From positions 8,735-72,734 of the forward strand of contig JAJRVP010000013.1 in assembly GCA_024277205.1 (NCBI GenBank): a DNA stretch of 64,000 nucleotides, in the 5' to 3' direction. Both the position numbers and the translations under genes were made by a program. Of the stretch, positions 1 through 64,000 are shown piece by piece. The notes beneath the pieces were generated by a model that made no database searches, had not been told where the DNA came from, and worked only from the letters and a program-made list of their open reading frames with translations. Numbering within the stretch: position 1 is the stretch's first letter; each line of letters starts with the position of its first letter. Origin of the DNA: an archaeon (GTDB lineage Archaea > Nanobdellota > Nanobdellia > CSSed11-243R1).

Positions 1-961
1 AACAGGAACTTATCCTTATGTTGGAAAAATATTTAGCGAAGATGGACAATATAACATACCACACACATTAGAAAAATCAAAAGATGGAACTGTTTATGTT
101 TCTTTTACAAAACTTCAAAAAATACCAGTTGTAGTTTTAATGAAAGCATTAGGCATGACAAAAGATAAAGATATAATTGAATCAATTTCTACAGATAGCA
201 AATTCTCATCTGACCTCTATATTAATATTTATGAAGCAAAGGATTTGAAAAAAATAGAAGACGCATTAGAAAATATTGGAAAGAGAATGGGTATTATGAT
301 TCCTGAAAAAAGAATTGAAAGAGCAGAAGAAGTAATTGATAAATTCTTTTTACCTCACATTGGACATTCAAAAGAATCAAGAATGCTTAAAGCATTATTC
401 TTGGCTCGTGCAGTTAGAAAATTATTACTTGTTTCTTATGGTGATGCTGAAGTAGATGATAAGGACCATTATAGTAATAAAAGATTAAGACTTTGCGGAG
501 ACCTTTTAGAAAACTTGTTTAGATTTTCATTTAGAATGATAATTGGAGATGCAAAATATAATTTTGAAAGACTTGTAAAACGTGGTAAAATACCTAATCT
601 ACAATCAGTTATACGTTCTCAATTATTAACATCAAGATTAAGAAGCGCATTAGCAACAGGCGAATGGATTGGAGATAGACATGGAATCTCACAGCATCTT
701 GATAGATTAAACTACTTTGCAACACTTTCACATATAAGGAGAGTTGTTTCACTTTTAACTGCAAGCAGAGAGAACTTTGAAGCTCGTGATTTGCACCCAA
801 CTCACTGGGGTAGGTTATGTACATCTGAAACCCCAGAAGGTGTAAATGTAGGACTTAGAAAGAACCTTGCAATCACTTGTGAAATTTCAACTGAACCTGA
901 AATTGGAGAGGATGAAATCATTTCAAAATTAAAGAAATTAGGATTGGAGAAGGTAGGATAA
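1..961 (+). CDS. rpoB2: DNA-directed RNA polymerase subunit B'' (Rpo2N), 3' partial gene continuing from upstream of the window
   Basis: Frame 2 is open from position 2 (TGTYPYVGKIFSEDGQYNIP...KIPVVVLMKALG...) and matches the RpoB N-terminal half; it is followed immediately by the B' gene, as in archaea with split rpoB. Confidence 0.85.
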   Translation, partial: TGTYPYVGKIFSEDGQYNIPHTLEKSKDGTVYVSFTKLQKIPVVVLMKALGMTKDKDIIESISTDSKFSSDLYINIYEAKDLKKIEDALENIGKRMGIMIPEKRIERAEEVIDKFFLPHIGHSKESRMLKALFLARAVRKLLLVSYGDAEVDDKDHYSNKRLRLCGDLLENLFRFSFRMIIGDAKYNFERLVKRGKIPNLQSVIRSQLLTSRLRSALATGEWIGDRHGISQHLDRLNYFATLSHIRRVVSLLTASRENFEARDLHPTHWGRLCTSETPEGVNVGLRKNLAITCEISTEPEIGEDEIISKLKKLGLEKVG

Positions 962-2763
962 TGGCAAATGTCTTTTTGAATGGTAAATTTATTGGAACTC
1001 ACAAAAATCCTGATAAATTAATTAAAGAAATAAAGGAAATGCGTAGAAATGGTAGCATGCCTTCTGAAATAAATGTTTCTTACTATAATGACGAAGATAG
1101 TATTTTCATATTTTCTGATAAAGGAAGAGCAAGAAGGCCATTAATTGTTGTAAAAAATGGTAAGTCTTTGCTAACAAAAGAACATATTGAAAAACTTAAG
1201 AAAAATGAGATTAAATGGGATGACTTAGTTAAAGAAGGAGTAATTGAATATCTTGATGCAGAAGAAGAGGAGAATGCATTGATTGCTGTTGATGAAAATG
1301 ATATTACACCAGAGCACACACATCTTGAAATTTCACCAATAGTTATTATGGGACCACAAGCAAACATGGTTCCTTATGCTCAACACTCTTTAAGTTATCG
1401 TATTACACTTGGAGCTAAGATGACAAAGCAATCACTAGGTATTTATGCAACAAATCTTCCTGTGCGCGCAGACACTGATGTTTCAGTAATACATTATCCT
1501 CAAGTTCCAATTGTTAAAACACAAATGTATGATCTGTTAAGAGTAGAGAATCATCCAGCTGGACAAAATGTAATTGTAGCAATAATGCCATTTGAAGGAT
1601 ATAACATTCATGATGCAGTTGTTATAAATAAAGCAAGTATTGATAGGGGGCTTTTTAGGGCAACAACATATAGACCATACAAATGCGAAGAACTAAGATA
1701 CCCTGGCGGACAAACAGATACAATTGCTGTTCCTGATAAGGATATAAAAGGGTATAGAACAGAACACGCGTATAGGTATCTTGAAGGGGATGGAATTGTT
1801 TATCCAGAGGTTGAAGTAAAACCTGGAGATGTTTTAGTTGGAAAAGTTTCACCACCAAGATTCTTGTCAAGCCTTGAAGAATTGCGTGTTGGGACAGAAG
1901 CACAAAGAGAAACCTCTACAACTCTTGCACACGGAGAACAAGGTGTTGTTGAGAGTGTTTTAATTTCTGAAAGTGAAGAAGGAAATAAATTTGTAAAAGT
2001 TAAAGTTAGAGATCAAAGAATTCCAGAGCTCGGAGATAAGTTTGCTTCACGTCACGGACAAAAAGGCATTCTTGGTTTGATTATTCCTGAGGAAGATATG
2101 CCATTTACAGAAAATGGAATAGTCCCAGATATCATATTCTCACCACATTCAATTCCAACCCGTATGACAGTAGGACACCTAATTGAAATATTGGGTGGAA
2201 AAGTTGGAGCCCTAAAAGGAAAGTCTATTGATGCTACTGCATTTCAAAGTATCAATGAATTTGAACTTAGAAAAATGTTAAAGGAAGCGGGTTTCAAAGA
2301 AGATGGAACCGAAGTCATGTATGATGGAAGAACAGGTGAACGAATCAGGGCAAGAATTTTTGTTGGAAGCCAATACTACTACAGGTTAAGACACATGGTT
2401 GCAAACAAAATACATGCAAGAAGCAGAGGACCAGTACAACTTTTGACAAGACAACCAACAGAAGGCCGTGCAAAAGAAGGTGGATTAAGACTTGGAGAAA
2501 TGGAGAAAGACTGCTTTGTTGGACATGGTGCAGCTCTATTGCTCAAAGAGAGGTTTGATTCAGACAGGGCAGTTATTCCAATTTGTAAACAATGCGGACT
2601 TTTAGCAATCTATAATAAATTTAAGAACAAGACAGTTTGTCCTGTTTGCGGAGATGATGCACCAGTTACTTTTGTTGAGATGGCTTATGCTTTCAAATTA
2701 TTGTTAGACGAATTAAAATCAATGTGTATTTATCCAAAATTAAATTTAAAACCCAAGTATTGA
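961..2763 (+). CDS. rpoB1: DNA-directed RNA polymerase subunit B' (Rpo2C)
   Basis: 600 aa with conserved RpoB C-terminal motifs (GDKFASRHGQKG, GEMEKDC) and a C-terminal Zn-binding CxxC...CxxC; the start overlaps the B'' stop (ATAATGG). Confidence 0.93.
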   Translation: MANVFLNGKFIGTHKNPDKLIKEIKEMRRNGSMPSEINVSYYNDEDSIFIFSDKGRARRPLIVVKNGKSLLTKEHIEKLKKNEIKWDDLVKEGVIEYLDAEEEENALIAVDENDITPEHTHLEISPIVIMGPQANMVPYAQHSLSYRITLGAKMTKQSLGIYATNLPVRADTDVSVIHYPQVPIVKTQMYDLLRVENHPAGQNVIVAIMPFEGYNIHDAVVINKASIDRGLFRATTYRPYKCEELRYPGGQTDTIAVPDKDIKGYRTEHAYRYLEGDGIVYPEVEVKPGDVLVGKVSPPRFLSSLEELRVGTEAQRETSTTLAHGEQGVVESVLISESEEGNKFVKVKVRDQRIPELGDKFASRHGQKGILGLIIPEEDMPFTENGIVPDIIFSPHSIPTRMTVGHLIEILGGKVGALKGKSIDATAFQSINEFELRKMLKEAGFKEDGTEVMYDGRTGERIRARIFVGSQYYYRLRHMVANKIHARSRGPVQLLTRQPTEGRAKEGGLRLGEMEKDCFVGHGAALLLKERFDSDRAVIPICKQCGLLAIYNKFKNKTVCPVCGDDAPVTFVEMAYAFKLLLDELKSMCIYPKLNLKPKY

Positions 2764-2776
2764 GGTGTAGAAACAT

Positions 2777-5419
2777 ATGATAGATGATGGGATAACCATA
2801 AACAAGGTATTGAGGGAAAAGGTAGGTTCGATAGAATTTAGAATGCTTTCCCCAGAATTAATTAAAAAAATGGGTGTAGTAAAAGTAGTTACACCAGAAC
2901 TATATGATGCAGATGGTTATCCAATTGATTCTTCTCTTATGGATTTAAAGATGGGAGTAATTGACCCAGGATTAAGATGTAGAACTTGTGGTGGAAAAGT
3001 TAGAGAATGTCCAGGACACTTTGGATATATTGAGCTTGCACGTCCTGTTTTCCACATAAGATATATCCCATTAATTTATGTTTTCTTAAAAAGCACATGT
3101 TCAGATTGTGGTAGAATTCTTTTGCCACAGGTTGAAATTGAAAAATGGCTAGAAAGATTAAGAAATATAAAAAAGATAAGAGGAACTATCAGCAGATTAG
3201 CAATTATCAAAGCTATTGTAAATAAAACAAAGTTAATTAAAAAATGCCCACATTGTGGTGCAAAACAAGAAAAGATAAAACTTGTTAAACCATCTTCTTT
3301 TGTTGAAGGAAATAAAAAATTAACACCTGTTGATGTTCTTGAAAGACTAAAAAGAGTTTCTGACACAGATTCTGAACTTTTAGGAATATCACCAGCAGCA
3401 GGAAGACCAGAATGGATGGTATTAACTCTTTTACCAGTTCCGCCAGTTTCAGTTAGGCCTTCAATAACATTGGAATCTGGTGAAAGAAGCGAAGATGATT
3501 TGACTCACAAACTTAGTGACATAGTTAGAACAAATCAAAGATTATATGAAAACCTTAGTGCTGGTGCACCAGAAATAATTATCGAGGATCTATGGGATTT
3601 GCTTCAGTATCATGTTACAACATTTTTCGCAAATAATATTTCGCAAGTTCCACCTGCGAGACACAGAAGCGGGCGTCCACTTAAAACTCTTGCGGAAAGA
3701 ATTAAAGGAAAAGAAGGAAGATTCAGAAGAAACCTTGCAGGTAAGCGTGTTAATTTCTCTGCAAGAACAGTTATTTCTCCTGATTCTCAATTAGATATTG
3801 ACGAAGTCGGAGTTCCAGAAGTAATTGCAAAAGAACTTACAGTTCCAGAAAGAGTAACAGAATGGAACATAAAAGAATTAAAAGAATATGTTAAAAATGG
3901 ACCAGACAAATATCCAAGTGCAAATTATGTTATAACACCAGATGGAAAACGTAAGGTTATTTCTGATGAAACAAGAGAAGTATTATTAGAAGAATTAGCA
4001 CCAGGATATATTGTTGAAAGACATTTGAAGGACGGAGATATTGTTTTGTTCAATAGACAGCCATCATTGCATAGAATGAGCATTATGGCGCATAAGGTTA
4101 GGGTGTTACCACATAAAACATTTAGACTAAATCTTTGCACAGTAGTTCCATACAATGCAGACTTTGATGGAGACGAAATGAACTTACATGTTCCACAAAC
4201 AGAAGAAGCAAGAGCAGAAGCAGAATTTCTTTTAGGAGTGCAAAATAACATTGTTACGCCAAGATATGGGCTTCCAATTATTGGATGTGTACAAGACCAA
4301 ATTACTGGACTGTATTTGTTGACAAAAACAGAAGATTTATTTTCGCAAAAAGAAGTATCGCAATTGCTTGCACAAGCAAGAGTCACTCAACTTCCAAAGA
4401 AACCAGCTTCAAGAAAAGGTGGAATTAATTATTATAATGGAAAACAAATATTCTCAATGATTCTTCCAGAGGTAGATTATAGGGAAAAATCAAAAACCTG
4501 TCCAAAACACCAACATTGTAAAGACCCAAGATGTAAATATTCAATGGTTGTAATTGAAAAAGGAGAATTAAAACAGGGCGTAATCGATGTTAAAGCAATT
4601 GGACCTGAAGCTCCAAAAGGAAAATTAATTCAAGCTATAATAAATAAATACGGCGACAAAGCAGCAGTTGAGTTTATACAAAAAGCAGCATTGTTAGGTA
4701 TGGCATACCTACAGAAAATTGGGTTTACTACTCTTTTAACAGATACTGATTTGCCAGAAGAAGCAATTAAAGAGATTAAAGAAGCATTTGACTTTGCACA
4801 AAAGAAAATAGATGCATATATTAAAGATTATGAAGAAGGCAAATTAGAAGCATATCCTGGAAGAACAGTTAGAGAAACACTTGAATTCAAAATAATTGAA
4901 TCAATTAACAGAGCAAGAAACAAAACAGGTAGAATTGTAGAAAGACACCTTAAACAAGATAATTATACATTAATCATGGCACAGTCAGGTGCAAGAGGTT
5001 CATTACTTAACTTATCACTTATGTCTGCCTCTGTAGGACAGCTTAGCCTTAGAGGAACAAGAATTAGAAAGGGTTATAGAAATAGAACATTGCCACACTT
5101 TAGATGGGGAGATGTTGGTCCTGCAGCAGGAGGTTTTGTAAGACATTCATACAAAGGTGGATTGACACCAACAGAATTTTTCTTTAACGCAATCACTGGT
5201 AGAGATACAATTATGGATACCTCAATGAGAACACCTAAATCTGGTTATCTTCAAAGAAGATTGATTAATGCACTTCAAGACTTAAAAATTGCATATGATA
5301 ACACAGTAAGAGATGCGTCAGGAAGAATTGTGCAGTTTGTATACGGTGGAGATGGAATTGATGTTTCTAAATCCGATAATGGAAGATTACTTATTCCAAA
5401 GGAGGAAGTAGTCAAATGA
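2777..5419 (+). CDS. rpoA1: DNA-directed RNA polymerase subunit A' (Rpo1N)
   Basis: 880 aa with an N-terminal Zn-binding CRTCGG..C, the [10 protein letters not shown] catalytic aspartate motif, and RNAP largest-subunit clamp/funnel regions. Confidence 0.95.
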
Positions 5420-6540
5420 TATTACCACAATCTGTAGAAGAACAATTGAAAGAATTGAAAGAAACACTTAAACTTAACAAGGCACAGATGGAAAAGTTGA
5501 GAAAAATAGCAGAGAGACAATATGAAAAGGCATTAATTGAACCTGGAGAAGCAGTTGGTGTTGTTGCTGCACAATCAATTGGAGAACCAGGTACTCAGCT
5601 TACTCTTCGTACTAAATGGCTTGCAGGAGCAACAGAAATGACTGTTACTCAAGGTTTGCCACGTTTAATAGAAATTTTTGATGCAAGAAGAGAACCAAGC
5701 ACTCCTGCTATGACAATATTCTTAAAACCATCCTATGCAACAAGTGAGCAAAGAGTTGAAGAGATTGCACTTAAAATTTTAGAAATCACACTTGATGATA
5801 TTATCAAGGAAATTGATGTTGACTTATTGAGAATGAGAGTTGAAATTGAACTTGACCCACAAAAGATGAAAAAGTTTGGAATAAAAGAAAAGAAAGTTCA
5901 TGAAATAATTTATGAAGAGTTTAAAACAGCAAAAATAACAACAGGAGCATACAAAATAAATGTCAAACCAAAAGATGAGGATATTGATATAAGAAAATTA
6001 TACAAATTAAAAGTAAAACTTAGGGCAATTCATATTGGTGGTATAAAAGGAATTAAGCAAGTTCTTCCAGTAAAGCACGGAAACAATTGGATAATTAAAA
6101 CTTCTGGTACAAACTTAAAAGAAATTTTAAAACTCCCAGAAGTTGATATTGAAAACACAACAACAAATGACATATTTGAAGTGTTTAGTGTTCTTGGAAT
6201 TGAAGCTGCAAGAAACACAATTATTGAAGAAACCATAAATGTCTTGAAAAATCAAGGTATTGAGGTTGATGTTAGACATATTATGCTTGTTGCAGATGTA
6301 ATGACAAATGATGGAACAATTAAAGGAATTGGACGTTATGGTGTAAGTGGTGCAAAAGCATCAGTACTTGCACGTGCAAGCTTTGAAGTACCATTAAAAC
6401 ACTTATTCAATGCAGCAGTATCTGCTGAAGTTGATGATTTGAGAAGCGTAGTTGAAAATGTTATGATTAATCAACCTGTTCCAGTAGGAACTGGTTTAGT
6501 CAATCTTAAAGTTGAAAAAAAGGAGGATAAGAAGAAATGA
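5416..6540 (+). CDS. rpoA2: DNA-directed RNA polymerase subunit A'' (Rpo1C)
   Basis: 374 aa with trigger-loop-like region ([13 protein letters not shown]); overlaps the A' stop (ATGA), typical archaeal split rpoA. Confidence 0.92.
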
Positions 6541-6821
6541 CAGAAACAATTAGTGATTTGCCTCAAGAATTTAAAAAAGCAATTGGAACAAAAAACTTAA
6601 TTTTTGGTTCAAAAAGCGTAGTTAAGGCATTAAAACTAGGGAAAATTGGAAAAGTTATTTTTGCATCAAATGCGCCAGAGAGCCTAAAAAAGGATTTAGA
6701 ATACTATGCAAAACTTTCAAATACAGAACTTAATGAATTCAAAGGAAGCAATAAAGAATTGGGTGTAAAATGCAAAAGAGCCCACAGTGTTTTGGTTGTG
6801 GCTTTGTTAAAGAGTAAGTAA
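6537..6821 (+). CDS. rpl30e: ribosomal protein L30e
   Basis: 94 aa, L7Ae/L30e fold signature ([16 protein letters not shown]...); conserved position after rpoA'' in the archaeal rpo operon. Confidence 0.8.
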
Positions 6822-6822
6822 A

Positions 6823-7248
6823 ATGGCAAACAAAATAAAACTTTCAATTGAGGACATAGGACTTATAACTACTTTTGAAAATGTTACTGGCGCCTCTGTT
6901 AAAGATTGTATTGTTGATAAAGAAAAAGAAAAGATAACCTTTATTGTTGCAGAAGGACAAGCAGGAATTGCAATTGGGAAAGGCGGAATAAATATCAAAA
7001 GACTTGAAGAAAAATTAAAGAAAAGAATTGAAGTTTTAGAATTTTCAAATGACCCATTGAAATTTGTTTCAAACATATTCCGTCCAATAAAAGTAAAAAA
7101 TGCATATATTGCTGAAAAATCTGATGGAACAAAAACCCTTTATGTTTCTCTTATTAAAGATAAATTGGGAATGATAAAAACAAAAAGCAAAAATGCTAGA
7201 GAATTAATTAAAAAGTATTTTAATATTGATGAAATTACAATTCAGTAA
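6823..7248 (+). CDS. nusA: transcription elongation factor NusA (archaeal KH-domain type)
   Basis: 141 aa with KH motif IGKGGINIKRLEEKL; conserved position between L30e and S12. Confidence 0.8.
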   Translation: MANKIKLSIEDIGLITTFENVTGASVKDCIVDKEKEKITFIVAEGQAGIAIGKGGINIKRLEEKLKKRIEVLEFSNDPLKFVSNIFRPIKVKNAYIAEKSDGTKTLYVSLIKDKLGMIKTKSKNARELIKKYFNIDEITIQ

Positions 7249-7268
7249 TCTTTATAAATAGTTTTTAA

Positions 7269-7721
7269 TTGGGATTTGATATGGCTAATAAACCAAGAGG
7301 ATTAAATGCTGGAAAGAAGCTAAGGCAGAGAAGGAAAAAATTCCTTTTTGCAAAAAAGGATTTAGCTAAAATGAAGACTAAGGAATACAAAAAAACAGAT
7401 CCACTCGAAGGTTCTCCAGCAGCAAGAGGAATTGTCTTGCAAAAAATGGAGATAGAAGTTAAACAGCCACACTCAGGTTTAAGAAAGTGTGTTAAAGTTC
7501 AAGTTGCAAAAAATGGAAGAACTATTACTGCTTACGCTGGTTATGGCCCAGGTGCAATTAAATTTATTGATGAACATAATGAAGTTATAATTGAAAGAAT
7601 GGGCGCACCACAAAGAAGAGCTTTCGGAGATATGCCAGGTGTTAAATTTAGAGTCATAAAAGTTAATGGTGTATCAATTAATGAACTTGTAAAAGGAAGA
7701 AAAGAAAAACCAATGCGTTAA
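7269..7721 (+). CDS. rps12: ribosomal protein S12 (uS12)
   Basis: 150 aa, highly conserved (PNSALRKC-like LRKCVKVQ..., KPRGLNAGKKL). Confidence 0.92.
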   Translation: MGFDMANKPRGLNAGKKLRQRRKKFLFAKKDLAKMKTKEYKKTDPLEGSPAARGIVLQKMEIEVKQPHSGLRKCVKVQVAKNGRTITAYAGYGPGAIKFIDEHNEVIIERMGAPQRRAFGDMPGVKFRVIKVNGVSINELVKGRKEKPMR

Positions 7722-7723
7722 CC

Positions 7724-7744
7724 TTTCTCTTTATAAAAGAGAAA
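7724..7744 (+). promoter_or_regulatory. perfect 9-bp hairpin (TTTCTCTTT-ATA-AAAGAGAAA) embedding a TATA-like TTTATAAAAG between S12 and S7
   Basis: Inverted repeat read directly from the sequence; could be an intrinsic terminator-like hairpin and/or an S7 promoter element. Confidence 0.3.
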
Positions 7745-7779
7745 CGTTAGCGAAAGAGAAAATTTTCAGAAAGCAGGGG

Positions 7780-8379
<600 letters not shown>

Positions 8380-8431
8380 TTATAAATTCTTTCTTTTTCG
8401 TGCAGGTTTTTCTTTTTAAGAAAAATGTAGA

Positions 8432-10075
8432 TTATTCATGTTTAAGCACCGTTTGATGCGGCATTTCTAAACTTGCTTTTATTAGACCCACAAATAAAGG
8501 TGCTGGATTTTCAAATCTTGAATGGAATTCTGGATGCGCTTGGGTTGCAATAAAAAATCTATGATTTGGAAGCTCAAGAAATTCCATTAATTTTTTATCA
8601 GGGCTTTTACCTGAAAACAATAATCCCTTTTCCTCAAGTTTTTCTATGAATTCTGGATTAACTTCATAACGATGTCTATGTCTTTCAGAAACAAACTCCT
8701 TTCCATATAATTCCCTAACTTTTGTCCCTTCTTTTAAAACAGCAGGATAAGCACCAAGCCGCATTGTGGCACCATATTGCTTTAATTTAATTAATTCTTT
8801 TTGCTCTGGCATAAAATCAATTACAGGATATTTTGTATCTGGGTCATTTTCTGTTGTATTTGCTCCTCGCATTCCGCAAACATTTCTTGCAAATTCAATT
8901 ACTGCCATTTGAAGTCCATAGCAAAGCCCGAGAAATGGCACATTATTCTCACGGCAATATTTAATGGTTTCAATTATCCCTTCTGTACCCATCTTCCCAA
9001 ATCCGCCAGGCACAACAATCCCATCATATTTTTTCAAAATTTCAGTTCCTTGCTCTTCAATTTTTGTTGACTGTATTTGTTCAATTAAGGGCTTAACTTT
9101 AAGATGTGCGCAAGCATGCCTTATTGCTTCTAAAACAGAAATATAAACATCCTTATGCTCAGAATCTCCATATGCAACATATTTTCCAACAACACCAATC
9201 TTAACAACTTTATCTGCATTTTTCATGTTTTCCAAGAGATGAGCCCATTTTTTCAAATCATCTTTTTTTGGATTAAGTCCAAACTTTTCAAGAATCTTTT
9301 TTCCAAAATTTTGCTCTTTAAAAATTAAAGGCACTTCATAAATTGTTTCTGAATCTGGGTCTTCAATTACATTTCCTTTGTCAATAAAACAAAGTTTTGA
9401 TATTTTGTCTTTTCTTGGCTCATCAATCCTTCTTTCACTTCTTGTAACAATAAAATCTGGCATTATGCCAGTTTCTCTTAAAAGTGCAGCAGCATGTTGC
9501 GTTGGTTTTGTTTTTAATTCCCCAACATTTTTCAAAAAAGGAATGTATGTAACTAAGATATATACTGAAGGAGTTTCTCTTCCCAATTCTCTTGCAGCAT
9601 AAAGAAAAACTTCATTTTGTATATCTCCTGTTGTTCCCCCAATTTCAACAAGCACAAAATCATTGTCTTCTTCTACAGCCCTTATCCTATCTTTTATTTC
9701 ATTTATAATATCTGGTACTACTTCTGCATTTTTACCTTTATAACCAAGTTCTCTTTCCCTATTTATGACAGCAAGATATATCTGCCCAGTTGTTATGTTG
9801 TTTCTTTTTGGCAGATTTTTATTAAGAAATCTTTCATAATTTCCTAAATCTTGGTCTATCTCTCCCCCATCTTCTGTTACCCAAACTTCACCATGTTCAG
9901 TTGGACGCATTGTACCAGCGTCAAGATTTATGTAGGGATCAATCTTAATTGCTGTAACTTTGTAACCATAACTTTGGAGCAGTTTTCCAATAGAAGAAGT
10001 TACAATCCCCTTTCCTAAACCTGAAAGCACACCACCTACAACAAATATATATTTAGCACCCATGTAAAAAAACAA
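8432..10075 (-). CDS. pyrG: CTP synthase
   Basis: N-terminal synthetase motif (IFVVGGVLSGLGKGI), C-terminal class-I glutamine amidotransferase (GLCYGLQ, HRHRYEVN); the likely true start is the internal Met at about 10063. Confidence 0.93.
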   Translation of the reverse strand: MFFYMGAKYIFVVGGVLSGLGKGIVTSSIGKLLQSYGYKVTAIKIDPYINLDAGTMRPTEHGEVWVTEDGGEIDQDLGNYERFLNKNLPKRNNITTGQIYLAVINRERELGYKGKNAEVVPDIINEIKDRIRAVEEDNDFVLVEIGGTTGDIQNEVFLYAARELGRETPSVYILVTYIPFLKNVGELKTKPTQHAAALLRETGIMPDFIVTRSERRIDEPRKDKISKLCFIDKGNVIEDPDSETIYEVPLIFKEQNFGKKILEKFGLNPKKDDLKKWAHLLENMKNADKVVKIGVVGKYVAYGDSEHKDVYISVLEAIRHACAHLKVKPLIEQIQSTKIEEQGTEILKKYDGIVVPGGFGKMGTEGIIETIKYCRENNVPFLGLCYGLQMAVIEFARNVCGMRGANTTENDPDTKYPVIDFMPEQKELIKLKQYGATMRLGAYPAVLKEGTKVRELYGKEFVSERHRHRYEVNPEFIEKLEEKGLLFSGKSPDKKLMEFLELPNHRFFIATQAHPEFHSRFENPAPLFVGLIKASLEMPHQTVLKHE

Positions 10076-10160
10076 TCACGCCATCTATTAAAAAGATTGT
10101 TGTTGCAAAAGAAAGGATAATTAAAAGAAATATTTATAAAATGTTTACTACTTCATAGTC

Positions 10161-10814
10161 ATGGGTGATTTAATGGATTATCGAGCACAAGCAGATAAAA
10201 TTTTAAAACAAGCTTTAAAAGATGAAATTGAACGGAAAAAATATGTTGGCATAGTTTTATATTTTCAAGCCCAAATCGAAAAAAGAAATAGATTAGGAAG
10301 ACCAATTGTTGAAAGAACAATACCTGATGTTGCTGAGGTTCTTAAAGAATTTGGATATAAAGGGTTGTTATATGATGAACGCCAAATAGATTTTTCAATA
10401 GAGAGAGATGATATTCCATTTGCCATTTTTCTCGGACCAAGACATTATTTTAAGGAGGATTACACTGCTATTATAGTTCAAACTCAAACACCTTATGGAG
10501 ATAAAGCCATAGTGCTTAACAATGATATCAGGGACAGATTGGAAGATGTTGTTAATGTTTTAGATGAAACCAGCATTTCATTTAATTTTAGAGATCTACA
10601 CATGAAATCCCTTTGTAATGGGGATTGCAGAGATGAAATTTCCTTGTTTAAACAAATTGCTGGAGATTGGGACATAGGTTACTCAACATTTACTAAAAAA
10701 GGAAGATTAGAACCAGAAGATTATTTCAAACTTGTAAGTGCATTAGAAGCAGTAAAAGTATTCCAACAAAGGATGCAATTAATCCCTGTTTGCGACCTTT
10801 TAGGAATTAAATAG
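10161..10814 (+). CDS. hypothetical protein (217 aa)
   Basis: Long ORF in coding-dense context, divergent from pyrG; no motif recognised. Confidence 0.5.
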   Translation: MGDLMDYRAQADKILKQALKDEIERKKYVGIVLYFQAQIEKRNRLGRPIVERTIPDVAEVLKEFGYKGLLYDERQIDFSIERDDIPFAIFLGPRHYFKEDYTAIIVQTQTPYGDKAIVLNNDIRDRLEDVVNVLDETSISFNFRDLHMKSLCNGDCRDEISLFKQIAGDWDIGYSTFTKKGRLEPEDYFKLVSALEAVKVFQQRMQLIPVCDLLGIK

Positions 10815-10849
10815 TAACTTTTAAAAACCCTACTTCTTTCTAAATTTCC

Positions 10850-13024
10850 ATGGCAGAAAAAGAATCTATGCTTGAAAAAATAAAAAGAGCAATGAAGGTT
10901 AAAGAACAAATTAGAAATATAGGTGTAGTTGCTCATATTGACCATGGAAAAACCACATGTTGTGATTCTCTTCTTGCTGGTTGTGGAATGCTTTCGTATG
11001 AAAAAGCAGGAGAAATTTGTTTCATGGACACAAAAGAAGTAGAGCAAGAAAGAGGTATTACTGTTCAATCTGCAGATGTAAACATGGTTCATGAATATAA
11101 AGGAAAGGAATACCTGATTAATCTTATTGATACTCCAGGACATGTCGACTTTGGCGGAGATGTAACAAGAGCAATTAGGGCTATTGATGGGGCTCTTGTT
11201 TTAGCAGATGCTGCTGAAGGAGTAATGCCACAGACAGAAACAGTTTTAAGACAAGCGTTAAGAGAAAGAGTAAAACCTGTTCTGTTCATAAACAAAGCAG
11301 ATAGGTTAATCTCTGAACTTAGGCTTAATCCTCAACAAATTCAAGAAAGATTTTTAAAAATAATTTCAGATGTAAACAAACTTATTCGAGATTTATCTCC
11401 TGAAGAATTTAAAGAGAAATGGCAGGTTAATGTTCAAGAAGGAAGTGTTTGCTTTGGTTCTGCTATTCACAAATGGGCGCTTTCATTTCCTGTTATGAAA
11501 GAAACTGGTTTGAGTTTTAAGGATGTTGTAGAAGCATACCAAAAAGGAAAAGAAGCAGTTGATGAATTTTCAAAAAAAGCACCTTTGCACATTGCAGTTC
11601 TTGATATGATTGTTAAACATCTTCCAAATCCAAAACAAGCTCAGCAATACAGAATGAAAGCTATTTGGCATGGAGATGAAAACTCTGAAGTGGGCAAAGC
11701 ACTTTTGAATTGTGATGAAAATGGTCCACTTGTTATGTGTGTTTCAAAAGTAGTAGTTGATCCTCATGCAGGCGAAATTGCAATTGCAAGAATATATTCT
11801 GGAACATTAAGCAGGGGTGCGCAAGTTTTCTTTAGCACAGGACAAGAAGCAAAAGCATCCCAAATATATGTTTGGAAAGGACAACACAAGTATCCTATTG
11901 ATTCTGCACCAGCAGGAAACATAGTTGGTGTTGTTGGGCTTAGAGGTGTTTCTTCAGGTGAGACAATTTCATCTATAAAAGATGTAGAACCATTTGAAAG
12001 CATTAAGCATATCTTTGAACCTGTTGTAACAAAAGCATTTGAAGCTAAGAACCCAAAAGATTTGAATAAATTAATTGAAGTTCTTAGAAACAAAAGCAGG
12101 GAAGACCCAACTCTTCGCGTTGAAATTAATGAAGAAACAGGTGAACACCTTGTCTCTGGATTGGGTGAACTTCATTTAGAAATTGTTGAAGATGATTTAA
12201 GAAGAGAGCATGGATTAGAAATAAAAACATCACCACCAATTGTTGTTTATAGAGAATCAGTAACAAAGAAATCTCCAATTGTAGAAGGAAAATCTCCAAA
12301 TAAGCACAACAAATTTTTGATTACTGTCGAACCATTGCCAGATAAGGCATTTGAAATGATTGAAGAAGGAGAACTTCCTGAAATAAAACCAAGAAAAAAA
12401 GATGAAGAGATATTCAAGAAACTTCAAGAAGCAGGTTTCAGCAGAGATGATGCAAAGCGTGTTAAAGATATTTTCAATGGTTCAATATTAATTGATAATA
12501 CTTCAGGTATTGTACACATTGGAGAAGTAATTGAAATGGTCATAAATGCATTTGAAGAAGTTATGAAAGCAGGGCCCGTTGCAAAAGAACCATGTATGAA
12601 AGTTCTTGTGAGATTAGTTGATTGTACTCTTCACGAAGATGCAATTCACAGAGGACCAGCACAAGTAATACCTGCTGTTAGGGATGCAATAAAACAAGCA
12701 TTTATGCAAGCAGAGCCAATACTTTACGAGCCAGTACAGACAATTAGAATTGATTCACCAGTGCAATTCATGGGTTCATTAAGCAAAATTGTTCAAAGCA
12801 GAAGAGGGCAATTGCTTGATATGCAACAAGAAGGAGAAACAATTGTTGCAATGGCAAAACTACCAGTTGCAGACATGTTTGGATTTACAGATTCCCTTAG
12901 AGGAGAAACAGAAGGAAGAGCATTTTGGTTCCTTGTGGATTCCAAATTTGAAAAGCTTCCAAAGTCATTGCAGGAAAATGTTGTTAAAAAGATAAGAGAA
13001 AGAAAAGGATTAAAAACTGAATAA
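10850..13024 (+). CDS. fusA: translation elongation factor 2 (aEF-2)
   Basis: 724 aa, GTPase G1 motif AHIDHGKTT, DTPGHVDF, NKADR, and the diphthamide-region HRG. Confidence 0.95.
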   Translation: MAEKESMLEKIKRAMKVKEQIRNIGVVAHIDHGKTTCCDSLLAGCGMLSYEKAGEICFMDTKEVEQERGITVQSADVNMVHEYKGKEYLINLIDTPGHVDFGGDVTRAIRAIDGALVLADAAEGVMPQTETVLRQALRERVKPVLFINKADRLISELRLNPQQIQERFLKIISDVNKLIRDLSPEEFKEKWQVNVQEGSVCFGSAIHKWALSFPVMKETGLSFKDVVEAYQKGKEAVDEFSKKAPLHIAVLDMIVKHLPNPKQAQQYRMKAIWHGDENSEVGKALLNCDENGPLVMCVSKVVVDPHAGEIAIARIYSGTLSRGAQVFFSTGQEAKASQIYVWKGQHKYPIDSAPAGNIVGVVGLRGVSSGETISSIKDVEPFESIKHIFEPVVTKAFEAKNPKDLNKLIEVLRNKSREDPTLRVEINEETGEHLVSGLGELHLEIVEDDLRREHGLEIKTSPPIVVYRESVTKKSPIVEGKSPNKHNKFLITVEPLPDKAFEMIEEGELPEIKPRKKDEEIFKKLQEAGFSRDDAKRVKDIFNGSILIDNTSGIVHIGEVIEMVINAFEEVMKAGPVAKEPCMKVLVRLVDCTLHEDAIHRGPAQVIPAVRDAIKQAFMQAEPILYEPVQTIRIDSPVQFMGSLSKIVQSRRGQLLDMQQEGETIVAMAKLPVADMFGFTDSLRGETEGRAFWFLVDSKFEKLPKSLQENVVKKIRERKGLKTE

Positions 13025-13110
13025 AAAGATTTTTAAACCCCCAATATTTTTAAAATCTATAATTTGGTGCTCAAAACCATGTTTAACTAAAAATCTGGAG
13101 GTTAGATAAT

Positions 13111-14376
13111 ATGGCAGCAAAACCACACATGAACTTGGTTGTAATTGGTCACGTAGACCATGGTAAATCAACAATAGTAGGTAGGATGCTTTTTGAAACA
13201 GGCACAATTACTGAACAGGATATTGAGAGATTGAAAAAAGAGGCAGCAGCTTTAGGGAAAGCTACATTTGAATTTGCATATGTACTTGATGCAACACGTG
13301 AGGAAAGATCAAGAGGAGTTACAATTGATTTGTCTCACATGAAATTCGAAACTCCAAAATATTATTTCACAATTATAGATGCACCAGGACACAGAGACTT
13401 TATTAAAAACATGATTACTGGTGCAGCACAAGCAGATGCAGCTGTACTTGTAGTTGCAGCAAAAGAAGGAATTCAACCACAAACAAAAGAACATGCATTC
13501 CTTGCAAAAGTTCTTGGAATTAAACAATTTATTGTTGCAATAAACAAGATGGACACAGTTGATTACAAAGAGGATGCATACAATTCATTGAAAGAGGAAT
13601 TAATTAAATTCCTTAAAACCGCAGGATTCAAAACAGATGAAATTCCATTCATACCTGTAAGCGCACTTGAAGGTGAAAATGTTACAAAGAAACTTGGAAA
13701 GATGGATTGGTGGAAAGGACCAACTTTGCTTGAAGCACTTGATGCACTTAAAGAACCAGAAAAACCAGTTGACTTGCCACTTAGACTACCAATTCAAGAT
13801 GTTTATTCAATTACAGGAATTGGAACTGTTCCAGTTGGCAGAGTTGAAACTGGTGTTATGAAAGTTGGACAAAAAGTAACATTTGAGCCAGCAAATGTTT
13901 CTGGTGAAGTAAAGTCAATTGAAATGCATCACGAACAAATGCAAGAAGCAAAACCAGGTGACAACATTGGTTTCAATGTGCGTGGTGTAACAAAAGAACA
14001 AATTAAAAGAGGAGATGTAGTTGGACCAGCAGATAAGCCACCAACAGTTGCAAAAGAATTCACAGCACAAATAATTATATTGCACCACCCAACTGCAATA
14101 AGCAAAGGTTACACACCAGTATTGCACGCACACACAACACAAGTTGCATGCAAGTTTAAGGAGTTAAAGCAAAAGCTTGACCCAAGAACAGGTCAAGTAG
14201 CACAAGAAAACCCGGACATGCTTAAAACAGGAGATGCAGCAGTTGTTGTGCTTGAACCACAAAAACCATTAGTGATTGAAAAGAGAAGCGAGATTCCAAA
14301 ACTTTCAAGCTTTGCAGTTAGAGACATGGGAGAAACAGTGGGGGCTGGCTTTGCAATTGACATTGTAAAGCGCTAA
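13111..14376 (+). CDS. tuf: translation elongation factor 1-alpha (aEF-1A)
   Basis: 421 aa, [21 protein letters not shown] motifs. Confidence 0.96.
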
Positions 14377-14377
14377 T

Positions 14378-14407
14378 TTCTTTCTTTTTAATCTCTTTTC
14401 TTTTGGT
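14378..14407 (+). terminator. pyrimidine/T-rich tract after tuf (candidate archaeal oligo-T terminator)
   Basis: tttctttctttttaatctcttttcttttgg immediately after the tuf stop. Confidence 0.3.
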
Positions 14408-14494
14408 AAAGCTTTTTCTTCCTAAGAGAACTGTTTTTTGATAAAGTTTATTAATAAGTGAGGCATATACTATGTAATCTTTTGGGGTGGTAAA

Positions 14495-15163
14495 TTGATG
14501 AATAGTAAAGGCGATGATATTCTTCCTATCGAATTGATCCTACTTGCAGGGTTTAGCAAAAGTGCTGGTATAAATGTTCATGGTGCTGCGTACAAGCTTA
14601 GAAGAACACATCATTATGTTGGTGAAGCTATTTTAACTCTTTCAACTGCATATGATAAACCTATTCTTGAAGAAAGGAAACCCGTTCATATTCCTGGAGG
14701 GTTTATTCCAACAAGTGTGCTTAGGGATACAAAGGATTTTGAATGGGCAAAAGAAGAATACGCTAAATTGACTGGTAAAGATTATTTAATCATTGAGCTT
14801 TACCCATATGGTTATTTTGGATATGTTGCAAAACATCTTTTTGAAAAAGGAGAGGATAGCATTAATGGAGTTGTAAAAGAATTGAATGAAAAAGCAATAG
14901 CGCCATATGAAGTTTTTGCAGCGTTCAATGTTATGGGGGATCCAAAAAAACATAATGTTGAATATGGCCCTATTGCGAAAATTTTTGGAGGATACCATGA
15001 TGCGCGCGCCCAGATTTTAGAAGGAATTTCACAAAAAGATGTTGAAGAAATTTACGAGCTCTACTTTAGAAGAACAGAATGGAAAAGAGACGGATTGGAA
15101 TGCAAGCTTAATTTTGATGGAAGCATTGAACTAATCCCTTACGAATTTGAAATAGATAGTTAA
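14495..15163 (+). CDS. hypothetical protein (222 aa)
   Basis: ORF inserted between tuf and rps10; no recognisable motif. Confidence 0.5.
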   Translation: MMNSKGDDILPIELILLAGFSKSAGINVHGAAYKLRRTHHYVGEAILTLSTAYDKPILEERKPVHIPGGFIPTSVLRDTKDFEWAKEEYAKLTGKDYLIIELYPYGYFGYVAKHLFEKGEDSINGVVKELNEKAIAPYEVFAAFNVMGDPKKHNVEYGPIAKIFGGYHDARAQILEGISQKDVEEIYELYFRRTEWKRDGLECKLNFDGSIELIPYEFEIDS

Positions 15164-15201
15164 GGAAATATATATTAACAAATATTGAGTTAGGATAAAG
15201 G

Positions 15202-15537
15202 GTGATGCCCATGACTGAAGTTATTTCTAAGAATATGCACGTTGAAGTACTTAAGCCCGAGTATCTTATATCTATTGCTGATTACATCCGCTCTCATAAG
15301 CAAGTACGTATTGATTCATTGTTTGAAGAGTTTAAACATATAAAACAATACCTGATTAAGGAAGCGTTATTCATTCTTGAAGAGCCAAAGTTTTTTGATA
15401 TAAATTTAGATCCTGTGATAAAGAAAGAAGATGGTTTGGTGAAGTTAATTAGCTCAGAACTACAGATAGCATCCCTTCTTCATCACTATCGTAACGATGT
15501 ATATCCGCACGTGAAAGCATTATATCTTCTTTTTTGA
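15202..15537 (+). CDS. hypothetical protein (111 aa)
   Basis: ORF inserted between tuf and rps10. Confidence 0.4.
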   Translation: MMPMTEVISKNMHVEVLKPEYLISIADYIRSHKQVRIDSLFEEFKHIKQYLIKEALFILEEPKFFDINLDPVIKKEDGLVKLISSELQIASLLHHYRNDVYPHVKALYLLF

Positions 15538-15659
15538 TTTTTTAGAAAGAGATACCAACACCCAAGTAATTCTTAGCGAGGGAGACTTGAATTATCAATA
15601 GAAAATATTGATTATGCTCGTTAGTAACTTTTATAAACCCCTTTTGATGTGAGAATTAT

Positions 15660-15968
15660 ATGCCAACAGCAAGAATAAGGTTGAGTTCAATCGACCCAAA
15701 ACAATTGAATGAAATTGTTAGTCAAATAAAGGAAATTGCAGATAAAACTAAAGTTAAGTATTCTGGTCCAATTCCTTTTCCAACAAAGAGACTTAAGATT
15801 CCTCTTCGCACTTCTCCAGATGGCAGAGGAAGAGAACTTTATGAAACTTGGGAGATGAGAGTTCATAAAAGAGTTATGGATTTGGACATAGATGAAAGAG
15901 CATTAAGATTAATAATGAGAATCCCAATGCCTAAAGACGTTAATGTTGAAATAGAAATTATAGAATAA
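15660..15968 (+). CDS. rps10: ribosomal protein S10 (uS10)
   Basis: 102 aa, S10 family (IRLSSIDPKQL..., PFPTKRLKIPLRTSPDGRG). Confidence 0.9.
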   Translation: MPTARIRLSSIDPKQLNEIVSQIKEIADKTKVKYSGPIPFPTKRLKIPLRTSPDGRGRELYETWEMRVHKRVMDLDIDERALRLIMRIPMPKDVNVEIEIIE

Positions 15969-16031
15969 TCCTTCTTTGACGCCTTTTTCTAATCCCAAAG
16001 TTAATATATAATAACTGATTTAGATATTACT

Positions 16032-16334
16032 ATGGAGGGGTGTAGTAACCTCGAAGGGACGTGTAATTCTTTTTTAGAAAGAAGTTCTTTATTGCTAAAA
16101 GCAATTAATGAGTCAGATAAGGAAGAGATAATTAGGACTGCTAAGATCTGGATAAAAGAATATCAATATTTTTTCGAAAAGCCAATGGTAATTCTTCCAG
16201 CTAATTATTTTTCTGTATTATCTTATTTGCACAATAACAATCATGGTATTTCAAAAGATAAAGTTTTAGAAGCAGCGCATCTGTTTTTGAATGGACTTGG
16301 TGCCTATAATAACTATTATCTAATTAATACTTAA
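16032..16334 (+). CDS. hypothetical protein (100 aa)
   Basis: ORF only. Confidence 0.35.
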   Translation: MEGCSNLEGTCNSFLERSSLLLKAINESDKEEIIRTAKIWIKEYQYFFEKPMVILPANYFSVLSYLHNNNHGISKDKVLEAAHLFLNGLGAYNNYYLINT

Positions 16335-16367
16335 ACTATAAAAATTATAAACTATTCTAAATATTGA

Positions 16368-16631
16368 ATGGGAAGATTACCAAAAGGCTGGAAAAAGAGC
16401 ATAGAAAACGATAATGTTATTGCTTATTCTAAAAAGAACTATGTTATATATATATTGAAGCACAAAAAGCCAAAAAAGCATTTTTGCGTTGAGCCCTTCA
16501 GAAAATTGGCAAACTACAAGCGCAGGCTTTTCACAAAAAAATTTCAAAAGCTTTCTTCTGCAAAAAAATTTGTTTGGGATTTAATGAAGCAAAAAGAAAT
16601 TCGTGGATACTATTTAAAAAATAAGGATTAA
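16368..16631 (+). CDS. hypothetical small basic protein (87 aa)
   Basis: ORF only; lysine-rich. Confidence 0.35.
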   Translation: MGRLPKGWKKSIENDNVIAYSKKNYVIYILKHKKPKKHFCVEPFRKLANYKRRLFTKKFQKLSSAKKFVWDLMKQKEIRGYYLKNKD

Positions 16632-17485
16632 TCTCTGCTATATCCCAATATACTAAATGTAATTATTGATGCTAGATGCACACATATTAAGTTTACCAAT
16701 GTTAAACCAACAGCCCCAGTGAAAAGCAACCAATTGGACATACTAATTCCAATCCCAATTGTGACAGCAGGAGGTATTAATGCTACAGCAATTGCAACAC
16801 CACTGAATTCACCGAGATTTCTTGTTGCAACACTTAATGCCCCAGCTGCGCCAGAAAATATGGCAATTCCAATATCAAAAAATGAAATTAAGCTTCTTCC
16901 TAACAATAAGGGATTTAGATTAATCTGTTGTATTACACCAGTTATTATCATGCCCCAAAATATTGCTAACAATATACCCCACAATTCTGAGGAAAGAGTT
17001 TTCGAAAGTTTTCGTACATCACTTTTTAAAAGATAATAACTACTTCCTATTAATGGATAAAGAAGAGGCGCAATTAACATACCTCCGATTACTACAATTA
17101 TATTTTCACCTAAAAGCCCAAATGCAATGATTATTGCTGAAAGCGAAATAAAACTTATATAAACCCAATTTAATGTGGCGCCTGCTTTTATGTCTGCTTC
17201 AATTTCTTCTTCAGAAATTGTTGGAGCTAATTCTTTTTTTCGTCTAGAAGGAACAGATGCCTTAACATCAATTATTGTAATAGAATTTTCAAATGACTTC
17301 CCAAAACCAGCTTTTTCTAATTCACCAAGCAAATGTCCAGTTTCTTTATCAGTTGTAAGAATTTCAAATTTGTAATATTTTTTTGTAGGTGTTAAGTCAT
17401 AGGAGATTATCTTTTTTTTAGCCAAGATATCCATAACTGCTTTTTTTTCTTTGTTGTTTCTTGTAAGCACTTTTATTAATTTCAT
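16628..17485 (-). CDS. membrane protein with N-terminal soluble domain and C-terminal multi-TM domain (DUF389-like)
   Basis: Hydrophobic C-terminal half; architecture resembles DUF389/TIGR00341 membrane proteins; last gene of the minus-strand ABC operon. Confidence 0.45.
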   Translation of the reverse strand: MKLIKVLTRNNKEKKAVMDILAKKKIISYDLTPTKKYYKFEILTTDKETGHLLGELEKAGFGKSFENSITIIDVKASVPSRRKKELAPTISEEEIEADIKAGATLNWVYISFISLSAIIIAFGLLGENIIVVIGGMLIAPLLYPLIGSSYYLLKSDVRKLSKTLSSELWGILLAIFWGMIITGVIQQINLNPLLLGRSLISFFDIGIAIFSGAAGALSVATRNLGEFSGVAIAVALIPPAVTIGIGISMSNWLLFTGAVGLTLVNLICVHLASIITFSILGYSRD

Positions 17486-17533
17486 GACCTCACCTTTTAT
17501 TTTTCAAAAAGTTACAAAGTTAAAAGCATTACT

Positions 17534-18760
17534 CTACTCATATCTGAGGGCATCTACAGGATTTAAGCTAGATGCTTTCTTAGCAGGCAACAAACCAGCA
17601 ACACAACCCATTGTAAAAGATAGGATTAATGCGCCAATTATCAAGTCAATTCCAACATAGGCTTTTAATGGCACAAATAATGTGGCTGATGCAAACATTT
17701 CAACTGCTTTTGCCATGCTGATACCCAAAATAATCCCTACTGTACCACCAACAACACCAAGGATTCCAGATTCAATTAGGAATATTTGCATAATATTTGA
17801 ATTTGTCGCACCAATAGATTTCATAATTCCAATCTCTTTTGTTCTTTCTAACACAGAAGTATACATAGTATTCATCACACCAACAGAGCCAACAATTAAT
17901 GAGATAGCGCCTATCCCAACCAAAACAACTTGAATTGTGCCAAAAAGTTGATTAATTAACCTTAGCAAATCTTCACTTGTTCTAACCTCAAAAGTTTCTT
18001 CACCTTTTTCCTGGTTTTTAAAATCTCTTAATGCTTTTTCAACTTCTTCTTTTACATTTATTGGACTATACCCTTCTTTTGTTTTTGCAAATATCATTGT
18101 TATCTCATCTTTTGTACCACTTATCTTTCTCAATTCTTCTATGGGTATAACAACTGAACTATCATCCTGGTTATTCCCTATTGGTTTGTATATACCTACA
18201 ACCTTGAATGCAGTATCTCCAATTTCTAATTTATCTCGTATTTCTACTTCATCTTTAAAGATATCCCCGCTTCCTAAAAGAGAACCCACAGTTGCTTTTA
18301 ATTTATCTCCTGGTTTTAGTTGTCTTCCTTTGTCAACTTTAAAACCTTGGACTTCTTCAAACAATTTTTCAGTTTCTTCATCTGTGGAAATTCCTATTAC
18401 ATTTATGAATTGAATTTCATCTCTAAACTTGACAGGCATTTGTTGAAAAATAATTGCCGAAACCAAATCTACACCATCCACATCCCTTATCACATCCACA
18501 TCTTTTTCAGTTAAACTAATGGTGCTAGAGGGAGGGCCAAATCCACCCATTCCACGAGGAGTAATGAAAAGTTTATCAGAACCAAATAATTGAAATTGCC
18601 TTTCAACCTCTTTATTCAATCCAACGCTCAGCGAAATTAAAGCAACCACAGAGCCAATGCCAATTATAATCCCAATAATTGTTAGCCAACTTCTTAATCT
18701 TCTTTTTCTTAAATTAATAAATGAAAGTTTTAAAAAATCTTTAATCATTTTCTTTTCCAA
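17534..18760 (-). CDS. ABC transporter permease, MacB/FtsX-like
   Basis: N-terminal TM, large extracytoplasmic domain, and three C-terminal TM helices (FtsX-like permease architecture); start overlaps the upstream gene. Confidence 0.75.
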   Translation of the reverse strand: MEKKMIKDFLKLSFINLRKRRLRSWLTIIGIIIGIGSVVALISLSVGLNKEVERQFQLFGSDKLFITPRGMGGFGPPSSTISLTEKDVDVIRDVDGVDLVSAIIFQQMPVKFRDEIQFINVIGISTDEETEKLFEEVQGFKVDKGRQLKPGDKLKATVGSLLGSGDIFKDEVEIRDKLEIGDTAFKVVGIYKPIGNNQDDSSVVIPIEELRKISGTKDEITMIFAKTKEGYSPINVKEEVEKALRDFKNQEKGEETFEVRTSEDLLRLINQLFGTIQVVLVGIGAISLIVGSVGVMNTMYTSVLERTKEIGIMKSIGATNSNIMQIFLIESGILGVVGGTVGIILGISMAKAVEMFASATLFVPLKAYVGIDLIIGALILSFTMGCVAGLLPAKKASSLNPVDALRYE

Positions 18761-19971
18761 TAGTAATTATACACAAGATAACCAACTATACCTATTATGA
18801 TTAAACCAACAACCCATGCATAGTTCGTGCTTTCTTTTAAGCCATATCTGTTTATTTCAGAGCTTGTATATAGCTTTAATCCAACATCTATGTTTTCCAC
18901 ATATTCATTGTTATTGTTGTCAAAATAATTGACTTCAAAAGGCAAAATTACTTCTTTTGCATTAGTTGGTTTTACATAAAGTTTGAATTCAACAGTATCT
19001 GTATCATCAGAGTCTAAGTCTCCAATGTAAATCTTATCTCCTGTTAATTTTTCAAAATTGTCTGAATCAAGAAGTTTTATGTTTAAGAATCTTAAATCAG
19101 TTAAACCACTATTTACAACAATTAATTTTACAATTCCAGATTCTCCTGCTTTTAGAATTTCACTTTCATCTAGGTAAATATTGAATTTTGGTTTATCTCC
19201 AACAGTCACACCAATGATATCATTTCTTACATAATCTGCTCCAGTGCTGTCATAATAACTTATTTCTACAGGTATTTTGTATATACCGCTTTTTGCATCA
19301 GAAGAAGTGATAACATTAAATTCAATTTTTTCTATTTTTCCAGATTCGATAAGATAAATTCTTTTTTCAGTTGTTGAGTTTATGGGTGCAAAAGGAAGAG
19401 ATGAATTTGTTAAATCAAGTTTTATGTTAATGTTGCTTAAGAAAGAGTCGGCCATGTTTTCTAATTCAAAAATAATTTTTGAAATTTTTCCAGGAACTAG
19501 AATTTCAGGAAGTGTATATGTTTTTTCAATTGATAGAATGGAATCATGGGTTTGCACAAAGATATTTATTCTCTTGGTTAACCAATCATAACTTCCATAC
19601 TTGTATGCCACATCTAAGTAATTGTCTCCTTGAACTGCATTTTCATCTACTCTTACTTTGAATTTTAATATTACTTCCCTACCCCCAAGTATTGTTCCAA
19701 TATCTCTAAATCCATCTTCATTCGAATCAAATGAAAAGGGATATTGTGGTGATAATTGAATCATAACATTTTCTGCGGGGTCTCCACCAACATTTTCTAT
19801 TTTTAACCAAACATCTAAATACTTTCCAGGTTCAGCAGGATAAGGTTCATATTTAGTAACCTCAATAGATAAACCTGCAGAACGGGCGGATGATACCCCA
19901 ACTATTAAAAATAACATGGCAATAAAAATTAAAATTTTTTTCATAATACTAACCCCCGACAATTTTTCCAT
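18745..19971 (-). CDS. secreted beta-rich surface protein with C-terminal TM anchor (CARDB-like repeats)
   Basis: Signal peptide, repeated beta-strand-rich segments, C-terminal hydrophobic helix plus basic tail (YNYYWKRK). Confidence 0.55.
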   Translation of the reverse strand: MEKLSGVSIMKKILIFIAMLFLIVGVSSARSAGLSIEVTKYEPYPAEPGKYLDVWLKIENVGGDPAENVMIQLSPQYPFSFDSNEDGFRDIGTILGGREVILKFKVRVDENAVQGDNYLDVAYKYGSYDWLTKRINIFVQTHDSILSIEKTYTLPEILVPGKISKIIFELENMADSFLSNINIKLDLTNSSLPFAPINSTTEKRIYLIESGKIEKIEFNVITSSDAKSGIYKIPVEISYYDSTGADYVRNDIIGVTVGDKPKFNIYLDESEILKAGESGIVKLIVVNSGLTDLRFLNIKLLDSDNFEKLTGDKIYIGDLDSDDTDTVEFKLYVKPTNAKEVILPFEVNYFDNNNNEYVENIDVGLKLYTSSEINRYGLKESTNYAWVVGLIIIGIVGYLVYNYYWKRK

Positions 19972-20626
19972 CTTTTAATTTTATCAATCTTTGTAATCCT
20001 CTTGATATATCTAAATCATGCGTTACTATTATAATTGTTTTTCCTTCTTTTTTATTTAGCGCAATTAGTAAGTCCATTATTTCCCTTCCTGTTTTTGAAT
20101 CGAGATTCCCAGTGGGCTCATCTGCTAGGATCATATCTGGATTATTTGCAAGAGCCCTTGCAACTGCAACCCTTTGTCTTTCTCCACCACTCATCTCAGA
20201 AGGGAGATGGTTAATTCTATTTCCCAAACCCACAAGTTTAAGCAATTTTACCGCTCGTTTTTTTCTTATTTCTGGAAGGACATTTTGAAAAATCATTGGG
20301 AGTTCAACATTTTCTAAGGCAGTAAGAGATGGAAGAAGGTTAAAAGTTTGAAAAACAAAACCAATTTCCTTTCCTCTTAAAATTGCTAGTTCACTTTCTT
20401 TAAACTTAGTTATATCTTTTCCTTTAAAGAAAATTTTACCTTTTGTTGGCACATCTAATGTTCCAATTAAGTGCATACAAGTAGATTTTCCAGAACCAGA
20501 CGGTCCGATAATACCGACTAGTTCGCCTTTATTTATATTAAAAGAAACACCTCTTAATGCAGGGACATCTACTTTTCCCAATTTATATATTTTCCAAACA
20601 TCTCTAAACTCAATTAAATGTTTCAT
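19949..20626 (-). CDS. ABC transporter ATP-binding protein (MacB/LolD-like)
   Basis: Walker A GPSGSGKST, signature LSGGERQR, Walker B ILADEPT. Confidence 0.9.
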   Translation of the reverse strand: MKHLIEFRDVWKIYKLGKVDVPALRGVSFNINKGELVGIIGPSGSGKSTCMHLIGTLDVPTKGKIFFKGKDITKFKESELAILRGKEIGFVFQTFNLLPSLTALENVELPMIFQNVLPEIRKKRAVKLLKLVGLGNRINHLPSEMSGGERQRVAVARALANNPDMILADEPTGNLDSKTGREIMDLLIALNKKEGKTIIIVTHDLDISRGLQRLIKLKDGKIVGG

Positions 20627-21920
20627 TTTTGATTACAACTTTAATATCAAAGGGCTTATTTAATTTTTCTAAAACTTTCATCTTTAAAGTTTTAAATTCA
20701 CTTTCAAGATTTTTTATCTTATTTTTTAAATTTAAGATTTCTTTTTCAATCTCTTTATCCCATTTTTCAGAAACTTTTAATGTTTCAACCGCATTTTCAT
20801 AATCATTATCTTGAAATTTTTCTAGTTTTAATCTGAGGTTTTTGATTTCGTCTTCAATTTTTTCAATTTTGCTTTTGTATTCCTCAAAAAGAGTTGGGGC
20901 TTTGTCAATAATTTCAAATATTTTTTGTTTAGTTTTTTCATCAAATTTTAATTTATTTTTTTCAATTAACTTTTTAACATCTTTGATTATTTCAATAATT
21001 TCTTTTGATTTATCTAACTTCATACCTTCCATAGGCTCATGGATATATCCTTCTATAATCTTTATTTTTTCTTTATCAAGAAGTTCGCCATAATAGTGCA
21101 GATATTTTCTGAGGGCTTTATTAAGAGCATTTGCTTTATGTCTTAGTTCCAATTTTAATCTTTCTTGTTCTCTTTTTAATTCTGAAATTTGATGCTCAGT
21201 TGAAATTTTTTCTTTAAATTGCGAAGAATTTTCAATTTCTTTTATTTTGGCAGTTAAAATTTCCTTATTTTTATGCAAGCTTTCTAATTCTTTATTTTGT
21301 TCTTCCAACTCTTTTTTACTTTTTTCAATCTGTTTCTTTAGATGAATTAATCTTTTTGCATCTTTTTTAAGAGAGATAATGGCATTTGCTTTTTCTTGTT
21401 TTTCCCCAACTATTCCTTCTAATTCTTTTAACTTTAAACTAATATTTTTAAAAATATTATTTAGTTCTAGCATCTGCTTTTTAAAAGCGAGTTTGACAAA
21501 TTCTCCATGTTTACTAAGAAGGTTGGTTAATTCTTTTAATGCTTTCCAATTTTTTTCTTTAAATTCCACTAAATTATCCCAATTTTTTATTTCAAAGTTT
21601 GAATCAAGAAAACGTTTTGATATGAAAACACATTTATCTGCAAGATTATCTCTTCCAATTAGGATTCTTTTTTTCAATCGCGGGTCTATATCTGTAGTAA
21701 TTTTGCTTTCTTTTAGATTGTGTGCTATTTTAGATATCTCTTTAAAGTAAGCAGAAATTTTAGATTTAATCTTATTAGATTTATCATAAATATCTGCGAA
21801 CTCTTTTTGCTCTAAATCTTGGATTAATGATTCAAAATCTTCTAATTTAATTGTTTGTTCTTTTATTTCTGGCTCTTTTTTCTTGAACCATTTTAGGAAG
21901 TTAAACATATTAAAAATCAA
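20610..21920 (-). CDS. long coiled-coil protein (436 aa)
   Basis: Heptad-rich K/E/L composition throughout; no NTPase motifs; overlaps the start of the ABC ATPase gene (same operon). Confidence 0.5.
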   Translation of the reverse strand: MIFNMFNFLKWFKKKEPEIKEQTIKLEDFESLIQDLEQKEFADIYDKSNKIKSKISAYFKEISKIAHNLKESKITTDIDPRLKKRILIGRDNLADKCVFISKRFLDSNFEIKNWDNLVEFKEKNWKALKELTNLLSKHGEFVKLAFKKQMLELNNIFKNISLKLKELEGIVGEKQEKANAIISLKKDAKRLIHLKKQIEKSKKELEEQNKELESLHKNKEILTAKIKEIENSSQFKEKISTEHQISELKREQERLKLELRHKANALNKALRKYLHYYGELLDKEKIKIIEGYIHEPMEGMKLDKSKEIIEIIKDVKKLIEKNKLKFDEKTKQKIFEIIDKAPTLFEEYKSKIEKIEDEIKNLRLKLEKFQDNDYENAVETLKVSEKWDKEIEKEILNLKNKIKNLESEFKTLKMKVLEKLNKPFDIKVVIKNETFN

Positions 21921-21985
21921 AATAGTGTTGTTTATTAGTTCTTCGCAAACATTTTTAAATTAACAACTTCTTAGTTACGATATAT

Positions 21986-22996
21986 TTGGGGGTGGTTTTA
22001 TTGGTTAGTGTTCTTATTGGAGACGAAAAAATTGAATTAACAGAAAAAGAGATTCAAGCTCGTTCTAAAGTTTGTTTGCCACTTGATGGGTTAACAGAAG
22101 AGCAAGCACATGAAAGGATAAAAGAATTAGGGGATTTGGTTGGCATTTTCAAAGTTAATGATTTGTTTACTTCAATGGGCCCAAGAGCAGTTGAAATGAT
22201 TCAGAAACATGGGGCTAAATGTTTTCTAGATTTGAAATTTCATGATATACCAAATACAGTTAAAAATTATGCATTTCATGCAACAAATCTTGGGGTATAT
22301 ATGTTTAATGTCCATGCTTCTGGTGGTTTGGATATGATGCGTGCAGCAGTTGAAGGAGTTGAATCAGCAGTAGAAGAAGCAGAGAAGTATGGTATTGAAT
22401 TACCAAGACCAAGAATATACGGTGTAACTGTTTTAACAAGCTTGGATTTAGCCAGATTTTTACATAATAATGTACCTATTTTTAAAGCAGGAATTAAGTG
22501 TGTTCCAACAAATGAGGTCCTATCTCAATTTACGCTTGGTTGGGAAAGAATTAACTTTGAGGATTATTATGGTATTGAAAAGTTAATGAGTCAAAAGAAA
22601 ACCACAAATCCAACAGAGGAAGAGGAGCTGAAAATTAAAGAATGGGAACTTGTTTTATCAAACGACCACATGAACAATCTAATTAATAAGCAGGTTCTTC
22701 ATTTGGCAGAATTGACTCATAAGTCTGGATTGGATGGAATTGTTTGTTCTGCTGGAGAATTAGATTATGTCAAGCCATATCTTCCAGATAATTTTTCCTA
22801 TGTAACACCAGGAATAAAGGCACCAATTACTGGAAAGGTTGGTAAAGACCAACTAAGAGTTTTTACACCAAGCGAGGCAATAAGGCGTGGCTCTGACATT
22901 CTTGTTATTGGAAGAGCAATAACAGGGTACAATACTCCAGAAGAAAGGAGAAGAGCAGCATATCAAGTTCTTCAGGATATTGCATCTGTATTATGA
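21986..22996 (+). CDS. pyrF: orotidine 5'-phosphate decarboxylase (long, about 336 aa form)
   Basis: Active-site DLKFHDIPNT (D-x-K-x-x-D) motif and KVND substrate loop; longer than typical archaeal PyrF. Confidence 0.8.
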   Translation: MGVVLLVSVLIGDEKIELTEKEIQARSKVCLPLDGLTEEQAHERIKELGDLVGIFKVNDLFTSMGPRAVEMIQKHGAKCFLDLKFHDIPNTVKNYAFHATNLGVYMFNVHASGGLDMMRAAVEGVESAVEEAEKYGIELPRPRIYGVTVLTSLDLARFLHNNVPIFKAGIKCVPTNEVLSQFTLGWERINFEDYYGIEKLMSQKKTTNPTEEEELKIKEWELVLSNDHMNNLINKQVLHLAELTHKSGLDGIVCSAGELDYVKPYLPDNFSYVTPGIKAPITGKVGKDQLRVFTPSEAIRRGSDILVIGRAITGYNTPEERRRAAYQVLQDIASVL

Positions 22997-23685
22997 GGTG
23001 TGATAAAATGGCTTTTGATAGAGAAAAATATGAAATGTTTTTGATAGAAAATAACTGTGTTGGTTTTTTTGACCCACCAGTAACATTGGCATCAGGGAGA
23101 CCTGGATATTGGTATATGAATTTCAGAACTTTATTGAGTAATCTTAAATTAAAAGATGAAATGCTTAGGTTTGCATATTCATTTATGGAAGAACATAATC
23201 TTAAACCTGTTTGTTTTTATGGTGTTCCTGAGGGTGCAACACAATGGGGTTTGGGATTAACAGACATGATTGATTATCTTCCACCAGAACAAGTAAAACC
23301 AACAATTGGAAGGGCAAAACCAAAGAAGCATGGAGACCCAAAAGACAAGTATTTTATTGGAAATCTTATGCCTGGGGACAATATAGTAGTTATTGAAGAT
23401 GTAACTACAACAGGGAGTTCACTTTTGGGAGAATTAGATAAATTATCCGAAGCAGGATTAGAAATATTAAAAGTTGTTGCATTTGGCAATAGGCTTGAAA
23501 TTGGAAATGATGGAAAAAGTGTTGCTGAATTAGTTGCAGATAAAGGATATGAATATGTTGCATTAACAGATACATCCACCATACTTCCATTAGCATATAA
23601 TATAAAACAACCTGGAAGAAAAATTGCTGAGAAGATTGAGAAATATTCCAGGCAATACGGTGCAGTTGAATTAAAACTTTTGTGA
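22993..23685 (+). CDS. pyrE: orotate phosphoribosyltransferase
   Basis: PRPP-binding motif VVIEDVTTTGSS; overlaps the pyrF stop. Confidence 0.8.
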   Translation: MRCDKMAFDREKYEMFLIENNCVGFFDPPVTLASGRPGYWYMNFRTLLSNLKLKDEMLRFAYSFMEEHNLKPVCFYGVPEGATQWGLGLTDMIDYLPPEQVKPTIGRAKPKKHGDPKDKYFIGNLMPGDNIVVIEDVTTTGSSLLGELDKLSEAGLEILKVVAFGNRLEIGNDGKSVAELVADKGYEYVALTDTSTILPLAYNIKQPGRKIAEKIEKYSRQYGAVELKLL

Positions 23686-23689
23686 GAAC

Positions 23690-24586
23690 ATGAGAAAACT
23701 AGAAATTTATCCACCAATAATGAATGCATGCGGAATACTTAGCTATCTTTCTGTTTTTGAACATTTAGAAGAATTAGGTGCGGATGTTGGTGCGTGGATT
23801 CCAAAATCAATTGGGCCAAGAGAAAAACAAGGAAATGAAAACCCTGTTATCCATTTTAATGGTTCTGTTTTGATGAATTCAATGGCACTTCCATCAATGA
23901 GCCCAGATGATTTTGAAAAAGAACTTAGAGAATACAGAGGAGAGACACCATTGATAATATCGCATTATGGAGAAACCCCAGATGATTATGCAAGAAGTGT
24001 GGCAAGATTTGATAAATACTGTATTGCACATGAGATAAATATATCTTGCCCGAATTTTGTTCCTGGTGAAAAATCTATTTTAGAGAAATTAGAACCTGCA
24101 GAAGTATTAAGAGAAGTAAGAAAAGAGACAGACAAGCCAGTTATTGCAAAACTTTCTCCAAGTGACAATTACATTGGAATCGCTCAACAAATTGTGGATT
24201 ATGTGGATTACATAAATTGTGGAAACACTCTTGCAAGAGGTTTGGAAATAGAACCCTATAGTGGAAGGGCATACCTTGCAGGAACATTTGGTGGACTTTC
24301 TGGAGAAGCAATTCGCCCAATCACAACGAGGATGGTTTATGATATGTATAAATCTTTTGGAAATAGAATTGGAATAATTGCTACAGGTGGCATTTCAAAA
24401 CCAGATCACATAATCTCTTATGCAAGAGCAGGTGCTTCTCTATTTCAAATAGGAACAGCGCTCCACAAAAACTCAACATTCACAGCATTTTTCTTAAGAA
24501 ACATATGGAAAGATGTTGAAGAAATTCTAAAAGCAATTAATGTTAAATCAATTGATGAGATTGTGGGTGTTAATTTTGTTGGCTAA
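23690..24586 (+). CDS. pyrD: dihydroorotate dehydrogenase catalytic subunit (class 1B-like)
   Basis: TIM-barrel DHOD motifs (NISCPN, IIATGGI). Confidence 0.85.
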   Translation: MRKLEIYPPIMNACGILSYLSVFEHLEELGADVGAWIPKSIGPREKQGNENPVIHFNGSVLMNSMALPSMSPDDFEKELREYRGETPLIISHYGETPDDYARSVARFDKYCIAHEINISCPNFVPGEKSILEKLEPAEVLREVRKETDKPVIAKLSPSDNYIGIAQQIVDYVDYINCGNTLARGLEIEPYSGRAYLAGTFGGLSGEAIRPITTRMVYDMYKSFGNRIGIIATGGISKPDHIISYARAGASLFQIGTALHKNSTFTAFFLRNIWKDVEEILKAINVKSIDEIVGVNFVG

Positions 24587-25328
24587 GAAAAGGTTTGTCA
24601 TTAAAGGAGTAGTAGAACACAATCCATATATGAAGACTTTTGTATTTGAAGAATCTTTTAAGGCAAATCCTGGACAATTTGCAATGGTTTTTATTCCAGG
24701 TGTTGGTGAAAAGCCATTTTCATTAAGTTCGGGCGAGAGCATCACTGTTGAGAAACGAGGACATTTTACAGAAAAATTTTTTGAGATGGGGAAAGGAGAT
24801 TTTGTTTATATTCGCGAACCATTAGGAATTGGATTTTACAGAATGAATTACCTTGCAATTGCAGGTGGCTCTGGGATTGCACCAATAATTCATTTAGTGC
24901 ACGATGGAGATGTTAAAACCCTTCTTTATGGTGCAAAAGACAAAGAACATTTAATCTTAAATTCATTAGAGCAAAGGACAGAAGTTAGATATGCAACAGA
25001 TGATGGTTCTTATGGATATCCTGGTTTTGTAACAGATTTAATCACAAAAGAACTTGTGGATGAATATGAGTTTTTTGCAATTTGTGGACCTGAAGTAATG
25101 ATGAAACATGCAGCTGATAAGCTCGTTGAATTTGGTGTCCCTTCAGAGAACATCGAGCTCTCTCTTGAAAGATATATGAAATGTGGAGAGGGGCTTTGCG
25201 GAATCTGCGAAATTTCTGGAAGGCGTGTTTGTGTTGATGGTCCTGTTTTCACATATGATGAAGTTTTGAAAATGCCAGACTTTACAAAATTTAAACGAGC
25301 AAAATCTGGAAAAAAGGTGGTGCTATAA
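24540..25328 (+). CDS. pyrK: dihydroorotate dehydrogenase electron-transfer subunit (FAD/2Fe-2S)
   Basis: C-terminal cysteine cluster CGEGLCGICE...C; FAD/NAD-binding-like N-terminal domain; the true start is probably downstream of 24540. Confidence 0.8.
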   Translation: MLNQLMRLWVLILLAKKRFVIKGVVEHNPYMKTFVFEESFKANPGQFAMVFIPGVGEKPFSLSSGESITVEKRGHFTEKFFEMGKGDFVYIREPLGIGFYRMNYLAIAGGSGIAPIIHLVHDGDVKTLLYGAKDKEHLILNSLEQRTEVRYATDDGSYGYPGFVTDLITKELVDEYEFFAICGPEVMMKHAADKLVEFGVPSENIELSLERYMKCGEGLCGICEISGRRVCVDGPVFTYDEVLKMPDFTKFKRAKSGKKVVL

Positions 25329-26581
25329 TGGATTACTCAAACTTTTTTTCAAAAAGAACAAATTTAGTAACTGCTAGTTTTATAAGAAACATACTAAAAG
25401 CTGCAAAAGAACCAGGAGTAATCTCATTTGCAGGTGGGCTTCCAAACCCCCAAACTTTTCCAACAGAAGAACTTCAAGATATTCTTGCAGAAGTGGGTAA
25501 GGATAAGGCCGCATATCAATATGACACAACAGAAGGTTATGCTCCTTTAAGAAAATCTGTTGTGGAGTATATGTCAAAACTTGGAATAAATGCAGATATA
25601 AACAATGTTCTTATTACAACTGGTTCTCAGCAGGCATTATTTGAAACCGCACTTTTATTTTTGAATAGAGGAGATAGAGCAATTGTTGAAGAACCAACTT
25701 TTATTGGTGGAATTGGACCCTTCAAACTTTTTGGTTTTGAATCTCCAAATTCAGATAATATCGAAGGAATAGCAATGGATGATAAAGGTTTGCTTGTTGA
25801 TGAATTGGAAAGTAGATTAATGATTCTAAAAAATAAAAAATGGCAAATGCCAAAATTCGTATACACCATTCCAACATTTCAAAATCCAACAGGGATTACC
25901 ATGTGCGAAAAAAGAAGGAAAAAACTTCTTGACTTAGCACATGAATACGATTTTTTGATTATAGAGGACGACCCTTATGGAAGAATAAGTTATGAAGAAA
26001 ATGTTCCAAAACCAATTAAGAGTTTTGATGAGGAAGGAAGAGTTGTATACTTAGGAACATTTTCCAAGATATTTGCTCCAGGCTATAGGGTTGCTTGGGT
26101 TATTGCACCTACAGAAATTGTGGCTCAAATGGCAAAACTCAAACAAAATATTGATTTGCATACAGAAACATTTGGACAAATGGTTATCCAAAGATACATG
26201 GAACTTGGATTGCTTGAAAAGCACATACAAGAGATTATTCCATTTTATCAAGAAAAAAGAGACATCATGTTAAAATCAATGGACGCTCATTTTGACAAAG
26301 GATATTCTAACTGGGTAAAACCAAAAGGCGGGCTTTTTACATGGATAACTGTTCAAGGAGTAGATACATTGGCTTTAGCAGATTTAGCTGTAAAGAAGTA
26401 TAGAGTTGCATTTGTACCAGGACCTGCGTTTTATCTCCATCCCGATGTTGGGGGAGATGGTATGAGGATAAACTTTAGTTATCCTTCAAATGAACAGATA
26501 GAAGAAGGAGTAATACGTCTTGCAAATGCAATTGAAGAAGAAAGGAAAAAAGCATTTGAAGAGACACCCACAATGATTTAA
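25328..26581 (+). CDS. PLP-dependent aminotransferase (class I, LysN/2-aminoadipate aminotransferase-like)
   Basis: 417 aa, SFAGGLPNP motif and fold-type I features; overlaps the pyrK stop. Confidence 0.75.
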   Translation: MDYSNFFSKRTNLVTASFIRNILKAAKEPGVISFAGGLPNPQTFPTEELQDILAEVGKDKAAYQYDTTEGYAPLRKSVVEYMSKLGINADINNVLITTGSQQALFETALLFLNRGDRAIVEEPTFIGGIGPFKLFGFESPNSDNIEGIAMDDKGLLVDELESRLMILKNKKWQMPKFVYTIPTFQNPTGITMCEKRRKKLLDLAHEYDFLIIEDDPYGRISYEENVPKPIKSFDEEGRVVYLGTFSKIFAPGYRVAWVIAPTEIVAQMAKLKQNIDLHTETFGQMVIQRYMELGLLEKHIQEIIPFYQEKRDIMLKSMDAHFDKGYSNWVKPKGGLFTWITVQGVDTLALADLAVKKYRVAFVPGPAFYLHPDVGGDGMRINFSYPSNEQIEEGVIRLANAIEEERKKAFEETPTMI

Positions 26582-27348
26582 TTTTTTAATTTTATTGAAA
26601 AAACACCCCCCACATTTTTCAAAATTTGTTTTCTTACTTCTTCGGTTTCCATTTCTTTTATTTCTGCAATCTTTTCTATCACCAAAGAAATATTTCTTGG
26701 GTCATTTCTTTCCCTACTTGGCCCAAGATAGGGAGAATCTGTTTCAGTTAGTATGTTCTGAATAGGCAGTGCTTCAACAAGCCTTTGGTGTTTTTTGCTC
26801 CTTACAATAATTGGGGCTATAGAAAAGTAAAATCCTTCTGCAGCACCCATTTTTGCTAATTCAACATCTCCTCCAAAAGCGTGAAGAACAACAGGAACAT
26901 GGGCCATTTTTGAAAGTATGGCGATTGTTTCTTTTTCAGCATTTCTCGAATGCACATTTAAAGGTAATCTATTCTTATTCGCAAACCAGATAATCTCTTT
27001 AAATCTTTCAATTTCCAACTGCCTTTTTGCTTCATCTTTTATCCAATAGAAGTCCAAACCAACCTCTCCAAGTCCAATAATAGATTTTTTATTTTCTTCA
27101 ATAAATTTTAGCTCTTTGAAGAATTCCACATCAATCATTTCTGCAGCTTGAATAGGGTATATGCCAAGACACAAATTTACATTTTTGTATTTTAAAAGTT
27201 TTAAAGAATTTTTATTTCCTTTGGGCTCACCACTGCAGTTTATAATGAAAATACCTTTTTCTTCGCATTCTTTTAGAATTTTGTCTCTATCTTTGTCAAA
27301 TATTTCTTCATTCATATGCGCATGGACATCAATATATTGGATTTTCAT
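26578..27348 (-). CDS. tatD: TatD-family metal-dependent DNase/hydrolase
   Basis: 256 aa, N-terminal DVHAHM metal-binding motif; TIM-barrel hydrolase. Confidence 0.8.
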   Translation of the reverse strand: MKIQYIDVHAHMNEEIFDKDRDKILKECEEKGIFIINCSGEPKGNKNSLKLLKYKNVNLCLGIYPIQAAEMIDVEFFKELKFIEENKKSIIGLGEVGLDFYWIKDEAKRQLEIERFKEIIWFANKNRLPLNVHSRNAEKETIAILSKMAHVPVVLHAFGGDVELAKMGAAEGFYFSIAPIIVRSKKHQRLVEALPIQNILTETDSPYLGPSRERNDPRNISLVIEKIAEIKEMETEEVRKQILKNVGGVFSIKLKN

Positions 27349-28178
27349 TTTTTAATCACATAAAATATTTCGTTTTCGAAGTTTAATACTTTTACCTCAT
27401 ATTCAAGCCTTTTACACATTTTTATAATCCAGTCGCGGTTTGCTTTTTTCATCTCTTTTTGCCCAATTGTTTTTGTTGAAAAGCTAACAACAACCCACTT
27501 TGCTGTAATTGATTTTATTAGCAACTCCGCAATTTTTCTGCTTTTGATTATTGCTGTATCCAAAAATTTGAAAAGAAAAGCAACATCAAATTTGGGAAAT
27601 TTTTCAAAAATATTTTTTTCTTTTATTTTCAATAAATCCATTGCTTTTGCTTTGCCATTGATTTTTTCTTTTTTGAAAAATTTGCTAATTAGCTTAGCAT
27701 CTTCTTCGGATATATCAATTGCCCAATATGTCAAATTTTTAATATTCATATGTCCAAAAGAAAATGGATTCATGCCACAAGCCAAATCCAGAATTGATTT
27801 TGGCTTTCCAGTGATTCCCCAAATTTTTTCATATAACTTTGGATAACTCCCAAACCTTTCTTTTGTTGATAAATGGCTTTTAAGAATTGAATCGTAATCT
27901 CTTTTTTCTAGAAATTCTTTTCGCTTTTCAAAATCTTTCTTTGCATAGACACCATAAACTTTTCTAAGCTCACTTCTAATTTTTTTTATTAATTGCTTGT
28001 ATTTTCCCGAGCGGCTTAATGTTTTTGGCTCATGTTCGATTAAGAAATTTTTAAGTTTTGCATTGCTGCTCAAATATTTTTTAACTATTTTCTCTATAAA
28101 ATAATCGTCAATTGCAAAAAGCTCTTTCTTTTTCTTTACATCTTCAACTATTTTTCTAATTAATTCTCTAATTTTCAT
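27345..28178 (-). CDS. SAM-dependent methyltransferase resembling the FmrO/ArmA/Rmt family of 16S rRNA (G1405-N7) methyltransferases
   Basis: N-terminal helical region with H-x-S-T-x-E-R-like motif (HLSTKERF) followed by LDLACGMNP SAM-binding motif. Confidence 0.45.
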   Translation of the reverse strand: MKIRELIRKIVEDVKKKKELFAIDDYFIEKIVKKYLSSNAKLKNFLIEHEPKTLSRSGKYKQLIKKIRSELRKVYGVYAKKDFEKRKEFLEKRDYDSILKSHLSTKERFGSYPKLYEKIWGITGKPKSILDLACGMNPFSFGHMNIKNLTYWAIDISEEDAKLISKFFKKEKINGKAKAMDLLKIKEKNIFEKFPKFDVAFLFKFLDTAIIKSRKIAELLIKSITAKWVVVSFSTKTIGQKEMKKANRDWIIKMCKRLEYEVKVLNFENEIFYVIKK

Positions 28179-28220
28179 GGTTAATTAAAATAAAAGAAAA
28201 GAAAAAAGGCTTTCGCCTGT

Positions 28221-28508
28221 CTAATCCTTGCCCAAGACAATTTCAATTGTTGAAATTCTTACTTTTTTTCCGTCTTCACCTTCGAACTCTTCAGAGTTTA
28301 TTCTAATGTCCTTTAATTTTACATCTTGTACAAATCTATTTCTTACAACTTCTGCTACATCTACTGCTCTACTTATGTATTTTCCTCTGGCTTTTACTGT
28401 AACTTCTTTTACTCCAGAGTTGAATTGCATAACAACTCCTGTTACGTAGTTCATAAATGGCTTCTTTCCAATAAAGACTACGCTGTCTCCTTCTTTCTTT
28501 TCAGCCAT
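28221..28508 (-). CDS. albA: DNA/RNA-binding protein Alba
   Basis: 95 aa, strong Alba signature ([22 protein letters not shown]...[15 protein letters not shown]). Confidence 0.92.
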
Positions 28509-28509
28509 T

Positions 28510-28713
28510 CTAACGCACCTCCGTATCCTTGCTTGATTTAATCAAATGGACAATACATCCTGCTATTTTATTTCTTAGCTGTTTTGAAGGTATTTCTGCT
28601 ATTTCATCTAATGCTTTTTTATTCTTTTCAAAATCAGTACTAAATTTATCCTTATGCTCTTCAAACAATTCTTTTGATTTCCGTTTAATGTATGTTGTTC
28701 TTATACGTCCCAT
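28510..28713 (-). CDS. rps17e: ribosomal protein S17e
   Basis: 67 aa, MGRIRT...[20 protein letters not shown] matches the S17e consensus. Confidence 0.88.
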
Positions 28714-28838
28714 ATTTCAACCCTTTTTATAGCGCACTCTACACGCTTATAACTAATAATATGGAAATTTTTGGCTTTTTAAAGCTTTCTTAACACCTTT
28801 CAGTAAGTTTATTAAATTCAAAAATCCATAGAAATATT

Positions 28839-29735
28839 ATGGTATTTGGGGAAATAATAATAATAGCAGCATTAGTTATTGGATTTTTCTTAGCATTTAC
28901 AAAGTATCCATCTGTTAGATTTGGAACATATCTTGTTAGTTTGCTTGTCCTTGCCGGGCTTTTTTTCAAATTTTTTGTTAAAAAATATGACGAACACCAA
29001 CGCGCAATCATATTCCGCATGGGAAAATTCAATAGAATTGCAGGCCCTGGCTGGGCAGTTGTTATTCCCTTTTTTGAAAAAGAATTTGCAAAAGTTGACA
29101 TAAGAACAAAGATGTTAGACCTATATGTTCCAGTTGCATTTACAAATGATGATTTGAGACTTAAACTTGATGGTGTCATTTACTATAGAATTGTTGACCC
29201 AAATAAAGCAATTCTAAAAATAGACAACTACATGTCTGGATTAACAAATCTCATAGTTTCCCAAACAAGAAACCTTATTTCTTCACTAAGTATGCGCGAA
29301 GTATTTGGAAAACTTCCAGAACTAAACAGATTACTTGCAGACGCTATAAGGCGCGCAACATGGAAATGGGGCATTGATGTCCCAATGGTTCAAATAAGAA
29401 GTGTTGTACCACCAGAAGAAATAGCAGTTGCAATGCAGCAAAAAGAAATTGCAGCCCAATTTATGCAAGCTCAGAAATTCAGAGCTGAAGCACGCAAAGT
29501 TGCAATTGAAGCACTTGGGGAAGCTGCTAAGAAACTTGAGGATAGGGCGCTAATGTACTTGTATTTAAAAGCACTTGAAGAGATTAGCAAAGGCTCAGGA
29601 ACAAAACTTGTTTTCCCAGCACAATTTATGAATGTAATGAAAGGTGGGTTTGGAATAGGAACAGGTTTAAATGCAGCAGGACTTGACTTGAAAGAAGCAG
29701 TAGAAAAAGTAAAAGAAAAAATAAAAACTACATAA
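28839..29735 (+). CDS. SPFH/band-7 (stomatin/prohibitin-like) membrane protein
   Basis: N-terminal TM helices followed by an SPFH domain and a coiled-coil tail. Confidence 0.8.
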   Translation: MVFGEIIIIAALVIGFFLAFTKYPSVRFGTYLVSLLVLAGLFFKFFVKKYDEHQRAIIFRMGKFNRIAGPGWAVVIPFFEKEFAKVDIRTKMLDLYVPVAFTNDDLRLKLDGVIYYRIVDPNKAILKIDNYMSGLTNLIVSQTRNLISSLSMREVFGKLPELNRLLADAIRRATWKWGIDVPMVQIRSVVPPEEIAVAMQQKEIAAQFMQAQKFRAEARKVAIEALGEAAKKLEDRALMYLYLKALEEISKGSGTKLVFPAQFMNVMKGGFGIGTGLNAAGLDLKEAVEKVKEKIKTT

Positions 29736-30708
29736 TCTTTTTTATTTCTTCTAAAAATTCATCTTCTTTTTCTCTAGGAATTCTTGCTCCAGCAGCATTT
29801 TTTAAACCACCGCCAAAACCACCAACTTTTTTACAAACAGTGCTAAATATCTCACCCAAATTTACATCAAGCTTTGTGCGCCCTTCAATAGAAAGATCCC
29901 CATCTACAAAATTGTTTGAAACAATACAAATGAGGTTGGGATAGAAATTTACCAATGTGCCTGCAACATAGCTTTCTATTGGGAATTTGCTTTTAATTGG
30001 ATAATACATAATTTTATTTTCTATCTTGACAAAATCTTTATGGAACAAGAGCCAATAATCCCTTTCTTTTTGAGATAGCCTTTTTAGTCTCATTAATTTT
30101 TGAGAGTTTGGAGTACTTCCAAATATTGTTGTTGGCATTGACATGCTTTCAGCTTCTATCAAAGAATTTATTCCATAATTGATTCCTTTCTCACCAAAAA
30201 TTTTTGTAGAAGCAATAAAACTCACCATTGATTGCAATTGTTCATCTTTAAGCATTGGATAAAATTTTGAATAAATGCTTTTTATTTCTTTAAATCCAGA
30301 TTCGTCCTTGTCAGACAAGCAACCAAGTGCGCAAATCCAAGAAGCACTTTCAATATTTGCAAATTTGCTGCAGTATTTGTATGTTAAGTATGCAGCACAA
30401 TGTTTTGTGTCATGGAATATCTCCCAATCTCCTACTTTTCCTTTGTAAGGATGGTGGTCTATAACCAACATAGGTATTCCAACATCTTCTATTGATTGAA
30501 TAGGTACATCTAATGAGACAATCAAATCTGGTTTGTATTCTTTTATCCTTTCCTTTACTGTTTTATCAAATCCAACATGTTGCGGAGAAGTAATTGCAGT
30601 TGGAAAATTTCCAAGCTTTTTTAGCATAATTGAGAATATTGCTGCAGAAGCTATTCCATCACCATCCCTATGCGTTACAATTAATATTTTCTTTCCTTTG
30701 AAATCCAT
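29728..30708 (-). CDS. DHH-family phosphoesterase (NrnA/RecJ-like nanoRNase)
   Basis: DHH motif (LVIDHHP), DxD N-terminal motif (HRDGDG), DHHA1-like GGFGGGLKNAAG. Confidence 0.8.
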   Translation of the reverse strand: MDFKGKKILIVTHRDGDGIASAAIFSIMLKKLGNFPTAITSPQHVGFDKTVKERIKEYKPDLIVSLDVPIQSIEDVGIPMLVIDHHPYKGKVGDWEIFHDTKHCAAYLTYKYCSKFANIESASWICALGCLSDKDESGFKEIKSIYSKFYPMLKDEQLQSMVSFIASTKIFGEKGINYGINSLIEAESMSMPTTIFGSTPNSQKLMRLKRLSQKERDYWLLFHKDFVKIENKIMYYPIKSKFPIESYVAGTLVNFYPNLICIVSNNFVDGDLSIEGRTKLDVNLGEIFSTVCKKVGGFGGGLKNAAGARIPREKEDEFLEEIKKIM

Positions 30709-30753
30709 AGTATCCCCGCAACTCTTTTAAGCTATGAAATCTAAGAATTATAT

Positions 30754-31812
30754 ATGAGAAGAACATTCATATTTTTATTATTATGCTTTTTAATATTTTC
30801 AATTACTCAAGCCCGCTCATTAGACATATCAATTGATAAGACAGAAGTTTCTGCAAATTCAGAGATTACTATTGCCTATAGCATACAGTTTGATGAAGAA
30901 GAAACATTTACATATCAAGTTGGTGTAAAAGGAAATGAGTCTATTGTTCTTTTAAATGAAACAATTACAAGTGATAAAGCAGAAGGAGAGATTGTATGGA
31001 ATACTAAAAATTATCCTGCTGGCGAATATGAGGCATACATTTTCATTTATCCAACAACTTATTGGCCTTCTAGGAAATTTGAGATATTGCCATTCATGGA
31101 CTTTAAAATTGATTTTCAAAAACTTGACATTTTTGTTTATAAGAACAGCATAACAAAAGCCTTTGAAATAAAAAACACAGGAAACATTCCTCTTTTTGCA
31201 TCACTTTCATTAAAAGGTTTGAAATCTGAAGCTAGTTTAACACCAATAACATCAAAAATTGGTGTAAACAAATCAGCTTCTTTTTTATTTTCTGTTGAAA
31301 AACCAGATAAAACATATAATGCAACATTGACAATTGAATTAAGTGGTGGAGATGAATACCAAGAAGTTGAAATACCTATAACAATTTACAATCCCTTTGT
31401 TCTTATTGAAGCAAAAAATATTACTCTTGAAAGAACAGCCAATTCCCAAATTGTCAAAGGGGAGATATACAACAAGGGAAATGTCTATAGAAACATTACA
31501 TTAATTTTTAATTTAGAAGATAGAGAAGAAAAACAAGAAATTGTGCTTTATCCAAACAAAACATTTGAGTTAAACCAAACCTTTCCACTTAATGAAAAAG
31601 TAAATTCTTTAGAAATTAAATATATTGGAAATGAAGGAAAAGAGGAAGTAATTAAACAAAGTTTTGGAGTTTTACCTTCAATAGATTTATCCAATATTAA
31701 AGATAATTTGCCCTATCTGATTGTAAGCATAATCTTTTTGATAGGGATCCTTTATGTCTTGTTTAGAAAAAGAAAACCAAAAGATGTAAAATTTGAAGAA
31801 CAATCAATATAA
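30754..31812 (+). CDS. secreted surface protein with C-terminal TM anchor
   Basis: Signal peptide, beta-rich ectodomain, C-terminal helix plus basic tail (FRKRKPKD). Confidence 0.5.
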   Translation: MRRTFIFLLLCFLIFSITQARSLDISIDKTEVSANSEITIAYSIQFDEEETFTYQVGVKGNESIVLLNETITSDKAEGEIVWNTKNYPAGEYEAYIFIYPTTYWPSRKFEILPFMDFKIDFQKLDIFVYKNSITKAFEIKNTGNIPLFASLSLKGLKSEASLTPITSKIGVNKSASFLFSVEKPDKTYNATLTIELSGGDEYQEVEIPITIYNPFVLIEAKNITLERTANSQIVKGEIYNKGNVYRNITLIFNLEDREEKQEIVLYPNKTFELNQTFPLNEKVNSLEIKYIGNEGKEEVIKQSFGVLPSIDLSNIKDNLPYLIVSIIFLIGILYVLFRKRKPKDVKFEEQSI

Positions 31813-32596
31813 ACAACAAATATTTAGTACAAGTGTAATGCAAATGGCAGAAATTGAATGGGAAAAAGAATTTGGAATTGGAAAGTATGTATTTACCTTA
31901 GCAGAAATTAGAGATTTAGTTATATCTGCTTTAGTTCTCGGATTTCTTTTTTCAACAGTTTTGAGATATTTTCAAGTAACAACTTCAACATCAATACTAA
32001 TAAATTTCTTAATATCAACAGCAATTGTTGCTCCAGCATTAATACTCCATGAATTAGCACACAAATTTGTTGCTCAGCGTTATGATTGCAAAGCAACATA
32101 TGTTATGTGGCCAATGGGCGTTATATTTTCTATATTCATGACTTTAATTAGTGGATTTGTTTTTGCAGCGCTTGGTGCTGTAATGATTGCAACAACATAT
32201 TCCACTCGCTTAGGATATAGATTTATAGGTTTAACCAATGAAGAAATTGGTAAAATCTCTTGGTCAGGTCCAATAACAAACATTGCTTTGGCAATTATTG
32301 GATTTATTCTTTCACCATTGAATCCTTCTATATTCCATGTAGTTGTTCAGATTAATCTTATAATTGCAATGTTTAACATGATTCCATTTCCACCATTAGA
32401 TGGTTCAAAAATATTTGCATTGAGCAGGGTAATCTGGGCAGGCACACTCGCATCAGTACTTGTATTGCTTTTCCTTCCAGACATTTTGGGAGTTGCGCTT
32501 TCAATTTTATTGGCAGTAATTATAGTGGTTGCAATATTTTTGCTTGCAAGATGGATTTCACCATGGAAGCACCCAGAGGTAGAGCACAGATTTTGA
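31793..32596 (+). CDS. site-2 protease family (M50) membrane metalloprotease
   Basis: HELAHK (HExxH) in a TM helix and a downstream NMIPFPPLDGSKI (LDG) motif. Confidence 0.8.
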   Translation: MKNNQYKQQIFSTSVMQMAEIEWEKEFGIGKYVFTLAEIRDLVISALVLGFLFSTVLRYFQVTTSTSILINFLISTAIVAPALILHELAHKFVAQRYDCKATYVMWPMGVIFSIFMTLISGFVFAALGAVMIATTYSTRLGYRFIGLTNEEIGKISWSGPITNIALAIIGFILSPLNPSIFHVVVQINLIIAMFNMIPFPPLDGSKIFALSRVIWAGTLASVLVLLFLPDILGVALSILLAVIIVVAIFLLARWISPWKHPEVEHRF

Positions 32597-32655
32597 ATCT
32601 CACAAAACTTTTAAATAGCTAAAGTTAGTTAAAAATTATAATCGGAGGTAATAAA

Positions 32656-32922
32656 ATGGTCACAAAAGGAGAAAGGATTCAATCTAAAAACATCTTAGGT
32701 AGAACTGTTGTAAGCAAAGCTGGAAAAAAATTTGGAGAGGTTGGCGACTTAATTTTTGAATCAAAAACAGGAGAATTGATATATGTTGTTTTGAAAAATC
32801 CAACACCTTATGCAGCAAGTTTTGACTTAGAAAGAGATGAGAGAGGAAATATAAAAATTCCATTTTCATCTGTTGTTGCAGTTGGAGACTATGTAGTAGT
32901 CGCAGAAGAAGACATCCTTTAA
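32656..32922 (+). CDS. PRC-barrel domain protein
   Basis: 88 aa; PRC-barrel-like sequence (ILGRTVVSKAGKKFGEVGDLIFE...). Confidence 0.6.
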   Translation: MVTKGERIQSKNILGRTVVSKAGKKFGEVGDLIFESKTGELIYVVLKNPTPYAASFDLERDERGNIKIPFSSVVAVGDYVVVAEEDIL

Positions 32923-33043
32923 ACTTTTATTTTTCATTTCTATTAATTGAACGTTTTTCTAATCAAAACACTTAAATAACACCAAATTTAATATTAAATA
33001 ACTCGTAAAATAAGTAATTCTGCTTATTTTTACGGAAAAGAGG

Positions 33044-33484
33044 TTGATAAAAATGTCAGTTAAAAAAGGAGACATAGTAAAAGTTGAATATGTTGGTACT
33101 TTAGATGATGGGACTATATTTGATAGTTCTGAAAAACACGGGGCGCCAATCGAATTCAAGGTTGGTTCTGGAGAAGTTATAAAAGGATTTGAAGAAGCAG
33201 TAATAGGAATGAAAAAAGGAGAAGAAAAAGAATTCAAGATCCCACCTTCTGAAGCTTATGGCGATCATAATCCTGAATTAGTAAAAGACATACCAAGAGA
33301 ACAATTTCCAAAAGATATGGAAATTAAACAAGGCACAATAATTGGTATTGATATCCCAGGAGCAGGACAAATACCAGCAACAATTACAAAAGTAACTGAT
33401 TCATCAGTCACACTAGATTTAAACCCACCATTAGCAGGAAAAACATTAAACTTCAAAATAAAAATTGTTGATGTTATTTCTTAA
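33044..33484 (+). CDS. FKBP-type peptidyl-prolyl cis-trans isomerase (SlyD-like)
   Basis: KKGDIVKVEYVGTLDDGTIFDSS and FKVGSGEVIKGFEEAVIGMKKGE signature. Confidence 0.88.
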   Translation: MIKMSVKKGDIVKVEYVGTLDDGTIFDSSEKHGAPIEFKVGSGEVIKGFEEAVIGMKKGEEKEFKIPPSEAYGDHNPELVKDIPREQFPKDMEIKQGTIIGIDIPGAGQIPATITKVTDSSVTLDLNPPLAGKTLNFKIKIVDVIS

Positions 33485-34250
33485 TTCTTTTTTTTGAAAT
33501 TAGTTTATATGCAATTAGGCTCATATACCCAAAAGCAGCAATTGCATATGCATCCTTAAAATTTCCTTTGCTATATAACAAAACCTTGAGAGTTAAAGCT
33601 CCGAAGCCAATGACAAAAAGCACCCACAACGGAAAAATGTTTATTCTATCTGGCATTTGTGGTCTTAACTTTAAGAAAAATTCAACTATTGAATTTTCAT
33701 CAAAAGGATTAACTTCTATATTTTTAATTCCAAGTTTGTAATCTTTTGCAAGCTCAGCAATTTTTCCAGGATTTCCAAGAGATTTATTCGCAATTATTTC
33801 ATGCACAATCCTATTCGCATTTGGCAATAGTTCTTGAGCTAACAAAATTGATTCTTCTTTTGACAATTCCTTAAGCTCAACAATTTCATCTAAAAAGTAG
33901 AGCTTCCTACTCGAAGCTACTACAACAACAGCACCTTCGCTAATTAATTTTTCAATTAATCTTATTGTTGGTCTATAAATATCTTCGCAATTATCAATAA
34001 GCAAAACAGCTTTTGGTAAATATCTTTTAATTAATTCTAATTGCTCAGGAATTGTTATCCATCTAAATAGATTAACTTTGTAATGTTTTGCAATCGCATT
34101 AAGAATTTGCTTTGCTGAAGGATATTCAATATAAATTCCTTTTATCTTTTTTAGCAAGGTTGTTTTTCCAATACCTTTTGGACCTAACAAAAGTGTTGAT
34201 TTTTTCATTTTAATATTTCTTTCAATTTTGTAAAATTCATCTATATGCAT
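33474..34250 (-). CDS. P-loop ATPase with C-terminal membrane anchor (archaeal ATPase family)
   Basis: Walker A LLLGPKGIGKTTLL, Walker B LLIDNCED; C-terminal TM helices; start set at the internal Met (MHIDEF) because the annotated 5' extension overlaps the upstream gene. Confidence 0.6.
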   Translation of the reverse strand: MHIDEFYKIERNIKMKKSTLLLGPKGIGKTTLLKKIKGIYIEYPSAKQILNAIAKHYKVNLFRWITIPEQLELIKRYLPKAVLLIDNCEDIYRPTIRLIEKLISEGAVVVVASSRKLYFLDEIVELKELSKEESILLAQELLPNANRIVHEIIANKSLGNPGKIAELAKDYKLGIKNIEVNPFDENSIVEFFLKLRPQMPDRINIFPLWVLFVIGFGALTLKVLLYSKGNFKDAYAIAAFGYMSLIAYKLISKKRIKK

Positions 34251-34702
34251 AATACCACCACCAAAAGAATTGACATGATTGAAATCAAAGTTTCTTTCCA
34301 GCTGCCAGTAATTAAAGGCCCACCAAACACAACAAAGTTCTTTCTGTATGGCCAGAAAAGAGGGACTCCTGTATAAGTTAACATATCTGCAAAGAGATGG
34401 CTTCCTATTGCTAGCCAAGCCAATTTGTAAAATTTCAAATTAATTGCAAAAAAGTTTGTTATTAATATCGCAAAAATTAATGAATGTGTAAAACTTCTGT
34501 GCCCAAATTTTTTATAGATGAAAAATGAAATTGGTTTTATCCTTCCAAGTATTGAGTTTGGATGGTCGATATCTGGTAAGAGTGACATCATTGTAACAAA
34601 CAATAGCTCTCCGATGCCAACGTACCAGTTCAGCAGCTTGGCGAGCAGCAAGGCAATTGAAATATGCCCGAACGCGCGCATACAACTAAAAGCCCTATTC
34701 AA
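34241..34702 (-). CDS. membrane-bound metal-dependent hydrolase (DUF457/YdjM-like)
   Basis: Multi-TM with a PDIDHP motif; a paralog lies at 49203-49727. Confidence 0.55.
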   Translation of the reverse strand: MNRAFSCMRAFGHISIALLLAKLLNWYVGIGELLFVTMMSLLPDIDHPNSILGRIKPISFFIYKKFGHRSFTHSLIFAILITNFFAINLKFYKLAWLAIGSHLFADMLTYTGVPLFWPYRKNFVVFGGPLITGSWKETLISIMSILLVVVLCI

Positions 34703-34764
34703 TTTATAAAAGTTATATTTAAATAATTCGTTACCTTTATATATTGAATTTTCTTTAATTAGAT

Positions 34765-35514
34765 ATGCAAGTCTTAATAATTGATGTTTCTAAATGCCCT
34801 GAATGCAACTCAACTAAGATCCAATTTAATTCTAAGACTCATGAATTATACTGCCAAGAATGCGGCTATGTAATGCAAGATAGAATTCCTGTAATTGAGG
34901 CAAAATATGGAAAAGCTGAAAAGGTATATATTAATCCAAAGGAAAAGAAAATTGCAATTGTAATTAAGGGGATTCTGAAAAGCCCAATTGAGAAAAAGAT
35001 GACTCCTTTTTATGCAGAATTAAAAAAGTTTCGTTTGCCAAAATATGTTGAAGCTGAAGTTATTTCAATTTGCAAGAAATGTGTTGAAGAAAAATTAACT
35101 ATGAGCTATTCAAAGCTAAAGCTCCTTTCCGCCACAATTTATCTAGTTTCAAAAAGAGAAGGAATCCCAATTATGATAAAAGGATTAACCAAAACTTATG
35201 GCGTTGAAAAGTATGACATTTTAAAGGTTGCCAAATTTATTTCTAAGAAATTTAATCTAAAATTGCCAAACGGAGATGTTGAAAATTATATTATTAGAAT
35301 AACAAGTGACTTAAACAAAGAAGGAGAATTAACTCGCGAAGCAATTAAAATCTCTAAAACACTTAACATCTGCAACCCGCTTATAAAAACCGCCGTTGCA
35401 ATTTGGCTTGCTTCTCAAAAACTCAAAATCAAACTCAAAAAATACGAACTCGCAAATGCCTGCGGTATTTCTGAATTGACATTGAGGAGAAATCTGAGGA
35501 AAAGTTTAAATTAA
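34765..35514 (+). CDS. transcription factor TFIIB-like paralog (short, 249 aa)
   Basis: N-terminal Zn ribbon CPEC..x15..CQECG followed by cyclin-like repeats; shorter and more divergent than the canonical TFB at 58208. Confidence 0.65.
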   Translation: MQVLIIDVSKCPECNSTKIQFNSKTHELYCQECGYVMQDRIPVIEAKYGKAEKVYINPKEKKIAIVIKGILKSPIEKKMTPFYAELKKFRLPKYVEAEVISICKKCVEEKLTMSYSKLKLLSATIYLVSKREGIPIMIKGLTKTYGVEKYDILKVAKFISKKFNLKLPNGDVENYIIRITSDLNKEGELTREAIKISKTLNICNPLIKTAVAIWLASQKLKIKLKKYELANACGISELTLRRNLRKSLN

Positions 35515-35617
35515 AGAAATGATTACACCACCTTGAAATAAGAAAGTAAAAATATAAGTGAGTCAGGATGATAGAACTTGAGGGTTGCCCCCGTGCTAAT
35601 AGCTGGAGGAATGTTTT

Positions 35618-35974
35618 ATGGATTGTAATAGTGAACGAAAAGATATAATCAAAACGCTTTTGCTTGTGCTAAGTTTTGTTGGAGGCACAGCTTTATTGTT
35701 TTATTCTAATATCAATGCTACTGTTGCGATGAGTGCTTACTTTGTTATATACATTCTTTCCATATTATTCTTGGTTATTTTGTATCTAACAACGAGATTA
35801 GATAATTATCTGATGTTATCTGCTGTTCTTTTATTTGTATTTACTGTTTCACTTCCTTTGATTAGTGGTATCTTAAAATCGTTGGGTGGTATAAATTTGA
35901 TAGTAAGTTTATTAGTTGCAATAGTTTTATCTCTTGTTTTATCATATGTTGTCTCTAGAAAACTAATAAACTAG
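35618..35974 (+). CDS. small integral membrane protein
   Basis: Three predicted TM helices. Confidence 0.4.
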   Translation: MDCNSERKDIIKTLLLVLSFVGGTALLFYSNINATVAMSAYFVIYILSILFLVILYLTTRLDNYLMLSAVLLFVFTVSLPLISGILKSLGGINLIVSLLVAIVLSLVLSYVVSRKLIN

Positions 35975-36003
35975 TGCATCTCTAACGTTATACAGTGCTC
36001 TTT

Positions 36004-36516
36004 TTATTCTAATACTTTTGCATCAGTAAAGAAGACATTTACTTTTAAATTTTCACATAACTCTTCATTTAGGGGTATGTAAGGAATAATGATGAACATA
36101 TCTGAATCTTCATTAGGTACGATCCACCTAAAGTAATAGTTATACTCATCGAATTCCACAGGCATGTCTGGTGTTTTATCTGCATCAAGGGGGATTTGAT
36201 AGTTTGAAGGAACCTGTGTTCTTTTGTTACTACCGCTCAACGATTCATATACTAAATAGTTAACCCCTTCTTCCTTTTCAAATCCTTTCTTAGGATTTAT
36301 GTACAAAGTACAGTTCTCATATGTATTTCTCAATTTTGATCTGCACACCAGCTCAACATTGGGTTTTTCGATTATATTGCATGATATTTCTTCTGTTTTT
36401 TCTGTTTGTGTTTCATCTTTATCGCAAATACCATTGTCATTCGCATCTAGGCAACATTCTATGCCAACCTTTGAGATAGGGTTTATCACAAGTAACTTCC
36501 TGTTGGATACAACCAC
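36004..36516 (-). CDS. hypothetical secreted cysteine-containing protein
   Basis: ORF with several Cys; the upstream in-frame region is hydrophobic. Confidence 0.4.
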   Translation of the reverse strand: MVVSNRKLLVINPISKVGIECCLDANDNGICDKDETQTEKTEEISCNIIEKPNVELVCRSKLRNTYENCTLYINPKKGFEKEEGVNYLVYESLSGSNKRTQVPSNYQIPLDADKTPDMPVEFDEYNYYFRWIVPNEDSDMFIIIPYIPLNEELCENLKVNVFFTDAKVLE

Positions 36517-36622
36517 TTACAAAAACAATAGCTAGAACAATAGAGATTATCAAAAAACTAAAACCAACATATTTATCTAGTTTCATTACAAGTAACTAAA
36601 TTGTAGTTATTTAAAAAGTTTT

Positions 36623-36913
36623 TTACTTAAGAATATTTAAACATTTTAAAATTGAAAAGATTATGGCTATCATCAACATCACATACCCGAAGAGGTAAGC
36701 GGACCTTGCTTTTTCTTTCTTCATTAAATCAATCGTTTTATAAGTATCTAGAAGAACTCCAAGCGCGATACCAAATAAAGATAATAAGAAGAGTAATCTA
36801 AATATGCTAACTTCTTCGATAGTAATTAAAATAGATATCGCCAAAAACAAAATCATTGCTGTGTTAACTCGCAACGAAATATCAGTTTGGGAAGATACCA
36901 TTGTTTTAGTCAA
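36623..36913 (-). CDS. small membrane protein
   Basis: Hydrophobic 96-aa ORF. Confidence 0.35.
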   Translation of the reverse strand: MTKTMVSSQTDISLRVNTAMILFLAISILITIEEVSIFRLLFLLSLFGIALGVLLDTYKTIDLMKKEKARSAYLFGYVMLMIAIIFSILKCLNILK

Positions 36914-36958
36914 AGGAACTTTTGTTTTATATTCTTTTTCTCTTCCACAAAAAATTTT

Positions 36959-37801
36959 TCACCCTTCATGTTTTGCCTTTGGGGTGTCTTTGAAGCATCT
37001 TTCTTTGTATTCGCAGTATTTGCACATCCAGTTTGATTCTTTGTGAGCTCTTGCTTCTGCTTCTGGAAGTATATTTTCAACTAAGTGCTTGTGCAATTTC
37101 TTAAAGCGCTCAATTATTCTTCGAGCTTCAGCTTCATCATATTTTATTTCAAAAATTTTGCTTTTAAGATTTGTTTTGTCAATATAAAGCAAAATACCAT
37201 TATGGACTCCAGTGAAATGCATGTACAATTGCAGTTGCTGCACATTGTGAGGAGAAGCATTGTTCACCCATTGGATTCCTTTTGTTGATTTTACTTCAAC
37301 AAGATAAATTTTGCCACTTGCTTTTATTTTGATTAGATTATCTATGCGCCCAGATATTAGAAAATCCTCAACTTTCTCCTTAAATGGAAATTCGCTTTCT
37401 AATAATTCAACATCTTTTGTTTTTTCTGATTTAAGAACTTCAACAACAAAGTCGTGGATAATGTCACCCATTTTGAATATTTTTCTCAAGTCGGGGTCAA
37501 TTTCAGAAGGATACTTATAAGAGTACCAAACTTTGCGCATGCACGAGCCAGCCTCAGAAGGATAGTATTTTCCTATGCCTTTTGGCTTTGATTCCCTTTT
37601 TATGTGCTCATCAATGAGCTTGTCAAAGTCTATCACAATATATTTAATATTTACTGTATTTATAATTATTAAGGTGGGGTTCTGAGGTGTTTGATATGAA
37701 TATAAAAAACGTACTGCTTGATTGGAGTGGCACTCTTGTGGATGTTGTTGGATATTTACATCAGATAGACATGAGAATATTTGATGACTTTGGAGTTCCA
37801 A
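36959..37801 (-). CDS. Cas4-like / RecB-family PD-(D/E)xK nuclease with 4-Cys Fe-S cluster signature (DUF83-like); start uncertain
   Basis: N-terminal Cys (SEAGSC), motif II D (GRIDNL), motif III EVK (YLVEVKSTKG), QxxxY (QLQLY) and C-terminal CxxCx5C (CKYCEYKERC); no cas genes or repeats nearby. Confidence 0.6.
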   Translation of the reverse strand: MELQSHQIFSCLSDVNIQQHPQECHSNQAVRFLYSYQTPQNPTLIIINTVNIKYIVIDFDKLIDEHIKRESKPKGIGKYYPSEAGSCMRKVWYSYKYPSEIDPDLRKIFKMGDIIHDFVVEVLKSEKTKDVELLESEFPFKEKVEDFLISGRIDNLIKIKASGKIYLVEVKSTKGIQWVNNASPHNVQQLQLYMHFTGVHNGILLYIDKTNLKSKIFEIKYDEAEARRIIERFKKLHKHLVENILPEAEARAHKESNWMCKYCEYKERCFKDTPKAKHEG

Positions 37802-38340
37802 GAATTACAAGAGAAGAATTCCAAAGAAAATTAGAATTTGGTGCTGGAAAAGATTATATGGCTTTTTTCAAGGAATATGGCATTTACGATAAAGAAAGGG
37901 TTGATAATCTTTCTAAAAAATATGGACTTGCAATTCCACCTGATCCACCAATTATTGAGGATGCGATTATTACATTTAAGGAACTTAGCTCAAGAGGTGT
38001 GGATATTGTAATTTTGAGCACTGGGGGATTGGTAGGTAAAACAAAAGAAAATATTGTTGCTAAACTTAGGGAGATTGATGGGAAGAGATATATTAAAGAT
38101 GTTTATATTGCCATTGAAGGAAAAGAAAATGTAATACCAATACTTCTTAAGGAAAAGAATTTTGATCCTAAAGAAACCGCAATAGTTGGGGATAGAGTTA
38201 GTGACATAAAAGCAGGGAAAAGGCATGATTTGTACACTGTTGGAGTACTTTATGGTATGGATCCTCTAGAAAAAATTAGGGAAGCAAATCCAGATTACAC
38301 CATAAATTCTCTTTTGGAGTTATTAGAAATATTGTCTTAG
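37687..38340 (+). CDS. HAD-superfamily hydrolase (phosphoglycolate phosphatase-like)
   Basis: Motif I LLDWSGTLVD at the N-terminus; motifs III/IV (K..., GDRVSD). Confidence 0.75.
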   Translation: MFDMNIKNVLLDWSGTLVDVVGYLHQIDMRIFDDFGVPRITREEFQRKLEFGAGKDYMAFFKEYGIYDKERVDNLSKKYGLAIPPDPPIIEDAIITFKELSSRGVDIVILSTGGLVGKTKENIVAKLREIDGKRYIKDVYIAIEGKENVIPILLKEKNFDPKETAIVGDRVSDIKAGKRHDLYTVGVLYGMDPLEKIREANPDYTINSLLELLEILS

Positions 38341-38368
38341 AATTAAGATAATTCCATAAGACATTAAC

Positions 38369-39595
38369 TTAAAATTCTCCCAAGGCATAGCGGTTTGAGA
38401 TTTTTCGTTTTTCATGCTTGTGTTCTGAATATCTTTTGCGTTCTTTTTGTTCTTTATAGTGTTCTTTAAACTTTGGAATGTCATAATCTGCCTTTTCAAT
38501 TCTCTGATCCAAATACCACTCAATGCTTGATAAAAATTCTTTATCTCTGCTCGTAACAAGAGTAATTGCTTTTCCTAATTTTCCAGCCCTGCCTGTTCTT
38601 CCAATGCGGTGTACATAGTCTTTTGGGTCTCGAGGGACATTGTAGTTAATAACATGACTAACTCCTCTTATATCAAGTCCCCGAGCAGCCACATCTGTTG
38701 CAACAAGGATGTTAAATTTTCCTTGTCGAAAATTAGAGAGAACTTTATTCCTCCTTGCTTGGGAAAAGTTACCATGCAAGGCATCTGCTTTATAACCCAT
38801 TCTTTTTAGGTTATGAACTAATTTATCAACTGCAATTTTTGTATTGCAAAAGATAATTGCTGATTTTATTTTTTCTTTGGATAAGATTGTTTTAAGGGCA
38901 TTTAGTTTATTCCTATAATCAACTTCGCAGTAAACCTGTTTTGTATCCTTAACAGTTAATTCATCTTTGCTTACTTGAATTAGCTCAGGATTTTTCATAT
39001 AATCTTTTGCAAGATTCAAAATGGATTCTGGCATTGTTGCTGAAAAAAGCAAGGTTTGATGATTTTTAGGAACTTTTTCTAGAATGAATCTCATATCCTC
39101 TATGAATCCCATGTCCAACATTCTGTCTGCTTCGTCAAGAACAACAATTTTTATGTTGTCAAGCTTTAGGTTTCCCCTATTTATTTGATCAATTAATCTT
39201 CCAGGTGTACCAACTATGACATGAGTGCCGCGATGTAAAATTTCTGCTTGCCTATCTATGCTTACTCCACCATAAACAGATAGCACATTGATTTTTTTGT
39301 ATTTTCCAAGCTTTTTTATTTCATTGCTTACCTGTACAGCCAATTCTCTTGTTGGAACAACAATAATGGCTTGTGGTTTTCTGTGATTTATATCAATTTT
39401 TTCAATAATAGGAATGGCAAATGCAGCAGTTTTACCTGTGCCGGTTTGAGCCTGTCCTATAATGTCTTGTCCCTTTAATATCTTGGGGATTGTTTCTAGC
39501 TGAATAGGAAACATTTCAGAATGCCCTAATTCTTCTATTGCCCTTTTTAATTCTGGGCTTATTTTCAATTCTTCAAATTTTTTTATTTTTTCCAT
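38369..39595 (-). CDS. DEAD-box ATP-dependent RNA helicase
   Basis: Q-motif, AQTGTGKT, PTRELA, DEAD, SAT, HRIGRTGR. Confidence 0.93.
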   Translation of the reverse strand: MEKIKKFEELKISPELKRAIEELGHSEMFPIQLETIPKILKGQDIIGQAQTGTGKTAAFAIPIIEKIDINHRKPQAIIVVPTRELAVQVSNEIKKLGKYKKINVLSVYGGVSIDRQAEILHRGTHVIVGTPGRLIDQINRGNLKLDNIKIVVLDEADRMLDMGFIEDMRFILEKVPKNHQTLLFSATMPESILNLAKDYMKNPELIQVSKDELTVKDTKQVYCEVDYRNKLNALKTILSKEKIKSAIIFCNTKIAVDKLVHNLKRMGYKADALHGNFSQARRNKVLSNFRQGKFNILVATDVAARGLDIRGVSHVINYNVPRDPKDYVHRIGRTGRAGKLGKAITLVTSRDKEFLSSIEWYLDQRIEKADYDIPKFKEHYKEQKERKRYSEHKHEKRKISNRYALGEF

Positions 39596-39732
39596 AAAGA
39601 GCTTAGAATATTTGCTTTTAAAAGCTTTGGGTGTGGCATTTGGCTCGTTTCAACAAAGTTTTTTGATTATCGATATTATCCTAAAAATGTTATACATTGT
39701 CATTAAATTCATTGGAAATGTATAAAGATTAG

Positions 39733-39750
39733 CATTGGAAATATATAAAT
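39733..39750 (+). promoter_or_regulatory. BRE/TATA-like promoter element (ggaaATATATAAAT), second copy of a tandem 18-nt direct repeat
   Basis: Centred about 28 nt upstream of the ATG at 39774; a near-identical copy (cattggaaatgtataaag) lies at 39710-39727. Confidence 0.35.
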
Positions 39751-39773
39751 ATGCATATTTTGTTTAAAATGAT

Positions 39774-40883
39774 ATGGGGCCCTACAAAGTCGATACTAAA
39801 CAAAAAGTTATTATTTATAAAGGGAATAAATTATTTCCTAAAACAACAAAAATAGTTGGTATTTGCGCACCAGATCTATCTCGTAGGCATTTGGATTTAA
39901 AAGAACAAAAAAGATTTGCAGCATTAATTCGAATTTATGGAGTGATTCATAAATATGTAAGTGAATTTATGGAAGCGGAGGGGGTAGTCCTTTTTGATTT
40001 ACCAATAACAACCAGGATGATATCCTCACCAGGTGCTTTAACAGGAACTATAATTTCTGATGTGGATCCGTTTAAAATAAAATTCTTTGATAACGACGTA
40101 TTTTTAACACAATCTTCACAATTATATCTAGAATTTGCAATAACGTGTCCTGGGATAAACCAAGTGTACTGTTGGGACAAAAGTTTTAGAAGGGAAAGAG
40201 CCGATTTTAGGCACTTACCAGAATTTACTCACATAGAATATGAAGGAAATATTGACTTCGAACAGAATTTAGAGTTGCAAGAACGATTTTTAAAATATAT
40301 CGTTCATTCTTTATTGAGATATAACAAAGAGGAATTGGGCACATTCATTACAGAAGAAGATATGGCCCAATTGCAAAAATTAACACAATTAAAAAGATTC
40401 AAAAGGATAACCTTTCATGATGCGTTCAAGATTCTCTATGAATATACGAAAGATGAAAAATATAAAACTCCAACAATCAATAATTTTGGGGCATACGAAG
40501 AGATATTACTTACTGAATTAATGGGTAATGAGCCTGTTTTTGTGACGAATTACATAGGGGATGAAGTTGCTTTCTATCATGCTAATATGAAAGAGAACCC
40601 ATCTCTTGTGATGAATGCAGATTTGTTGTTTCCGGGGTATGGAGAATTAATAGGTAGTGGGCAAAGAGTTAATACCAGGGAAGAAACTTTGGCAAAGGCT
40701 AAACACTTCAAACTTAACATAGATGATTATCAGGCATATATAGATTCTAGAGATCCCATAAATCCCAAAATTCATTCTGGATGGGGAATGGGAATCGAAA
40801 GATTCCTACAATGTATTCTCAAGTTACCTTATATCTGGGAAGCTAAAGTTTTTCCGAGAGTAGATAATTCAAATAGACCGTAG
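39774..40883 (+). CDS. class IIb aminoacyl-tRNA-synthetase catalytic core without anticodon-binding domain (archaeal AsnA-type asparagine synthetase-like)
   Basis: Motif 2 FRRERADFRHLPEFTHIEYE and motif 3 GMGIERFLQCIL...FPR typical of AsnRS/AspRS; no N-terminal OB fold; 369 aa. Confidence 0.7.
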   Translation: MGPYKVDTKQKVIIYKGNKLFPKTTKIVGICAPDLSRRHLDLKEQKRFAALIRIYGVIHKYVSEFMEAEGVVLFDLPITTRMISSPGALTGTIISDVDPFKIKFFDNDVFLTQSSQLYLEFAITCPGINQVYCWDKSFRRERADFRHLPEFTHIEYEGNIDFEQNLELQERFLKYIVHSLLRYNKEELGTFITEEDMAQLQKLTQLKRFKRITFHDAFKILYEYTKDEKYKTPTINNFGAYEEILLTELMGNEPVFVTNYIGDEVAFYHANMKENPSLVMNADLLFPGYGELIGSGQRVNTREETLAKAKHFKLNIDDYQAYIDSRDPINPKIHSGWGMGIERFLQCILKLPYIWEAKVFPRVDNSNRP

Positions 40884-40891
40884 GTGATTTT

Positions 40892-41719
40892 ATGGAATTA
40901 AAAGACATAACTCCTGAAAAAATAGAAAAAATGGATTATAATGAATTAATTGCGATTGTAAGAGAAACAAATAGACCCCCAGGAGGATCTAAAGTAATTA
41001 ATGAGATATTAATTCATTCTTTTATGTCTGATAAGAGTAAGATTTTGGACGTGGGAACAAGTACAGGTTTTACATCATTGGAGATTGCTAAATTGATTAA
41101 TGCTGAAATAATTGGTATTGATATAAATGAACTTGCTCTAAAAGAAGCAAGGGAGAGGGCAAAAAAATATGGATTCCACAATTTAAAATTTTTGAAAGCC
41201 GATGTAACAAATATGCCATTTAAAAAAGGATATTTTGATATGGTGTTTTGTGGTAATGTTACCTCCATAATACCCAACCGAAAAAAAGCATTTGAAGAAT
41301 ATAAAAGAGTCACAAAAAAATGGGGTTTTCTAGCAGCAGTTCCAATGTATTATGTTAAAGAACCACCTAACGAATTGATAAAAAGGGTTTCAGATGCGAT
41401 TCATGTCAATATAAAACCTTTATTCAAAAAAGATTGGATTGATTTTTTTAAAGACCCAGAGTATGAATTGTTTTTTATGAAAGATTATCTCTTTGATAAA
41501 AAAACAGATAAGGAAGTAAATAATTTTGTTGATGAGATCCTTAAACGACCCCATTTGAGAGAGTTACCAGAAGATACCTTCAATTTGCTTAAAAAGAAAT
41601 ATAGGGATTATATGATGCTTTTTAGAGATAATTTAAGTTATATGGGTTTTTCTATATTATTGCTCAGAAAAAAAGATAAGGAGATTGATCCAGAACTTTT
41701 TACCTCAACAGAGATTTGA
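40892..41719 (+). CDS. class I SAM-dependent methyltransferase
   Basis: Motif I ILDVGTSTGF and acidic motif II (IGIDIN); 275 aa. Confidence 0.7.
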   Translation: MELKDITPEKIEKMDYNELIAIVRETNRPPGGSKVINEILIHSFMSDKSKILDVGTSTGFTSLEIAKLINAEIIGIDINELALKEARERAKKYGFHNLKFLKADVTNMPFKKGYFDMVFCGNVTSIIPNRKKAFEEYKRVTKKWGFLAAVPMYYVKEPPNELIKRVSDAIHVNIKPLFKKDWIDFFKDPEYELFFMKDYLFDKKTDKEVNNFVDEILKRPHLRELPEDTFNLLKKKYRDYMMLFRDNLSYMGFSILLLRKKDKEIDPELFTSTEI

Positions 41720-42642
41720 GTTTTAGAAAGAAGATGTTGAATATGGGAAAAATTGATATCCACACTCACATTGGAAAAGATGTTTTATTTGATAATATGG
41801 ACATTCATAAAGAATTAAATAAAGAAACAGCAAATTCTCTTCTAAAAAGAATGGATGATTTCGAAGTTACTTATTCTGTTGTTATGGCTCAACCATTCCC
41901 CACATATTATGACCCAAACTCAATCCATCTTGAAAAAATGAAACCTTCTGGTAAAGATGTGTTTCCATATAGATTAGAAAATGAATTTATTTTATCTGAA
42001 TGTAATGGCAAAGATAGATTACTGCCTTTTTTATTTGTAGACCCTTCTGAAAAATTGGAAGAACAAGTGGAATACATAAAAAGCAAAATAAAGGGAACAA
42101 ATAGAATTTATGGAATAAAGGTGCACCCATTTGCAACACACAGTTATCCCCAAAGCATAATTGATTCGGAGCTTGTTGTCTTAATGAGGGCATACAATTT
42201 ACCAATTATCTTCCATTCAGGTTCTGATGTGTATTCAAACCCCCAAAATATCATAGAATTATCAGAAGCACACCCTGACATAAGGATAGATATGGCGCAT
42301 TTATGTGGATTTGATAGAGATTTGTTTAAAAACTTACCTGACAACAAAAATTTATTTATTGATATCTCTCCATTTGTTTCCTTGTGCAAATCCGTGATAC
42401 ATAAAGATTTTTCAGTAGTTTCTAAAAATTATTTGGAACTTGATTACATAGATATTAAAGAAGTACTAATTTATTTTGTTTCAAATTACAGAGAAAAATT
42501 GATGTGGGGGACCGATACCCCATGGCATAATGTGACAAATACGAGTTATGAAATGGAAAATACTTTTTTGGAAATATTATCTTTTGAAGATAAAAAAATA
42601 ATAACTGAAACAAATGCAAAGAAATTTTTAGGCAATTTATAA
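41716..42642 (+). CDS. amidohydrolase-2 family TIM-barrel metal-dependent hydrolase
   Basis: N-terminal IDIHTHIG metal-binding motif; downstream His (KVHPF, FHSGSD) and Asp (WGTD) residues. Confidence 0.65.
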   Translation: MSFRKKMLNMGKIDIHTHIGKDVLFDNMDIHKELNKETANSLLKRMDDFEVTYSVVMAQPFPTYYDPNSIHLEKMKPSGKDVFPYRLENEFILSECNGKDRLLPFLFVDPSEKLEEQVEYIKSKIKGTNRIYGIKVHPFATHSYPQSIIDSELVVLMRAYNLPIIFHSGSDVYSNPQNIIELSEAHPDIRIDMAHLCGFDRDLFKNLPDNKNLFIDISPFVSLCKSVIHKDFSVVSKNYLELDYIDIKEVLIYFVSNYREKLMWGTDTPWHNVTNTSYEMENTFLEILSFEDKKIITETNAKKFLGNL

Positions 42643-42653
42643 ATAACCCTCAA

Positions 42654-43673
42654 CTAAAAGTGTATCCTAAATACATCTTCTTCAGAATCAAGTTCAACTT
42701 CAGCACCCAGGGGTACTGTGATAATTGGATCTGTATGCCCTATATCTACACCATAACAAATTGGAAAATCATAACCTTTAGTATTTTCAAGTATAATTTC
42801 TTTGAATTTTTCAACTTCGTTTTGGTTATATCTGAATGGCCTACCAACAATTAAACCCTTTATTTTTTCAAATATTCCCGCTATTCTAAGTTCTGTTAAA
42901 TAAGAATCTACGTTTGGGAGTGGTTCTCCTTTTGAAAAATCTTGCCCTTCAGGGATTTCAATAAATAGAATTTTATTCTTGTGATCTGGCCAATATGGTG
43001 TTCCAATTAGATGAATTATTGAGGATAAACACCCCCCAATTATTTGGGCTTTTGCTTTTCCATTTTTAAGCCAAGAAAAACCAGGGTTATTCTTTAATTT
43101 TCTTGCTCTTTTTAAGTCATCTTTTTTTGCCCAATCTAAAATTTCATCTGTCCATCTATCAGATGGTACTACCCTTCCTATTTTTTTACCTTTAAGAACT
43201 GCTTTTAAAAAATAATCAATGGTGTAATCCAACGGTTTTGGAAATTCCCCAAATTGCGTCATAGCACAAGGACCATAAAAACCCATTAGATTGGATTTTT
43301 TCATTAAAGCATAGTGAATAATTGATATATCTGAGTATCCACAAAAAATTTTTGGATGTTTCTTTATTTTTTTAAAGTTTAGATACTCTAAGGTCTGATT
43401 TGCTGTATTTCCTCCAATAGTCGTGAGAATTAAATCTACACTTCCATCAAAAAAAGCACTGTTGATATCATTTGCTCGCTCTTCTGGAGTTCCAGCACTC
43501 CAGTCTTTAACCTTTCTGATAGTTCCAAATTCCTTGACTCCAAATCCAATTTTTTTGAGGGCTTTAATGGCATTATGTATTCTATGTGGAAAAATGGCAG
43601 ATAAACAAGAAGATGGTGCGATAATCCCAATTGTACTTCCTTTTTCTATTTTCTTTGGTTTAATAATGTCCAT
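42654..43673 (-). CDS. S66-family LD-carboxypeptidase (LdcA/MccF-like serine peptidase)
   Basis: N-terminal GSTIGIIAPSS and catalytic-serine motif FCGYSDISIIH, characteristic of peptidase S66 / microcin C7 immunity protein MccF. Confidence 0.75.
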   Translation of the reverse strand: MDIIKPKKIEKGSTIGIIAPSSCLSAIFPHRIHNAIKALKKIGFGVKEFGTIRKVKDWSAGTPEERANDINSAFFDGSVDLILTTIGGNTANQTLEYLNFKKIKKHPKIFCGYSDISIIHYALMKKSNLMGFYGPCAMTQFGEFPKPLDYTIDYFLKAVLKGKKIGRVVPSDRWTDEILDWAKKDDLKRARKLKNNPGFSWLKNGKAKAQIIGGCLSSIIHLIGTPYWPDHKNKILFIEIPEGQDFSKGEPLPNVDSYLTELRIAGIFEKIKGLIVGRPFRYNQNEVEKFKEIILENTKGYDFPICYGVDIGHTDPIITVPLGAEVELDSEEDVFRIHF

Positions 43674-43711
43674 GATTTTAAGAAAAAGTACAAGTAATAA
43701 ATATTTTATGT

Positions 43712-44134
43712 TTAATATTTGTTGATAATTCTTGCCAATTCTTTCAATTCTTCTTCATCTGCTCGGATTCCAATATTATTTGGTCCTTTTTCTGTTGTTA
43801 GGTAACCCAAGTAAGATTCATCATACATTGGATATAATTTGATATGAGCATGATCGATCTCCATCCCCTCAAATACAATGAATACCCTCTGGCTTCCCAA
43901 TGACTTAGTAAGTTTATCTGCTGTTTCTTTAACAGCTAAAAATAGAGATATGTAATCCTCTTGTGGCATATCAAAAATATTGCTTCCAAAATGTTTTTTT
44001 GGGATGACAAGAGATTGACCTTTTGTATTTGGATAGATATCTAAAAATCCTAAATTTTTATCATCTTCATATATTTTGTGATAGGGTTCCTTACCCAAAA
44101 CCATTCTACAAAACAAACAATCGTGATTTATCAT
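43712..44134 (-). CDS. HIT-family hydrolase (Hint-like)
   Basis: Histidine triad (IDHAHIKLYP); 140 aa. Confidence 0.8.
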   Translation of the reverse strand: MINHDCLFCRMVLGKEPYHKIYEDDKNLGFLDIYPNTKGQSLVIPKKHFGSNIFDMPQEDYISLFLAVKETADKLTKSLGSQRVFIVFEGMEIDHAHIKLYPMYDESYLGYLTTEKGPNNIGIRADEEELKELARIINKY

Positions 44135-44246
44135 GATGTACTGAAGTAATTATGTGTTTATATATTTTATCACTCTAAAGTAACACAGGTTAACAAAAAC
44201 TTTAAATATGGATTTTGTATTATTTTTAATAACTCGATAGTAGTGA

Positions 44247-46793
44247 GTGATTAAAATGGAATCTGATAAAAAGAGTTTTTATTTAGTGTTTGCGTATCCT
44301 ACTGCATCCGGTACTGCTCATGTAGGGCACATGAGGTCTTATACTTTTCCTGATATAATCGCCAGATATCAACGTCTGAAGGGAAAAAATGTTTTTTTTC
44401 CATCAGGATTACATGCTACAGGGGTAGATTGTGAGAATCTGTTTCAGAATTTTAAAGAGAATCCAAAAATCTGTGAAAAATATGGTTTAAACGTGGAAGA
44501 TTTGGCAGAAATAAATTCGCCATTTGATCTTGTTAAATACCTAGAACGTCGCTTTAAAAAATCATTCAAGGATTATAACTTAAGTTTAGATTATGATTGT
44601 TTTGTAACCACTGTAGATGAACCGTATAAACGATTTATTCAATGGCAAATTAAAAAATTAAGAGAAAAAGGGTATATAATAAAAAAAAACCATAGACTTC
44701 CTTGGTGCCCAAATTGTGAACACACAGTATCTTTGGATCCTGCAGAGGCAGATCTTAAATTTGGAGGTACTGCTAGAATTGTAGATTATGCATTAATTAA
44801 ATTCGCAGTTGATAATGAAGATAATGTTTTTGCCCCCATAGGTACATTACGTTCAGAAACTATCTTTGGTGCTACAAATCTTTGGATTTCTAAAAATACA
44901 GAATATATAAAAACAAAAATAAATGGAGAATACTGGATAATTTCAAAAGAAGCATTAGCTAATTTGAGAGTCTATGATAACAATATCTCTATTGAAGAAA
45001 AAATTGATGCTTCCGAATTAGAAAGATTGACTGTAATAAATCCAGTTAACTTGGAAAGATTACCAATAATAGCAACAGATTTTGTAAAACCTGAAGAAGC
45101 AACAGGAGTAGTTATGTCTGTGCCCGCTCATGATCCTTATGATTTCATAAATGTTAAAAAATTTTTACCAGATGCGAATATTAAAATTGTTGTTAATACT
45201 AAAAAAACATTAGAAGAATTAATCGATGAATCCAAACAAACAGAAAAGGAATTGGAACAAATACTAAAAAAACATTATTCGGAAGAAAACAGAGGGACTA
45301 TGTTGGAATTCACAGGAAAATATGCTGGGATGAAAGCTTCAGAAGCAAGAAAAGAGTTGATTTCTGATCTAATCAAAATGGGCAAATGTGATATTCTACC
45401 TACTTTATCTGAACCAGTTAGATGTAGATGTGGGACTGATGTCACAATAAAAATAGTTAAAGGACAATGGTTTATAGATTATAGCAATCCAAAATGGAAG
45501 AAAAAGACTAAACATCTTTGTGAAGGTATCCAAACATATCCAAATGATTACAAAGATGAACTTCTAAATCATATCATTGATTGGATAGATGCAAGACCAT
45601 GCACAAGAAAACACGGCATGGGAACGGAATTTCCTTTAGAAGAGGGGTGGTTAGTAGAAGCACTTGCAGATAGTACAATGTATATGGCTTTTTTCCCAAT
45701 AATGAAGTATTACAACAATGGTAAATTAAAGATAGAAAACCTCACCGACGAATTTTTTGATTATTTACTTTTAGATAAAGGGGAGGTTGATACTGTTTCA
45801 AGTAATACAGGATTACCTAAAGAAACACTGTTGGAAATAAAAGATTTTTTTGAGGAAGTATACCCACTTGATCTAAATGCGGGTGGTATAGAACATAAAG
45901 CAGTTCATTTTCCATTTTTCTTATTTACTCACGCTGCTTTGTTAGATGAAAAATATTTTCCAAAATCCATTTTCCTAAATTGGCATGTTGTAGTTGAAGG
46001 GGAAAAGATGAGTAAAAGTAAGGGGAATGTGGTATTTTGGGATGATTTAATTAAACGCTATAAAAATGATCAGATAAGATATTATATAACTGCATCCACT
46101 AACCAATGGAGTAATTTCGACTGGCAAGAGAAAGAGTTAGTCGCTTATGCTAATAGGTATAATAAGCTTGTTAGCAACATTGAGGATATTTTAGAAAGGG
46201 TGGAACATTTAGATAAAATATCTGATAAGGACCATATAGATGAATGGCTTTTATCAAAACAGGATACGTTTATTAATGAGGCAACAAAAAACATGGAAAA
46301 TTATAACTTGAGAAACGTTCTCCATATTGTAGCATATGAGATGACAGAAACAATTAATTGGTATTTAGAGCGTGGTGGGTCAAATAAAGAAGTAGCGGAA
46401 GGATTTGTTTTTAATCAATTAGCTATGCTGACACCATTCTTGCCAGAAACTGTTGAAGATCTTAGTAAGAGTGTAAATTTGAGTATAGATCACTGGCCAG
46501 AATCCAACGGTGTCCAAAATAAAAAAATAGAAATGATAGAGGATTCAATTAAAAAAACAATAGAAGATATAAACAATGTTAAACGCATAAGCTCTGGCGA
46601 ACATCAAAGGTGTATACTTTATGTTGTTAGTGAAGTAGAGAAAAAAGTGTATGAATCTGCATTGCCATTGATAAAAGATAAAGTTGGTATCCCCGAAGTA
46701 ATGGTTTATCAGGTAAACGAAAAGAATGTTGAAGATCCTTTGGAAAAATCCAAAAAAGCAAAATTTTGTAGGCCGGGATTATTTTTGGATTGA
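44247..46793 (+). CDS. leuS: leucyl-tRNA synthetase, archaeal/eukaryal type, short form (848 aa)
   Basis: HIGH-type motif (PTASGTAHVGHM), KMSKS (KMSKSKGN); N-terminus strongly LeuRS-like; shorter than typical archaeal LeuRS (about 950 aa). Confidence 0.8.
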   Translation: MIKMESDKKSFYLVFAYPTASGTAHVGHMRSYTFPDIIARYQRLKGKNVFFPSGLHATGVDCENLFQNFKENPKICEKYGLNVEDLAEINSPFDLVKYLERRFKKSFKDYNLSLDYDCFVTTVDEPYKRFIQWQIKKLREKGYIIKKNHRLPWCPNCEHTVSLDPAEADLKFGGTARIVDYALIKFAVDNEDNVFAPIGTLRSETIFGATNLWISKNTEYIKTKINGEYWIISKEALANLRVYDNNISIEEKIDASELERLTVINPVNLERLPIIATDFVKPEEATGVVMSVPAHDPYDFINVKKFLPDANIKIVVNTKKTLEELIDESKQTEKELEQILKKHYSEENRGTMLEFTGKYAGMKASEARKELISDLIKMGKCDILPTLSEPVRCRCGTDVTIKIVKGQWFIDYSNPKWKKKTKHLCEGIQTYPNDYKDELLNHIIDWIDARPCTRKHGMGTEFPLEEGWLVEALADSTMYMAFFPIMKYYNNGKLKIENLTDEFFDYLLLDKGEVDTVSSNTGLPKETLLEIKDFFEEVYPLDLNAGGIEHKAVHFPFFLFTHAALLDEKYFPKSIFLNWHVVVEGEKMSKSKGNVVFWDDLIKRYKNDQIRYYITASTNQWSNFDWQEKELVAYANRYNKLVSNIEDILERVEHLDKISDKDHIDEWLLSKQDTFINEATKNMENYNLRNVLHIVAYEMTETINWYLERGGSNKEVAEGFVFNQLAMLTPFLPETVEDLSKSVNLSIDHWPESNGVQNKKIEMIEDSIKKTIEDINNVKRISSGEHQRCILYVVSEVEKKVYESALPLIKDKVGIPEVMVYQVNEKNVEDPLEKSKKAKFCRPGLFLD

Positions 46794-46797
46794 TAAA

Positions 46798-47313
46798 ATG
46801 GAATTTATATATGAAAAAAAGGTATTCAGGATTGATAGAGAAGTATATGCTACTATCTGCGATTTTTTTGAAAGTTATTCTTTTTATCGAATAAATGAGA
46901 TATTCATTATTCCTAAATCAATAAAAAATAGGAGGTCTCAGATTAATAGGATGCGAGTAGAAACTAACCACCTAAGATATCCAGTTAATGTAAAAATTAA
47001 TGAACGTGGTAATTTAAGGGAGTATTATATAAGAAGTTTTGGTTCTGATTTCAATCTTGTTTTATTTGAATGGTATGAAACTTGGGATAAACCATTTAGA
47101 GTTTATTCGTTGGGTAAGGGACTTTATAATAACAGAGAAGTGGCATTACTGGCATTAGCCCAAGCTTTTGGAGAAAAAGAGAAACTTATTGTTTTGGCAG
47201 ATGAATTAAAAAAGAAGGGTGAAAATTTATTTAGTGAACTAGAAATAACCATCTCCACAGAATTTCATTCATCATGTTTAAGAATTGCGGGCGTGGTTCA
47301 AGATGAATATTGA
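46798..47313 (+). CDS. hypothetical protein (about 171 aa from MEFIY)
   Basis: ORF immediately after the LeuRS stop; could be a split C-terminal module or unrelated. Confidence 0.4.
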   Translation: MEFIYEKKVFRIDREVYATICDFFESYSFYRINEIFIIPKSIKNRRSQINRMRVETNHLRYPVNVKINERGNLREYYIRSFGSDFNLVLFEWYETWDKPFRVYSLGKGLYNNREVALLALAQAFGEKEKLIVLADELKKKGENLFSELEITISTEFHSSCLRIAGVVQDEY

Positions 47314-48535
47314 GGGTAAACTTAAAGAAATGAAAAAAACACTAGAATTGGCTGAAGTAATTGATCTTGGGGGATATGGTAAGGGACTGCCCCTATGGCT
47401 GCCTTATGGGTTAAAAATTGCTGAAAGGATAAATGACTTATTTATTGCTCACTTACAAAAAAAATTAGATTTTGAAATTATAGATCACCCAAATCTAATC
47501 CCTCTTGAGGAATATTCCTCATTATTTGATAAAGTTGGTTTTGAAAATGTTTATGTTCTGGAAGGAGAGAAAAAGTATGTATTACGGCCAGATACACTAC
47601 AATTCAATTTCGAATATATTCTTCAAAAAGATATAAATGCAGCCTTATCTATTTCTTCTGGATTCAGAGTAGAAACAGGGATTACTGTTCCTCTTTTTAG
47701 GGATAGGCATATTTGGCCCTTTATTCAATTCAATAGTATGTGTGATAATACTGATCTAGAAAATTTGTTACAAAAGAATGTATCTGCTCTTGCCGAACTT
47801 TTTGAAGACATGTGTTTCCCATATTTCTTTGTTGATAGTGGTAAAAAGAGGAATTATGCGGGAAATCAAATAAATGGTATGACATTTATGGAAAGTGGGG
47901 AACTAACAATAATTTCGATGACGTATGTTCTATCAAATCTCTTTTCTGAACATTTTGGTGTCCCAAATAAGAAGATGATAGATTCGGGTTATACTGAAAA
48001 ATTAGTTGGTATGTTAGCTATTCTTCACAGAGATGAAAATGGACTTATTCTTCCAAGTAAAATTGCGCCCTACAACATAGTTTGTTTTTCACGGGAAGGT
48101 AATATTCATCCAGATATTAAGGAGATGTTGAATAGTACCTCTTTTAGGATTTACTATGACGAACAAGAGGATAAAATAAAAAGGAAGTTTAAAAGATGGA
48201 TTAGGAAGGGCACCAATATTATTTTACTGTGCGAAAATGATAAAATTGTAAAAGTTGTTAAAAGGTATAATGATTCCTCAGAGGAATTTAAGAATGTAGG
48301 TAGGTTTGAGCAGATCTTAAAAGAAAATGACGATTTTCTTAAGAATAGATGTATTCATTTAATTGAAAGTTTGTCAGATAGATCTAAAGAACCGTATATT
48401 GCTAGTCTTTGTGATGGATGTGCTGAAAATAAAAAAGTTTTTGGGAGAATATATCCAGAAAAAAAAGAAAAATGTGAATTCTGTGGAAAAGAAGGAGTTA
48501 AATACTTAGTTACAAATGTGTCAAGAATATACTAA
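47285..48535 (+). CDS. truncated/divergent class IIa aaRS paralog, ProRS-like (416 aa) with C-terminal Zn ribbon and terminal Tyr
   Basis: ProRS-like motif-2 region (FRVETGITVPLFRDRHIWPF), motif-3/anticodon-domain junction (LILPSKIAPYNIV), C-terminal CDGC...CEFC and final ...RIY as in archaeal-type ProRS. Confidence 0.5.
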   Translation: MRAWFKMNIEGKLKEMKKTLELAEVIDLGGYGKGLPLWLPYGLKIAERINDLFIAHLQKKLDFEIIDHPNLIPLEEYSSLFDKVGFENVYVLEGEKKYVLRPDTLQFNFEYILQKDINAALSISSGFRVETGITVPLFRDRHIWPFIQFNSMCDNTDLENLLQKNVSALAELFEDMCFPYFFVDSGKKRNYAGNQINGMTFMESGELTIISMTYVLSNLFSEHFGVPNKKMIDSGYTEKLVGMLAILHRDENGLILPSKIAPYNIVCFSREGNIHPDIKEMLNSTSFRIYYDEQEDKIKRKFKRWIRKGTNIILLCENDKIVKVVKRYNDSSEEFKNVGRFEQILKENDDFLKNRCIHLIESLSDRSKEPYIASLCDGCAENKKVFGRIYPEKKEKCEFCGKEGVKYLVTNVSRIY

Positions 48536-48539
48536 AGAA

Positions 48540-48724
48540 AGCCTCGGGAGGGACTTTCACGCACCCACGGAAATTCTTTCCGTGCACGCTTTCTTTTTAA
48601 GAAAGGGTGCTTTCGAACCCTCGACCCCCAGCTTACAAGGCTGGTGCTCTGGCCAATTGCTCCAACACCTTCTTTTGGTGCAGCTTTTCTTCCAAAGAAA
48701 AGGTGCTAGCTGAGCTACCGAGGC
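48540..48724 (-). tRNA. tRNA-Thr (anticodon UGU) with two introns (D-loop and T-loop)
   Basis: Minus-strand hand fold: acceptor GCCTCGG/CCGAGGC, D-stem GCTC/GAGC, anticodon arm CCAGC-CTTGTAA-GCTGG, T-stem GAGGG/CCCTC; about 50-nt insertions interrupt the D-loop and T-loop. Confidence 0.65.
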
Positions 48725-48797
48725 TTTTGTGTACTTTCCGTACACGCTTTTTCAAAGGGTGTAATTATTTAAATATTTTGATTGTATTCTTATTTTA

Positions 48798-49022
48798 ATG
48801 AAAATAAAACCTTTTGGAACAAGAGATATAATCAGAATTGTTATAACTTTGATAATAACATTGCTTGTTGGCATTTTTGTTGCACCAATTCAATCTTGGG
48901 TTTTAATATTGGCAATAGGAGTTTTAATCTATACTCTTTTACTTGAATTAATTAAATTTTATGCAGGCCTAAAAAATTTGAGAAAGAAGAAATTTGAAGT
49001 GGCAACTATCCAATTCGAATAA
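48798..49022 (+). CDS. small membrane protein (74 aa)
   Basis: Two predicted TM helices. Confidence 0.35.
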   Translation: MKIKPFGTRDIIRIVITLIITLLVGIFVAPIQSWVLILAIGVLIYTLLLELIKFYAGLKNLRKKKFEVATIQFE

Positions 49023-49200
49023 CTTCCCAACCATTGTCTTTTAACCTACATAGATGAATTGCACCACAAACTTCGCAGAAGTATTTTGTTTCTCCAGTTT
49101 TTTTGTTGATAACCATGTATTCTGCATGTTTTCCACACCCAGGACAGCGCGGAATTATACTGACAATTTTTACATCACTCATCCTTTTATTCACCCACAC
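49006..49200 (-). CDS. small Zn-ribbon protein (64 aa)
   Basis: CPGCG...x19...CEVCG. Confidence 0.4.
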   Translation of the reverse strand: MWVNKRMSDVKIVSIIPRCPGCGKHAEYMVINKKTGETKYFCEVCGAIHLCRLKDNGWEVIRIG

Positions 49201-49202
49201 TT

Positions 49203-49727
49203 ATGCGAAACTTAAAATATTTTAAAAACCTTTCTATGGATATGTCCAATGCACAAACTCACTTAATTGTTGGAACATTAACTTGTCTAACACTAGCATT
49301 TTTCTTATACAAATTTGTACATGTTAATTTGCTTGTTTTATTTGCAGGAGTAGTAATTGGGATTATTGCTTCTGAATTTCCAGATATTGACCATCCAAAA
49401 TCATTACCAAGAAAAGTGCTTAGAGGATTAATGCCTGCATTGATATTATTCATTTTTATCTATCTGTTTTTTGCATGGAGAATTTGGACAAAGAATTTTT
49501 TAATGATTTCACTATTTTTTGCAACACCATTTTTAATTATTTTTTCTTATGAATATTTTATACCAAAACATCGGAGAGCAACCCATAAATGGCCTGGAAT
49601 GGCAATGCTAATTGCAGTTACGATTCCACTTGCATCTGCTGTTGGTTTAGGAATTACAAACTTTTTAATTATTGCATCTTTTGCAGTTCTTGGTTTTTCA
49701 ACACACATTCTTTTGGACCACTTATAA
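49203..49727 (+). CDS. membrane-bound metal-dependent hydrolase (DUF457/YdjM-like), paralog of 34241-34702
   Basis: Multi-TM with FPDIDHPKS motif matching LPDIDHPNS in the paralog. Confidence 0.55.
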   Translation: MRNLKYFKNLSMDMSNAQTHLIVGTLTCLTLAFFLYKFVHVNLLVLFAGVVIGIIASEFPDIDHPKSLPRKVLRGLMPALILFIFIYLFFAWRIWTKNFLMISLFFATPFLIIFSYEYFIPKHRRATHKWPGMAMLIAVTIPLASAVGLGITNFLIIASFAVLGFSTHILLDHL

Positions 49728-50072
49728 TGGGGTTTTCTTGAATTTTTTTAAGAAGTTTTTGTCTTTGTTAAGTCTGATAAACACAGCTAGAATGTGCTTG
49801 CAAAAACCACGCTTTATGCTATGCCAATGGCAGTCACAGTTCCAAGATTCTGGAAATTTTTTTTCACTAAAATATATTACAGAATGGGTCGTATCATATG
49901 TTTTGTCTATGCAGGTGAATCCAATATGTTTTATTGTGATGTAGTCAACTTTGACATCTTCCCACATTCTTTTTGCAGAACTATAACTATTTTTGCTTAT
50001 TTCTTTATTGGATTCTATGCTTTCAATTGAAAGAAATTGGATGTCCATAATCAAAAGTAGTTTTTGCCCCAA
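49722..50072 (-). CDS. SWIM zinc-finger protein
   Basis: CDCHWHSIKRGFCKHILAVF fits the SWIM CxCxnCxH signature. Confidence 0.6.
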   Translation of the reverse strand: MGQKLLLIMDIQFLSIESIESNKEISKNSYSSAKRMWEDVKVDYITIKHIGFTCIDKTYDTTHSVIYFSEKKFPESWNCDCHWHSIKRGFCKHILAVFIRLNKDKNFLKKFKKTPL

Positions 50073-50215
50073 AGCACTATTAATGTAATTCCAAGTATGC
50101 TCATTGCAAAGATTTTTTGTAATGCGCCAACTTTCCCAATAACAGGGATGCTTAATACAGAAAATGCAGCTAAAACTCCAAGTGCAGAACCACCAATATC
50201 TTTTAAACTAATCAT
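50051..50215 (-). CDS. small membrane protein (54 aa), translationally coupled
   Basis: Unlisted ORF MISLKDIGGSALGVLAAFSVLSIPVIGKVGALQKIFAMSILGITLIVLWGKNYF; its ATG overlaps the upstream stop as ATGA. Confidence 0.35.
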   Translation of the reverse strand: MISLKDIGGSALGVLAAFSVLSIPVIGKVGALQKIFAMSILGITLIVLWGKNYF

Positions 50216-51138
50216 TTTTCACCACCTTTTATTCTTTTGATTCCAAGTTCTTCATAAATTGAGTTAACATCCTCTTCAGACATGCTTTTAACAATCCTCT
50301 TTATTTTTTGGATTACTTCAGATTCAGGATAAACTTTTTTCTTTCCCTTTTCCAATTTTTTTAGTTTATCTTTTTTAATCAATTCTTCAAGCATTTTAGT
50401 ATCAATGCCTTCACCCCTTAATGTATTCATCATCTCTCTTAAAGTATAGCCGCGAGACAATCCAAGTTTTAAATATGCTCTTAAATCCTCAAGGGTGGCT
50501 TGTTTTTTCATTATTTTTTTCAAATGTTTTGAATAAATATAAAGTATTAATGCTGCTGAGATTGCAATAACTAAAATTATTAAAACAGGAGTTATATCAT
50601 ATACTTCAACTTCTATTTTTGGGCAGTCAGCAGGACAGTTAAATGATGTTTCACCCAACTCACATATTTCATTACCGCAGAATATTACACCCTCACTTGG
50701 CAGAACACTCATTATAGATGTGCTTGTATCAAAGCCACCAGGATATGTCCAAACACTTATGAATTCTTGGCTTCCTGGCTCTTTTGCTTTTAGAGTATAA
50801 ACAAGTAAAACTTGCGATGGACCTAACCCATCTCTAAAACTCCAATGATATGCTGTTCTTGTTTTTCCCTGATATTGGTAAGAAGGCAAGGATTCAAGAA
50901 CAACAGCATCTTCATCATAATTATACACTTTCCATTCCTCTATTTCCCAACCAAGTGGAACAAATTCAATTACATCAAATGCATTAATTTGTTTTGTTGA
51001 TTTGAATTCAATAGAAACATTAACAGTGTTTGTTACTTCAACAGCACTTGGCATCTCTCTTTTGAACATTACATCTCCAAATGCAATTGGAAGCGCAACT
51101 ATTAAAATCAATGTTATCAATAATAAACGTTTATTCAT
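50212..51138 (-). CDS. single-pass membrane protein with secreted Cys-containing ectodomain and basic cytoplasmic tail
   Basis: Signal peptide, ectodomain with CGNEICELGETSFNCPADC, TM helix (VLIILVIAISAALILYIY), K/E-rich tail. Confidence 0.5.
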   Translation of the reverse strand: MNKRLLLITLILIVALPIAFGDVMFKREMPSAVEVTNTVNVSIEFKSTKQINAFDVIEFVPLGWEIEEWKVYNYDEDAVVLESLPSYQYQGKTRTAYHWSFRDGLGPSQVLLVYTLKAKEPGSQEFISVWTYPGGFDTSTSIMSVLPSEGVIFCGNEICELGETSFNCPADCPKIEVEVYDITPVLIILVIAISAALILYIYSKHLKKIMKKQATLEDLRAYLKLGLSRGYTLREMMNTLRGEGIDTKMLEELIKKDKLKKLEKGKKKVYPESEVIQKIKRIVKSMSEEDVNSIYEELGIKRIKGGEK

Positions 51139-51180
51139 GAATTAATCAAATAGTTGTATTCTTATAAATATTTAGAAAAA

Positions 51181-51401
51181 TGTCGGGGGTGGGACTTTCA
51201 AGCACCCACCAAATTTTTCTTTTGGTGCAGCTTTTCTTTTTAAGAAAAGGTGCTTTTGAACCCACGATCACCTGGTCATGAGCCAGGCATTCTACCAGAT
51301 TGTTCAACTTTCCGTCAACGCTTCGGCGAGACTTCGTCTCGACGCCCAGCGACAGAGTCGCTAGGTGCGCGAAGCGGAAAGGGTTGCTAAACTACCCCGA
51401 C
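51181..51401 (-). tRNA. tRNA-Met (anticodon CAU, elongator-like) with a large D-region intron and a T-loop intron
   Basis: Minus-strand fold: acceptor GTCGGGG/CCCCGAC, anticodon arm CCTGG-CTCATGA-CCAGG, T-stem GTGGG/CCCAC, discriminator A; a GC-rich insertion of about 80 nt in the D region and the conserved T-loop insert of about 50 nt. Confidence 0.55.
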
Positions 51402-51466
51402 ATATTTTGTTATTAAAAAGCATTATCAAAGAATGTTTATAAAAGTTGTTAAAAAATAGGTTTATC

Positions 51467-51784
51467 CTAAAAAGATTTTTTATAGAACTCATTTAATTCA
51501 CGTCTCCATATCTCAACATAACCATTTGCCTCAAGACAATTAAGAATAATCTCTGTTGCTATGCTGGCGTGTCCTAATGAATACGTGTTATTTATGATCT
51601 CTTTAGCACGTTCTTTTCTTGAATATAAATAAAAGTTTATAGCATCTACATTCCTTTCAAGCATCTTCTTTTGTAATTCCAAAATAATCTCATCTAACGT
51701 GTTTTTTTCAAGAAGGAGAGCCTTGTTGTTCTTGTCAACCAAATCTATGAATCTCCTTGCAGTTTCCATCGCAACTTTTTCCAT
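51467..51784 (-). CDS. hypothetical protein (105 aa)
   Basis: ORF only. Confidence 0.4.
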   Translation of the reverse strand: MEKVAMETARRFIDLVDKNNKALLLEKNTLDEIILELQKKMLERNVDAINFYLYSRKERAKEIINNTYSLGHASIATEIILNCLEANGYVEIWRRELNEFYKKSF

Positions 51785-51855
51785 GATTGTGAGAATTAGA
51801 TTTGTTTTAAAAAGATTTATTTAGTTAGAAATATATGTTGGGAAGTACATAAGAA

Positions 51856-52263
51856 TCAAATCAAATGTAATTTGATTTTTTCTGTGATTTCTCTGAACTT
51901 TTCAGATGTGTATGTTTTTGTTTTTTTTATGTTCATTAAATCCTCAAGAGAGTCGCTTTTAAGTTTTGGAAGAAGCCAGACATGAGCATGTGGAACCTCA
52001 TCTCCCAAAACATAAGAGAGAATTTGCTCGGTGCCAAAAGCTTTTCTTATTGCTTTAGCAATCTTTTGGACGACTTTGTAGTATTCGTCTATGTTTGGCA
52101 CATCCCAAACCCACTGAATATGTTCTTTTGGAATCACTAAAACATGTCCTTCTGTAACAGGACGGATTGAAAGAAAGGCAAGAAATTTTTCATCTTCATA
52201 AACTTTGTAAGCGTTTAGTTCTCCTTTTACGATTTTGCAGAATGGGCATTCAATTGTCTTCAT
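51856..52263 (-). CDS. HIT-family hydrolase
   Basis: Histidine triad (VPHAHVWLLP); N-terminal CPFC; 135 aa. Confidence 0.8.
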   Translation of the reverse strand: MKTIECPFCKIVKGELNAYKVYEDEKFLAFLSIRPVTEGHVLVIPKEHIQWVWDVPNIDEYYKVVQKIAKAIRKAFGTEQILSYVLGDEVPHAHVWLLPKLKSDSLEDLMNIKKTKTYTSEKFREITEKIKLHLI

Positions 52264-52816
52264 ATTCTACACCCATCTTCTCAAACAATAATCGTGCGTA
52301 TCCTTTATGGATTATATTTTCCTTTGGCAACTTAAGTTTTTCTATTAATCTAAGAATTCTCTTTTTTGCTTCTTCGCTGTTGTCCGAAATTAATTCAAAC
52401 TCAACAAAATCACCAAGCCCTTCAATTTTATCAAGGTTCACTTCAAACTCATTAAGCTTTCCTTGCTCCCTTGTTTTTACTTTTGAAATAACTTTTACAA
52501 AGCCAAGCTTTTCAAGAATTCTCTCCATGTCTTTTTTGTTTGAGATTTCAGTTTCATATTCTTCCCAAACTCCTTGCTTGCCTGTGAGCAATTTCATAGT
52601 TAGAATTGATTTTTCATTTTCGCTGCGAATTCTGAGAAGAAAGGAGCCAGCTTTTTGTAACTCCATTTCTTTTCCTTTTTGCTTGTAATAGTTATCAACT
52701 TGCTTTTTCGGGCTTCCAAATTTTGCGCCAATAGACTCTAGTTTCTTTTTCACTTCTTCCAAATTTTCAACTTTAACTTTTACTTCGATTTCCAAATTAT
52801 CCCTGTTTGTATCCAA
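52250..52816 (-). CDS. CYTH-domain protein (triphosphate tunnel metalloenzyme / CyaB-like)
   Basis: N-terminal E-x-E-x-K motif (LEIEVKVKV) and later LRIR; 188 aa; overlaps the neighbouring genes at both ends. Confidence 0.7.
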   Translation of the reverse strand: MDTNRDNLEIEVKVKVENLEEVKKKLESIGAKFGSPKKQVDNYYKQKGKEMELQKAGSFLLRIRSENEKSILTMKLLTGKQGVWEEYETEISNKKDMERILEKLGFVKVISKVKTREQGKLNEFEVNLDKIEGLGDFVEFELISDNSEEAKKRILRLIEKLKLPKENIIHKGYARLLFEKMGVEYEDN

Positions 52817-53294
52817 TTTTTCTTAAGAATTCTTTGCGCTCTTTAATTTTGTTTTCATCTTCAATCCCTTTTGGCTTGTTGCCATCAATCACACCAAGAA
52901 TTCCTTTTCCTTGCTCTGTTTCTGCAACAATTACTTCTGTTGGATTTGCAGTTGCTGTAAAAATTCTGCACACTTCGGGTATCATTTTAATCGCATTTAA
53001 AATATTGATTGGGTATCCATTTCGCAAGAAGATTATAAATGTATGCCCAGCCCCAATTTTGTATGCTTGCTCTGCTGCAGCTTTTTCTAGTTCTTCATCA
53101 TTACCTGTATGTCTTATTAGGCAATCTCCAGATGCTTCTACAAAACCAATTCCAAATTTTATATTTGGATTGCAATTGACAATTGCTTCGTATAAGTCTT
53201 CAACAGATTTAATAAAATGTGTTTGTCCAAGAATTAGATTAACATCTTGGGGAGATTCAATTTTTACAATTTTGATTTCCATTTGTTTCACCAA
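52797..53294 (-). CDS. archaeal adenosine-specific-kinase-family (PF04008-like) protein
   Basis: 165 aa; pattern IKIVKIE...GQTHFIKSVEDL...GIGFVEASG...HTGNDEELEKAA...GAGHTFIIFL resembles that conserved archaeal family, called from memory. Confidence 0.45.
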   Translation of the reverse strand: MVKQMEIKIVKIESPQDVNLILGQTHFIKSVEDLYEAIVNCNPNIKFGIGFVEASGDCLIRHTGNDEELEKAAAEQAYKIGAGHTFIIFLRNGYPINILNAIKMIPEVCRIFTATANPTEVIVAETEQGKGILGVIDGNKPKGIEDENKIKERKEFLRKIGYKQG

Positions 53295-53388
53295 ATCTAC
53301 AAAACCATTTTCAATATTAATATTTTCCTTATTTAATAACTACTACTACATAGTAGCATTTATAAATAAGAGTTGTTCTTAGTCAAGT

Positions 53389-53775
53389 ATGAACTCTGCT
53401 CACAAATACACAGAAAAAAGGTATTTGGTTTTAAGCAGAGATGTTATTACTAAATTTGAACCTTGGATGGAAAGAATAATTTCTGGATCTAATTATGATA
53501 AAATTTTGCTCGTAGGCAATGAAGCAATAGATTATAAAAGAGTAGAAATGGTTGGGGAGGATATAAGTAAATCCTTGGATTTAAACAGTTATTCTTTTTC
53601 AGCATCCCCAAACGGGTTTACAATAGGCGGGAATTATTTTTTATTGACAAATCCCTATTTGATTAAAATAAAACCTGACACACTTACTCTTGAAATTATC
53701 AAATATAAAGAAAAGATAGATATTATTAGAGGAGAGGTTGTTAGAACTCTTGAACAAGAAGTAATTTACCCATAA
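53389..53775 (+). CDS. hypothetical protein (128 aa)
   Basis: ORF only; convergent with and overlapping the NTase 3' end. Confidence 0.4.
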   Translation: MNSAHKYTEKRYLVLSRDVITKFEPWMERIISGSNYDKILLVGNEAIDYKRVEMVGEDISKSLDLNSYSFSASPNGFTIGGNYFLLTNPYLIKIKPDTLTLEIIKYKEKIDIIRGEVVRTLEQEVIYP

Positions 53776-54398
53776 TTTTTGATTTGTTTTTTATATACCT
53801 CAACCAGTTCTTTAAAACCATTTTTATTGAGCATATTAAGAGATTCGTTAAACCCCTCATCCCCAAGAATTCCTCTTAAGTATAATACATCAGATATGTG
53901 TTTTGGGTTGTTCCCCTTTCTACATGCTGCAAGTTTGAATCCAAGCCAAATCCATGGGGCTGGCAATTTTAAACCTTGGTAATGCATAGTTCCTTTTTCA
54001 TCAAATAGATAATCTTCAAGTTTGGCTGCATATTTTGGATCTATGCTTTCAAAAATACCCTTCATAAAAAATTCTACAGAGCCGTCGAAATCATCCAATC
54101 TTTTAAAATAAGAACCTTCTGGGGTAACACCAACGCCACAACCAAGATTAGAAAGAAGTTTGTCTTCTAATTTCTCATCATCAGAGAAGATATCCACATC
54201 CCCAGTATCCCTAAAATTGTCTATTTTTACTCCTGTAAAAATGTCTGCATAGCCTACTAATGCAAAGCTTCCAAAAACAATCATGTTCCCATTTTGATAT
54301 TCGCATTTAAGAGATTCAACTACTCTTTCAAATACAGGATAGCTTACTTTCAATCCCATAGTATACTCTTTTAACTCCATATTTATAAATGTTTTCAT
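53766..54398 (-). CDS. minimal nucleotidyltransferase (Pol-beta superfamily) domain protein
   Basis: hG[GS] motif (IVFGSFALVG) followed by the DxD (GDVDIFSDD) signature; 210 aa. Confidence 0.6.
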   Translation of the reverse strand: MKTFINMELKEYTMGLKVSYPVFERVVESLKCEYQNGNMIVFGSFALVGYADIFTGVKIDNFRDTGDVDIFSDDEKLEDKLLSNLGCGVGVTPEGSYFKRLDDFDGSVEFFMKGIFESIDPKYAAKLEDYLFDEKGTMHYQGLKLPAPWIWLGFKLAACRKGNNPKHISDVLYLRGILGDEGFNESLNMLNKNGFKELVEVYKKQIKNYG

Positions 54399-54415
54399 TT
54401 TTTAGTGACTACAGA

Positions 54416-54596
54416 TGGACCTGTCGGGACTTTCAAGCACCCACGAAAGTTTTCTCTTTCGTGCACGTTTCTTTTTAAGAAGGGTGCTTTTGAACCCGAA
54501 ACCTCCCGCAATCAGGAACCTCTTCTTTTAGTAAAGCTTTTCTTTTTAAGAAAAGGTTGTGCCAAGCGGGTGCGCTACCAATTGCGCCACAGGCCC
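54416..54596 (-). tRNA. tRNA-Ala (anticodon GGC) with a canonical anticodon-loop intron and a T-loop intron
   Basis: Minus-strand fold: acceptor GGGCCTG/CAGGTCC giving the G3:U70 Ala identity pair, discriminator A73, D-arm GCGC-AATTGGTA-GCGC, anticodon stem CCCGC/GCGGG with loop TTGGCA interrupted after position 37, T-stem TCGGG/CCCGA with an insert of about 50 nt in the T-loop. Confidence 0.65.
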
Positions 54597-54597
54597 A

Positions 54598-54969
54598 TCA
54601 TACTTTCCAAAAGTAACATTTTTCTTTTTTGCATCTTTCACATCCAAGATCTTCTCTTTTTGTATTGAATAAAGCCCATCTCTCTTCTTTTCGGATGTAT
54701 ACATGCATTCCACCTGAACATTTGTAGACGAAATAGCCGCCCATTTTATTGTAATTTTTGCTGAAAAGTATATCCACTCCATTTATTGTCATTTCAATTG
54801 TTTCTGAGTCATGTTTTTCTACATTTGTTTCAAATGCGTCATCTAATATTTCTGCAATATCTTTCTTTTTTTCATCTGCTCCTTTGTTATTTAGTTCCCT
54901 TTTTTGTTTACATAACGGACAGACACCCCATTCCATTAATGTTCCGCATTTTGGACAAAATAAACTCAT
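54598..54969 (-). CDS. Zn-ribbon protein (123 aa) with RpoM/TFS-like N-terminal ribbon
   Basis: N-terminal CPKCG...CPLC and a C-terminal Cys cluster (CERCKKEKCYFW); sits between two tRNA genes. Confidence 0.5.
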   Translation of the reverse strand: MSLFCPKCGTLMEWGVCPLCKQKRELNNKGADEKKKDIAEILDDAFETNVEKHDSETIEMTINGVDILFSKNYNKMGGYFVYKCSGGMHVYIRKEERWALFNTKREDLGCERCKKEKCYFWKV

Positions 54970-54982
54970 TTTATCACCAAAA

Positions 54983-55099
54983 AGGGCCTGACGGGATTTG
55001 AACCCGCGACCTGCTGGTTAAGAGCCAGCCGCTCTGACCAGACTTTGCCAACCCTTTTCTGTAAACGCTTTTTCCAAAAGGGTTTTGAGCTACAGGCCC
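54983..55099 (-). tRNA. tRNA-Lys (anticodon CUU) with a D-loop intron
   Basis: Minus-strand fold: acceptor GGGCCTG/CAGGCCC, D-stem GCTC/GAGC with a hairpin insert of about 40 nt (AACCCTTTT...AAAAGGGTT), anticodon arm GCTGG-CTCTTAA-CCAGC, T-arm GCGGG-TTCAAAT-CCCGT. Confidence 0.7.
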
Positions 55100-55160
55100 A
55101 CAAGTTTTAAACTGCACTAAATACTTTTAAAGATTACTTTAATAAAGAATAGAAATAATA

Positions 55161-55553
55161 TTATGAAATCAAAACAGCATTAATTGTTCCATTTTGTCCA
55201 GGCCTATTTGTTACTTTTGCTTTGCCTATTTTTGTCTCAATTATTGCACCCTTTGTAATTACTCCTCTTCTTGCAAAGTGTCTATTTGCTTGATTTTCAA
55301 TCACTTTTTTAATCTCGACTTTTTGATATTTTTTTGTTTTTGGATCAAGAACATTTGCAACATTAGTTCTTAATGCTCTTAATTTTTCTCCAGAACCATG
55401 AGTTCTTATTTTAATTACTTTTTGGCTTTCATCAACTTTTGTGTGCGCTGGATTTCTGCCCAACTCTCTTTTTCTCTTATCTCTAAGTTTTTTGTATTTA
55501 CTTCCACTTACTTTTCTTTTTCTTTTTGCATGCCAAATAACCATGGATATCAC
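55161..55553 (-). CDS. rps8e: ribosomal protein S8e
   Basis: 130 aa matching the S8e consensus (KRKRKVSG..., NRHFARRGVITKGAIIET..., RPGQNGTINAVLI). Confidence 0.88.
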   Translation of the reverse strand: MISMVIWHAKRKRKVSGSKYKKLRDKRKRELGRNPAHTKVDESQKVIKIRTHGSGEKLRALRTNVANVLDPKTKKYQKVEIKKVIENQANRHFARRGVITKGAIIETKIGKAKVTNRPGQNGTINAVLIS

Positions 55554-55586
55554 AACAAGAAATCTCTTTTTAAACTTTACTCATAG

Positions 55587-56018
55587 TTATATGTGTCCAA
55601 ACTGCTCAAAATAAGAGTCGTATATAAACAATTCTTCTTGTTTTAAAGAGATATTTTCAAGAGCAGTTTTATAAGTTTTATCACCTTCAAAGCCAAATCT
55701 TTTTTCTAATTTTTTTAAAAATTGGAACATGTTATATCTTGGTAGGTTCAGCTTTAATGTTGCATTTCCATTTTTATAAAAAAAGTTACAAGCAACATAA
55801 TCTCCAAAAAGTCTAGCTGTTCTCCCTTGCATAATAACTACTTTGGTTCCATCTTCTAAGGTTTGTTCTTGCGGTTTTATCCTCTTTGATTTTATTTCTG
55901 AGAAAAATGTTTCTTTTATAATTCTTTCTAATTTATTGCCTTCTTCATTTTCTAATAGGAGACACACATTGTAATTCCCATACGGCTCTTCACGCAATTC
56001 TTTAATTAATGCTTTCAT
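55587..56018 (-). CDS. hypothetical protein (about 143 aa from the internal Met)
   Basis: The ORF track gives 192 aa, but the N-terminal 49 aa look noncoding; no motif recognised. Confidence 0.4.
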   Translation of the reverse strand: MKALIKELREEPYGNYNVCLLLENEEGNKLERIIKETFFSEIKSKRIKPQEQTLEDGTKVVIMQGRTARLFGDYVACNFFYKNGNATLKLNLPRYNMFQFLKKLEKRFGFEGDKTYKTALENISLKQEELFIYDSYFEQFGHI

Positions 56019-56125
56019 GTTGACTAAAAATAAAGAGAGATATAAAAAAGTTTTGATAAAGGAAAAGTTTAAAAGGTAATAAAATTGTGATATGTTTATT
56101 ATTAAATTGTTGTGAGGTTTAAAAA

Positions 56126-56353
56126 ATGGAAGTAACAAGACCTTTGGATTTGTTAAATGCATCAAAAGACAAAAGAGTAATGATAGAACTAAAAAATGGA
56201 AAACAGTTTATTGGAAAATTGGTTGCTTTTGATATCCATATAAACTGTGTTTTAAACGAAGCAGAGGAAATGGAAAACGGAGAAACCAAGAGAAAGTTAG
56301 GAAAACTATTTTTGCGTGGAGATACAATAATACTTATCTCACCATCAGAGTAA
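56126..56353 (+). CDS. Sm-like archaeal protein (LSm/SmAP)
   Basis: 75 aa; Sm1/Sm2 motifs (VMIELKNGKQFIGKLVAFDIHINCVL...FLRGDTIILI). Confidence 0.88.
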   Translation: MEVTRPLDLLNASKDKRVMIELKNGKQFIGKLVAFDIHINCVLNEAEEMENGETKRKLGKLFLRGDTIILISPSE

Positions 56354-56365
56354 TAGGCGATTCTT

Positions 56366-56533
56366 ATGGGTAAAGGTACACCTGCTAGAGGAAAACATAG
56401 TAAAGGAAAAGTCCATATCACCTGTCGTAGATGTGGGAATCATTCTTTTCATGCAACAAAAAAAGTTTGCTCAAGCTGTGGATACGGAAAAAGTTCTAAA
56501 TTAAGAAAATATTCTTGGGCAAAAAGAAAATAA
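56366..56533 (+). CDS. rpl37e: ribosomal protein L37e
   Basis: Unlisted 55-aa [43 protein letters not shown]...; C4 Zn finger; conserved LSm-L37e gene pair. Confidence 0.85.
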
Positions 56534-56535
56534 TA

Positions 56536-58077
56536 CTAAATGGCTTTTTCAATAAAAGTTAATACGTTGTTGTATAGTTCTTTTGCCACTGTTAAATCCA
56601 AGCCCATTGAAGCAAGTTTGTAAGGTCCACCTATTTGTGTTATTGGAACTGTTTTACCACTACCAATTTCTATCTTGATAACATCATCAATTGATTTAAT
56701 TCCATTTTCATAGAGAAGAGTTGCATAACGTCTTGGCAAAACACCCTCTTCCACCATTGTTCTTGCAACTTCTATCACTGGATCTTTTTTGCCGTAATTG
56801 TTTGCCGCTTTTATAAAATGTTCTGCAAATTTAATTTCAAAACCATATTTTTTAGCTATTCTTTTTGGTGTGCTTCTTTTTATTTCTTCAATTGTGATAT
56901 TATTCAAACTCTTGGTTGATAAAACAAAATCTTCAAAATTAACACTAAATTCATTCAGTACATTGCTTGCAGATTCATTTTTGTGATACAAATTTGCTGT
57001 TGTTATAATGTCCTCTGCAATCTCATAGCTGATTCCACAACTTATTAAGATTTGAGGGGTTGTCTTTTGTAAATCTCTCACTCTTCGGATACCCATATTC
57101 CTAAGAGTAGATAAATAGTCTGAAAGATCATTTATATCTATCATCCTCTGAAGCAAACACAAGCCCGAACTTTTTGAAATCATTTTCTTGCTTGTATAAA
57201 TCATTTCTTCTGCAATAATTTCTGGTATGCCCATTAATTTCAATTCTTCAACACTGGCTTCTGAAAGTTCCCCAACTGTCTTATAACTATTTCCATAGGG
57301 ATTTCTTTTTCCAAGTTCTAATGTATAATATTTTAACAGCCCTTCAAAATCAATAAAATCGTCTAAAAGAGAGATTAAATGTGGAATATCCTCATCTCCC
57401 TCTTGCACAATATTAATTTTGGCATACAATTCGCAACATTTATTTAGCATATATTGAATGTCATTAGACTCTCCCAAAATTTCTTCTAAGATAGCAAGAT
57501 ATGTTGGAAATTCATCATCGGAACGTATGGAGTTTCTAATATCTTGCATAAGTTCACTATCCTCCATAACTCCATTGATTTTGAGATAGTGAATTTCATC
57601 TCTATGCCCAGAATCTAGTGATGAATAAAAACTGAACAAAGGCCCAACAACATTTTCAATTAATAATGTTAATTCTTTAGTGGATTTTATCTCTCCTTTG
57701 TAAAAATCGTATTCGATTCGTGAGAGCATTTTTTGAACAGAATGCATTGCTTCATTGTATTGTTCGCGTTGAATTTCAGTTCCCCACATTGGTGTCTCTG
57801 GAATTTCATCTACGTCTTCAATTATAACGACATCTCCACAATTTCTACATTCTTCAATTTCTTCCTGCCAGAATTTATATTCAGAGTACAAGTGATATGC
57901 ATTATCAACTATTGTTTCTGCTTGTTCTTTACTTATCCCAAGCGCTCTTTGTATATCTTCTGGATCTGCAAATGCAACATCTTCTATTGTAAAATAACCT
58001 TCTCTTTCAAGAATTTCTTTTCTTTTTTCTCCAATATTTCTTATGTTATCTATGTCCATAATCTCCCTAATCGTCAT
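56536..58077 (-). CDS. multi-helix-hairpin-helix (HhH) repeat protein, function unknown (513 aa)
   Basis: Several HhH-like segments (e.g. NIGEKRKEILEREGYFTIEDVA, PKRIAKKYGFEIKFAEHF); no catalytic motif recognised. Confidence 0.5.
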   Translation of the reverse strand: MTIREIMDIDNIRNIGEKRKEILEREGYFTIEDVAFADPEDIQRALGISKEQAETIVDNAYHLYSEYKFWQEEIEECRNCGDVVIIEDVDEIPETPMWGTEIQREQYNEAMHSVQKMLSRIEYDFYKGEIKSTKELTLLIENVVGPLFSFYSSLDSGHRDEIHYLKINGVMEDSELMQDIRNSIRSDDEFPTYLAILEEILGESNDIQYMLNKCCELYAKINIVQEGDEDIPHLISLLDDFIDFEGLLKYYTLELGKRNPYGNSYKTVGELSEASVEELKLMGIPEIIAEEMIYTSKKMISKSSGLCLLQRMIDINDLSDYLSTLRNMGIRRVRDLQKTTPQILISCGISYEIAEDIITTANLYHKNESASNVLNEFSVNFEDFVLSTKSLNNITIEEIKRSTPKRIAKKYGFEIKFAEHFIKAANNYGKKDPVIEVARTMVEEGVLPRRYATLLYENGIKSIDDVIKIEIGSGKTVPITQIGGPYKLASMGLDLTVAKELYNNVLTFIEKAI

Positions 58078-58207
58078 TATTTCATAAGAGTTTATAATCT
58101 TTTCTATGGTTAAGTAGTGAAAAATTACTAAAATTACATCGAAAGGTTTATAAGTGGATTTGGGCTAAATTTTTTAAACTTTATGGTTGAGAAAGGGGGC
58201 TATTTAA

Positions 58208-59131
58208 ATGAAAATGGGTAAAAAAATTTCTAAATGTCCTGAATGCGGTTCTAAAAAGTTATACTGGGACAGAAGTCGTGGAGAAGTTATTTGCAAGGCA
58301 TGCGGCTTTGTAATTGAAGAGAGACTGATTGATTTTTCACAGGAATGGAGAGAATTTGACTCTGAACAAGGAGAATCACGAAGAAGGGTTGGCTCACCAC
58401 TAACCTTTACAAAACATGATAAAGGTTTGTCTACAAAAATTGGTAAGGCTGGCGACTTAACAAAAATGACACCATCTGAGAGAAGAATGTATTACAGGAT
58501 GAGAAAATGGCAAACACGAATTTCCACTCCTATTGAACGAAATTTAAAATTTGCATTAGCAGAACTAAAAAGAATTGCAAGTTTTTTAGATGTTCCAAAA
58601 ATTGCAGAAGAAGATGCTGCCATGATATACAGAATGGCTGCTGAAAAAGGATTAGTTAGAGGAAGAAGCATGGAATCTGTTGTTGCAGGAGCTCTTTATG
58701 CAGCTTGCAGAAGACATGGTGTGCCACGAACCCTTGATGAGATATCCCATGCATTTCCACTTGATAAAAAAGAAATTGGAAAAACATACAGATTTATCTG
58801 CAGAGAATTAAGAATTAGAATTTTACCAACCTCACCACAGGATTATGTACAAAGGTTTGCATCTGAGCTGAAATTAAAACCCAAAACAGTTTCAAAAGCA
58901 GTTGAGATAATCAAAAAAGCGAACAAACTTGAGATAACAAGTGGAAAAGGTCCAATGGGAATTGCAGCAGCAGCTCTTTATGTTGCAGCATTGCTTTCAG
59001 GTGAAAAGAAAACACAAAGAGATGTTGCAGATGTTGCAGGTGTAACAGAAGTTACAATAAGAAATCGTTACAAAGAACTTTTAGAAAAACTAAAGCTTGA
59101 GGATCAAATAAAGAAAATTCGTGAGAAATGA
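58208..59131 (+). CDS. tfb: transcription initiation factor IIB (TFB), canonical
   Basis: N-terminal Zn ribbon CPECGS...CKACG, B-reader/linker, two cyclin repeats; 307 aa. Confidence 0.92.
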   Translation: MKMGKKISKCPECGSKKLYWDRSRGEVICKACGFVIEERLIDFSQEWREFDSEQGESRRRVGSPLTFTKHDKGLSTKIGKAGDLTKMTPSERRMYYRMRKWQTRISTPIERNLKFALAELKRIASFLDVPKIAEEDAAMIYRMAAEKGLVRGRSMESVVAGALYAACRRHGVPRTLDEISHAFPLDKKEIGKTYRFICRELRIRILPTSPQDYVQRFASELKLKPKTVSKAVEIIKKANKLEITSGKGPMGIAAAALYVAALLSGEKKTQRDVADVAGVTEVTIRNRYKELLEKLKLEDQIKKIREK

Positions 59132-59148
59132 TAATTTTTTCTTTTTTA

Positions 59149-59562
59149 TTAAATATTTCTTTGCCAAGCGTCATTTGGCAAAGAAGCATAAATATCTTTT
59201 TCAGTTTCAGGTATTTGCTCTTGTCTATGGTTTTGTGGAGTTACTAACTCCCAATAATGTATATTCCAATTTCTCCATACCCGTTTCTTACGTCCGTACA
59301 AACAAAATGTTCCATTAATATACCATCTTTTAATTACTCCTTTATCAACCAACATATAAAATACTTCTCTATCCGTGTCTCTTAACATATTGTCTGGTAT
59401 TGCTTTGTGGAATCCAAATAAGTTTAACAAATATGTTGCTAAACTCTCAGCGTCGTGATTAGTAAAATCTTCAAAACGTTCTTGCAATATGTTGGTTAAT
59501 TCTTCTTTTTTTATATACATAGTCCCACTAAAAAGAGTAGTTTGTTCTAATTCCTTTACCAC
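59149..59562 (-). CDS. hypothetical protein (137 aa)
   Basis: ORF only. Confidence 0.4.
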   Translation of the reverse strand: MVKELEQTTLFSGTMYIKKEELTNILQERFEDFTNHDAESLATYLLNLFGFHKAIPDNMLRDTDREVFYMLVDKGVIKRWYINGTFCLYGRKKRVWRNWNIHYWELVTPQNHRQEQIPETEKDIYASLPNDAWQRNI

Positions 59563-60631
59563 TAAAATGAGTGCGCGATGCTTTAAAACCTTTTTTCTTC
59601 AACAATTTGACAATTTCATCAACTTTCATCTTTTCCTTTCCAATTTCATAGGCTTCATAAAAATAAGGCACATTGACTTTTGACTCTTCAAGAATACGCT
59701 TTAGGAATTTTTCATGCTTTACTTTTAGCGAATTGAGATTTAGGACAAATTCTAATTTTTTCTTGCGTTTAATTGTTGCGGGCTCAAATTTTATCATCTT
59801 TTCAACTAATTTTGCATCCCACAAATTACCCACATAAAGAGGCCCTCCAAAAGAGAGTTTGTTCCTACACTTGCATTTTTCGTGCATTTCAAATTTTGTT
59901 GCAAATCTCCTTTTGCATTTATTGCAATAATAGATAAATCCAATATTTTGCAAAACATTTTTAACATGACTTCTTTGCGATTGAAAATAAATTCTATAAT
60001 AATGTTGTGTAGCATGGGCGAAAATGGGTTTTAAGGAGATGTTCTGTTTTGCTCCAATTTCAATAACTGCTTTTGCCAAAATTCTAATACCAATTTCATG
60101 GCTAAATTTTGTTTTCAAAGAAAAAGAGCCATATTTTCTAAAACAAGTCCAAGGATAGACTCCAAAAAGTGGTGCTGTGTCTGTTGCTGTAACCGCAAGA
60201 ATTCCATCTTTTTCTAGTCGCGGGATTGCTTGATATACATATGTAATCGGAGAGCCAAAAGGGTCAATATCTATAAAATCAAATTTTTCTTTTATAGTTG
60301 TGAGAAGTTCATCAGCACGCTTATTCGTTATTTTTATTGGTTTAATCTCATTTAGTTTTGCATTTTTTCTTATCAATTTAACAGCTTCTTTATTTATGTC
60401 ATTAAACCAAACTTTTGCATTTGTTTCTTTTGCCAATCTCAACCCACGAGCACCGCTTGCAGCTAATAAGTCAAGAACTTTCTTTTTCCCAGTTGTATAA
60501 ATAAATAGAATAGAGATATCTCTGTCAAATTCCTTTGCTGGATTGTAAAAAACAGGGAGTTTTTTTGAAATTTTACCAAGAGTTACATAAAGTTTTGTCT
60601 TGCCTTCTGTGACAATTTCATATTTTTGCAT
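59528..60631 (-). CDS. trm1: tRNA (guanine26-N2)-dimethyltransferase Trm1
   Basis: Trm1 motifs (PVFYNPAKEFDRDISI, LDLLAASGARGLR) and C-terminal Zn finger (CNKCKRR...CKC); start set at the internal Met (MQKYEI) because the upstream extension is a hydrophobic artefact. Confidence 0.85.
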   Translation of the reverse strand: MQKYEIVTEGKTKLYVTLGKISKKLPVFYNPAKEFDRDISILFIYTTGKKKVLDLLAASGARGLRLAKETNAKVWFNDINKEAVKLIRKNAKLNEIKPIKITNKRADELLTTIKEKFDFIDIDPFGSPITYVYQAIPRLEKDGILAVTATDTAPLFGVYPWTCFRKYGSFSLKTKFSHEIGIRILAKAVIEIGAKQNISLKPIFAHATQHYYRIYFQSQRSHVKNVLQNIGFIYYCNKCKRRFATKFEMHEKCKCRNKLSFGGPLYVGNLWDAKLVEKMIKFEPATIKRKKKLEFVLNLNSLKVKHEKFLKRILEESKVNVPYFYEAYEIGKEKMKVDEIVKLLKKKGFKASRTHFSGKGIRTNYSF

Positions 60632-60671
60632 AATATTAAAAAACACAATTATCTTTTTAATGTTGTTGAAA

Positions 60672-61268
60672 ATGGAATCTTTGCTGAATAAAATCAAAAA
60701 AATAAGGAAAACAGAAATTAAAGAGTTAGTTGACAAAAGGATTGAAGAATTTAAATCATTCAGCAAAAAATCAAAAAAAGAGATTTTCAAGGAGCTCTGC
60801 TTTTGCATTTTAACTGCAAATTTTAATGCTGAAAGGAGCATAAAAATTCAAAAAGAAATTGGAGAAGGATTTCTCATGCTTTCTGAAAAGCAACTTGCCA
60901 AAAGACTTAAAGAATTGGGGCATCGCTTTCCAAATACAAGAGCAAAGTATATCGCTGAAGCACGAAAAAAGATTGATGAATTAAAATTTGATAGAAATTG
61001 GCTTGTAGAAAACATAAAGGGGATTGGCATGAAAGAAGCAAGCCACTTCTTGCGAAACATTGGATTTGATGATTTTGCCATAATCGATTTTCACATAATT
61101 GATATTCTTGAGAAAAATAAGTTGATTAATCGCCCAAAAACAATTACAAAGAAAAATTATATTGCTATTGAGAATATTTTGAAAAAAATAGCAAAAAAAG
61201 TAAAAATGGCTCTTTCTGAACTTGATTTATATCTCTGGTATCTTGAGACTGGTAAGGTGTTGAAGTAA
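60672..61268 (+). CDS. ogg: archaeal Ogg2-type 8-oxoguanine DNA glycosylase/AP lyase
   Basis: HhH-GPD-like NIKGIGMKEASHFLRNIGFDDFAIIDFHI; about 200 aa from the internal Met. Confidence 0.75.
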   Translation: MESLLNKIKKIRKTEIKELVDKRIEEFKSFSKKSKKEIFKELCFCILTANFNAERSIKIQKEIGEGFLMLSEKQLAKRLKELGHRFPNTRAKYIAEARKKIDELKFDRNWLVENIKGIGMKEASHFLRNIGFDDFAIIDFHIIDILEKNKLINRPKTITKKNYIAIENILKKIAKKVKMALSELDLYLWYLETGKVLK

Positions 61269-61553
61269 CTATTTTGAAAGTTCTTCTTCCACTTCTTTTT
61301 TTCCAGCTTCCAATTCCTCTACTTGTTCTTTGTCTAACTTTAACAGCAAAGCCTGAAATTCTCCAACATGGGTTTTCTCTTCTTTTGCTATGTCCAACAA
61401 TATCTTTTTAATGTCCTCGCTTTGTGCCATTGCAGCAAGCTGTTCATATAGATTAATTGCATCAAGCTCTGCAATTATCCCAACCCTTAAAATTTCTTCA
61501 TCAATTTTTTCTTTTTTGACTTTTTCTAAGTCAATTGGTAAATCTGACATCAT
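61269..61553 (-). CDS. small ferritin-like/rubrerythrin-like helical protein (94 aa)
   Basis: E-x-x-H motif (EEKTHVGEF) and acidic helical composition. Confidence 0.4.
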   Translation of the reverse strand: MMSDLPIDLEKVKKEKIDEEILRVGIIAELDAINLYEQLAAMAQSEDIKKILLDIAKEEKTHVGEFQALLLKLDKEQVEELEAGKKEVEEELSK

Positions 61554-61596
61554 TTTGTATCACCCTTTATTTTCTTAAAGTTATGACTTTAAATGC

Positions 61597-62421
61597 TTAT
61601 GTTTTTTGTGCAATAACTATATAACCAGATTCTGTAGTTACCAATTTATTGGAAATTTCTGATAATTCTTTTTTTAATTCTTGTTTAGCTTGTTCTCTTA
61701 ATTGTTCTGGTAGTTGGGACAAATAGGTTTCATTACTTTTAGCATTTACAACTCTTAAACAGTTTTGTATTGGAATATTTTCTTTAAATCTAAATGCTAT
61801 AATCTTCTGTACATCAAACCCAACATTGGTTAACATGTCTTCCAATTCGTGTTCTGTGTACACTTTCAAGCCCACCAATTCTTGACATGCTTCTTTTAAG
61901 TCACCATTATATTTTTTTATTACATTACGATATGCTTGTTGTATTTCACTATACCACTCTGGAGATGGGGCAATTATACCTACTTTTCCTCCATGTTTTA
62001 AAATCCTAAAAATTTCTTTTAAAAAAACGACGGGTTGCGGAATCCAATGGATTAGATATGAATTAACACAAATGTCAAATGTTTCATCTTCAAAATTTAA
62101 TTTTGTAACATCCCCAACAATAAATTCGAGATTGTCCAATTGCCACTCTTTTGCTTTTGTGGATGCAAGTTCAACCATCTTCTCAGATATATCTACCCCA
62201 ATCACAGAGCCATTTTTTATTATCTTGGCTATCTCTATAGACAGATATCCAGGTCCGCTTCCTAATTCTAAAACGTTTTCATTTTGCCCAATGTTCAATT
62301 CATGCATTAGAATTAGATATTGGCATAATTTGCAAGGAATTACAAATTCTTCATATTCCTTTGCAGTTTGGTTATATATTTCTTTTACTTCTTGCGAATT
62401 CGCAGTTGCAGAGGTACTCAC
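61597..62421 (-). CDS. class I SAM-dependent methyltransferase
   Basis: Motif I VLELGSGPGYLS, motif II (IGVDISE). Confidence 0.75.
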   Translation of the reverse strand: MSTSATANSQEVKEIYNQTAKEYEEFVIPCKLCQYLILMHELNIGQNENVLELGSGPGYLSIEIAKIIKNGSVIGVDISEKMVELASTKAKEWQLDNLEFIVGDVTKLNFEDETFDICVNSYLIHWIPQPVVFLKEIFRILKHGGKVGIIAPSPEWYSEIQQAYRNVIKKYNGDLKEACQELVGLKVYTEHELEDMLTNVGFDVQKIIAFRFKENIPIQNCLRVVNAKSNETYLSQLPEQLREQAKQELKKELSEISNKLVTTESGYIVIAQKT

Positions 62422-62449
62422 CTTTTACATTCATTTTTATCACTCTCCT

Positions 62450-64000
62450 TTATTGTTTTTTATATCTCTTCATTAATAAAGAATTTGCTACAACAGATAC
62501 AGAGCTAAACGCCATTGCAGTAGCAGCAATCATTGGATTTAGAACAATTCCAAATGTTGGATAAAGGACACCAGCAGCAATAGGTATACCAACAATATTG
62601 TAAAAGAAAGCCCAAAAAAGATTTTGTTTTATTTTTTTGATAGTATAACTACTCAACTCAATTGCTGTAACAACATCTCTTAAATCATCTTTTATTAATA
62701 TTACATCTCCTGTTTCCATTGCTATGTCTGTTCCAGAACCAATTGCTATGCCCAAATCTGCTTGAGCCAATGCTGGAGCATCATTAATTCCATCCCCCAC
62801 AAAACCAACAAGGTATCCCTTTGCTTGCAACTCTTTAATCTTTTTGGCTTTTTCTCCTGGCAAAACATGAGATAGGACATTTTCCTTTTTTATGCCAACT
62901 TGCTTTGCAATTGCATTTGCAGTCCTTTCATTGTCTCCTGTTATCAACCAGACTTCTTTACCAATATTTTGCAGTTTCATGACTGCTTCTTTTGAGAATT
63001 TTTTTAATGTATCTGCTACAGAGATTAATCCAACAATCTTTTTGTCAACTGCAACTAGAACAACAGTTTCACCCCTTTTTTCTAGAATTTCTAATTCTTT
63101 TTCAATAGTATCTGTATTTATTTTATGAAGTTTCATAAACTCTTTATTGCCAACATAAATCCATTTTTTTCTGTATTGGCATTTTATGCCCATTCCAGCA
63201 GAAGTTTCATATTTAGTACCTTTAGAATCTGTTAATTTTTTATTTTTTGCTTCATCTACAATTGCTTCCCCAATTGGATGCTCACTTCCTCTTTCAGCAA
63301 TGGCTGCAAATCTCAGAACATCTTTTTTTGTATATCTCCCCATTGGTGTAATATTCACTACTTTTGGTTCGCCCTTTGTTAAAGTTCCTGTTTTGTCAAA
63401 TACAATCACTTGTAATTTATGCGCTATTTCTAATGCTTTGGCTTCTTTGATAAGTATCCCTTTTTCAGCACCAAGACCAGTACCAACCATTATTGCGGTT
63501 GGTGTGGCCAATCCAAGAGCGCATGGGCAAGCTATGATTAAGACATTAATCAAAATTGTTAGTGCAAATACAAAAGACATGCCAACAAACACCCAAGATA
63601 AAAAACTAATTATGGAGATTAATATGACTAATGGAACAAAATATTTTGCAACTTTGTCTGCTATCAGTTGTATGGGTGCTTTTGACTCTTGAGCTTCCTT
63701 TACAATTTTTATTATTTGAGATAGAACTGTGTCTTTTCCAATTGCTGTTGCTTTAATTTTAAGAAGCCCAGATTTGTTTATTGTGGCACCAATTACTTTG
63801 TCCCCTTTCTTTTTAGTGATTGGAATACTTTCACCAGTTATTACTTTCTCATCTATTGCAGAAGTACCTTCAATTATAATGCCATCTACTGGAATTTTTT
63901 CACCAGGTTTAACAACAATTATATCCCCAATCTTTATTTTTTCAATTGGGATTCTGATTTCTTTTCCGTTTCTGACTATGCGCGCAGTTTTTGGTTGGAG
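62450..64000 (-). CDS. heavy-metal-translocating P-type ATPase (CopA-like), C-terminal part; gene continues beyond the window end
   Basis: CPC motif in a TM helix (IIACPCALG), DKTGTLT phosphorylation site, GDGINDAP hinge; the reading frame is open through position 64000 on the minus strand. Confidence 0.9.
   Translation of the reverse strand, partial: LQPKTARIVRNGKEIRIPIEKIKIGDIIVVKPGEKIPVDGIIIEGTSAIDEKVITGESIPITKKKGDKVIGATINKSGLLKIKATAIGKDTVLSQIIKIVKEAQESKAPIQLIADKVAKYFVPLVILISIISFLSWVFVGMSFVFALTILINVLIIACPCALGLATPTAIMVGTGLGAEKGILIKEAKALEIAHKLQVIVFDKTGTLTKGEPKVVNITPMGRYTKKDVLRFAAIAERGSEHPIGEAIVDEAKNKKLTDSKGTKYETSAGMGIKCQYRKKWIYVGNKEFMKLHKINTDTIEKELEILEKRGETVVLVAVDKKIVGLISVADTLKKFSKEAVMKLQNIGKEVWLITGDNERTANAIAKQVGIKKENVLSHVLPGEKAKKIKELQAKGYLVGFVGDGINDAPALAQADLGIAIGSGTDIAMETGDVILIKDDLRDVVTAIELSSYTIKKIKQNLFWAFFYNIVGIPIAAGVLYPTFGIVLNPMIAATAMAFSSVSVVANSLLMKRYKKQ

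What the first reader, a model, noticed from the sequence alone, without database searches (positions are those of the whole stretch)
39774..48535. Cluster of three aminoacyl-tRNA-synthetase-like genes interleaved with MccF-like peptidase, HIT hydrolase, amidohydrolase and methyltransferase
Within 9 kb sit a standalone class IIb (AsnRS/AspRS-type) catalytic core with no anticodon-binding domain, a short LeuRS, and a truncated ProRS-like gene with degenerate motifs. Between them lie an S66 LD-carboxypeptidase of the MccF type, a HIT hydrolase, an amidohydrolase-2 enzyme and a SAM methyltransferase. MccF and HIT proteins are known to hydrolyse aminoacyl-adenylate-type aaRS inhibitors (microcin C family), and producers of aaRS-targeting antibiotics often carry an extra resistant aaRS copy (for example the agrocin 84 LeuRS). 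This architecture could be an aminoacyl-nucleotide antibiotic biosynthesis or self-immunity locus, or a ligase-based small-molecule pathway, in an archaeon. It may alternatively be just the housekeeping AsnA, LeuRS and ProRS of a reduced genome sitting beside unrelated enzymes.
Basis: partly seen in the sequence, partly recalled or inferred. Interest (0 to 1): 0.7.

Follow-up and report, generated by a model that had tools for sequence, protein, structure and literature searches.

The report
Agrocin-84-like synthetase-inhibitor gene cluster in archaeon
A small archaeon carries an eight-gene cluster closely matching the one Agrobacterium uses to make and survive agrocin 84, an antibiotic that mimics an activated amino acid, and the cluster's core turns out to be common in ultra-small archaea and bacteria.

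Summary
Window 39774-48535 holds eight genes, four of them derived from aminoacyl-tRNA synthetases (aaRS).

- **A:** an anticodon-domain-less class IIb core.
- **LeuRS:** an archaeal-type leucyl-tRNA synthetase.
- **C (missed):** a 171-aa minimal class II fold protein.
- **D:** a derivative of archaeal-type ProRS.
- **Others:** an MccD-like SAM enzyme (B), an Amidohydro_2 enzyme, an MccF-clade S66 peptidase (E) and a divergent HIT hydrolase.

Five genes have homologues in the agrocin 84 (agn) cluster of plasmid pAgK84: A=AgnA, B=AgnB1 (47% identity), C=AgnC0, D=AgnC1, E=its S66 peptidase. The order LeuRS-C-D matches AgnB2(immunity LeuRS)-AgnC0-AgnC1.

The core A + MccD-like + S66 recurs in dozens of DPANN archaeal and CPR bacterial genomes. 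It is present in 30 of 36 well-flanked loci. Different synthetase genes ride along in different loci (LeuRS-like, paired AsnRS, AspRS, GlyRS, LysRS-like, ProRS-like). So do all three known classes of microcin C immunity hydrolase.

Most likely this is a biosynthesis-plus-self-immunity locus for an acyl-phosphoramidate aminoacyl-adenylate mimic, probably aimed at LeuRS. No chemistry is shown. Whether this LeuRS is a second copy could not be tested.

The parts
39774..40883 (+). Gene A: AgnA-type class IIb synthetase catalytic core (369 aa) with no anticodon-binding domain. Predicted adenylate- or phosphoramidate-forming enzyme.
   Evidence: PF00152 145 bits. AsnRS model 203 bits (cut-off 414) and AsnA model 134 bits (cut-off 389). 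Motif 2 SFRRE (137-141), motif 3 GMGIER (338-343) and the AsnRS-type QSSQLYLE (113-120) are invariant across the family. 28% identity to AgnA, E 1e-29. Shares the derived TT..(I/V)SSP signature with AgnA-type proteins and forms a sister clade to them.
40892..41719 (+). Gene B: MccD/AgnB1-like class I SAM-dependent enzyme (275 aa).
   Evidence: Best solved-structure hit is MccD 5fcd, 94.7 bits, aligned over the full length; the next generic methyltransferase scores 50 bits. 46.6% identity over 264 aa to AgnB1 of pAgK84, E 1e-86. Follows A in 32 of 36 well-flanked loci.
41716..42642 (+). Amidohydro_2 (PF04909) metal-dependent hydrolase or decarboxylase superfamily enzyme (308 aa).
   Evidence: Pfam 43.5 bits. 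Remotely related to the amidohydrolases that follow A-MT in 7 DPANN loci (profile 26.5 bits). pAgK84 also has a PF04909 gene next to its S66 gene (55.8 bits), but with no pairwise similarity to this one.
42654..43673 (-). Gene E: MccF-clade S66 serine peptidase (339 aa). Predicted to cleave the acyl-N bond of aminoacyl-phosphoramidate nucleotides.
   Evidence: PDB hits: B. anthracis MccF-like 185 bits, BaMccF 171, E. coli MccF 152, against LdcA 66-74 or lower. Ser114 (GYSD), Glu239 (FIE), His313 (GHT) and Trp174 (RWTDE) align with the MccF triad and adenine-stacking Trp. 33% identity to the pAgK84 S66 peptidase, E 2e-65.
43712..44134 (-). Cluster-linked divergent HIT hydrolase (140 aa). Predicted phosphoramidase of the MccH functional type.
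   Evidence: PF01230 34 bits. 41-53% identical to HIT genes beside A in 11 other loci, against 34% to the window's second, canonical-looking HIT at 51856-52263. Shared motif HxHxK. The MccH precedent is PMC7157772.
44135..44255 (.). Divergent intergenic region between the HIT-S66 pair (- strand) and LeuRS-C-D (+ strand). Presumed shared promoter region.
   Evidence: Gene arrangement only. No archaeal promoter scan was available, and the sigma-70 scan is uninformative.
44256..46793 (+). Archaeal-type LeuRS (845 aa from the ATG at 44256; ORF opens at 44247), at the position AgnB2 holds in pAgK84. Candidate target or immunity synthetase.
   Evidence: PRK12300 730 bits (cut-off 677). HVGH 25-28 and KMSKS 587-591 in ORF numbering. 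CP1 editing and anticodon-binding domains present. Stop lies 4 nt before the start of C. LeuRS-C-D equals AgnB2-AgnC0-AgnC1. LeuRS or LeuRS-like genes also occur in Xenorhabdus and in the L026/30/78/81 clusters.
46798..47313 (+). Gene C: AgnC0-family protein (171 aa) with a minimal class II synthetase catalytic fold and no motif 2 Arg. Predicted non-catalytic partner of D.
47285..48535 (+). Gene D: AgnC1-family derivative of archaeal-type ProRS (likely start ATG 47330, about 401 aa). Predicted second adenylating enzyme.
   Evidence: Family profile against M. jannaschii ProRS 1nj8: 87.5 bits, E 7e-24. TIGR00408 only 69 bits (cut-off 437). 28% identity over 291 aa to the origin-spanning AgnC1 ORF of pAgK84, E 6e-31. 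52% identity to L001 D. Motif 2 kept, motif 3 Arg replaced by Lys, terminal Tyr kept.

Best explanation
The region is an archaeal member of the agrocin 84 (agn) type of gene cluster. It is a compact locus that makes a non-hydrolysable aminoacyl-adenylate mimic, in which an acyl group is joined through an N-P (phosphoramidate) bond to a nucleotide, and that also protects its owner from the product.

Proposed roles (all inferred from homology and gene context; no chemistry is shown here):
- **A (AgnA-type AsnRS-derived core)** binds ATP and a carboxamide-bearing amino-acid derivative and forms the acyl-phosphoramidate-nucleotide bond.
- **D (AgnC1-type, ProRS-derived) with its small class II-fold partner C (AgnC0)** is a second adenylating enzyme. 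It probably prepares the acyl or amide moiety, for example by AsnA-like ATP-dependent amidation.
- **B (MccD/AgnB1-like)** uses SAM to decorate the intermediate, either by methylation or by 3-amino-3-carboxypropyl transfer as MccD does.
- **The Amidohydro_2 enzyme** tailors the intermediate further.
- **E (MccF-clade S66 peptidase) and the HIT hydrolase** destroy product that accumulates inside the producer. E would cut the acyl-N bond and HIT the P-N bond.
- **The LeuRS** in the same operon as C and D marks LeuRS as the probable target. It acts either as a resistant extra copy, like AgnB2, or as the cell's only, insensitive LeuRS.
For: **Shown by tools**
- Five window proteins have homologues in the agn cluster of pAgK84: A-AgnA (28%, E 1e-29), B-AgnB1 (46.6%, E 1e-86), E-S66 (33%, E 2e-65), D-AgnC1 (28% over 291 aa, E 6e-31), and C-AgnC0 (weak pairwise, E 0.003, but one family in alignment A4).
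- Local order is the same: AgnA-AgnB1 and AgnB2(LeuRS)-AgnC0-AgnC1.
- B's best solved relative is MccD. E sits in the MccF clade with the catalytic triad and adenine-stacking Trp conserved.
- Other bacterial plasmids carry the same core. Xenorhabdus has AgnA-like, MT, S66, an AgnB2-like leuS, a ProRS-like gene and an MFS transporter. Streptomyces has A-like, MT, an HGTP-type aaRS-like gene and S66.
- In 36 non-redundant DPANN/CPR loci with at least 5 kb on both sides of A: MT in 32, S66 in 30, S66 or HIT in 33, and a further aaRS-like gene in 27.
- All three known microcin C immunity hydrolase classes occur beside A: S66 (MccF), HIT (MccH) and S51 (MccG).
- Dedicated-looking synthetases are embedded in the clusters. 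These include GlyRS inside an operon with a glycine-using PurD-like ligase (L006), two AsnRS lineages flanking A (L034, L042), two AspRS-type genes (L007), and an editing-domain-less LeuRS-like gene after A-MT (L026/30/78/81).

**From the literature**
- agnA is an aaRS-like gene proposed to form the phosphoramidate bond. AgnC1 is ProRS-like. agnC0 is a proposed partner of AgnC1. AgnB2 is the immunity LeuRS (PMC8323819; PMC5059758).
Against: - No product, activity or resistance has been measured for any of these proteins.
- The agrocin 84 pathway itself is not biochemically resolved, so roles are transferred from proposals, not from facts.
- The window lacks homologues of many agn genes (radical SAM, PhyH dioxygenase, SDRs, PEP-utilising enzymes, nucleotidyltransferase, NUDIX, ABC exporter AgnG). 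The product cannot be agrocin 84 itself. No exporter or uptake-carrier module is evident within about 10 kb.
- The sister locus L001/L098 has A-B-C-D-E contiguous with no LeuRS within 9 kb.
- The window LeuRS is an ordinary archaeal-type enzyme by sequence and passes the PRK12300 cut-off. Its nearest relatives are housekeeping genes. It is only 23-25% identical to AgnB2.
- Very wide conservation of A (about 60% identity between CPR bacteria and DPANN archaea) in genome-reduced symbionts could instead point to a physiological role rather than an antibiotic one.
Confidence: 0.6

Rival explanations
1. Physiological small-molecule or modification pathway. On this view the A + MccD-like + S66 core, with accessory aaRS-like enzymes, makes or recycles a non-toxic aminoacyl-nucleotide, modified amino acid or cofactor-like compound that genome-reduced symbionts need. 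One example would be an amide-ligase route related to AsnA. The neighbouring synthetases would be linked by substrate supply rather than by immunity.
For: The A family is very widespread and strongly conserved: 536 hits, about 60% identity across CPR bacteria and DPANN archaea. The clusters sit in ordinary chromosomal contexts, next to ribosomal protein, TruB and RNA polymerase genes. No exporter or carrier-moiety genes are in the core. AsnRS next to an AsnRS-derived ligase could reflect asparagine metabolism.
Against: A fails all AsnA and AsnRS model cut-offs and groups with AgnA, a gene of a proven antibiotic cluster. The constant partners are the enzymes known from peptide-nucleotide antibiotic systems: MccD-like, MccF-clade, HIT and S51. 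Duplicated or architecture-altered synthetases in the clusters fit target duplication better than substrate channelling.
Confidence: 0.2
2. Resistance-only island. On this view the locus does not make an inhibitor. It protects the archaeon against aminoacyl-adenylate mimics made by neighbours, through the S66 peptidase, the HIT phosphoramidase and an insensitive LeuRS. A, B, C and D would serve as modifying or sequestering enzymes.
For: Stand-alone MccF, MccH and MccG homologues that confer basal resistance are common in non-producers (PMC8323819; PMC9239234). No exporter is seen near the cluster.
Against: A, C/D and B are homologues of agn genes in operons assigned to production rather than immunity (PMC8323819). 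A retains intact ATP-binding motifs 2 and 3. A travels with MT and S66 as a unit in 30 of 36 loci, which is typical of a biosynthetic core plus immunity.
Confidence: 0.1
3. Coincidental neighbourhood for the LeuRS. On this view A, B, C, D, E, HIT and the amidohydrolase form an agn-like cluster, but the LeuRS is simply the cell's single housekeeping gene that happens to lie inside it, so the target is some other synthetase or something unknown.
For: The LeuRS passes a curated LeuRS cut-off and has full catalytic and editing equipment. Its relatives are housekeeping genes. L001/L098 carry the same A-B-C-D-E cluster without a LeuRS. In a genome of about 1 Mb, some synthetase genes near any locus are expected by chance.
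Against: The LeuRS stop lies 4 nt before C on the same strand, reproducing the AgnB2-AgnC0-AgnC1 order. A LeuRS or LeuRS-like gene immediately before a ProRS-like gene recurs in pAgK84, in Xenorhabdus and in L078/L081, with three different LeuRS types. The two other genes inserted relative to L001 (HIT, amidohydrolase) are both recurrent cluster families. The window LeuRS has the most departures (15; median 1) from positions at least 95% conserved among 120 archaeal LeuRS. This is weak evidence, because the set was selected by similarity to it.
Confidence: 0.25

Closest known systems
Agrocin 84 (agn) biosynthesis and immunity cluster of Agrobacterium radiobacter K84 plasmid pAgK84, with the agn-like clusters reported in Ensifer and Actinobacteria (PMC8323819)
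   Same: Both have an AgnA-type anticodon-less AsnRS-derived core followed by an AgnB1/MccD-like SAM enzyme. Both have a LeuRS followed by AgnC0 and the ProRS-derived AgnC1. Both have an S66 peptidase and a PF04909 amidohydrolase.
   Different: The host is an archaeon, probably DPANN, and the LeuRS is archaeal-type (23-25% identity to AgnB2). There are no homologues of the radical SAM, PhyH, SDR, PEP-utilising, nucleotidyltransferase, NUDIX or AgnG exporter genes, so the 3'-deoxy and N6-glucofuranosyl-phosphoryl 'Trojan horse' parts are not encoded. A HIT hydrolase is added. The S66-HIT pair is inverted relative to the rest.
Microcin C (mcc) clusters: MccD, MccF, MccH, MccG
   Same: B is most similar to MccD among solved structures. 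E belongs to the MccF clade. A HIT hydrolase (MccH-type function) is present. Related loci carry S51 peptidases (MccG class), and in CPR a small AdoMet_dc-family decarboxylase sits next to the MccD-like gene, paralleling the MccD + MccE1 aminopropylation pair.
   Different: No MccA precursor peptide and no ThiF/E1-like MccB were found among the cluster's genes. The nucleotide-linking enzyme is instead aaRS-derived. No GNAT (MccE2) or MFS (MccC) gene is present.
Archaeal asparagine synthetase A (AS-AR, AsnRS2) and AsnRS
   Same: A has the same class IIb catalytic core without an anticodon-binding domain. It keeps the AsnRS-type QSxQLYLE motif and the Glu/Arg positions aligned with T. thermophilus AsnRS E225/R368 (the residue roles are from my memory of the AsnRS literature).
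   Different: A scores far below every AsnA and AsnRS cut-off. It carries the AgnA-type TT..(I/V)SSP insertion and forms a separate clade. Its constant neighbours are MccD-like and MccF-like genes.
HisZ, PheRS beta and Pol gamma B: non-catalytic class II synthetase paralogues that act as partner subunits
   Different: C is only 141-172 aa and has no detectable sequence similarity to any solved protein. Its interaction with D is inferred, not shown.
Producer-encoded resistant synthetase copies in other aaRS-inhibitor clusters (AgnB2; AbmK for albomycin; MetRS in actinobacterial agn-like clusters)
   Same: A full synthetase gene lies inside the biosynthetic cluster (PMC8323819).
   Different: Here neither a second genomic copy nor resistance could be verified.

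Membership tests
agn-like (agrocin 84-type) cluster | AgnA-type class IIb synthetase core lacking the anticodon-binding domain | tested here: met
   28% identity, E 1e-29 to AgnA. Shared derived sequence signature and sister clade.
agn-like (agrocin 84-type) cluster | AgnB1 (MccD-like SAM enzyme) immediately downstream of AgnA | tested here: met
   46.6% identity over the full length, with an 8-nt gap after A.
agn-like (agrocin 84-type) cluster | AgnC0 + AgnC1 (ProRS-like) gene pair | tested here: met
   D against the AgnC1 ORF: E 6e-31. C aligns with AgnC0 in a 17-member family. The two genes are adjacent and co-oriented.
agn-like (agrocin 84-type) cluster | Cluster-encoded LeuRS that is an extra, inhibitor-resistant copy (AgnB2) | tested here: inconclusive
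   A LeuRS is present at the AgnB2 position. It is archaeal-type, a second copy could not be searched for, and resistance is not testable in silico.
agn-like (agrocin 84-type) cluster | S66 peptidase and PF04909 amidohydrolase in the cluster | tested here: met
   S66: 33% identity, E 2e-65. Both amidohydrolases match PF04909, but orthology is not supported pairwise.
agn-like (agrocin 84-type) cluster | Genes for the agrocin-specific decorations and export (radical SAM, PhyH, SDRs, PEP-utilising enzymes, NUDIX, AgnG) | tested here: not met
   BLASTP of all window ORFs in 30-58 kb against the pAgK84 proteins found no hits to these. The locus is therefore a variant, not an agrocin 84 producer.
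agn-like (agrocin 84-type) cluster | Production of a phosphoramidate nucleotide that inhibits a synthetase | not testable with these tools
   Needs biochemistry.
Microcin C-type (mcc) cluster | MccA precursor peptide plus ThiF/E1-like MccB adenylyltransferase | tested here: not met
   No ThiF-family domain in any of the eight cluster genes or in the flanking ORFs scanned. Short peptide ORFs were not searched exhaustively.
Microcin C-type (mcc) cluster | MccD-like, MccF-like and HIT (MccH-like) proteins | tested here: met
   MccD is the top PDB hit for B. MccF-clade proteins are the top hits for E. The HIT domain is present and forms a cluster-linked subfamily. No direct comparison with an MccH sequence was made.
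Housekeeping AsnRS or archaeal AsnA (for gene A) | Anticodon-binding domain (AsnRS), and a score above the curated family cut-off | tested here: not met
   No N-terminal OB domain. AsnRS model 203 bits (cut-off 414). AsnA models at most 134 bits (cut-off 389).
Housekeeping ProRS (for gene D) | Score above the curated cut-off, and an intact motif 3 Arg | tested here: not met
   TIGR00408 69 bits (cut-off 437). Motif 3 reads GYTEK (Lys for Arg).
Functional archaeal LeuRS (for 44256-46793) | HIGH and KMSKS motifs, CP1 editing domain, anticodon-binding domain, curated cut-off | tested here: met
   HVGH and KMSKS motifs present, PF13603 and PF08264 present, PRK12300 730 bits (cut-off 677). TIGR00395 scores 623 bits, just under its cut-off of 648.5. 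The C-terminal domain is absent, as in its 844-876 aa relatives.
MccF clade of S66 peptidases (versus LdcA) | Ser-His-Glu triad, the adenine-stacking Trp loop, and closer similarity to MccF than to LdcA | tested here: met
   152-185 bits to MccF-type chains against 74 bits or less to LdcA. The GYSD, FIE, GHT and RWTDE motifs align.
Known anti-phage defence systems | Match to PADLOC system-specific models | tested here: not met
   Only generic methyltransferase and HIT-domain matches were found.

The most novel reading that the evidence does not exclude
The A + MccD-like + MccF-like core may be a general, carrier-less 'aminoacyl-adenylate mimic' system of ultra-small episymbionts (DPANN archaea and CPR bacteria), exchanged between the two domains. 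Its target would be reprogrammed by swapping accessory aaRS-derived enzymes, and would be flagged by the embedded synthetase copy (Leu, Asn, Asp, Gly, Lys, Pro, Ala). Because the clusters encode no uptake moiety and usually no exporter, the compound might be delivered through direct cell-cell contact to throttle host translation and free amino acids and nucleotides. Alternatively it might act as an internal brake on the symbiont's own translation.
Probability: 0.2. Interest if true: 0.9.

Novelty: new variant of a known kind. Interest (0 to 1): 0.72.

Why it matters
[quoted passage not shown] That review reports agn-like clusters only in two Rhizobiales and a handful of Actinobacteria.

If the reading here is right, three things follow:
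- The class extends to Archaea and to the Candidate Phyla Radiation, organisms thought to have almost no secondary metabolism.
- It exists in stripped-down forms of 3-8 genes, which would be far easier to reconstitute than the 17-gene agn cluster. That would make the unresolved N-P bond-forming step (AgnA or AgnC1) directly testable.
- The variable embedded synthetases suggest a natural, modular family of inhibitors against several different synthetases, which is of interest for anti-infective design and for understanding symbiont-host conflict.

The work also assigns a fold, a minimal class II synthetase core, to the previously uncharacterised AgnC0 family.

Tried and rejected
- **Retrieving the source genome.** The exact-sequence contig look-up failed for A and P0001. 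The GTDB representative scan did not contain the genome; the best hit was 64% identical. Cluster look-up gave no accession or name. A second LeuRS, ProRS or AsnRS therefore could not be sought.
- **Word-indexed homologue search for C.** It found only C itself. The exhaustive search found 14 small relatives.
- **Single-sequence AlphaFold of C.** It was unusable, with pLDDT 42. Rerunning with the alignment gave pLDDT 86.7.
- **Sequence-level link of C to synthetases.** A profile search against PDB and hhalign against D were both non-significant. Only fold comparison shows the relationship.
- **Orthology of the window amidohydrolase with the pAgK84 one.** There is no pairwise signal; they share only the Pfam family.
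- **The idea that the short LeuRS length marks a paralogue.** Rejected, because relatives of similar length are housekeeping genes.
- **The idea that the ProRS-like family 3 of other loci equals D.** They are only remotely related (34 bits). Family 3 derives from bacterial-type ProRS and D from archaeal-type ProRS.
- **Known defence systems.** No PADLOC match.
- **Sigma-70 promoter and terminator scan.** Uninformative for an archaeon.
- **Literature searches.** No paper in the searchable library links agrocin or agn genes to archaea, DPANN or CPR.

Full report
**1. What is in the sequence**

The window is a chromosomal stretch of a low-GC (about 32%) archaeon. It encodes RNA polymerase B'/A'/A'', EF-2, EF-1alpha, two TFB genes and ribosomal protein S8e. 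Between 39774 and 48535 there are eight genes.

- **A, 39774-40883(+).** A 369-aa class IIb synthetase catalytic core with no anticodon-binding domain. It matches PF00152 only. It scores 203 bits on the AsnRS model (cut-off 414) and at most 134 bits on archaeal AsnA models (cut-off 389).
- **B, 40892-41719(+).** A class I SAM enzyme.
- **41716-42642(+).** An Amidohydro_2 enzyme.
- **E, 42654-43673(-).** An S66 peptidase.
- **43712-44134(-).** A HIT protein.
- **44256-46793(+).** An archaeal-type LeuRS with HVGH, KMSKS, the CP1 editing domain and the anticodon-binding domain. It scores 730 bits on PRK12300 (cut-off 677).
- **C, 46798-47313(+).** A 171-aa protein with no Pfam match.
- **D, 47285/47330-48535(+).** A ProRS-like protein scoring 69 bits on TIGR00408 (cut-off 437).

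Spacing indicates three transcription units. A-B-amidohydrolase have gaps of 8 nt and -4 nt. HIT-S66 lie on the opposite strand. LeuRS-C-D follow each other closely, with the LeuRS stop 4 nt before the start of C. No other synthetase gene was found among the larger ORFs of the 64-kb window.

**2. The individual proteins**

*Gene A.* A keeps motif 2 (SFRRE), motif 3 (GMGIER), the terminal FPR and the AsnRS-type QSSQLYLE. Its best solved relatives are AsnRS of T. thermophilus and P. horikoshii. A homologue search returned 536 proteins. The best 120 are almost all 366-372 aa long and 48-67% identical. They come from DPANN archaea and from CPR bacteria such as Berkelbacteria and Parcubacteria. The family is highly conserved, with mean column identity of 63%.

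*Gene B.* Its best solved relative is MccD (5fcd, 94.7 bits, aligned end to end). The next hit, a generic methyltransferase, scores 50 bits.

*Gene E.* E belongs with MccF-type enzymes: B. anthracis MccF-like 185 bits, BaMccF 171, E. coli MccF 152, against 74 bits or less for LdcA. The Ser/Glu/His triad and the Trp that stacks on adenine in MccF all align.

*Gene D.* As a family profile, D hits M. jannaschii ProRS at E 7e-24. It keeps motif 2, has Lys in place of the motif 3 Arg, and keeps the C-terminal Tyr typical of archaeal/eukaryotic-type ProRS.

*The HIT protein.* It is 41-53% identical to HIT genes that lie beside A-family genes in 11 other loci. It is only 34% identical to the window's own second HIT gene at 51856-52263.

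**3. The link to agrocin 84**

A tblastn search of B against plasmids gave 46.6% identity over the full length to pAgK84, the agrocin 84 plasmid of Agrobacterium radiobacter K84. On its minus strand pAgK84 reads as follows:

- 'asparagine synthetase A' (AgnA)
- methyltransferase (AgnB1)
- leuS (AgnB2)
- a 139-aa ORF
- an unannotated ORF of about 420 codons that spans the record origin
- SDR
- methyltransferase
- PF04909 amidohydrolase
- S66 peptidase
- PhyH dioxygenase
- radical SAM enzyme

Window proteins match these as follows:

| Window protein | pAgK84 protein | Identity | E-value |
|---|---|---|---|
| A | AgnA | 28% | 1e-29 |
| B | AgnB1 | 46.6% | 1e-86 |
| E | S66 peptidase | 33% | 2e-65 |
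| D | origin-spanning ORF | 28% over 291 aa | 6e-31 |
| C | 139-aa ORF | weak pairwise; one family in alignment | 0.003 |

The 2021 review of Trojan-horse synthetase inhibitors (PMC8323819) identifies these genes. AgnA is the aaRS-like enzyme proposed to form the phosphoramidate bond. AgnC1 is remotely ProRS-like and is an alternative candidate for that step. A 420-bp ORF before agnC1, named agnC0, is a probable partner of AgnC1. AgnB2 is the LeuRS that gives the producer immunity. So A=AgnA-type, B=AgnB1-type, C=AgnC0, D=AgnC1, and the window's LeuRS-C-D reproduces AgnB2-AgnC0-AgnC1.

Two further bacterial plasmids carry the same core. Xenorhabdus bovienii has AgnA-like, MT, S66, several other genes, a leuS 42% identical to AgnB2, a ProRS-like gene and an MFS transporter. 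A Streptomyces plasmid has A-like, MT, several other genes, an HGTP-type aaRS-like gene and S66. In a neighbour-joining tree the A family is sister to these AgnA-type proteins and separate from true AsnRS and AspRS. Both groups share a TT..(I/V)SSP segment that synthetases lack.

**4. Distribution and variation**

Scanning one genome per species with the A profile gave 80 loci. They come from Woese-, Pace-, Nano-, Micr- and Parvarchaeota and from Patescibacteria (Nealson-, Saccharibacteria, Uhrbacteria, Parcubacteria).

ORF clustering and tblastn covered 36 non-redundant loci with at least 5 kb on both sides of A. Among them:

- the MccD-like gene is present in 32
- the S66 gene is present in 30
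- both are present in 30
- S66 or HIT is present in 33
- at least one more synthetase-like gene lies within 6 kb in 27

A DPANN contig (L001, and again L098) has A-B-C-D-E contiguous. Each protein is 52-64% identical to its window counterpart.

Other arrangements:

- A-MT-ProRS-like-S66
- A-LysRS-like-MT-(radical SAM)-S66
- AsnRS-A-MT-amidohydrolase-HIT, with two distinct bona fide AsnRS lineages in L034 and L042
- A-MT-LeuRS-like (archaeal type, no CP1 domain, 670 aa)-ProRS-like-S66, preceded by an AsnC-type regulator
- in CPR, A-S66-AdoMet_dc-MT flanked by two AspRS-type genes (L007) or by AlaRS cores
- A-APH kinase-MT-PurD-like ATP-grasp-186 aa-GlyRS-S66 (L006)

S51 peptidases occur in four loci. 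S66 (MccF), HIT (MccH) and S51 (MccG) are the three hydrolase classes shown experimentally to detoxify microcin C-type phosphoramidates (PMC8323819, PMC7157772, PMC9239234). Their joint association with A argues that the product contains an aminoacyl-N-P-nucleotide linkage.

**5. The LeuRS question**

The source genome could not be retrieved. Whether a second LeuRS exists is therefore unknown.

*Evidence that it is an ordinary LeuRS.* It passes a curated cut-off. Its nearest relatives are only 40-43% identical, and three that were examined sit in housekeeping contexts with no agn genes nearby. L001 and L098 lack a LeuRS near the cluster.

*Evidence for a functional link.* It is tightly coupled to C-D exactly as in pAgK84. 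'LeuRS then ProRS-like' recurs in four lineages with three different LeuRS types. The other two genes inserted relative to L001 (HIT, amidohydrolase) are themselves recurrent cluster families. It also shows 15 departures from positions at least 95% conserved in 120 archaeal LeuRS, against a median of 1. That last point is weak, because the comparison set was chosen by similarity to it.

I put about 0.75 on a functional link and about 0.5 on it being an extra copy.

**6. Most likely mechanism**

*Shown here.* Homology, conserved synteny, retention of catalytic motifs in A, D, E and the LeuRS, and the fold of C.

*Inferred.*
- A uses ATP and a carboxamide-bearing amino-acid derivative to make an N-acyl phosphoramidate nucleotide.
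- D with C is a second adenylating unit that prepares the acyl or amide moiety. C may serve as a HisZ-like non-catalytic partner completing a class II dimer.
- B transfers a methyl or 3-amino-3-carboxypropyl group from SAM.
- The Amidohydro_2 enzyme tailors the intermediate. In CPR variants an AdoMet_dc-family decarboxylase next to the MccD-like gene parallels the MccD/MccE1 aminopropylation pair.
- E and HIT hydrolyse intracellular product.
- The LeuRS marks and bypasses the target.

The product cannot be agrocin 84 itself. The genes for its decorations and for export are absent.

**7. Rivals**

- **A physiological pathway (0.2).** This fits the very wide conservation and the lack of an exporter. 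It does not explain the constant company of antibiotic-immunity-type hydrolases and duplicated synthetases.
- **A resistance-only island (0.1).** This does not explain intact adenylating enzymes homologous to production genes.
- **Coincidental placement of the LeuRS (0.25).** This is compatible with the main reading for the other seven genes.
- **Known phage-defence systems.** No match.

**8. Novelty**

In the searchable literature, agn-like clusters are reported only from Rhizobiales and Actinobacteria. No paper links them to archaea or CPR. That library is incomplete.

This is a new variant of a known kind. It is an archaeal, minimal, HIT-containing agn-like cluster with an archaeal LeuRS. 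It belongs to a large and previously unremarked DPANN/CPR family with interchangeable synthetase passengers.

**9. In passing**

Immediately downstream of D, on the minus strand at 48540-48724, a GC-rich island is a tRNA-Thr(UGU) gene split by two non-canonical introns, one in the D-loop and one in the T-loop. Both tRNA finders missed it. After in-silico splicing it is recognised as tRNA-Thr.

Noticed in passing
window 48540-48724 (- strand): A GC-rich island (50-54% against 32% for the genome) is a tRNA-Thr(UGU) gene with two non-canonical introns. Intron 1 (48708-48657) is in the D-loop and intron 2 (48610-48553) is in the T-loop. ARAGORN and the Rfam gathering search both missed it. After in-silico removal of both introns ARAGORN calls a perfect tRNA-Thr(tgt).
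   Followed up: yes
window 51856-53294 (- strand): A second, more canonical HIT gene (61 bits) lies in an apparent operon with a CYTH-domain protein and an adenosine-specific kinase (PF04008). The genome therefore has two HIT paralogues, and only one of them belongs to the cluster-linked subfamily.
   Followed up: partly
loci L034 (1109-3795), L042 (239-1519 and 4524-5816), L063, L028: Woesearchaeota-type loci carry two distinct bona fide AsnRS lineages. Both score above the curated cut-off and both lie right beside the A gene. One lineage is consistently adjacent to A, which looks like a duplicated-target arrangement for AsnRS.
   Followed up: partly
locus L006 10001-17185: One operon reads HTH, A, APH-type kinase, MccD-like MT, PurD-like (glycine-using) ATP-grasp ligase, a 186-aa ORF, bona fide GlyRS, S66 peptidase. 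This suggests a glycine-directed variant.
   Followed up: partly
loci L003, L007/L008 (CPR bacteria): The CPR version of the core is A, S66, a small AdoMet_dc-family (pyruvoyl) decarboxylase, then the MccD-like MT. In L007 it is flanked by one canonical and one divergent ND-AspRS. This parallels microcin C's aminopropylation pair and its AspRS target.
   Followed up: partly
loci L026, L030, L078, L081: An archaeal-type LeuRS-like protein of about 670 aa lacks the CP1 editing domain (287 bits against a cut-off of 677). It lies directly after A-MT and before a bacterial-type ProRS-like gene that lacks the INS domain.
   Followed up: partly
pAgK84 record NC_006277.2 (L091), spanning the origin (about 43760-44420 plus 1-560, - strand): The AgnC1 gene crosses the start of the circular record, so it is missing from the distributed gene table. 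It was recovered by circularising the sequence.
   Followed up: yes
window 36959-37801 (-), 34765-35514 (+), 58208-59131 (+), 17534-21920 (-): A Cas4-like PD-(D/E)XK nuclease, one short and one full-length TFB gene, and a MacB/FtsX-type ABC transporter operon lie about 18 kb from the cluster. No link to the cluster was established.
   Followed up: no

Follow-up and report, generated by a model that had tools for sequence, protein, structure and literature searches.

The segment 48540-55099 of the window, by which is meant the whole 64,000-nucleotide stretch of DNA that was analysed, raises the question of whether four interrupted tRNA genes on its minus strand are functional, and of what the sequences that interrupt them are. 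The window has 32% GC, and these genes are its only long GC-rich stretches with the character of tRNAs. Run on the unspliced DNA, ARAGORN and Rfam return solely a malformed tRNA-Lys at 54982-55055, with three acceptor mismatches, together with two sub-threshold fragments; a sub-threshold Rfam tRNA match in tRNA-Ala(GGC) spans the first intron of that gene. Of the four genes, three escape standard bacterial-style tRNA finders and one is mis-modelled; genomes of this lineage will therefore seem to lack tRNAs unless tools aware of the bulge-helix-bulge (BHB) motif are used.

The picture changes once the insertions are removed in silico. ARAGORN then finds all four tRNAs at full length and with the predicted anticodons, each as a perfect cloverleaf bearing the right identity elements; the spliced tRNA-Lys(CUU) measures 75 nt. 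The initial annotation had proposed these four minus-strand genes, and splicing in silico bears out their outer coordinates to the base, along with the number, size and site of the insertions in each gene (seven in all, 42-87 nt). The genes and their parts are as follows:

55099-54983, minus strand: tRNA-Lys(CUU) gene; exons 55099-55086 and 55043-54983; D-loop intron 55085-55044 (42 nt, position 14/15)
54596-54416, minus strand: tRNA-Ala(GGC) gene; exons 54596-54560, 54510-54489 and 54429-54416
54559-54511 (49 nt, 37/38) and 54488-54430 (59 nt, 59/60), minus strand: introns of tRNA-Ala(GGC)
51401-51181, minus strand: tRNA-Met/Ile2(CAU) gene; exons 51401-51387, 51299-51255 and 51194-51181
51386-51300 (87 nt, 15/16) and 51254-51195 (60 nt, 59/60), minus strand: introns of tRNA(CAU)
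48724-48540, minus strand: tRNA-Thr(UGU) gene; exons 48724-48710, 48656-48612 and 48553-48540
48709-48657 (53 nt, 15/16) and 48611-48554 (58 nt, 59/60), minus strand: introns of tRNA-Thr(UGU)

ARAGORN calls on the spliced products agree with the identities and anticodons first assigned to Thr(UGU), Ala(GGC) and Lys(CUU), and the G3:U70 pair and A73 that had been read by hand in tRNA-Ala(GGC) are both present. The gene annotated as tRNA-Met(CAU) retains its CAU anticodon, and its assignment is refined: with G1:C72 and A73, it may be either an elongator Met or an Ile2 tRNA. An initiator Met is ruled out by G1:C72. The anticodon arm of this tRNA is matched by phage tRNA-Met genes. The gene structures and the conservation of the exons are direct observations. 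In a set of 19 spliced tRNAs, taken from relatives as well as from the window, standard pairs occupy all 399 cloverleaf stem cells, and compensatory changes are found at 15 of the 21 stem pairs. Promoter-like TATA boxes are conserved upstream of the tRNA genes. A split or permuted organisation was considered and rejected, as the exons of all four genes are collinear on one strand within 117-221 bp. The seven introns are short and non-coding, the longest stop-free run being 28 codons.

The junctions themselves provide the structural evidence for splicing. The initial annotation had suggested mapping them onto BHB motifs, and all seven fit a BHB or a relaxed BHB. Every window junction has three or more of the four central-helix pairs and an inner helix of 3 bp or longer, a threshold passed by 3% of site pairs drawn at random from the window; four of the seven have all four central pairs and an inner helix of 6 bp or longer, against a background of 0.03%. 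The central helix has all four pairs in five introns and three, with one mismatch, in the other two, and the inner helix ranges from 3 to 7 bp. The anticodon stem supplies the outer helix at 37/38 and the T stem does so at 59/60; in the D loop this helix is weak or missing. In tRNA-Ala, these two stems contribute 5 bp each, with central helices of 3/4 pairs (37/38) and 4/4 pairs (59/60). The Lys 14/15 junction is BHB-like, its central helix having 3/4 pairs and its inner helix running to 7 bp, and the minimum-free-energy fold of the Thr 15/16 junction shows a GCUC/GAGC helix flanked by two bulges. At T-loop junctions, a single additional base stays unpaired opposite the 5' bulge. In the relatives, 18 of 24 further introns pass the same threshold; the remaining six have at least 3/4 central pairs and an outer helix of 3-5 bp, with an inner-helix run of just 0-2 bp. 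In the central helix, the bases contributed by the intron change in step with those of the host exon (GAGC for GCTC, GAAC for GTTT); at anticodon-loop sites they read CCTG, GGTG, CAAG, GAGG or GAAG, matching the respective host loops.

The introns are homologous to one another. They share a common layout, in which a pyrimidine-tract hairpin is followed by C(G)TGCAC and then GAAAG, and core identity reaches 70-93% between introns of Thr, Met, Ala, Lys, Arg, Gly and Ser tRNAs across genomes. Members of the family occupy positions 14/15, 15/16, 30/31, 37/38 and 59/60, and a single HMM or covariance model (CM) recovers all of the introns as well as copies outside tRNAs; no match to an Rfam family was found for them. 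The core hairpin is 94% paired and exhibits UA/CG swaps. Introns at the same site are conserved like exons, as in the Ala 37/38 introns, where 45 of 49 bases are shared. One intron is an inverted dimer, and short variants keep the sequence with an altered fold. The host-specific part of the introns is limited to the terminal bases, the same bases that build the BHB. The tRNA-Met D-loop intron additionally carries a distinct module:

51325-51367, minus strand: GC-rich two-hairpin module within the tRNA-Met D-loop intron (AGCGAC-TCT-GTCGCT, CGAGAC-GAA-GTCTCG)

This module folds at -24.6 kcal/mol, and a homologue with compensatory changes is present in an intergenic copy of the element in the relative L010. 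The existence of a single homologous intron family, its copies outside tRNAs and the differences in position between orthologues were all absent from the initial annotation. The copies outside tRNA genes in the window are:

48732-48762, minus strand: intron-like copy in the tRNA-Thr 5' leader (CM 23.4 bits, E 0.01; nhmmer E 9e-4)
8392-8430, minus strand: intergenic copy of the core element (CM 40 bits, E 1e-6; nhmmer E 1e-3)
7719-7759, plus strand: copy of the core element in the S12-S7 spacer (CM 27.8 bits, E 9e-4)
14398-14436, minus strand: weaker intergenic copy (nhmmer E 6e-3; CM 23.1 bits, E 0.012)

The leader copy lies between a TATA-like box (about 48776-48765) and the 5' end of tRNA-Thr, in a leader that is 13-14 nt longer than those of L004 and L009. 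The copy at 8392-8430, which was outside the CM training set, sits between the convergent S7 and CTP-synthase genes and is identical at about 33 of 38 bases, as aligned by eye, to the core of the tRNA-Met T-loop intron. The S12-S7 spacer measures 64 nt in the window, compared with 14 nt and no element in L010. The copy at 14398-14436, downstream of aEF1-alpha and antisense to both neighbours, is marginal taken alone; significance is marginal for two of the three intergenic matches in the window. Non-tRNA copies occur in both orientations, some of them in untranscribed-looking or antisense settings. Inspection of the introns and intergenic copies revealed no consistent target-site duplications or terminal inverted repeats, and no transposase or recombinase was found near the repeat copies.

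Comparison with orthologues indicates how unstable the intron positions are. The host is a DPANN archaeon, its nearest relatives bearing the labels 'Nanoarchaeota archaeon' and 'Nanobdellati archaeon', and orthologues were compared in synteny, in an adenosine-kinase neighbourhood with 75-92% amino-acid identity. Their exons are unbroken exactly at the window intron sites, and they have introns of their own at 8/9, 30/31, 37/38 and 59/60. The tRNA-Lys intron lies at 14/15 in the window, at 37/38 in L004, L005 and L009, where the D-arm is contiguous (GCTCAGTCTGGTCAGAGC), and at 30/31 and 59/60 in L008. In tRNA-Met, introns at 15/16 and 59/60 in the window correspond to 8/9 in L004 and L005, 15/16 in L009, and 59/60 in L007 and L008; the D and T arms of L004 and L005 are contiguous and identical to the spliced product of the window. 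The tRNA-Thr introns, at 15/16 and 59/60 in the window, are found at 30/31 and 37/38 in L004 and at 37/38 in L005 and L008, and none of these three orthologues is broken at 15/16 or 59/60. Every tRNA reconstructed by hand in the relatives' loci carries an intron. Across about 122 kb of relatives' sequence, ARAGORN in default mode, without intron search, makes one call only (L007 1881-1956), which falls inside an intron-bearing tRNA-Met.

We therefore regard it as very probable that the locus holds four functional tRNA genes with seven BHB introns, all belonging to one mobile or rapidly turning-over repeat family. By analogy with the established pathway, the pre-tRNAs would be cleaved and ligated as follows. 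The last bases of each intron pair with the four exon bases directly upstream of the 5' splice site, and the intron's own ends make the inner helix; through these two pairings, the splice sites come to lie in 3-nt bulges, 4 bp apart. At 37/38 and 59/60 the motif is hBHBh'; D-loop sites have the relaxed HBh' variant. EndA, the splicing endonuclease of archaeal tRNAs, is expected to cut both bulges and RtcB to join the exons, with release of a probably circular intron; neither an EndA nor an RtcB gene was found in the window or in any relative's locus examined. As to origin, the introns are copies of one short structured repeat, which on this reading is gained, lost and moved among tRNA positions and among tRNAs over a short evolutionary timescale. 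The most likely route would be recombination or insertion at the DNA level, and the near-universal D-loop and T-loop sequences beside sites 14-16 and 59/60 would aid either process. A broader version of this idea, which we advance tentatively and with somewhat less than even confidence, holds that the introns are copies of a structured, non-coding mini-repeat (35-90 nt) present genome-wide; its insertion, at the DNA level, would take place in many contexts, and it would be kept in tRNAs only where its ends build a BHB with the host exon. If so, the splicing endonuclease would act as a tolerance mechanism for a selfish element, and the leader and intergenic copies would be the same element caught outside tRNAs. 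With intron positions (8/9, 14/15, 15/16, 30/31, 37/38, 59/60) that differ among orthologues at 75-92% protein identity, the lineage would then offer a natural time series of archaeal tRNA intron gain.

The strongest competing explanation, which nevertheless seems unlikely, attributes the resemblance among introns to selection on a functional intron RNA, protein-binding or regulatory and possibly circular, with positions arising by ordinary loss and ancient gain rather than by mobility. Conservation of the core and its hairpin, with covariation, between genomes at 75-92% protein identity is consistent with such a role, as are the exon-like conservation of the Ala 37/38 introns and the compensatory changes in the GC-rich module. 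Copies in both orientations and in antisense or untranscribed-looking contexts argue against it, as do the inverted-dimer intron and the short variants that share a sequence and differ in fold. C/D box sRNAs are carried within euryarchaeal tRNA-Trp introns. Among the seven window introns, there is no C box (RUGAUGA), the one CUGA (the D-box sequence) lies inside the BHB strand of the Ala 37/38 intron, and Rfam returns no snoRNA match, so that the window introns do not test as C/D box sRNAs; this, with the lack of any Rfam family match, also weighs against a functional RNA. A functional RNA and mobility are compatible with each other.

It is very improbable that the four genes are pseudogenes, disrupted by a dispersed repeat, and that functional genes lacking introns are found at other loci of the genome. 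The inserted repeat does occur in intergenic DNA, and the evidence covers the window, so that intact duplicates might lie elsewhere; decay is nevertheless difficult to reconcile with perfectly conserved exons, compensatory stem changes among orthologues, conserved TATA boxes, and, around every insertion, a BHB motif in which the intron strand is matched to the exon that hosts it. In the relatives' loci, as distinct from their whole genomes, the reconstructed tRNAs are also all interrupted. Removal or tolerance of the insertions without BHB splicing, by self-splicing, trans-acting RNases or use of unspliced tRNA, is extremely improbable. The relaxed D-loop motifs and the lack of an endonuclease gene in the window could be taken to favour it, but insertions of 42-87 nt are far below the size of group I or II ribozymes and have no Rfam match to such introns. 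The 3-4-3 geometry seen at all seven window sites, with at least 3/4 central pairs at all 24 sites in relatives, is what EndA recognises (PMC3239211). It is hardly credible that the intron-less Lys model at 54982-55055 is the real gene and its upstream exon coincidental: although it is the sole above-threshold call on raw sequence (38.2 bits), it has a defective D stem and either three acceptor mismatches or a deletion, and borrows intron bases for its acceptor, whereas, with 55099-55086 included, the acceptor pairs at 7/7 positions and the D arm is canonical and equal to the contiguous one of L004, L005 and L009.

There are published precedents for tRNAs with several introns, for introns at 59/60 and for heavy disruption of tRNA genes in DPANN archaea. 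The locus presents a known phenomenon, one repeated intron family shifting site between close relatives, in a little-studied lineage. The initial annotation had linked multi-intron tRNAs mainly to Thermoproteales, which understates their range, since disruption in DPANN is described in PMC3239211 and PMC5829648. As two reviews summarise it, multi-intron tRNA genes of Thermoproteales show 'large-scale intron transposition' (Sugahara 2008; Fujishima 2010, via PMC4090602, PMC4033280), and share with the family described here BHB introns at non-canonical sites (up to three per tRNA in Thermoproteales), near-identical introns across tRNA species and positions, a DNA-level gain inferred to be recent, and relaxed HBh'/hBH motifs. 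The host here, in contrast, is a mesophile-like, AT-rich DPANN archaeon rather than a hyperthermophilic crenarchaeon, and its predicted enzyme probably differs from the crenarchaeal (alpha-beta)2 type. Unlike in Thermoproteales, one family constitutes essentially all introns seen, and core copies lie in leaders and intergenic DNA, which the reviews PMC4090602 and PMC4033280 do not mention for Thermoproteales.

Closer in lineage is ARMAN-2 (Ca. Micrarchaeum), another DPANN host with disrupted tRNAs, whose introns lie at T-loop 59/60 and further non-canonical sites, and whose 59/60 introns are cut in vitro by an epsilon2 endonuclease (PMC3239211). Its pre-tRNA-Cys 59/60 intron is 13 nt long with a relaxed hBH motif (PMC3239211), whereas the window 59/60 introns span 58-60 nt and form a three-way junction with both bulges. 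In Pacearchaeota, Woesearchaeota and other DPANN archaea, the same broad lineage as the window host, tRNA disruption has been tied to an alpha4 EndA with an L3 loop; the accessible part of that study tabulates gene types only and describes no intron family, orthologue turnover or non-tRNA copies (PMC5829648). The present locus could be used to test this proposed co-evolution of DPANN splicing endonucleases with tRNA gene disruption. Together with its syntenic relatives, it displays very fast turnover of intron position inside one family with non-tRNA copies, comparative material that could show how endonuclease-spliced introns spread.

Split and permuted tRNA genes, known from Nanoarchaeum equitans and several Crenarchaeota, are likewise interrupted and assembled in a BHB-dependent manner (PMC3218864), but the window exons are collinear in one locus, with no trans-splicing or permutation. 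In Caldiarchaeum subterraneum, heterogeneity of the tRNA-Thr locus stems from an integrating mobile element, and intron gain over short timescales is a shared feature (PMC3293823). The agent there is a 1.8-kb recombinase-encoding element, in contrast to the non-coding 35-90 nt repeat of the window (PMC3293823). Partial duplicates of a tRNA 5' end near the Caldiarchaeum gene (PMC3293823) resemble the duplicated GTCGGGG and GCCTCGGTA that L004 and L005 carry upstream of their Met and Thr genes.

The window has only four GC-rich islands of tRNA character, all on the minus strand; they assemble into four tRNA genes that are interrupted by introns as follows (n/m denotes the intron position in tRNA numbering):

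tRNA-Lys(CTT), minus strand: exons 55099-55086 and 55043-54983; intron 55085-55044 (42 nt, 14/15)
tRNA-Ala(GGC), minus strand: exons 54596-54560, 54510-54489 and 54429-54416; introns 54559-54511 (49 nt, 37/38) and 54488-54430 (59 nt, 59/60)
tRNA-Met(CAT), minus strand: exons 51401-51387, 51299-51255 and 51194-51181; introns 51386-51300 (87 nt, 15/16) and 51254-51195 (60 nt, 59/60)
tRNA-Thr(TGT), minus strand: exons 48724-48710, 48656-48612 and 48553-48540; introns 48709-48657 (53 nt, 15/16) and 48611-48554 (58 nt, 59/60)

After in-silico splicing, ARAGORN calls all four sequences as full-length tRNAs with the predicted anticodons. The initial annotation had proposed these four identities, with insertions in the D and T loops of Thr, in the D region and T loop of Met, at 37/38 and in the T loop of Ala, and in the D loop of Lys; the parts assemble exactly in this way, and the G3:U70 pair and A73 that it described for tRNA-Ala(GGC) are both present in the spliced gene. 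In the unprocessed window sequence, both ARAGORN and Rfam recognise just one tRNA, a Lys at 54982-55055(-); Rfam in permissive mode also picks up two tRNA fragments below threshold, in the Ala and Thr regions. Alignment of this one-piece Lys reveals a 3-nt deletion and mismatches in the acceptor stem; it was discarded as malformed and the two-exon model was preferred. As a control, random segments of equal lengths were excised and ARAGORN was rerun; this seldom yields tRNAs for Ala, Met and Thr, and says nothing about Lys, where the malformed call is still made. The CAU tRNA may be either Met or Ile2. Its anticodon loop, CTCATGA (window 51268-51262(-)), carries G37 and not the A37 that is expected in ANN-decoding tRNAs and present in the Lys and Thr of the window. 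G37 is the same in five related loci (L004, L005, L007, L008 and L009), while the anticodon stem covaries.

These loci were reached through homologues of adenosine-specific kinase, encoded between Met and Ala in the window. They are syntenic (75-92% amino-acid identity) and hold the same four tRNAs in the same gene order, with introns elsewhere.

Intron positions of the four tRNAs in the window and in related loci
Lys: window 14/15; L004 37/38; L005 37/38; L009 37/38; L008 30/31 and 59/60; L007 -
Ala: window 37/38 and 59/60; L004 37/38 and 59/60; L005 59/60 (90 nt); L009 37/38 (158 nt); L008 59/60; L007 -
Met: window 15/16 and 59/60; L004 8/9; L005 8/9; L009 15/16; L008 59/60; L007 59/60
Thr: window 15/16 and 59/60; L004 30/31 and 37/38; L005 37/38; L009 15/16 (contig ends); L008 37/38; L007 37/38

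Exons are conserved, and intron positions turn over. For every intron site of the window, at least one orthologue has a continuous exon sequence equal to the in-silico spliced product, so that the splice boundaries are confirmed at the level of sequence comparison. A cloverleaf alignment of 19 spliced tRNAs contains standard pairs at 399 of 399 positions, with two-sided changes in 15 of the 21 pairs, and pairing drops to only 53% when partners are shifted by one column. The genes therefore appear to be under selection for tRNA function and not to be decaying pseudogenes. Across about 122 kb of DNA from relatives, ARAGORN in default mode, with its intron search off, finds no tRNA except one Met call (L007 1881-1956), which lies within an intron-bearing gene. 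Another related locus (L001) carries a tRNA-Arg(TCT) with three introns, at 14/15, 37/38 and 59/60. Within the 158-nt Ala 37/38 intron of L009 (~4012-4170), a 43-nt unit, GTATCGGAACCCGCAGGAGGTTCTAATACATTGGCTGCTGGAA, is repeated in tandem about 2.6 times.

The junctions fit bulge-helix-bulge (BHB) or relaxed BHB geometry. They were scored by the archaeal rule: the 3' end of the 5' exon supplies a 4-nt central-helix strand and then the two bases that open a 3-nt bulge, and the 3' end of the intron supplies the complementary strand of 4 nt and two bulge bases. The central helix has 4/4 pairs in five window introns and 3/4 in Lys 14/15 and Ala 37/38, and the inner helices of the seven junctions span 3 to 7 bp. 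The 5-bp anticodon stem or T stem serves as outer helix at 37/38 and 59/60; the D-loop introns have no convincing outer helix and correspond to the relaxed HBh' form, and the three T-loop junctions have one additional unpaired base facing the 5' bulge. Among 400,000 random site pairs of the window, 3% combine three or more of the four pairs with an inner helix of 3 bp or longer; at the stricter level of 4/4 pairs and an inner helix of at least 6 bp, four of the seven real junctions stand against 0.03% of the random pairs. Minimum-free-energy folds are consistent with the outer and inner helices, and that of Thr 15/16 also gives the central helix flanked by two bulges. By the criteria tested, these qualify as BHB introns. 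The original observation is confirmed, and its interpretation as intron-bearing tRNA genes is supported.

The introns are visibly homologous. Their common core comprises ACC(C), a pyrimidine tract that pairs with a purine tract as a hairpin, C(G)TGCAC and (G)GAAAG. Among the three T-loop introns of the window, pairwise identity is 85-90%, and T-loop introns of tRNA-Arg and tRNA-Gly from other genomes match them at 84-90%. The D-loop introns of Lys and of the L001 Arg agree at 93%, and D-loop, anticodon-loop and T-loop versions share 70-75% identity. The Thr 37/38 intron of L005 matches the core of the Met D-loop intron of the window. What varies among copies is the terminal BHB-forming bases, which are complementary to the copy's own host exon: GAGC against GCTC in the D stem of Thr, GAAC against GTTT of Met, and, for the respective anticodon loops, CCTG, GGTG, CAAG, GAGG or GAAG. 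Over 38 distinct copies, the core hairpin is 94% paired, and U-A/C-G exchanges occur at four positions; the alignment behind these values had been fitted to the model. The two purine tracts were also considered as a purine-motif triplex or a mirror repeat; this was dropped because the tracts are themselves mirror-symmetric, which makes direct and mirror repeats indistinguishable. The introns contain no C/D boxes, and a C/D-box guide RNA inside them was rejected on that ground; they also lack ORFs and match no Rfam family. Nothing in phage and plasmid records resembles them, and the sole match there is that of the tRNA-Met exon to phage tRNA-Met genes. An exact-pattern scan for the 59/60 intron finds one genome locus and two metagenome loci, with a pattern too strict to gauge the distribution of the family.

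The core also occurs outside tRNA introns. A loose regex with a hairpin descriptor was too noisy (17 matches against 6.7 expected) and was replaced by nhmmer followed by a covariance model (CM) of the core; the non-intron matches are absent from its training set. The window copies are:

8392-8430, minus strand: between S7 and CTP synthase (pyrG); CM 40 bits, E 1e-6
7719-7759, plus strand: S12-S7 spacer; CM 27.8 bits, E 9e-4
48732-48762, minus strand: tRNA-Thr 5' leader, ACCCTTTGAAAAAGCGTGTACGGAAAGTACAC; E 0.01
14398-14436, minus strand: marginal copy downstream of aEF1-alpha; E 0.012

In the related locus L010, the S12-S7 spacer is 14 nt long and without the element, a copy after S7 has the opposite orientation to that of the window, and the intergenic region downstream of aEF1-alpha (7700-8120) contains a cluster of at least four copies. 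That region also holds a duplicated segment taking in the 3' end of the aEF1-alpha gene, and one copy lies directly after the aEF1-alpha stop codon and is followed by T8, a possible terminator context. The 90-nt Ala 59/60 intron of L005 (9390-9480) is an inverted dimer of a forward copy and a reverse-complement copy. A GC-rich two-hairpin module nested in the Met D-loop intron (window 51325-51367(-)) has a counterpart with compensatory substitutions in one of the intergenic copies of L010 (~7905-7950(-)). The tRNA-Thr leaders of L004 and L009 are shorter, with part of the element or none. The intron core is thus a dispersed repeat, polymorphic for presence/absence and orientation, which favours spread at the DNA level. 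It is not termed a MITE, because target-site duplications, terminal inverted repeats and a transposase were not found for it.

In relatives, the 5' end of tRNA-Met is directly duplicated just upstream (GTCGGGGAA-GTCGGGGTA), as is that of tRNA-Thr (GCCTCGGTA ... 33 nt ... GCCTCGGTA), at L004 12120-12140, L005 14030-14050 and L005 16510-16565; these short duplications resemble partial tRNA duplications from integration events. The leader copy and the duplicated 5' ends were also considered as additional introns. With the first copy of the L005 Thr as exon 1, the central helix scores four pairs, an artefact because TCGG is compared with a duplicate of itself and self-pairs via G-U; the inner helix is no longer than 2 bp, and an outer helix is lacking. 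By inspection, no BHB is evident at the leader/tRNA junction of the window tRNA-Thr. This reading was rejected, and the upstream L005 copy was taken as leader.

By analogy with the established archaeal pathway, the splicing endonuclease EndA would cut within both bulges, the ligase RtcB would join the exons, and the intron would be released. Pfam scans of ~70 ORFs detect neither gene in the window, and the fetched loci encode neither. A DPANN endonuclease cuts a 59/60 intron in vitro (PMC3239211), and another study ties DPANN EndA variants with an extra loop, those of Pacearchaeota and Woesearchaeota among them, to more tRNA disruption (PMC5829648). Introns cluster at 14-16 and 59/60, within the most conserved tRNA segments, which suggests that recombination between tRNA genes via common flanks may aid the spread of the family. 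In Thermoproteales, multi-intron tRNAs with non-canonical positions and near-identical introns across different tRNAs and positions ('intron transposition') are both established (reviews PMC4090602, PMC4033280, citing Sugahara 2008 and Fujishima 2010); in Caldiarchaeum, intron gain on a short timescale is tied to a mobile element (PMC3293823). By the criteria tested, the window introns qualify as a transposed-intron cluster, and they differ from split or permuted tRNAs and from C/D-box introns. The class itself would not surprise specialists, and 59/60 introns and high disruption rates are already known in ARMAN-2. Possibly less described are the single family behind essentially all introns seen and its copies outside tRNA genes. 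The comparative series could render the mechanism of archaeal tRNA-intron gain testable.

The window has a GC content of about 32% and archaeal gene content, including split rpoB, rpoA1/A2, L30e, NusA, S12, S7, aEF2, aEF1-alpha, S10, TFB, S8e, Trm1 and Alba (Pfam). Its nearest relatives are metagenome-assembled genomes labelled 'Nanoarchaeota archaeon' (GCA_021162365.1) and 'Nanobdellati archaeon' (GCA_027007025.1), Nanobdellati being the DPANN kingdom. An S7 protein with 100% identity to that of the window is recorded on an NCBI contig of 146 kb. In addition to the full TFB, the window encodes a second TFB-like protein, which is shorter, and a Cas4-like PD-(D/E)XK nuclease (window 34765-35514(+), 58208-59131(+), 36959-37801(-)), with no CRISPR array near the nuclease. 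Between tRNA-Lys and tRNA-Ala lies a Cys-rich ORF of 123 aa without a Pfam match (window 54598-54969(-)); its stop codon is 2 nt ahead of the 5' end of tRNA-Ala, so the tRNA may be co-transcribed with it.

Follow-up and report, generated by a model that had tools for sequence, protein, structure and literature searches.

Introns that change position among tRNA genes have been described in the Thermoproteales under the name of "tRNA intron transposition" (Fujishima et al., 2010, Mol Biol Evol 27:2233, as summarised in PMC4033280 and PMC4090602). According to these summaries, the transposed introns reach up to three per gene, are gained quickly among related species and are all bulge-helix-bulge (BHB)-dependent; the same holds for the introns reported here, with three in a single tRNA-Arg gene of a related genome (locus L001). 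In DPANN archaea, broad-specificity splicing endonucleases have been described, namely the epsilon2 EndA of ARMAN-2 (PMC3239211) and an alpha4 EndA with an L3 loop (PMC5829648), and these lineages have been reported to have more disrupted tRNA genes and incompletely predicted tRNAs. The two EndA papers deal with the enzyme and with counts of disrupted genes, and contain no conserved intron sequence family or turnover. Split tRNA genes (Nanoarchaeum equitans) and direct repeats of tRNA ends made by integration (Caldiarchaeum model) offer a further comparison (PMC3293823).

The window analyzed here, a stretch of 64,000 nucleotides, comes from a Nanoarchaeota/Woesearchaeota-type DPANN host with 32% GC, unlike the Thermoproteales, which are Crenarchaeota. 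We consider it likely that it harbors a fast-moving tRNA intron family built on one shared hairpin module. Intron transposition itself has precedents in other archaea. What is new is that the module is not intron-specific, as it occurs outside tRNA genes too, and that its core is found in another phylum; no such report on the Thermoproteales was found in the summaries of the primary paper.

Seven BHB-type introns, at positions 14/15, 15/16, 37/38 and 59/60, were identified in four minus-strand tRNA genes of the window. The window was compared with loci L001, L122, L125, L126, L127, L131 and L132; the related DPANN genomes whose tRNA introns were compared display 60-93% protein identity to it. 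In the list below, H' is a 4-nt stretch within the last six intron bases that pairs with four exon bases (H) ending 2 nt before the 5' cut, resulting in a 4-bp helix between two 3-nt bulges.

48540..48724, minus strand: tRNA-Thr(TGT) gene, two introns; spliced in silico, a 74-nt tRNA-Thr in ARAGORN
48657..48709, minus strand: Thr intron 15/16, D-loop, 53 nt; relaxed BHB without outer helix; H/H' GCTC/GAGC, 4/4 pairs, bulges AGC and AAT
48554..48611, minus strand: Thr intron 59/60, T-loop, 58 nt; three-way junction (minimum-free-energy fold, z = -3.3); H/H' TTCG/TGAA, 4/4 pairs, outer helix formed by the T-stem
48729..48761, minus strand: module-like sequence (CACCCTTTGAAAAAGCGTGTACGGAAAGTACAC) in the tRNA-Thr 5' leader
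51181..51401, minus strand: tRNA-Met(CAT, elongator) gene, two introns; spliced product a 74-nt tRNA-Met
51300..51386, minus strand: Met intron 15/16, D-loop, 87 nt; H/H' GTTT/GAAC, 4/4 pairs
51324-51367, minus strand: GC-rich 44-nt insert nested in Met intron 15/16
51195..51254, minus strand: Met intron 59/60, T-loop, 60 nt; H/H' TTCA/TGAA, 4/4 pairs, fold z = -3.8
54416..54596, minus strand: tRNA-Ala(GGC) gene, two introns, G3:U70 present
54511..54559, minus strand: Ala intron 37/38, anticodon, 49 nt; about one module plus a 12-nt adaptor
54430..54488, minus strand: Ala intron 59/60, T-loop, 59 nt; H/H' TTCA/TGAA, 4/4 pairs, fold z = -3.6
54983..55099, minus strand: tRNA-Lys(CTT) gene, one intron; 75-nt tRNA-Lys upon splicing of the full gene
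55044..55085, minus strand: Lys intron 14/15, D-loop, 42 nt; H/H' 3/4 pairs, boundary ambiguous by 1 nt in an A run

Three of the four genes were missed by ARAGORN and Rfam, which detected tRNA-Lys only as a truncated 54982-55055; tRNA prediction is thus incomplete here as in other DPANN. The window copies of the Thr, Met, Ala and Lys tRNAs appear to be the sole copies in the syntenic region.

In silico splicing of 13 genes led to tRNAs of 73-75 nt. Eleven were fully canonical; the remaining two, both Ala genes, had one extra anticodon-loop base, which was resolved with the 49-nt intron that ARAGORN reported, along with tRNA-Ala, once the T-loop insert had been taken out. The predicted register supported 3.45 of 4 H/H' pairs, versus 1.5-2.2 for slid registers and 1.77 +/- 0.21 for random intron 4-mers (scores of 4, 4, 4, 4, 3, 4 and 3 for the window introns), a test that is partly circular since ambiguous splice sites were picked partly by the BHB rule. 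Comparison with intron-free orthologues is independent of that rule and agreed with the junctions (Lys D-loop AGTCTGGTCA, Met D-loop AGTCTGGTA, T-loop TTCAAAT). The intron ends pair with each other (e.g. GCACCC/GGGTGC). The T-loop introns adopt three-way junction folds (z = -3.3 to -3.8), and the second hairpin displays double-sided compensatory changes (CACGGAAA/TTTCCGTG, CACCAAA/TTTGGTG, ACGAAAG/CTTTCGT). We infer that the inserts are archaeal BHB tRNA introns that would be spliced in the cell. The endonuclease EndA would cut the pre-tRNA in both bulges, an RtcB-type ligase would join the exons, and the intron would be released, probably as a circle. Since the D-loop introns have no outer helix, a relaxed BHB resembling the non-canonical introns of other DPANN, the enzyme would have to be of the broad-specificity kind. 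Neither EndA nor RtcB was present in the window or in the fetched relative loci.

The seven introns have in common a module of about 37-45 nt, flanked by short site-specific ends that pair with the adjacent exon. Its hairpin has only pyrimidines in the 5' arm and only purines in the 3' arm; the linker C(G)TKYAC(C) follows, and then a further purine tract in which the sequence of the 3' arm recurs. Even where its sequence differs, the stem retains its pyrimidine/purine asymmetry. Intron modules are always oriented in the tRNA sense. A sequence-only reading had proposed that the T-loop inserts of tRNA-Thr, tRNA-Met and tRNA-Ala share a near-identical framework and that a related hairpin core recurs at other positions. 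Both patterns were found on the minus strand: the framework AGCACC(C)...TTCTTAAAAAGAA...GGGTGCKTGAAAG in the three T-loop inserts (with GCACCT in place of GCACCC in Met), and the core CCTTTTCTT-N5-AAGAAAAGC in the Thr D-loop, Met T-loop and Ala anticodon introns. The existence of one family across tRNAs and positions, as also proposed, was borne out by an nhmmer profile of the inserts, which retrieved five core-bearing copies in the window (E = 1e-13 to 1e-19, with composition correction), and by local alignments (Met 59/60 versus Thr 15/16, 92% over 38 nt; Ala 37/38 versus Met 59/60, 100% over 23 nt). GGTGCKTGAAAGTCCC occurred three times versus 0.42 expected from shuffles, none of which reached three; the enrichment of TTCTTAAAAAGAA, with one mismatch allowed, was modest (8 versus 2.0 expected). 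Common segments of the inserts (GCACC, GCTGCACC, GGGTGC) are not low-complexity.

The sequence-only reading had overlooked the D-loop intron of tRNA-Lys, a gene beyond the range that it covered, three copies outside tRNA genes, and a related sub-type of the module carried by the D-loop intron of Met and the 5' leader of Thr. The nhmmer profile of this sub-type B matched the leader copy with E = 3.7e-7, a value that is partly circular, the profile having been built from four sequences including that copy. The tRNA-Thr leader is about 16 nt longer in the window than in L122, L125 and L126. No BHB was found at the leader module, which is therefore probably removed together with the leader. The outer parts of the Met 15/16 intron match the Thr 38/39 intron of L125; its nested 44-nt insert occurs once across the window and all loci compared.

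In five related genomes, the orthologous tRNA genes contained the same intron family at different positions, including 8/9, 31/32 and 38/39, which are not used in the window:

tRNA-Lys: 14/15 in the window; 37/38 in L122, L125 and L126
tRNA-Met: 15/16 and 59/60 in the window; one after the acceptor stem (about 8/9) in L122 and L125; 15/16 in L126; 59/60 in L127
tRNA-Thr: 15/16 and 59/60 in the window; 31/32 and 38/39 in L122; 38/39 in L125 and L127
tRNA-Ala: 37/38 and 59/60 in the window; 59/60 only in L125; 37/38 only in L126

The Ala 37/38 intron has an orthologue in L122 and none in L125. Mature tRNAs were nearly or fully identical between the window and its relatives, the spliced tRNA-Met being identical to that of L122. 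Near-same intron sequences were found in differing tRNAs: the Arg 59/60 intron of L001 matches the window Met 59/60 intron (100% over 38 nt), the Ala 59/60 intron of L122 matches the window Thr 59/60 intron (94% over 50 nt), and the Lys 14/15 intron matches both Arg 14/15 of L001 (95% over 39 nt) and Thr 38/39 of L122 (88% over 33 nt). Family members at other positions in relatives and the same sequence in different tRNAs indicate that the family turns over fast, introns apparently being gained, lost and relocated over a short time scale. The proposal of a recently propagating, possibly mobile family thus agrees with the position turnover and the near identity of mature tRNAs, whereas the search for mobility machinery gave no support: neither transposase nor reverse transcriptase was detected among 30 window ORFs scanned against Pfam. 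Mobility is accordingly deduced from turnover.

Three copies of the module lie outside tRNA genes in the window:

7722..7765, plus strand: S12-S7 spacer, right after the rpS12 stop codon; CC-TTTCTCTT-TATA-AAGAGAAA-CGTTAGC-GAAAGAGAAAA
8384..8426, minus strand: 52-nt spacer of convergent pyrG and rpS7; E = 3.9e-5 with the intron-only nhmmer profile
14390..14431, minus strand: downstream of EF-1α; intron-only profile E = 6e-4, metagenome unit profile E = 6.9e-7

The S12-S7 spacer measures 63 nt in the window but 14 and 4 nt in L131 and L132, respectively; the copy is therefore a lineage-specific insertion. L131 has units after rpS7 and after EF-1α, in orientations opposite to those of the window. 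That the same two spacers are filled in both genomes in opposite orientations hints that the units serve a selected function instead of having inserted at random. The module was also found in tRNA leaders and trailers. Perfect hairpins of its type are rare in the window, with six of the seven loci in introns or str-operon spacers.

The core was additionally detected in at least 120 metagenome contigs, as a high-copy dispersed repeat with sharp unit boundaries. The Ala 37/38 intron shares 94% identity with this ANME-1-type unit over 36 nt (E = 1.6e-10 with the unit profile); the assignment to ANME-1 (Methanophagales) was made directly for a single unit-bearing contig, on the basis of a 94% identical PorA. 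The unit is absent from the porA site of a related ANME-1 genome. Variation among metagenome units is confined to the loop, and conservation is 96-99% in the 5' flank AAACCTT, which is unconstrained. The sequence-only view of the inserts as introns agrees with the BHB register and the canonical spliced products; the core is, however, not restricted to introns, being also a dispersed intergenic hairpin here and in ANME-1-type contigs.

REP/BIME and MITE-like hairpin repeats of bacteria (REP-RAYT; PATE elements of IS200/IS605) provide a comparison class. The metagenome and intergenic copies resemble them as hairpin units of about 37 nt that are extragenic, often right after stop codons, high in copy number, found in both orientations relative to neighbouring genes, in forward/reverse pairs and in tandem arrays, and present or absent at orthologous sites. 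Unlike these repeats, the module has an archaeal host, copies within tRNA genes as predicted spliceable introns, and no conserved flanking tetranucleotide or target duplication, no general target-site duplication having been found around the units. Neither the 30 window ORFs scanned nor the 120 unit-bearing contigs yielded an associated Y1 transposase, and the latter had no recurring protein family.

We think it most likely that DNA-level spread of a non-autonomous hairpin unit underlies the pattern, and that a unit within a tRNA gene would be kept only if its ends form a BHB with the local exon. Selection on a functional RNA element (a protein-binding, stability or 3'-end/termination hairpin), repeatedly recruited, would instead imply constraint and not recent movement. 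This alternative, which we regard as possible if doubtful and which is not mutually exclusive with mobility, accounts for the restriction of metagenome variation to the loop, the persistence of the stem asymmetry through sequence change, the rarity of perfect hairpins and the vicinity of highly expressed genes (rpS12, rpS7 and EF-1α in the window, rpS7 and EF-1α in L131). Conservation of the 5' flank also speaks for it. It leaves unexplained the differing module positions in orthologous tRNAs and the empty S12-S7 and porA sites in relatives; units occur in both orientations, and no Rfam family matches the module. Concerted evolution, in which gene conversion across the common T-arm makes old 59/60 introns alike with no need of transposition, is unlikely. 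The exon flanks of these introns are near-identical (GGTTCRAA / TCCC), and the Ala 59/60 intron of L122 is nearer the window Thr 59/60 intron than the window Ala 59/60 intron, as expected from same-position exchange. However, the homologous flanks span merely about 9 and 4 nt, the same core occupies 15/16, 37/38, 38/39 and 59/60 despite differing flanks, the 59/60 introns are present or absent among orthologues, and the non-tRNA copies are not explained.

Transposition at the RNA level, with an excised circular intron reverse-spliced into another tRNA loop and fixed by reverse transcription and recombination, is in our estimate improbable. Copies are concentrated at highly transcribed genes, and the constant sense orientation in introns would suit this process, as it would suit selection. 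Against it, two intergenic copies are antisense to the neighbouring genes, the window scan gave no reverse transcriptase, and the terminal adaptor (H' plus 2 nt) differs between sites, matching the exon at each, so that whole introns were not simply transplanted. Reviews favour a DNA-level process, the mechanism being stated as unknown (PMC4090602). Chance similarity between AT-rich sequences is contradicted by the insert alignments. This explanation, along with the notion that the inserts are pseudogenes or expansions retained in the tRNA, is extremely improbable: the low genomic GC, homopolymer-like hairpin arms and modest enrichment of TTCTTAAAAAGAA are countered by profile E-values down to 1e-19 after composition correction and by shared segments that are not low-complexity, while precise junctions, canonical products and mature sequences identical to orthologues argue for introns, and the apparent single-copy status of the genes argues against pseudogenes.

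The window genes also differ from split tRNA genes. As in split genes, the tRNAs are interrupted at known intron positions, but all four window genes are contiguous, with no separate halves and no integrase, and the inserts measure tens of bases rather than the kilobases of the integration model. A miniature parallel to integration-made repeats was present in L125, where 9 nt of the tRNA-Thr 5' end are directly repeated on either side of a 33-nt unit that lies upstream of an intact gene.

Four interrupted tRNA genes lie on the minus strand of the window, the last of them just beyond the range considered in the sequence-only reading.

tRNA genes of the window and their introns
48540-48724, minus strand: tRNA-Thr(TGT), two introns, at 15/16 (53 nt) and 59/60 (58 nt)
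51181-51401, minus strand: tRNA-Met(CAT), two introns, at 15/16 (87 nt, nested insert included) and 59/60 (60 nt)
54416-54596, minus strand: tRNA-Ala(GGC), G3:U70 present, two introns, at 37/38 (49 nt) and 59/60 (59 nt)
54983-55099, minus strand: tRNA-Lys(CTT), one intron, at 14/15 (42 nt)

The output of ARAGORN and Rfam for the 64-kb window was limited to a truncated tRNA-Lys, even at E ≤ 1. Standard tools thus missed three of the four genes, and the tRNA sets of DPANN genomes like this one will therefore be under-called unless multi-intron models are used. Splicing in silico converted the window genes into canonical tRNAs of 74-75 nt and the 13 genes spliced in all into tRNAs of 73-75 nt in ARAGORN. 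Eleven of these 13 tRNAs were fully canonical; the two others, both tRNA-Ala, had one extra anticodon-loop base at the junction chosen first, and the correct Ala 37/38 intron is the 49-nt one, as called by ARAGORN. Intron-free orthologues contain the D-loops AGTCTGGTCA and AGTCTGGTA and the T-loop TTCAAAT, exactly as predicted from splicing. At the sequence level, the predicted junctions are thus independently confirmed by these orthologues.

The window introns display the bulge-helix-bulge (BHB) form at the exon-intron junctions, with two 3-nt bulges around a 4-bp helix. In this helix, four exon bases ending 2 nt before the 5' cut (H) pair with four intron bases ending 2 nt before the 3' cut (H'), the pairs seen being GCTC/GAGC, GTTT/GAAC, and TTCR/TGAA. 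The seven window introns form 4, 4, 4, 4, 3, 4, and 3 of the four central-helix pairs. For all 22 introns examined, the mean was 3.45 of 4 pairs, compared to 1.5-2.2 pairs when the register was slid by 1-3 nt and 1.77 ± 0.21 pairs for random intron 4-mers, a register test that is partly circular where the BHB rule itself decided ambiguous splice sites. An outer helix is present in the 59/60 (T-stem) and 37/38 (anticodon stem) introns. The D-loop introns lack it and are therefore relaxed forms (HBh'), which were counted as BHB together with the strict hBHBh' form. The T-loop introns adopt three-way-junction folds (z = -3.3 to -3.8), the second hairpin of which varies by compensatory substitutions; covariation was taken from individual folds because a MAFFT alignment misplaces the Ala copy. 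Splicing would involve a broad-specificity EndA and the RtcB ligase, genes for which were found neither in the window nor in the fetched loci.

All window introns and the related introns share one plan, a module comprising a hairpin, a linker, and a second purine tract. The hairpin has an all-pyrimidine 5' arm and an all-purine 3' arm (e.g. CTTTTCTT-AAA-AAGAAAAG), the linker follows the pattern C(G)TKYAC(C), with the variants CTGCACC, CGTGCAC, CTTTACT, CGTTTAC, and CGTTGAC, and the second purine tract repeats the 3' arm of the hairpin. In the T-loop introns this tract lies within the second hairpin, and its extended form in D-loop and anticodon introns closes the intron against its 5' end. The strings that had suggested an intron family in tRNA-Thr, tRNA-Met, and tRNA-Ala in the sequence-only reading are present in the window, the 3' framework GGTGCKTGAAAGTCCC occurring three times against 0.42 expected, a count reached in no shuffle. 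Its proposal of one family across tRNAs and positions was borne out when 34 introns and units were compared all against all, and by a profile built from the inserts that recovered the five core-bearing copies with E = 1e-13 to 1e-19. The similarity takes in GCACC, GCTGCACC, and GGGTGC, and is therefore more than AT-rich low complexity. At the gathering threshold and at E ≤ 1, Rfam matched only tRNA-Lys in the window and provided no curated RNA family for the inserts. Inspection by eye of the module and introns revealed no C/D boxes, K-turn, or H/ACA features. Reading the two purine tracts as a triplex or mirror repeat was dropped, since this fits some copies and others are direct repeats.

A scan of the genome collection with the T-loop framework identified one further locus, a tRNA-Arg gene with three introns in the MAG of a 'Nanobdellati archaeon' (L001), whose 59/60 and 14/15 introns are nearly equal to Met 59/60 and Lys 14/15 of the window. 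A search with S8e grouped the window with DPANN archaea of the Nanoarchaeota/Woesearchaeota type, and syntenic loci were obtained from five related genomes encoding proteins 60-93% identical to those of the window. The loci L122, L125, L126, L127, L129, L131, and L132 below belong to relatives, which were compared over short loci with orthology of the tRNAs based on synteny.

Intron positions in orthologous tRNA genes
tRNA-Lys: window, 14/15; relatives, 37/38 in three, about 30/31 and 59/60 in L127
tRNA-Met: window, 15/16 and 59/60; relatives, two with about 8/9, one with 15/16 alone, one with 59/60 alone
tRNA-Thr: window, 15/16 and 59/60; relatives, 31/32 and 38/39 in L122, 38/39 in L125 and L127
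tRNA-Ala: window, 37/38 and 59/60; relatives, L122 with both, L125 with 59/60 alone, L126 with 37/38 alone

Orthologous tRNAs therefore carry different intron sets. The window and L122 have the same mature tRNA-Met although they have no intron in common, and the intron at about 8/9 found in two relatives is a single BHB intron located directly after the acceptor stem. Close matches connect different tRNAs and positions: the Ala 59/60 intron of L122 is 94% identical to Thr 59/60 of the window, Lys 14/15 of the window is similar to Thr 38/39 of L122, and Met 15/16 of the window matches Thr 38/39 of L125 except for the nested insert. Family members are also present in the D-loop and at 59/60 of tRNA-Asn in L132, a further relative. 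These comparisons show that the putative introns form one family whose predicted positions turn over fast among relatives, which supports the suggestion, made from the window alone, of a recently relocating family.

Introns at non-canonical positions, including 59/60, and up to three introns per gene were already known (PMC4033280; PMC4090602). In Thermoproteales, similar introns at different positions of different tRNAs have been read as intron transposition on a large scale through an unknown mechanism (PMC4033280; PMC4090602). The window family resembles these transposed introns both in the similarity of its members across tRNA identities and positions and in the differences between related genomes in intron presence or position within orthologous tRNAs. 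It is a further case of this kind, here in a DPANN lineage, a group for which increased disruption of tRNA genes, together with incomplete predictions of tRNAs, has been reported and linked to the EndA L3 loop (PMC5829648). The lineage bears on the question of how BHB introns are acquired by archaeal tRNA genes. The case is an unusually clean one: between relatives at 60-93% protein identity, mature tRNAs show few or no differences and the intron sets differ, the window introns, of only 42-87 nt, being almost wholly one recognisable module. Copies of this module are also found outside introns, at sites that are filled in some genomes and empty in others, so that the origin of new introns and the way in which they are gained become testable given whole genomes and RNA data.

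Three such copies are located in spacers between protein-coding genes of the window.

7722-7765, plus strand: directly after the rpS12 stop codon, revealed by a hairpin census
8384-8426, minus strand: in the spacer of the convergent genes pyrG and rpS7, intron-only profile E = 3.9e-5
14390-14431, minus strand: after the EF-1α gene, intron-only profile E = 6e-4

Perfect pyrimidine/purine hairpins occur at only seven loci in the 64 kb, four in introns and two in spacers of the str operon. The S12-S7 spacer is 63 nt long with the unit in the window, versus 14 and 4 nt in the relatives L131 and L132, and the window copy is therefore a lineage-specific insertion. In L131, units follow rpS7 and EF-1α in the orientation opposite to that of the window. 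Other relatives harbor a unit in a tRNA leader (L127) or a tRNA trailer (L129).

Downstream of EF-1α, L131 also contains a segment of about 165 nt between perfect 33-nt direct repeats (7826-8127). The repeat consists of the 3' end of the EF-1α gene and half of the hairpin, and within the segment are an element of intron-like form, AGCACC...GGGTGCT, and a stretch similar to the end of tRNA-Thr. This arrangement suggests that the same module took part in an integration or duplication.

Scanning metagenomes with the core pattern returned at least 120 loci or contigs, and nearly all of the matches listed contain the same discrete 37-nt unit, AAACCTTTTCTT-N3-AAGAAAAGCTTTACCAAAAGAA, with sharp boundaries, a variable loop, and mutually unrelated flanks. 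Only four or five of the matches listed are located in a tRNA D-loop. Contig L107, with a GC content of 43%, carries a D-loop intron of this kind. Some units sit directly after stop codons; forward/reverse pairs, tandem arrays, and composites were also seen, some of the composites being bounded by long inverted repeats (z = -5.2 for the fold). In metagenome contigs L101, L118, and L009, the unit directly adjoins the array-terminal CRISPR repeat GTTTCAATCCTTGTTTTCKTAGACTMTYTTGCAAC, the end of which, ATTGAAAC, implies that the unit is at the leader-proximal end of the array. A profile built from these units alone recovered the window introns with E of about 1e-10, and across 36 nt the Ala 37/38 intron shares 94% identity with the unit. 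PorA (94% identical) assigned a unit-bearing contig to ANME-1 (Methanophagales), an assignment that concerns one contig, the remaining ones sharing flanking modules and a GC content of about 42%. The region upstream of porA contains a unit in metagenome locus L021 and none in a related Methanophagales MAG (L130). Rfam matched nothing in 13 unit-bearing loci except one tRNA. Judged from the sequences, the core is a dispersed unit, with filled and empty states at the orthologous S12-S7 and porA sites.

As in elements of the REP and MITE type, the unit occurs as dispersed extragenic hairpin copies with defined boundaries, three in the window and others in at least 120 metagenome contigs. Flanking direct repeats of 112 units were not above the shuffled control, the single exception being a 9-nt repeat at tRNA-Thr of L125, and long inverted repeats surround some composites only and are not a general terminal feature of the units. 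No transposase (RAYT/TnpA included) or reverse transcriptase was detected among the 30 window ORFs scanned, no recurring protein was found among the unit-bearing contigs listed, and scans of viral contigs for a carrier were negative. Within the units, window ORFs, and contigs scanned, these negative results count against a classical transposon. A site-specific adaptor at each intron 3' end argues against the simple transplanting of whole excised introns. A promoter function, considered because the unit adjoins the porA ATG in L021, was rejected as a general reading: the loop positions due in a TATA box vary freely, G and C included, and only about 3 of the 120 units listed adjoin a start codon. 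The module could also be under selection, for example as a transcript-end or stability hairpin at highly expressed genes, an explanation compatible with mobility.

Most probably, a small non-autonomous hairpin unit spreads at the DNA level and, within tRNA genes, is kept only where its ends can pair with the local exon. We consider it possible, if on balance rather doubtful, that the DPANN tRNA introns and the high-copy 37-nt repeat of ANME-1 type are one promiscuous non-autonomous hairpin element, mobile within genomes (among tRNA loops, tRNA leaders, and the spacers of highly expressed genes) and having crossed between co-occurring archaeal phyla. A BHB intron would then be gained when the element lands in a tRNA gene with its ends pairing with the local exon. 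If true, this would put a definite source behind the 'intron transposition' of archaeal tRNA genes, so far unexplained. A literature search, which included sub-strings of the unit and had the primary account of the Thermoproteales outside its scope, found no report of an intron core that is also a non-intronic dispersed repeat common to another phylum.

The nested insert of the Met 15/16 intron (51324-51367, minus strand; 44 nt, 68% GC) forms two hairpins, CCTAGCGAC-TCT-GTCGCTGGG and CGAGAC-GAA-GTCTCG. It has no second copy in the window or in any fetched locus, is missing from the otherwise matching Thr 38/39 intron of L125, and may represent either a small structured RNA or an intron within the intron. 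The 5' leader of tRNA-Thr includes a module-like stretch (48729-48761, minus strand) with the hairpin GTGTAC-GGAAA-GTACAC, which adds about 16 nt to the leader compared to relatives with the same TATA box (AAATATTTAAATAAT). BHB excision from this leader was rejected, as visual inspection gave no consistent register; RNase P probably removes the leader. In L125, a 33-nt unit between perfect 9-nt direct repeats (GCCTCGGTA; 18293-18345) is located immediately 5' of an intact tRNA-Thr gene. This may be interpreted as an insertion into the leader that duplicated its target, instead of a 9/10 intron. GTCGGGG is duplicated upstream of tRNA-Met in L122 and L125.

The interval from tRNA-Lys to tRNA-Ala holds an ORF for a 123-residue zinc-ribbon protein (54598-54969, minus strand). 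The TGA stop codon of this ORF ends 1 nt before tRNA-Ala, suggesting a tRNA-ORF-tRNA co-transcript; relatives have another ORF or none at this site. The LeuRS of L001 (997-3450) is only about 37-44% identical (tblastx) to that of the window (44247-46793). L001 was nevertheless rejected as a deep relative, the syntenic proteins being 57-91% identical, and the two LeuRS may be different paralogues or xenologues. The window also encodes two atypical aminoacyl-tRNA-synthetase-like proteins, one of 369 residues (39774-40880, plus strand) with a class II (D/K/N) core and no obvious anticodon-binding domain, and one of 416 residues (47285-48535, plus strand) whose sole domain match is HGTP anticodon-binding.
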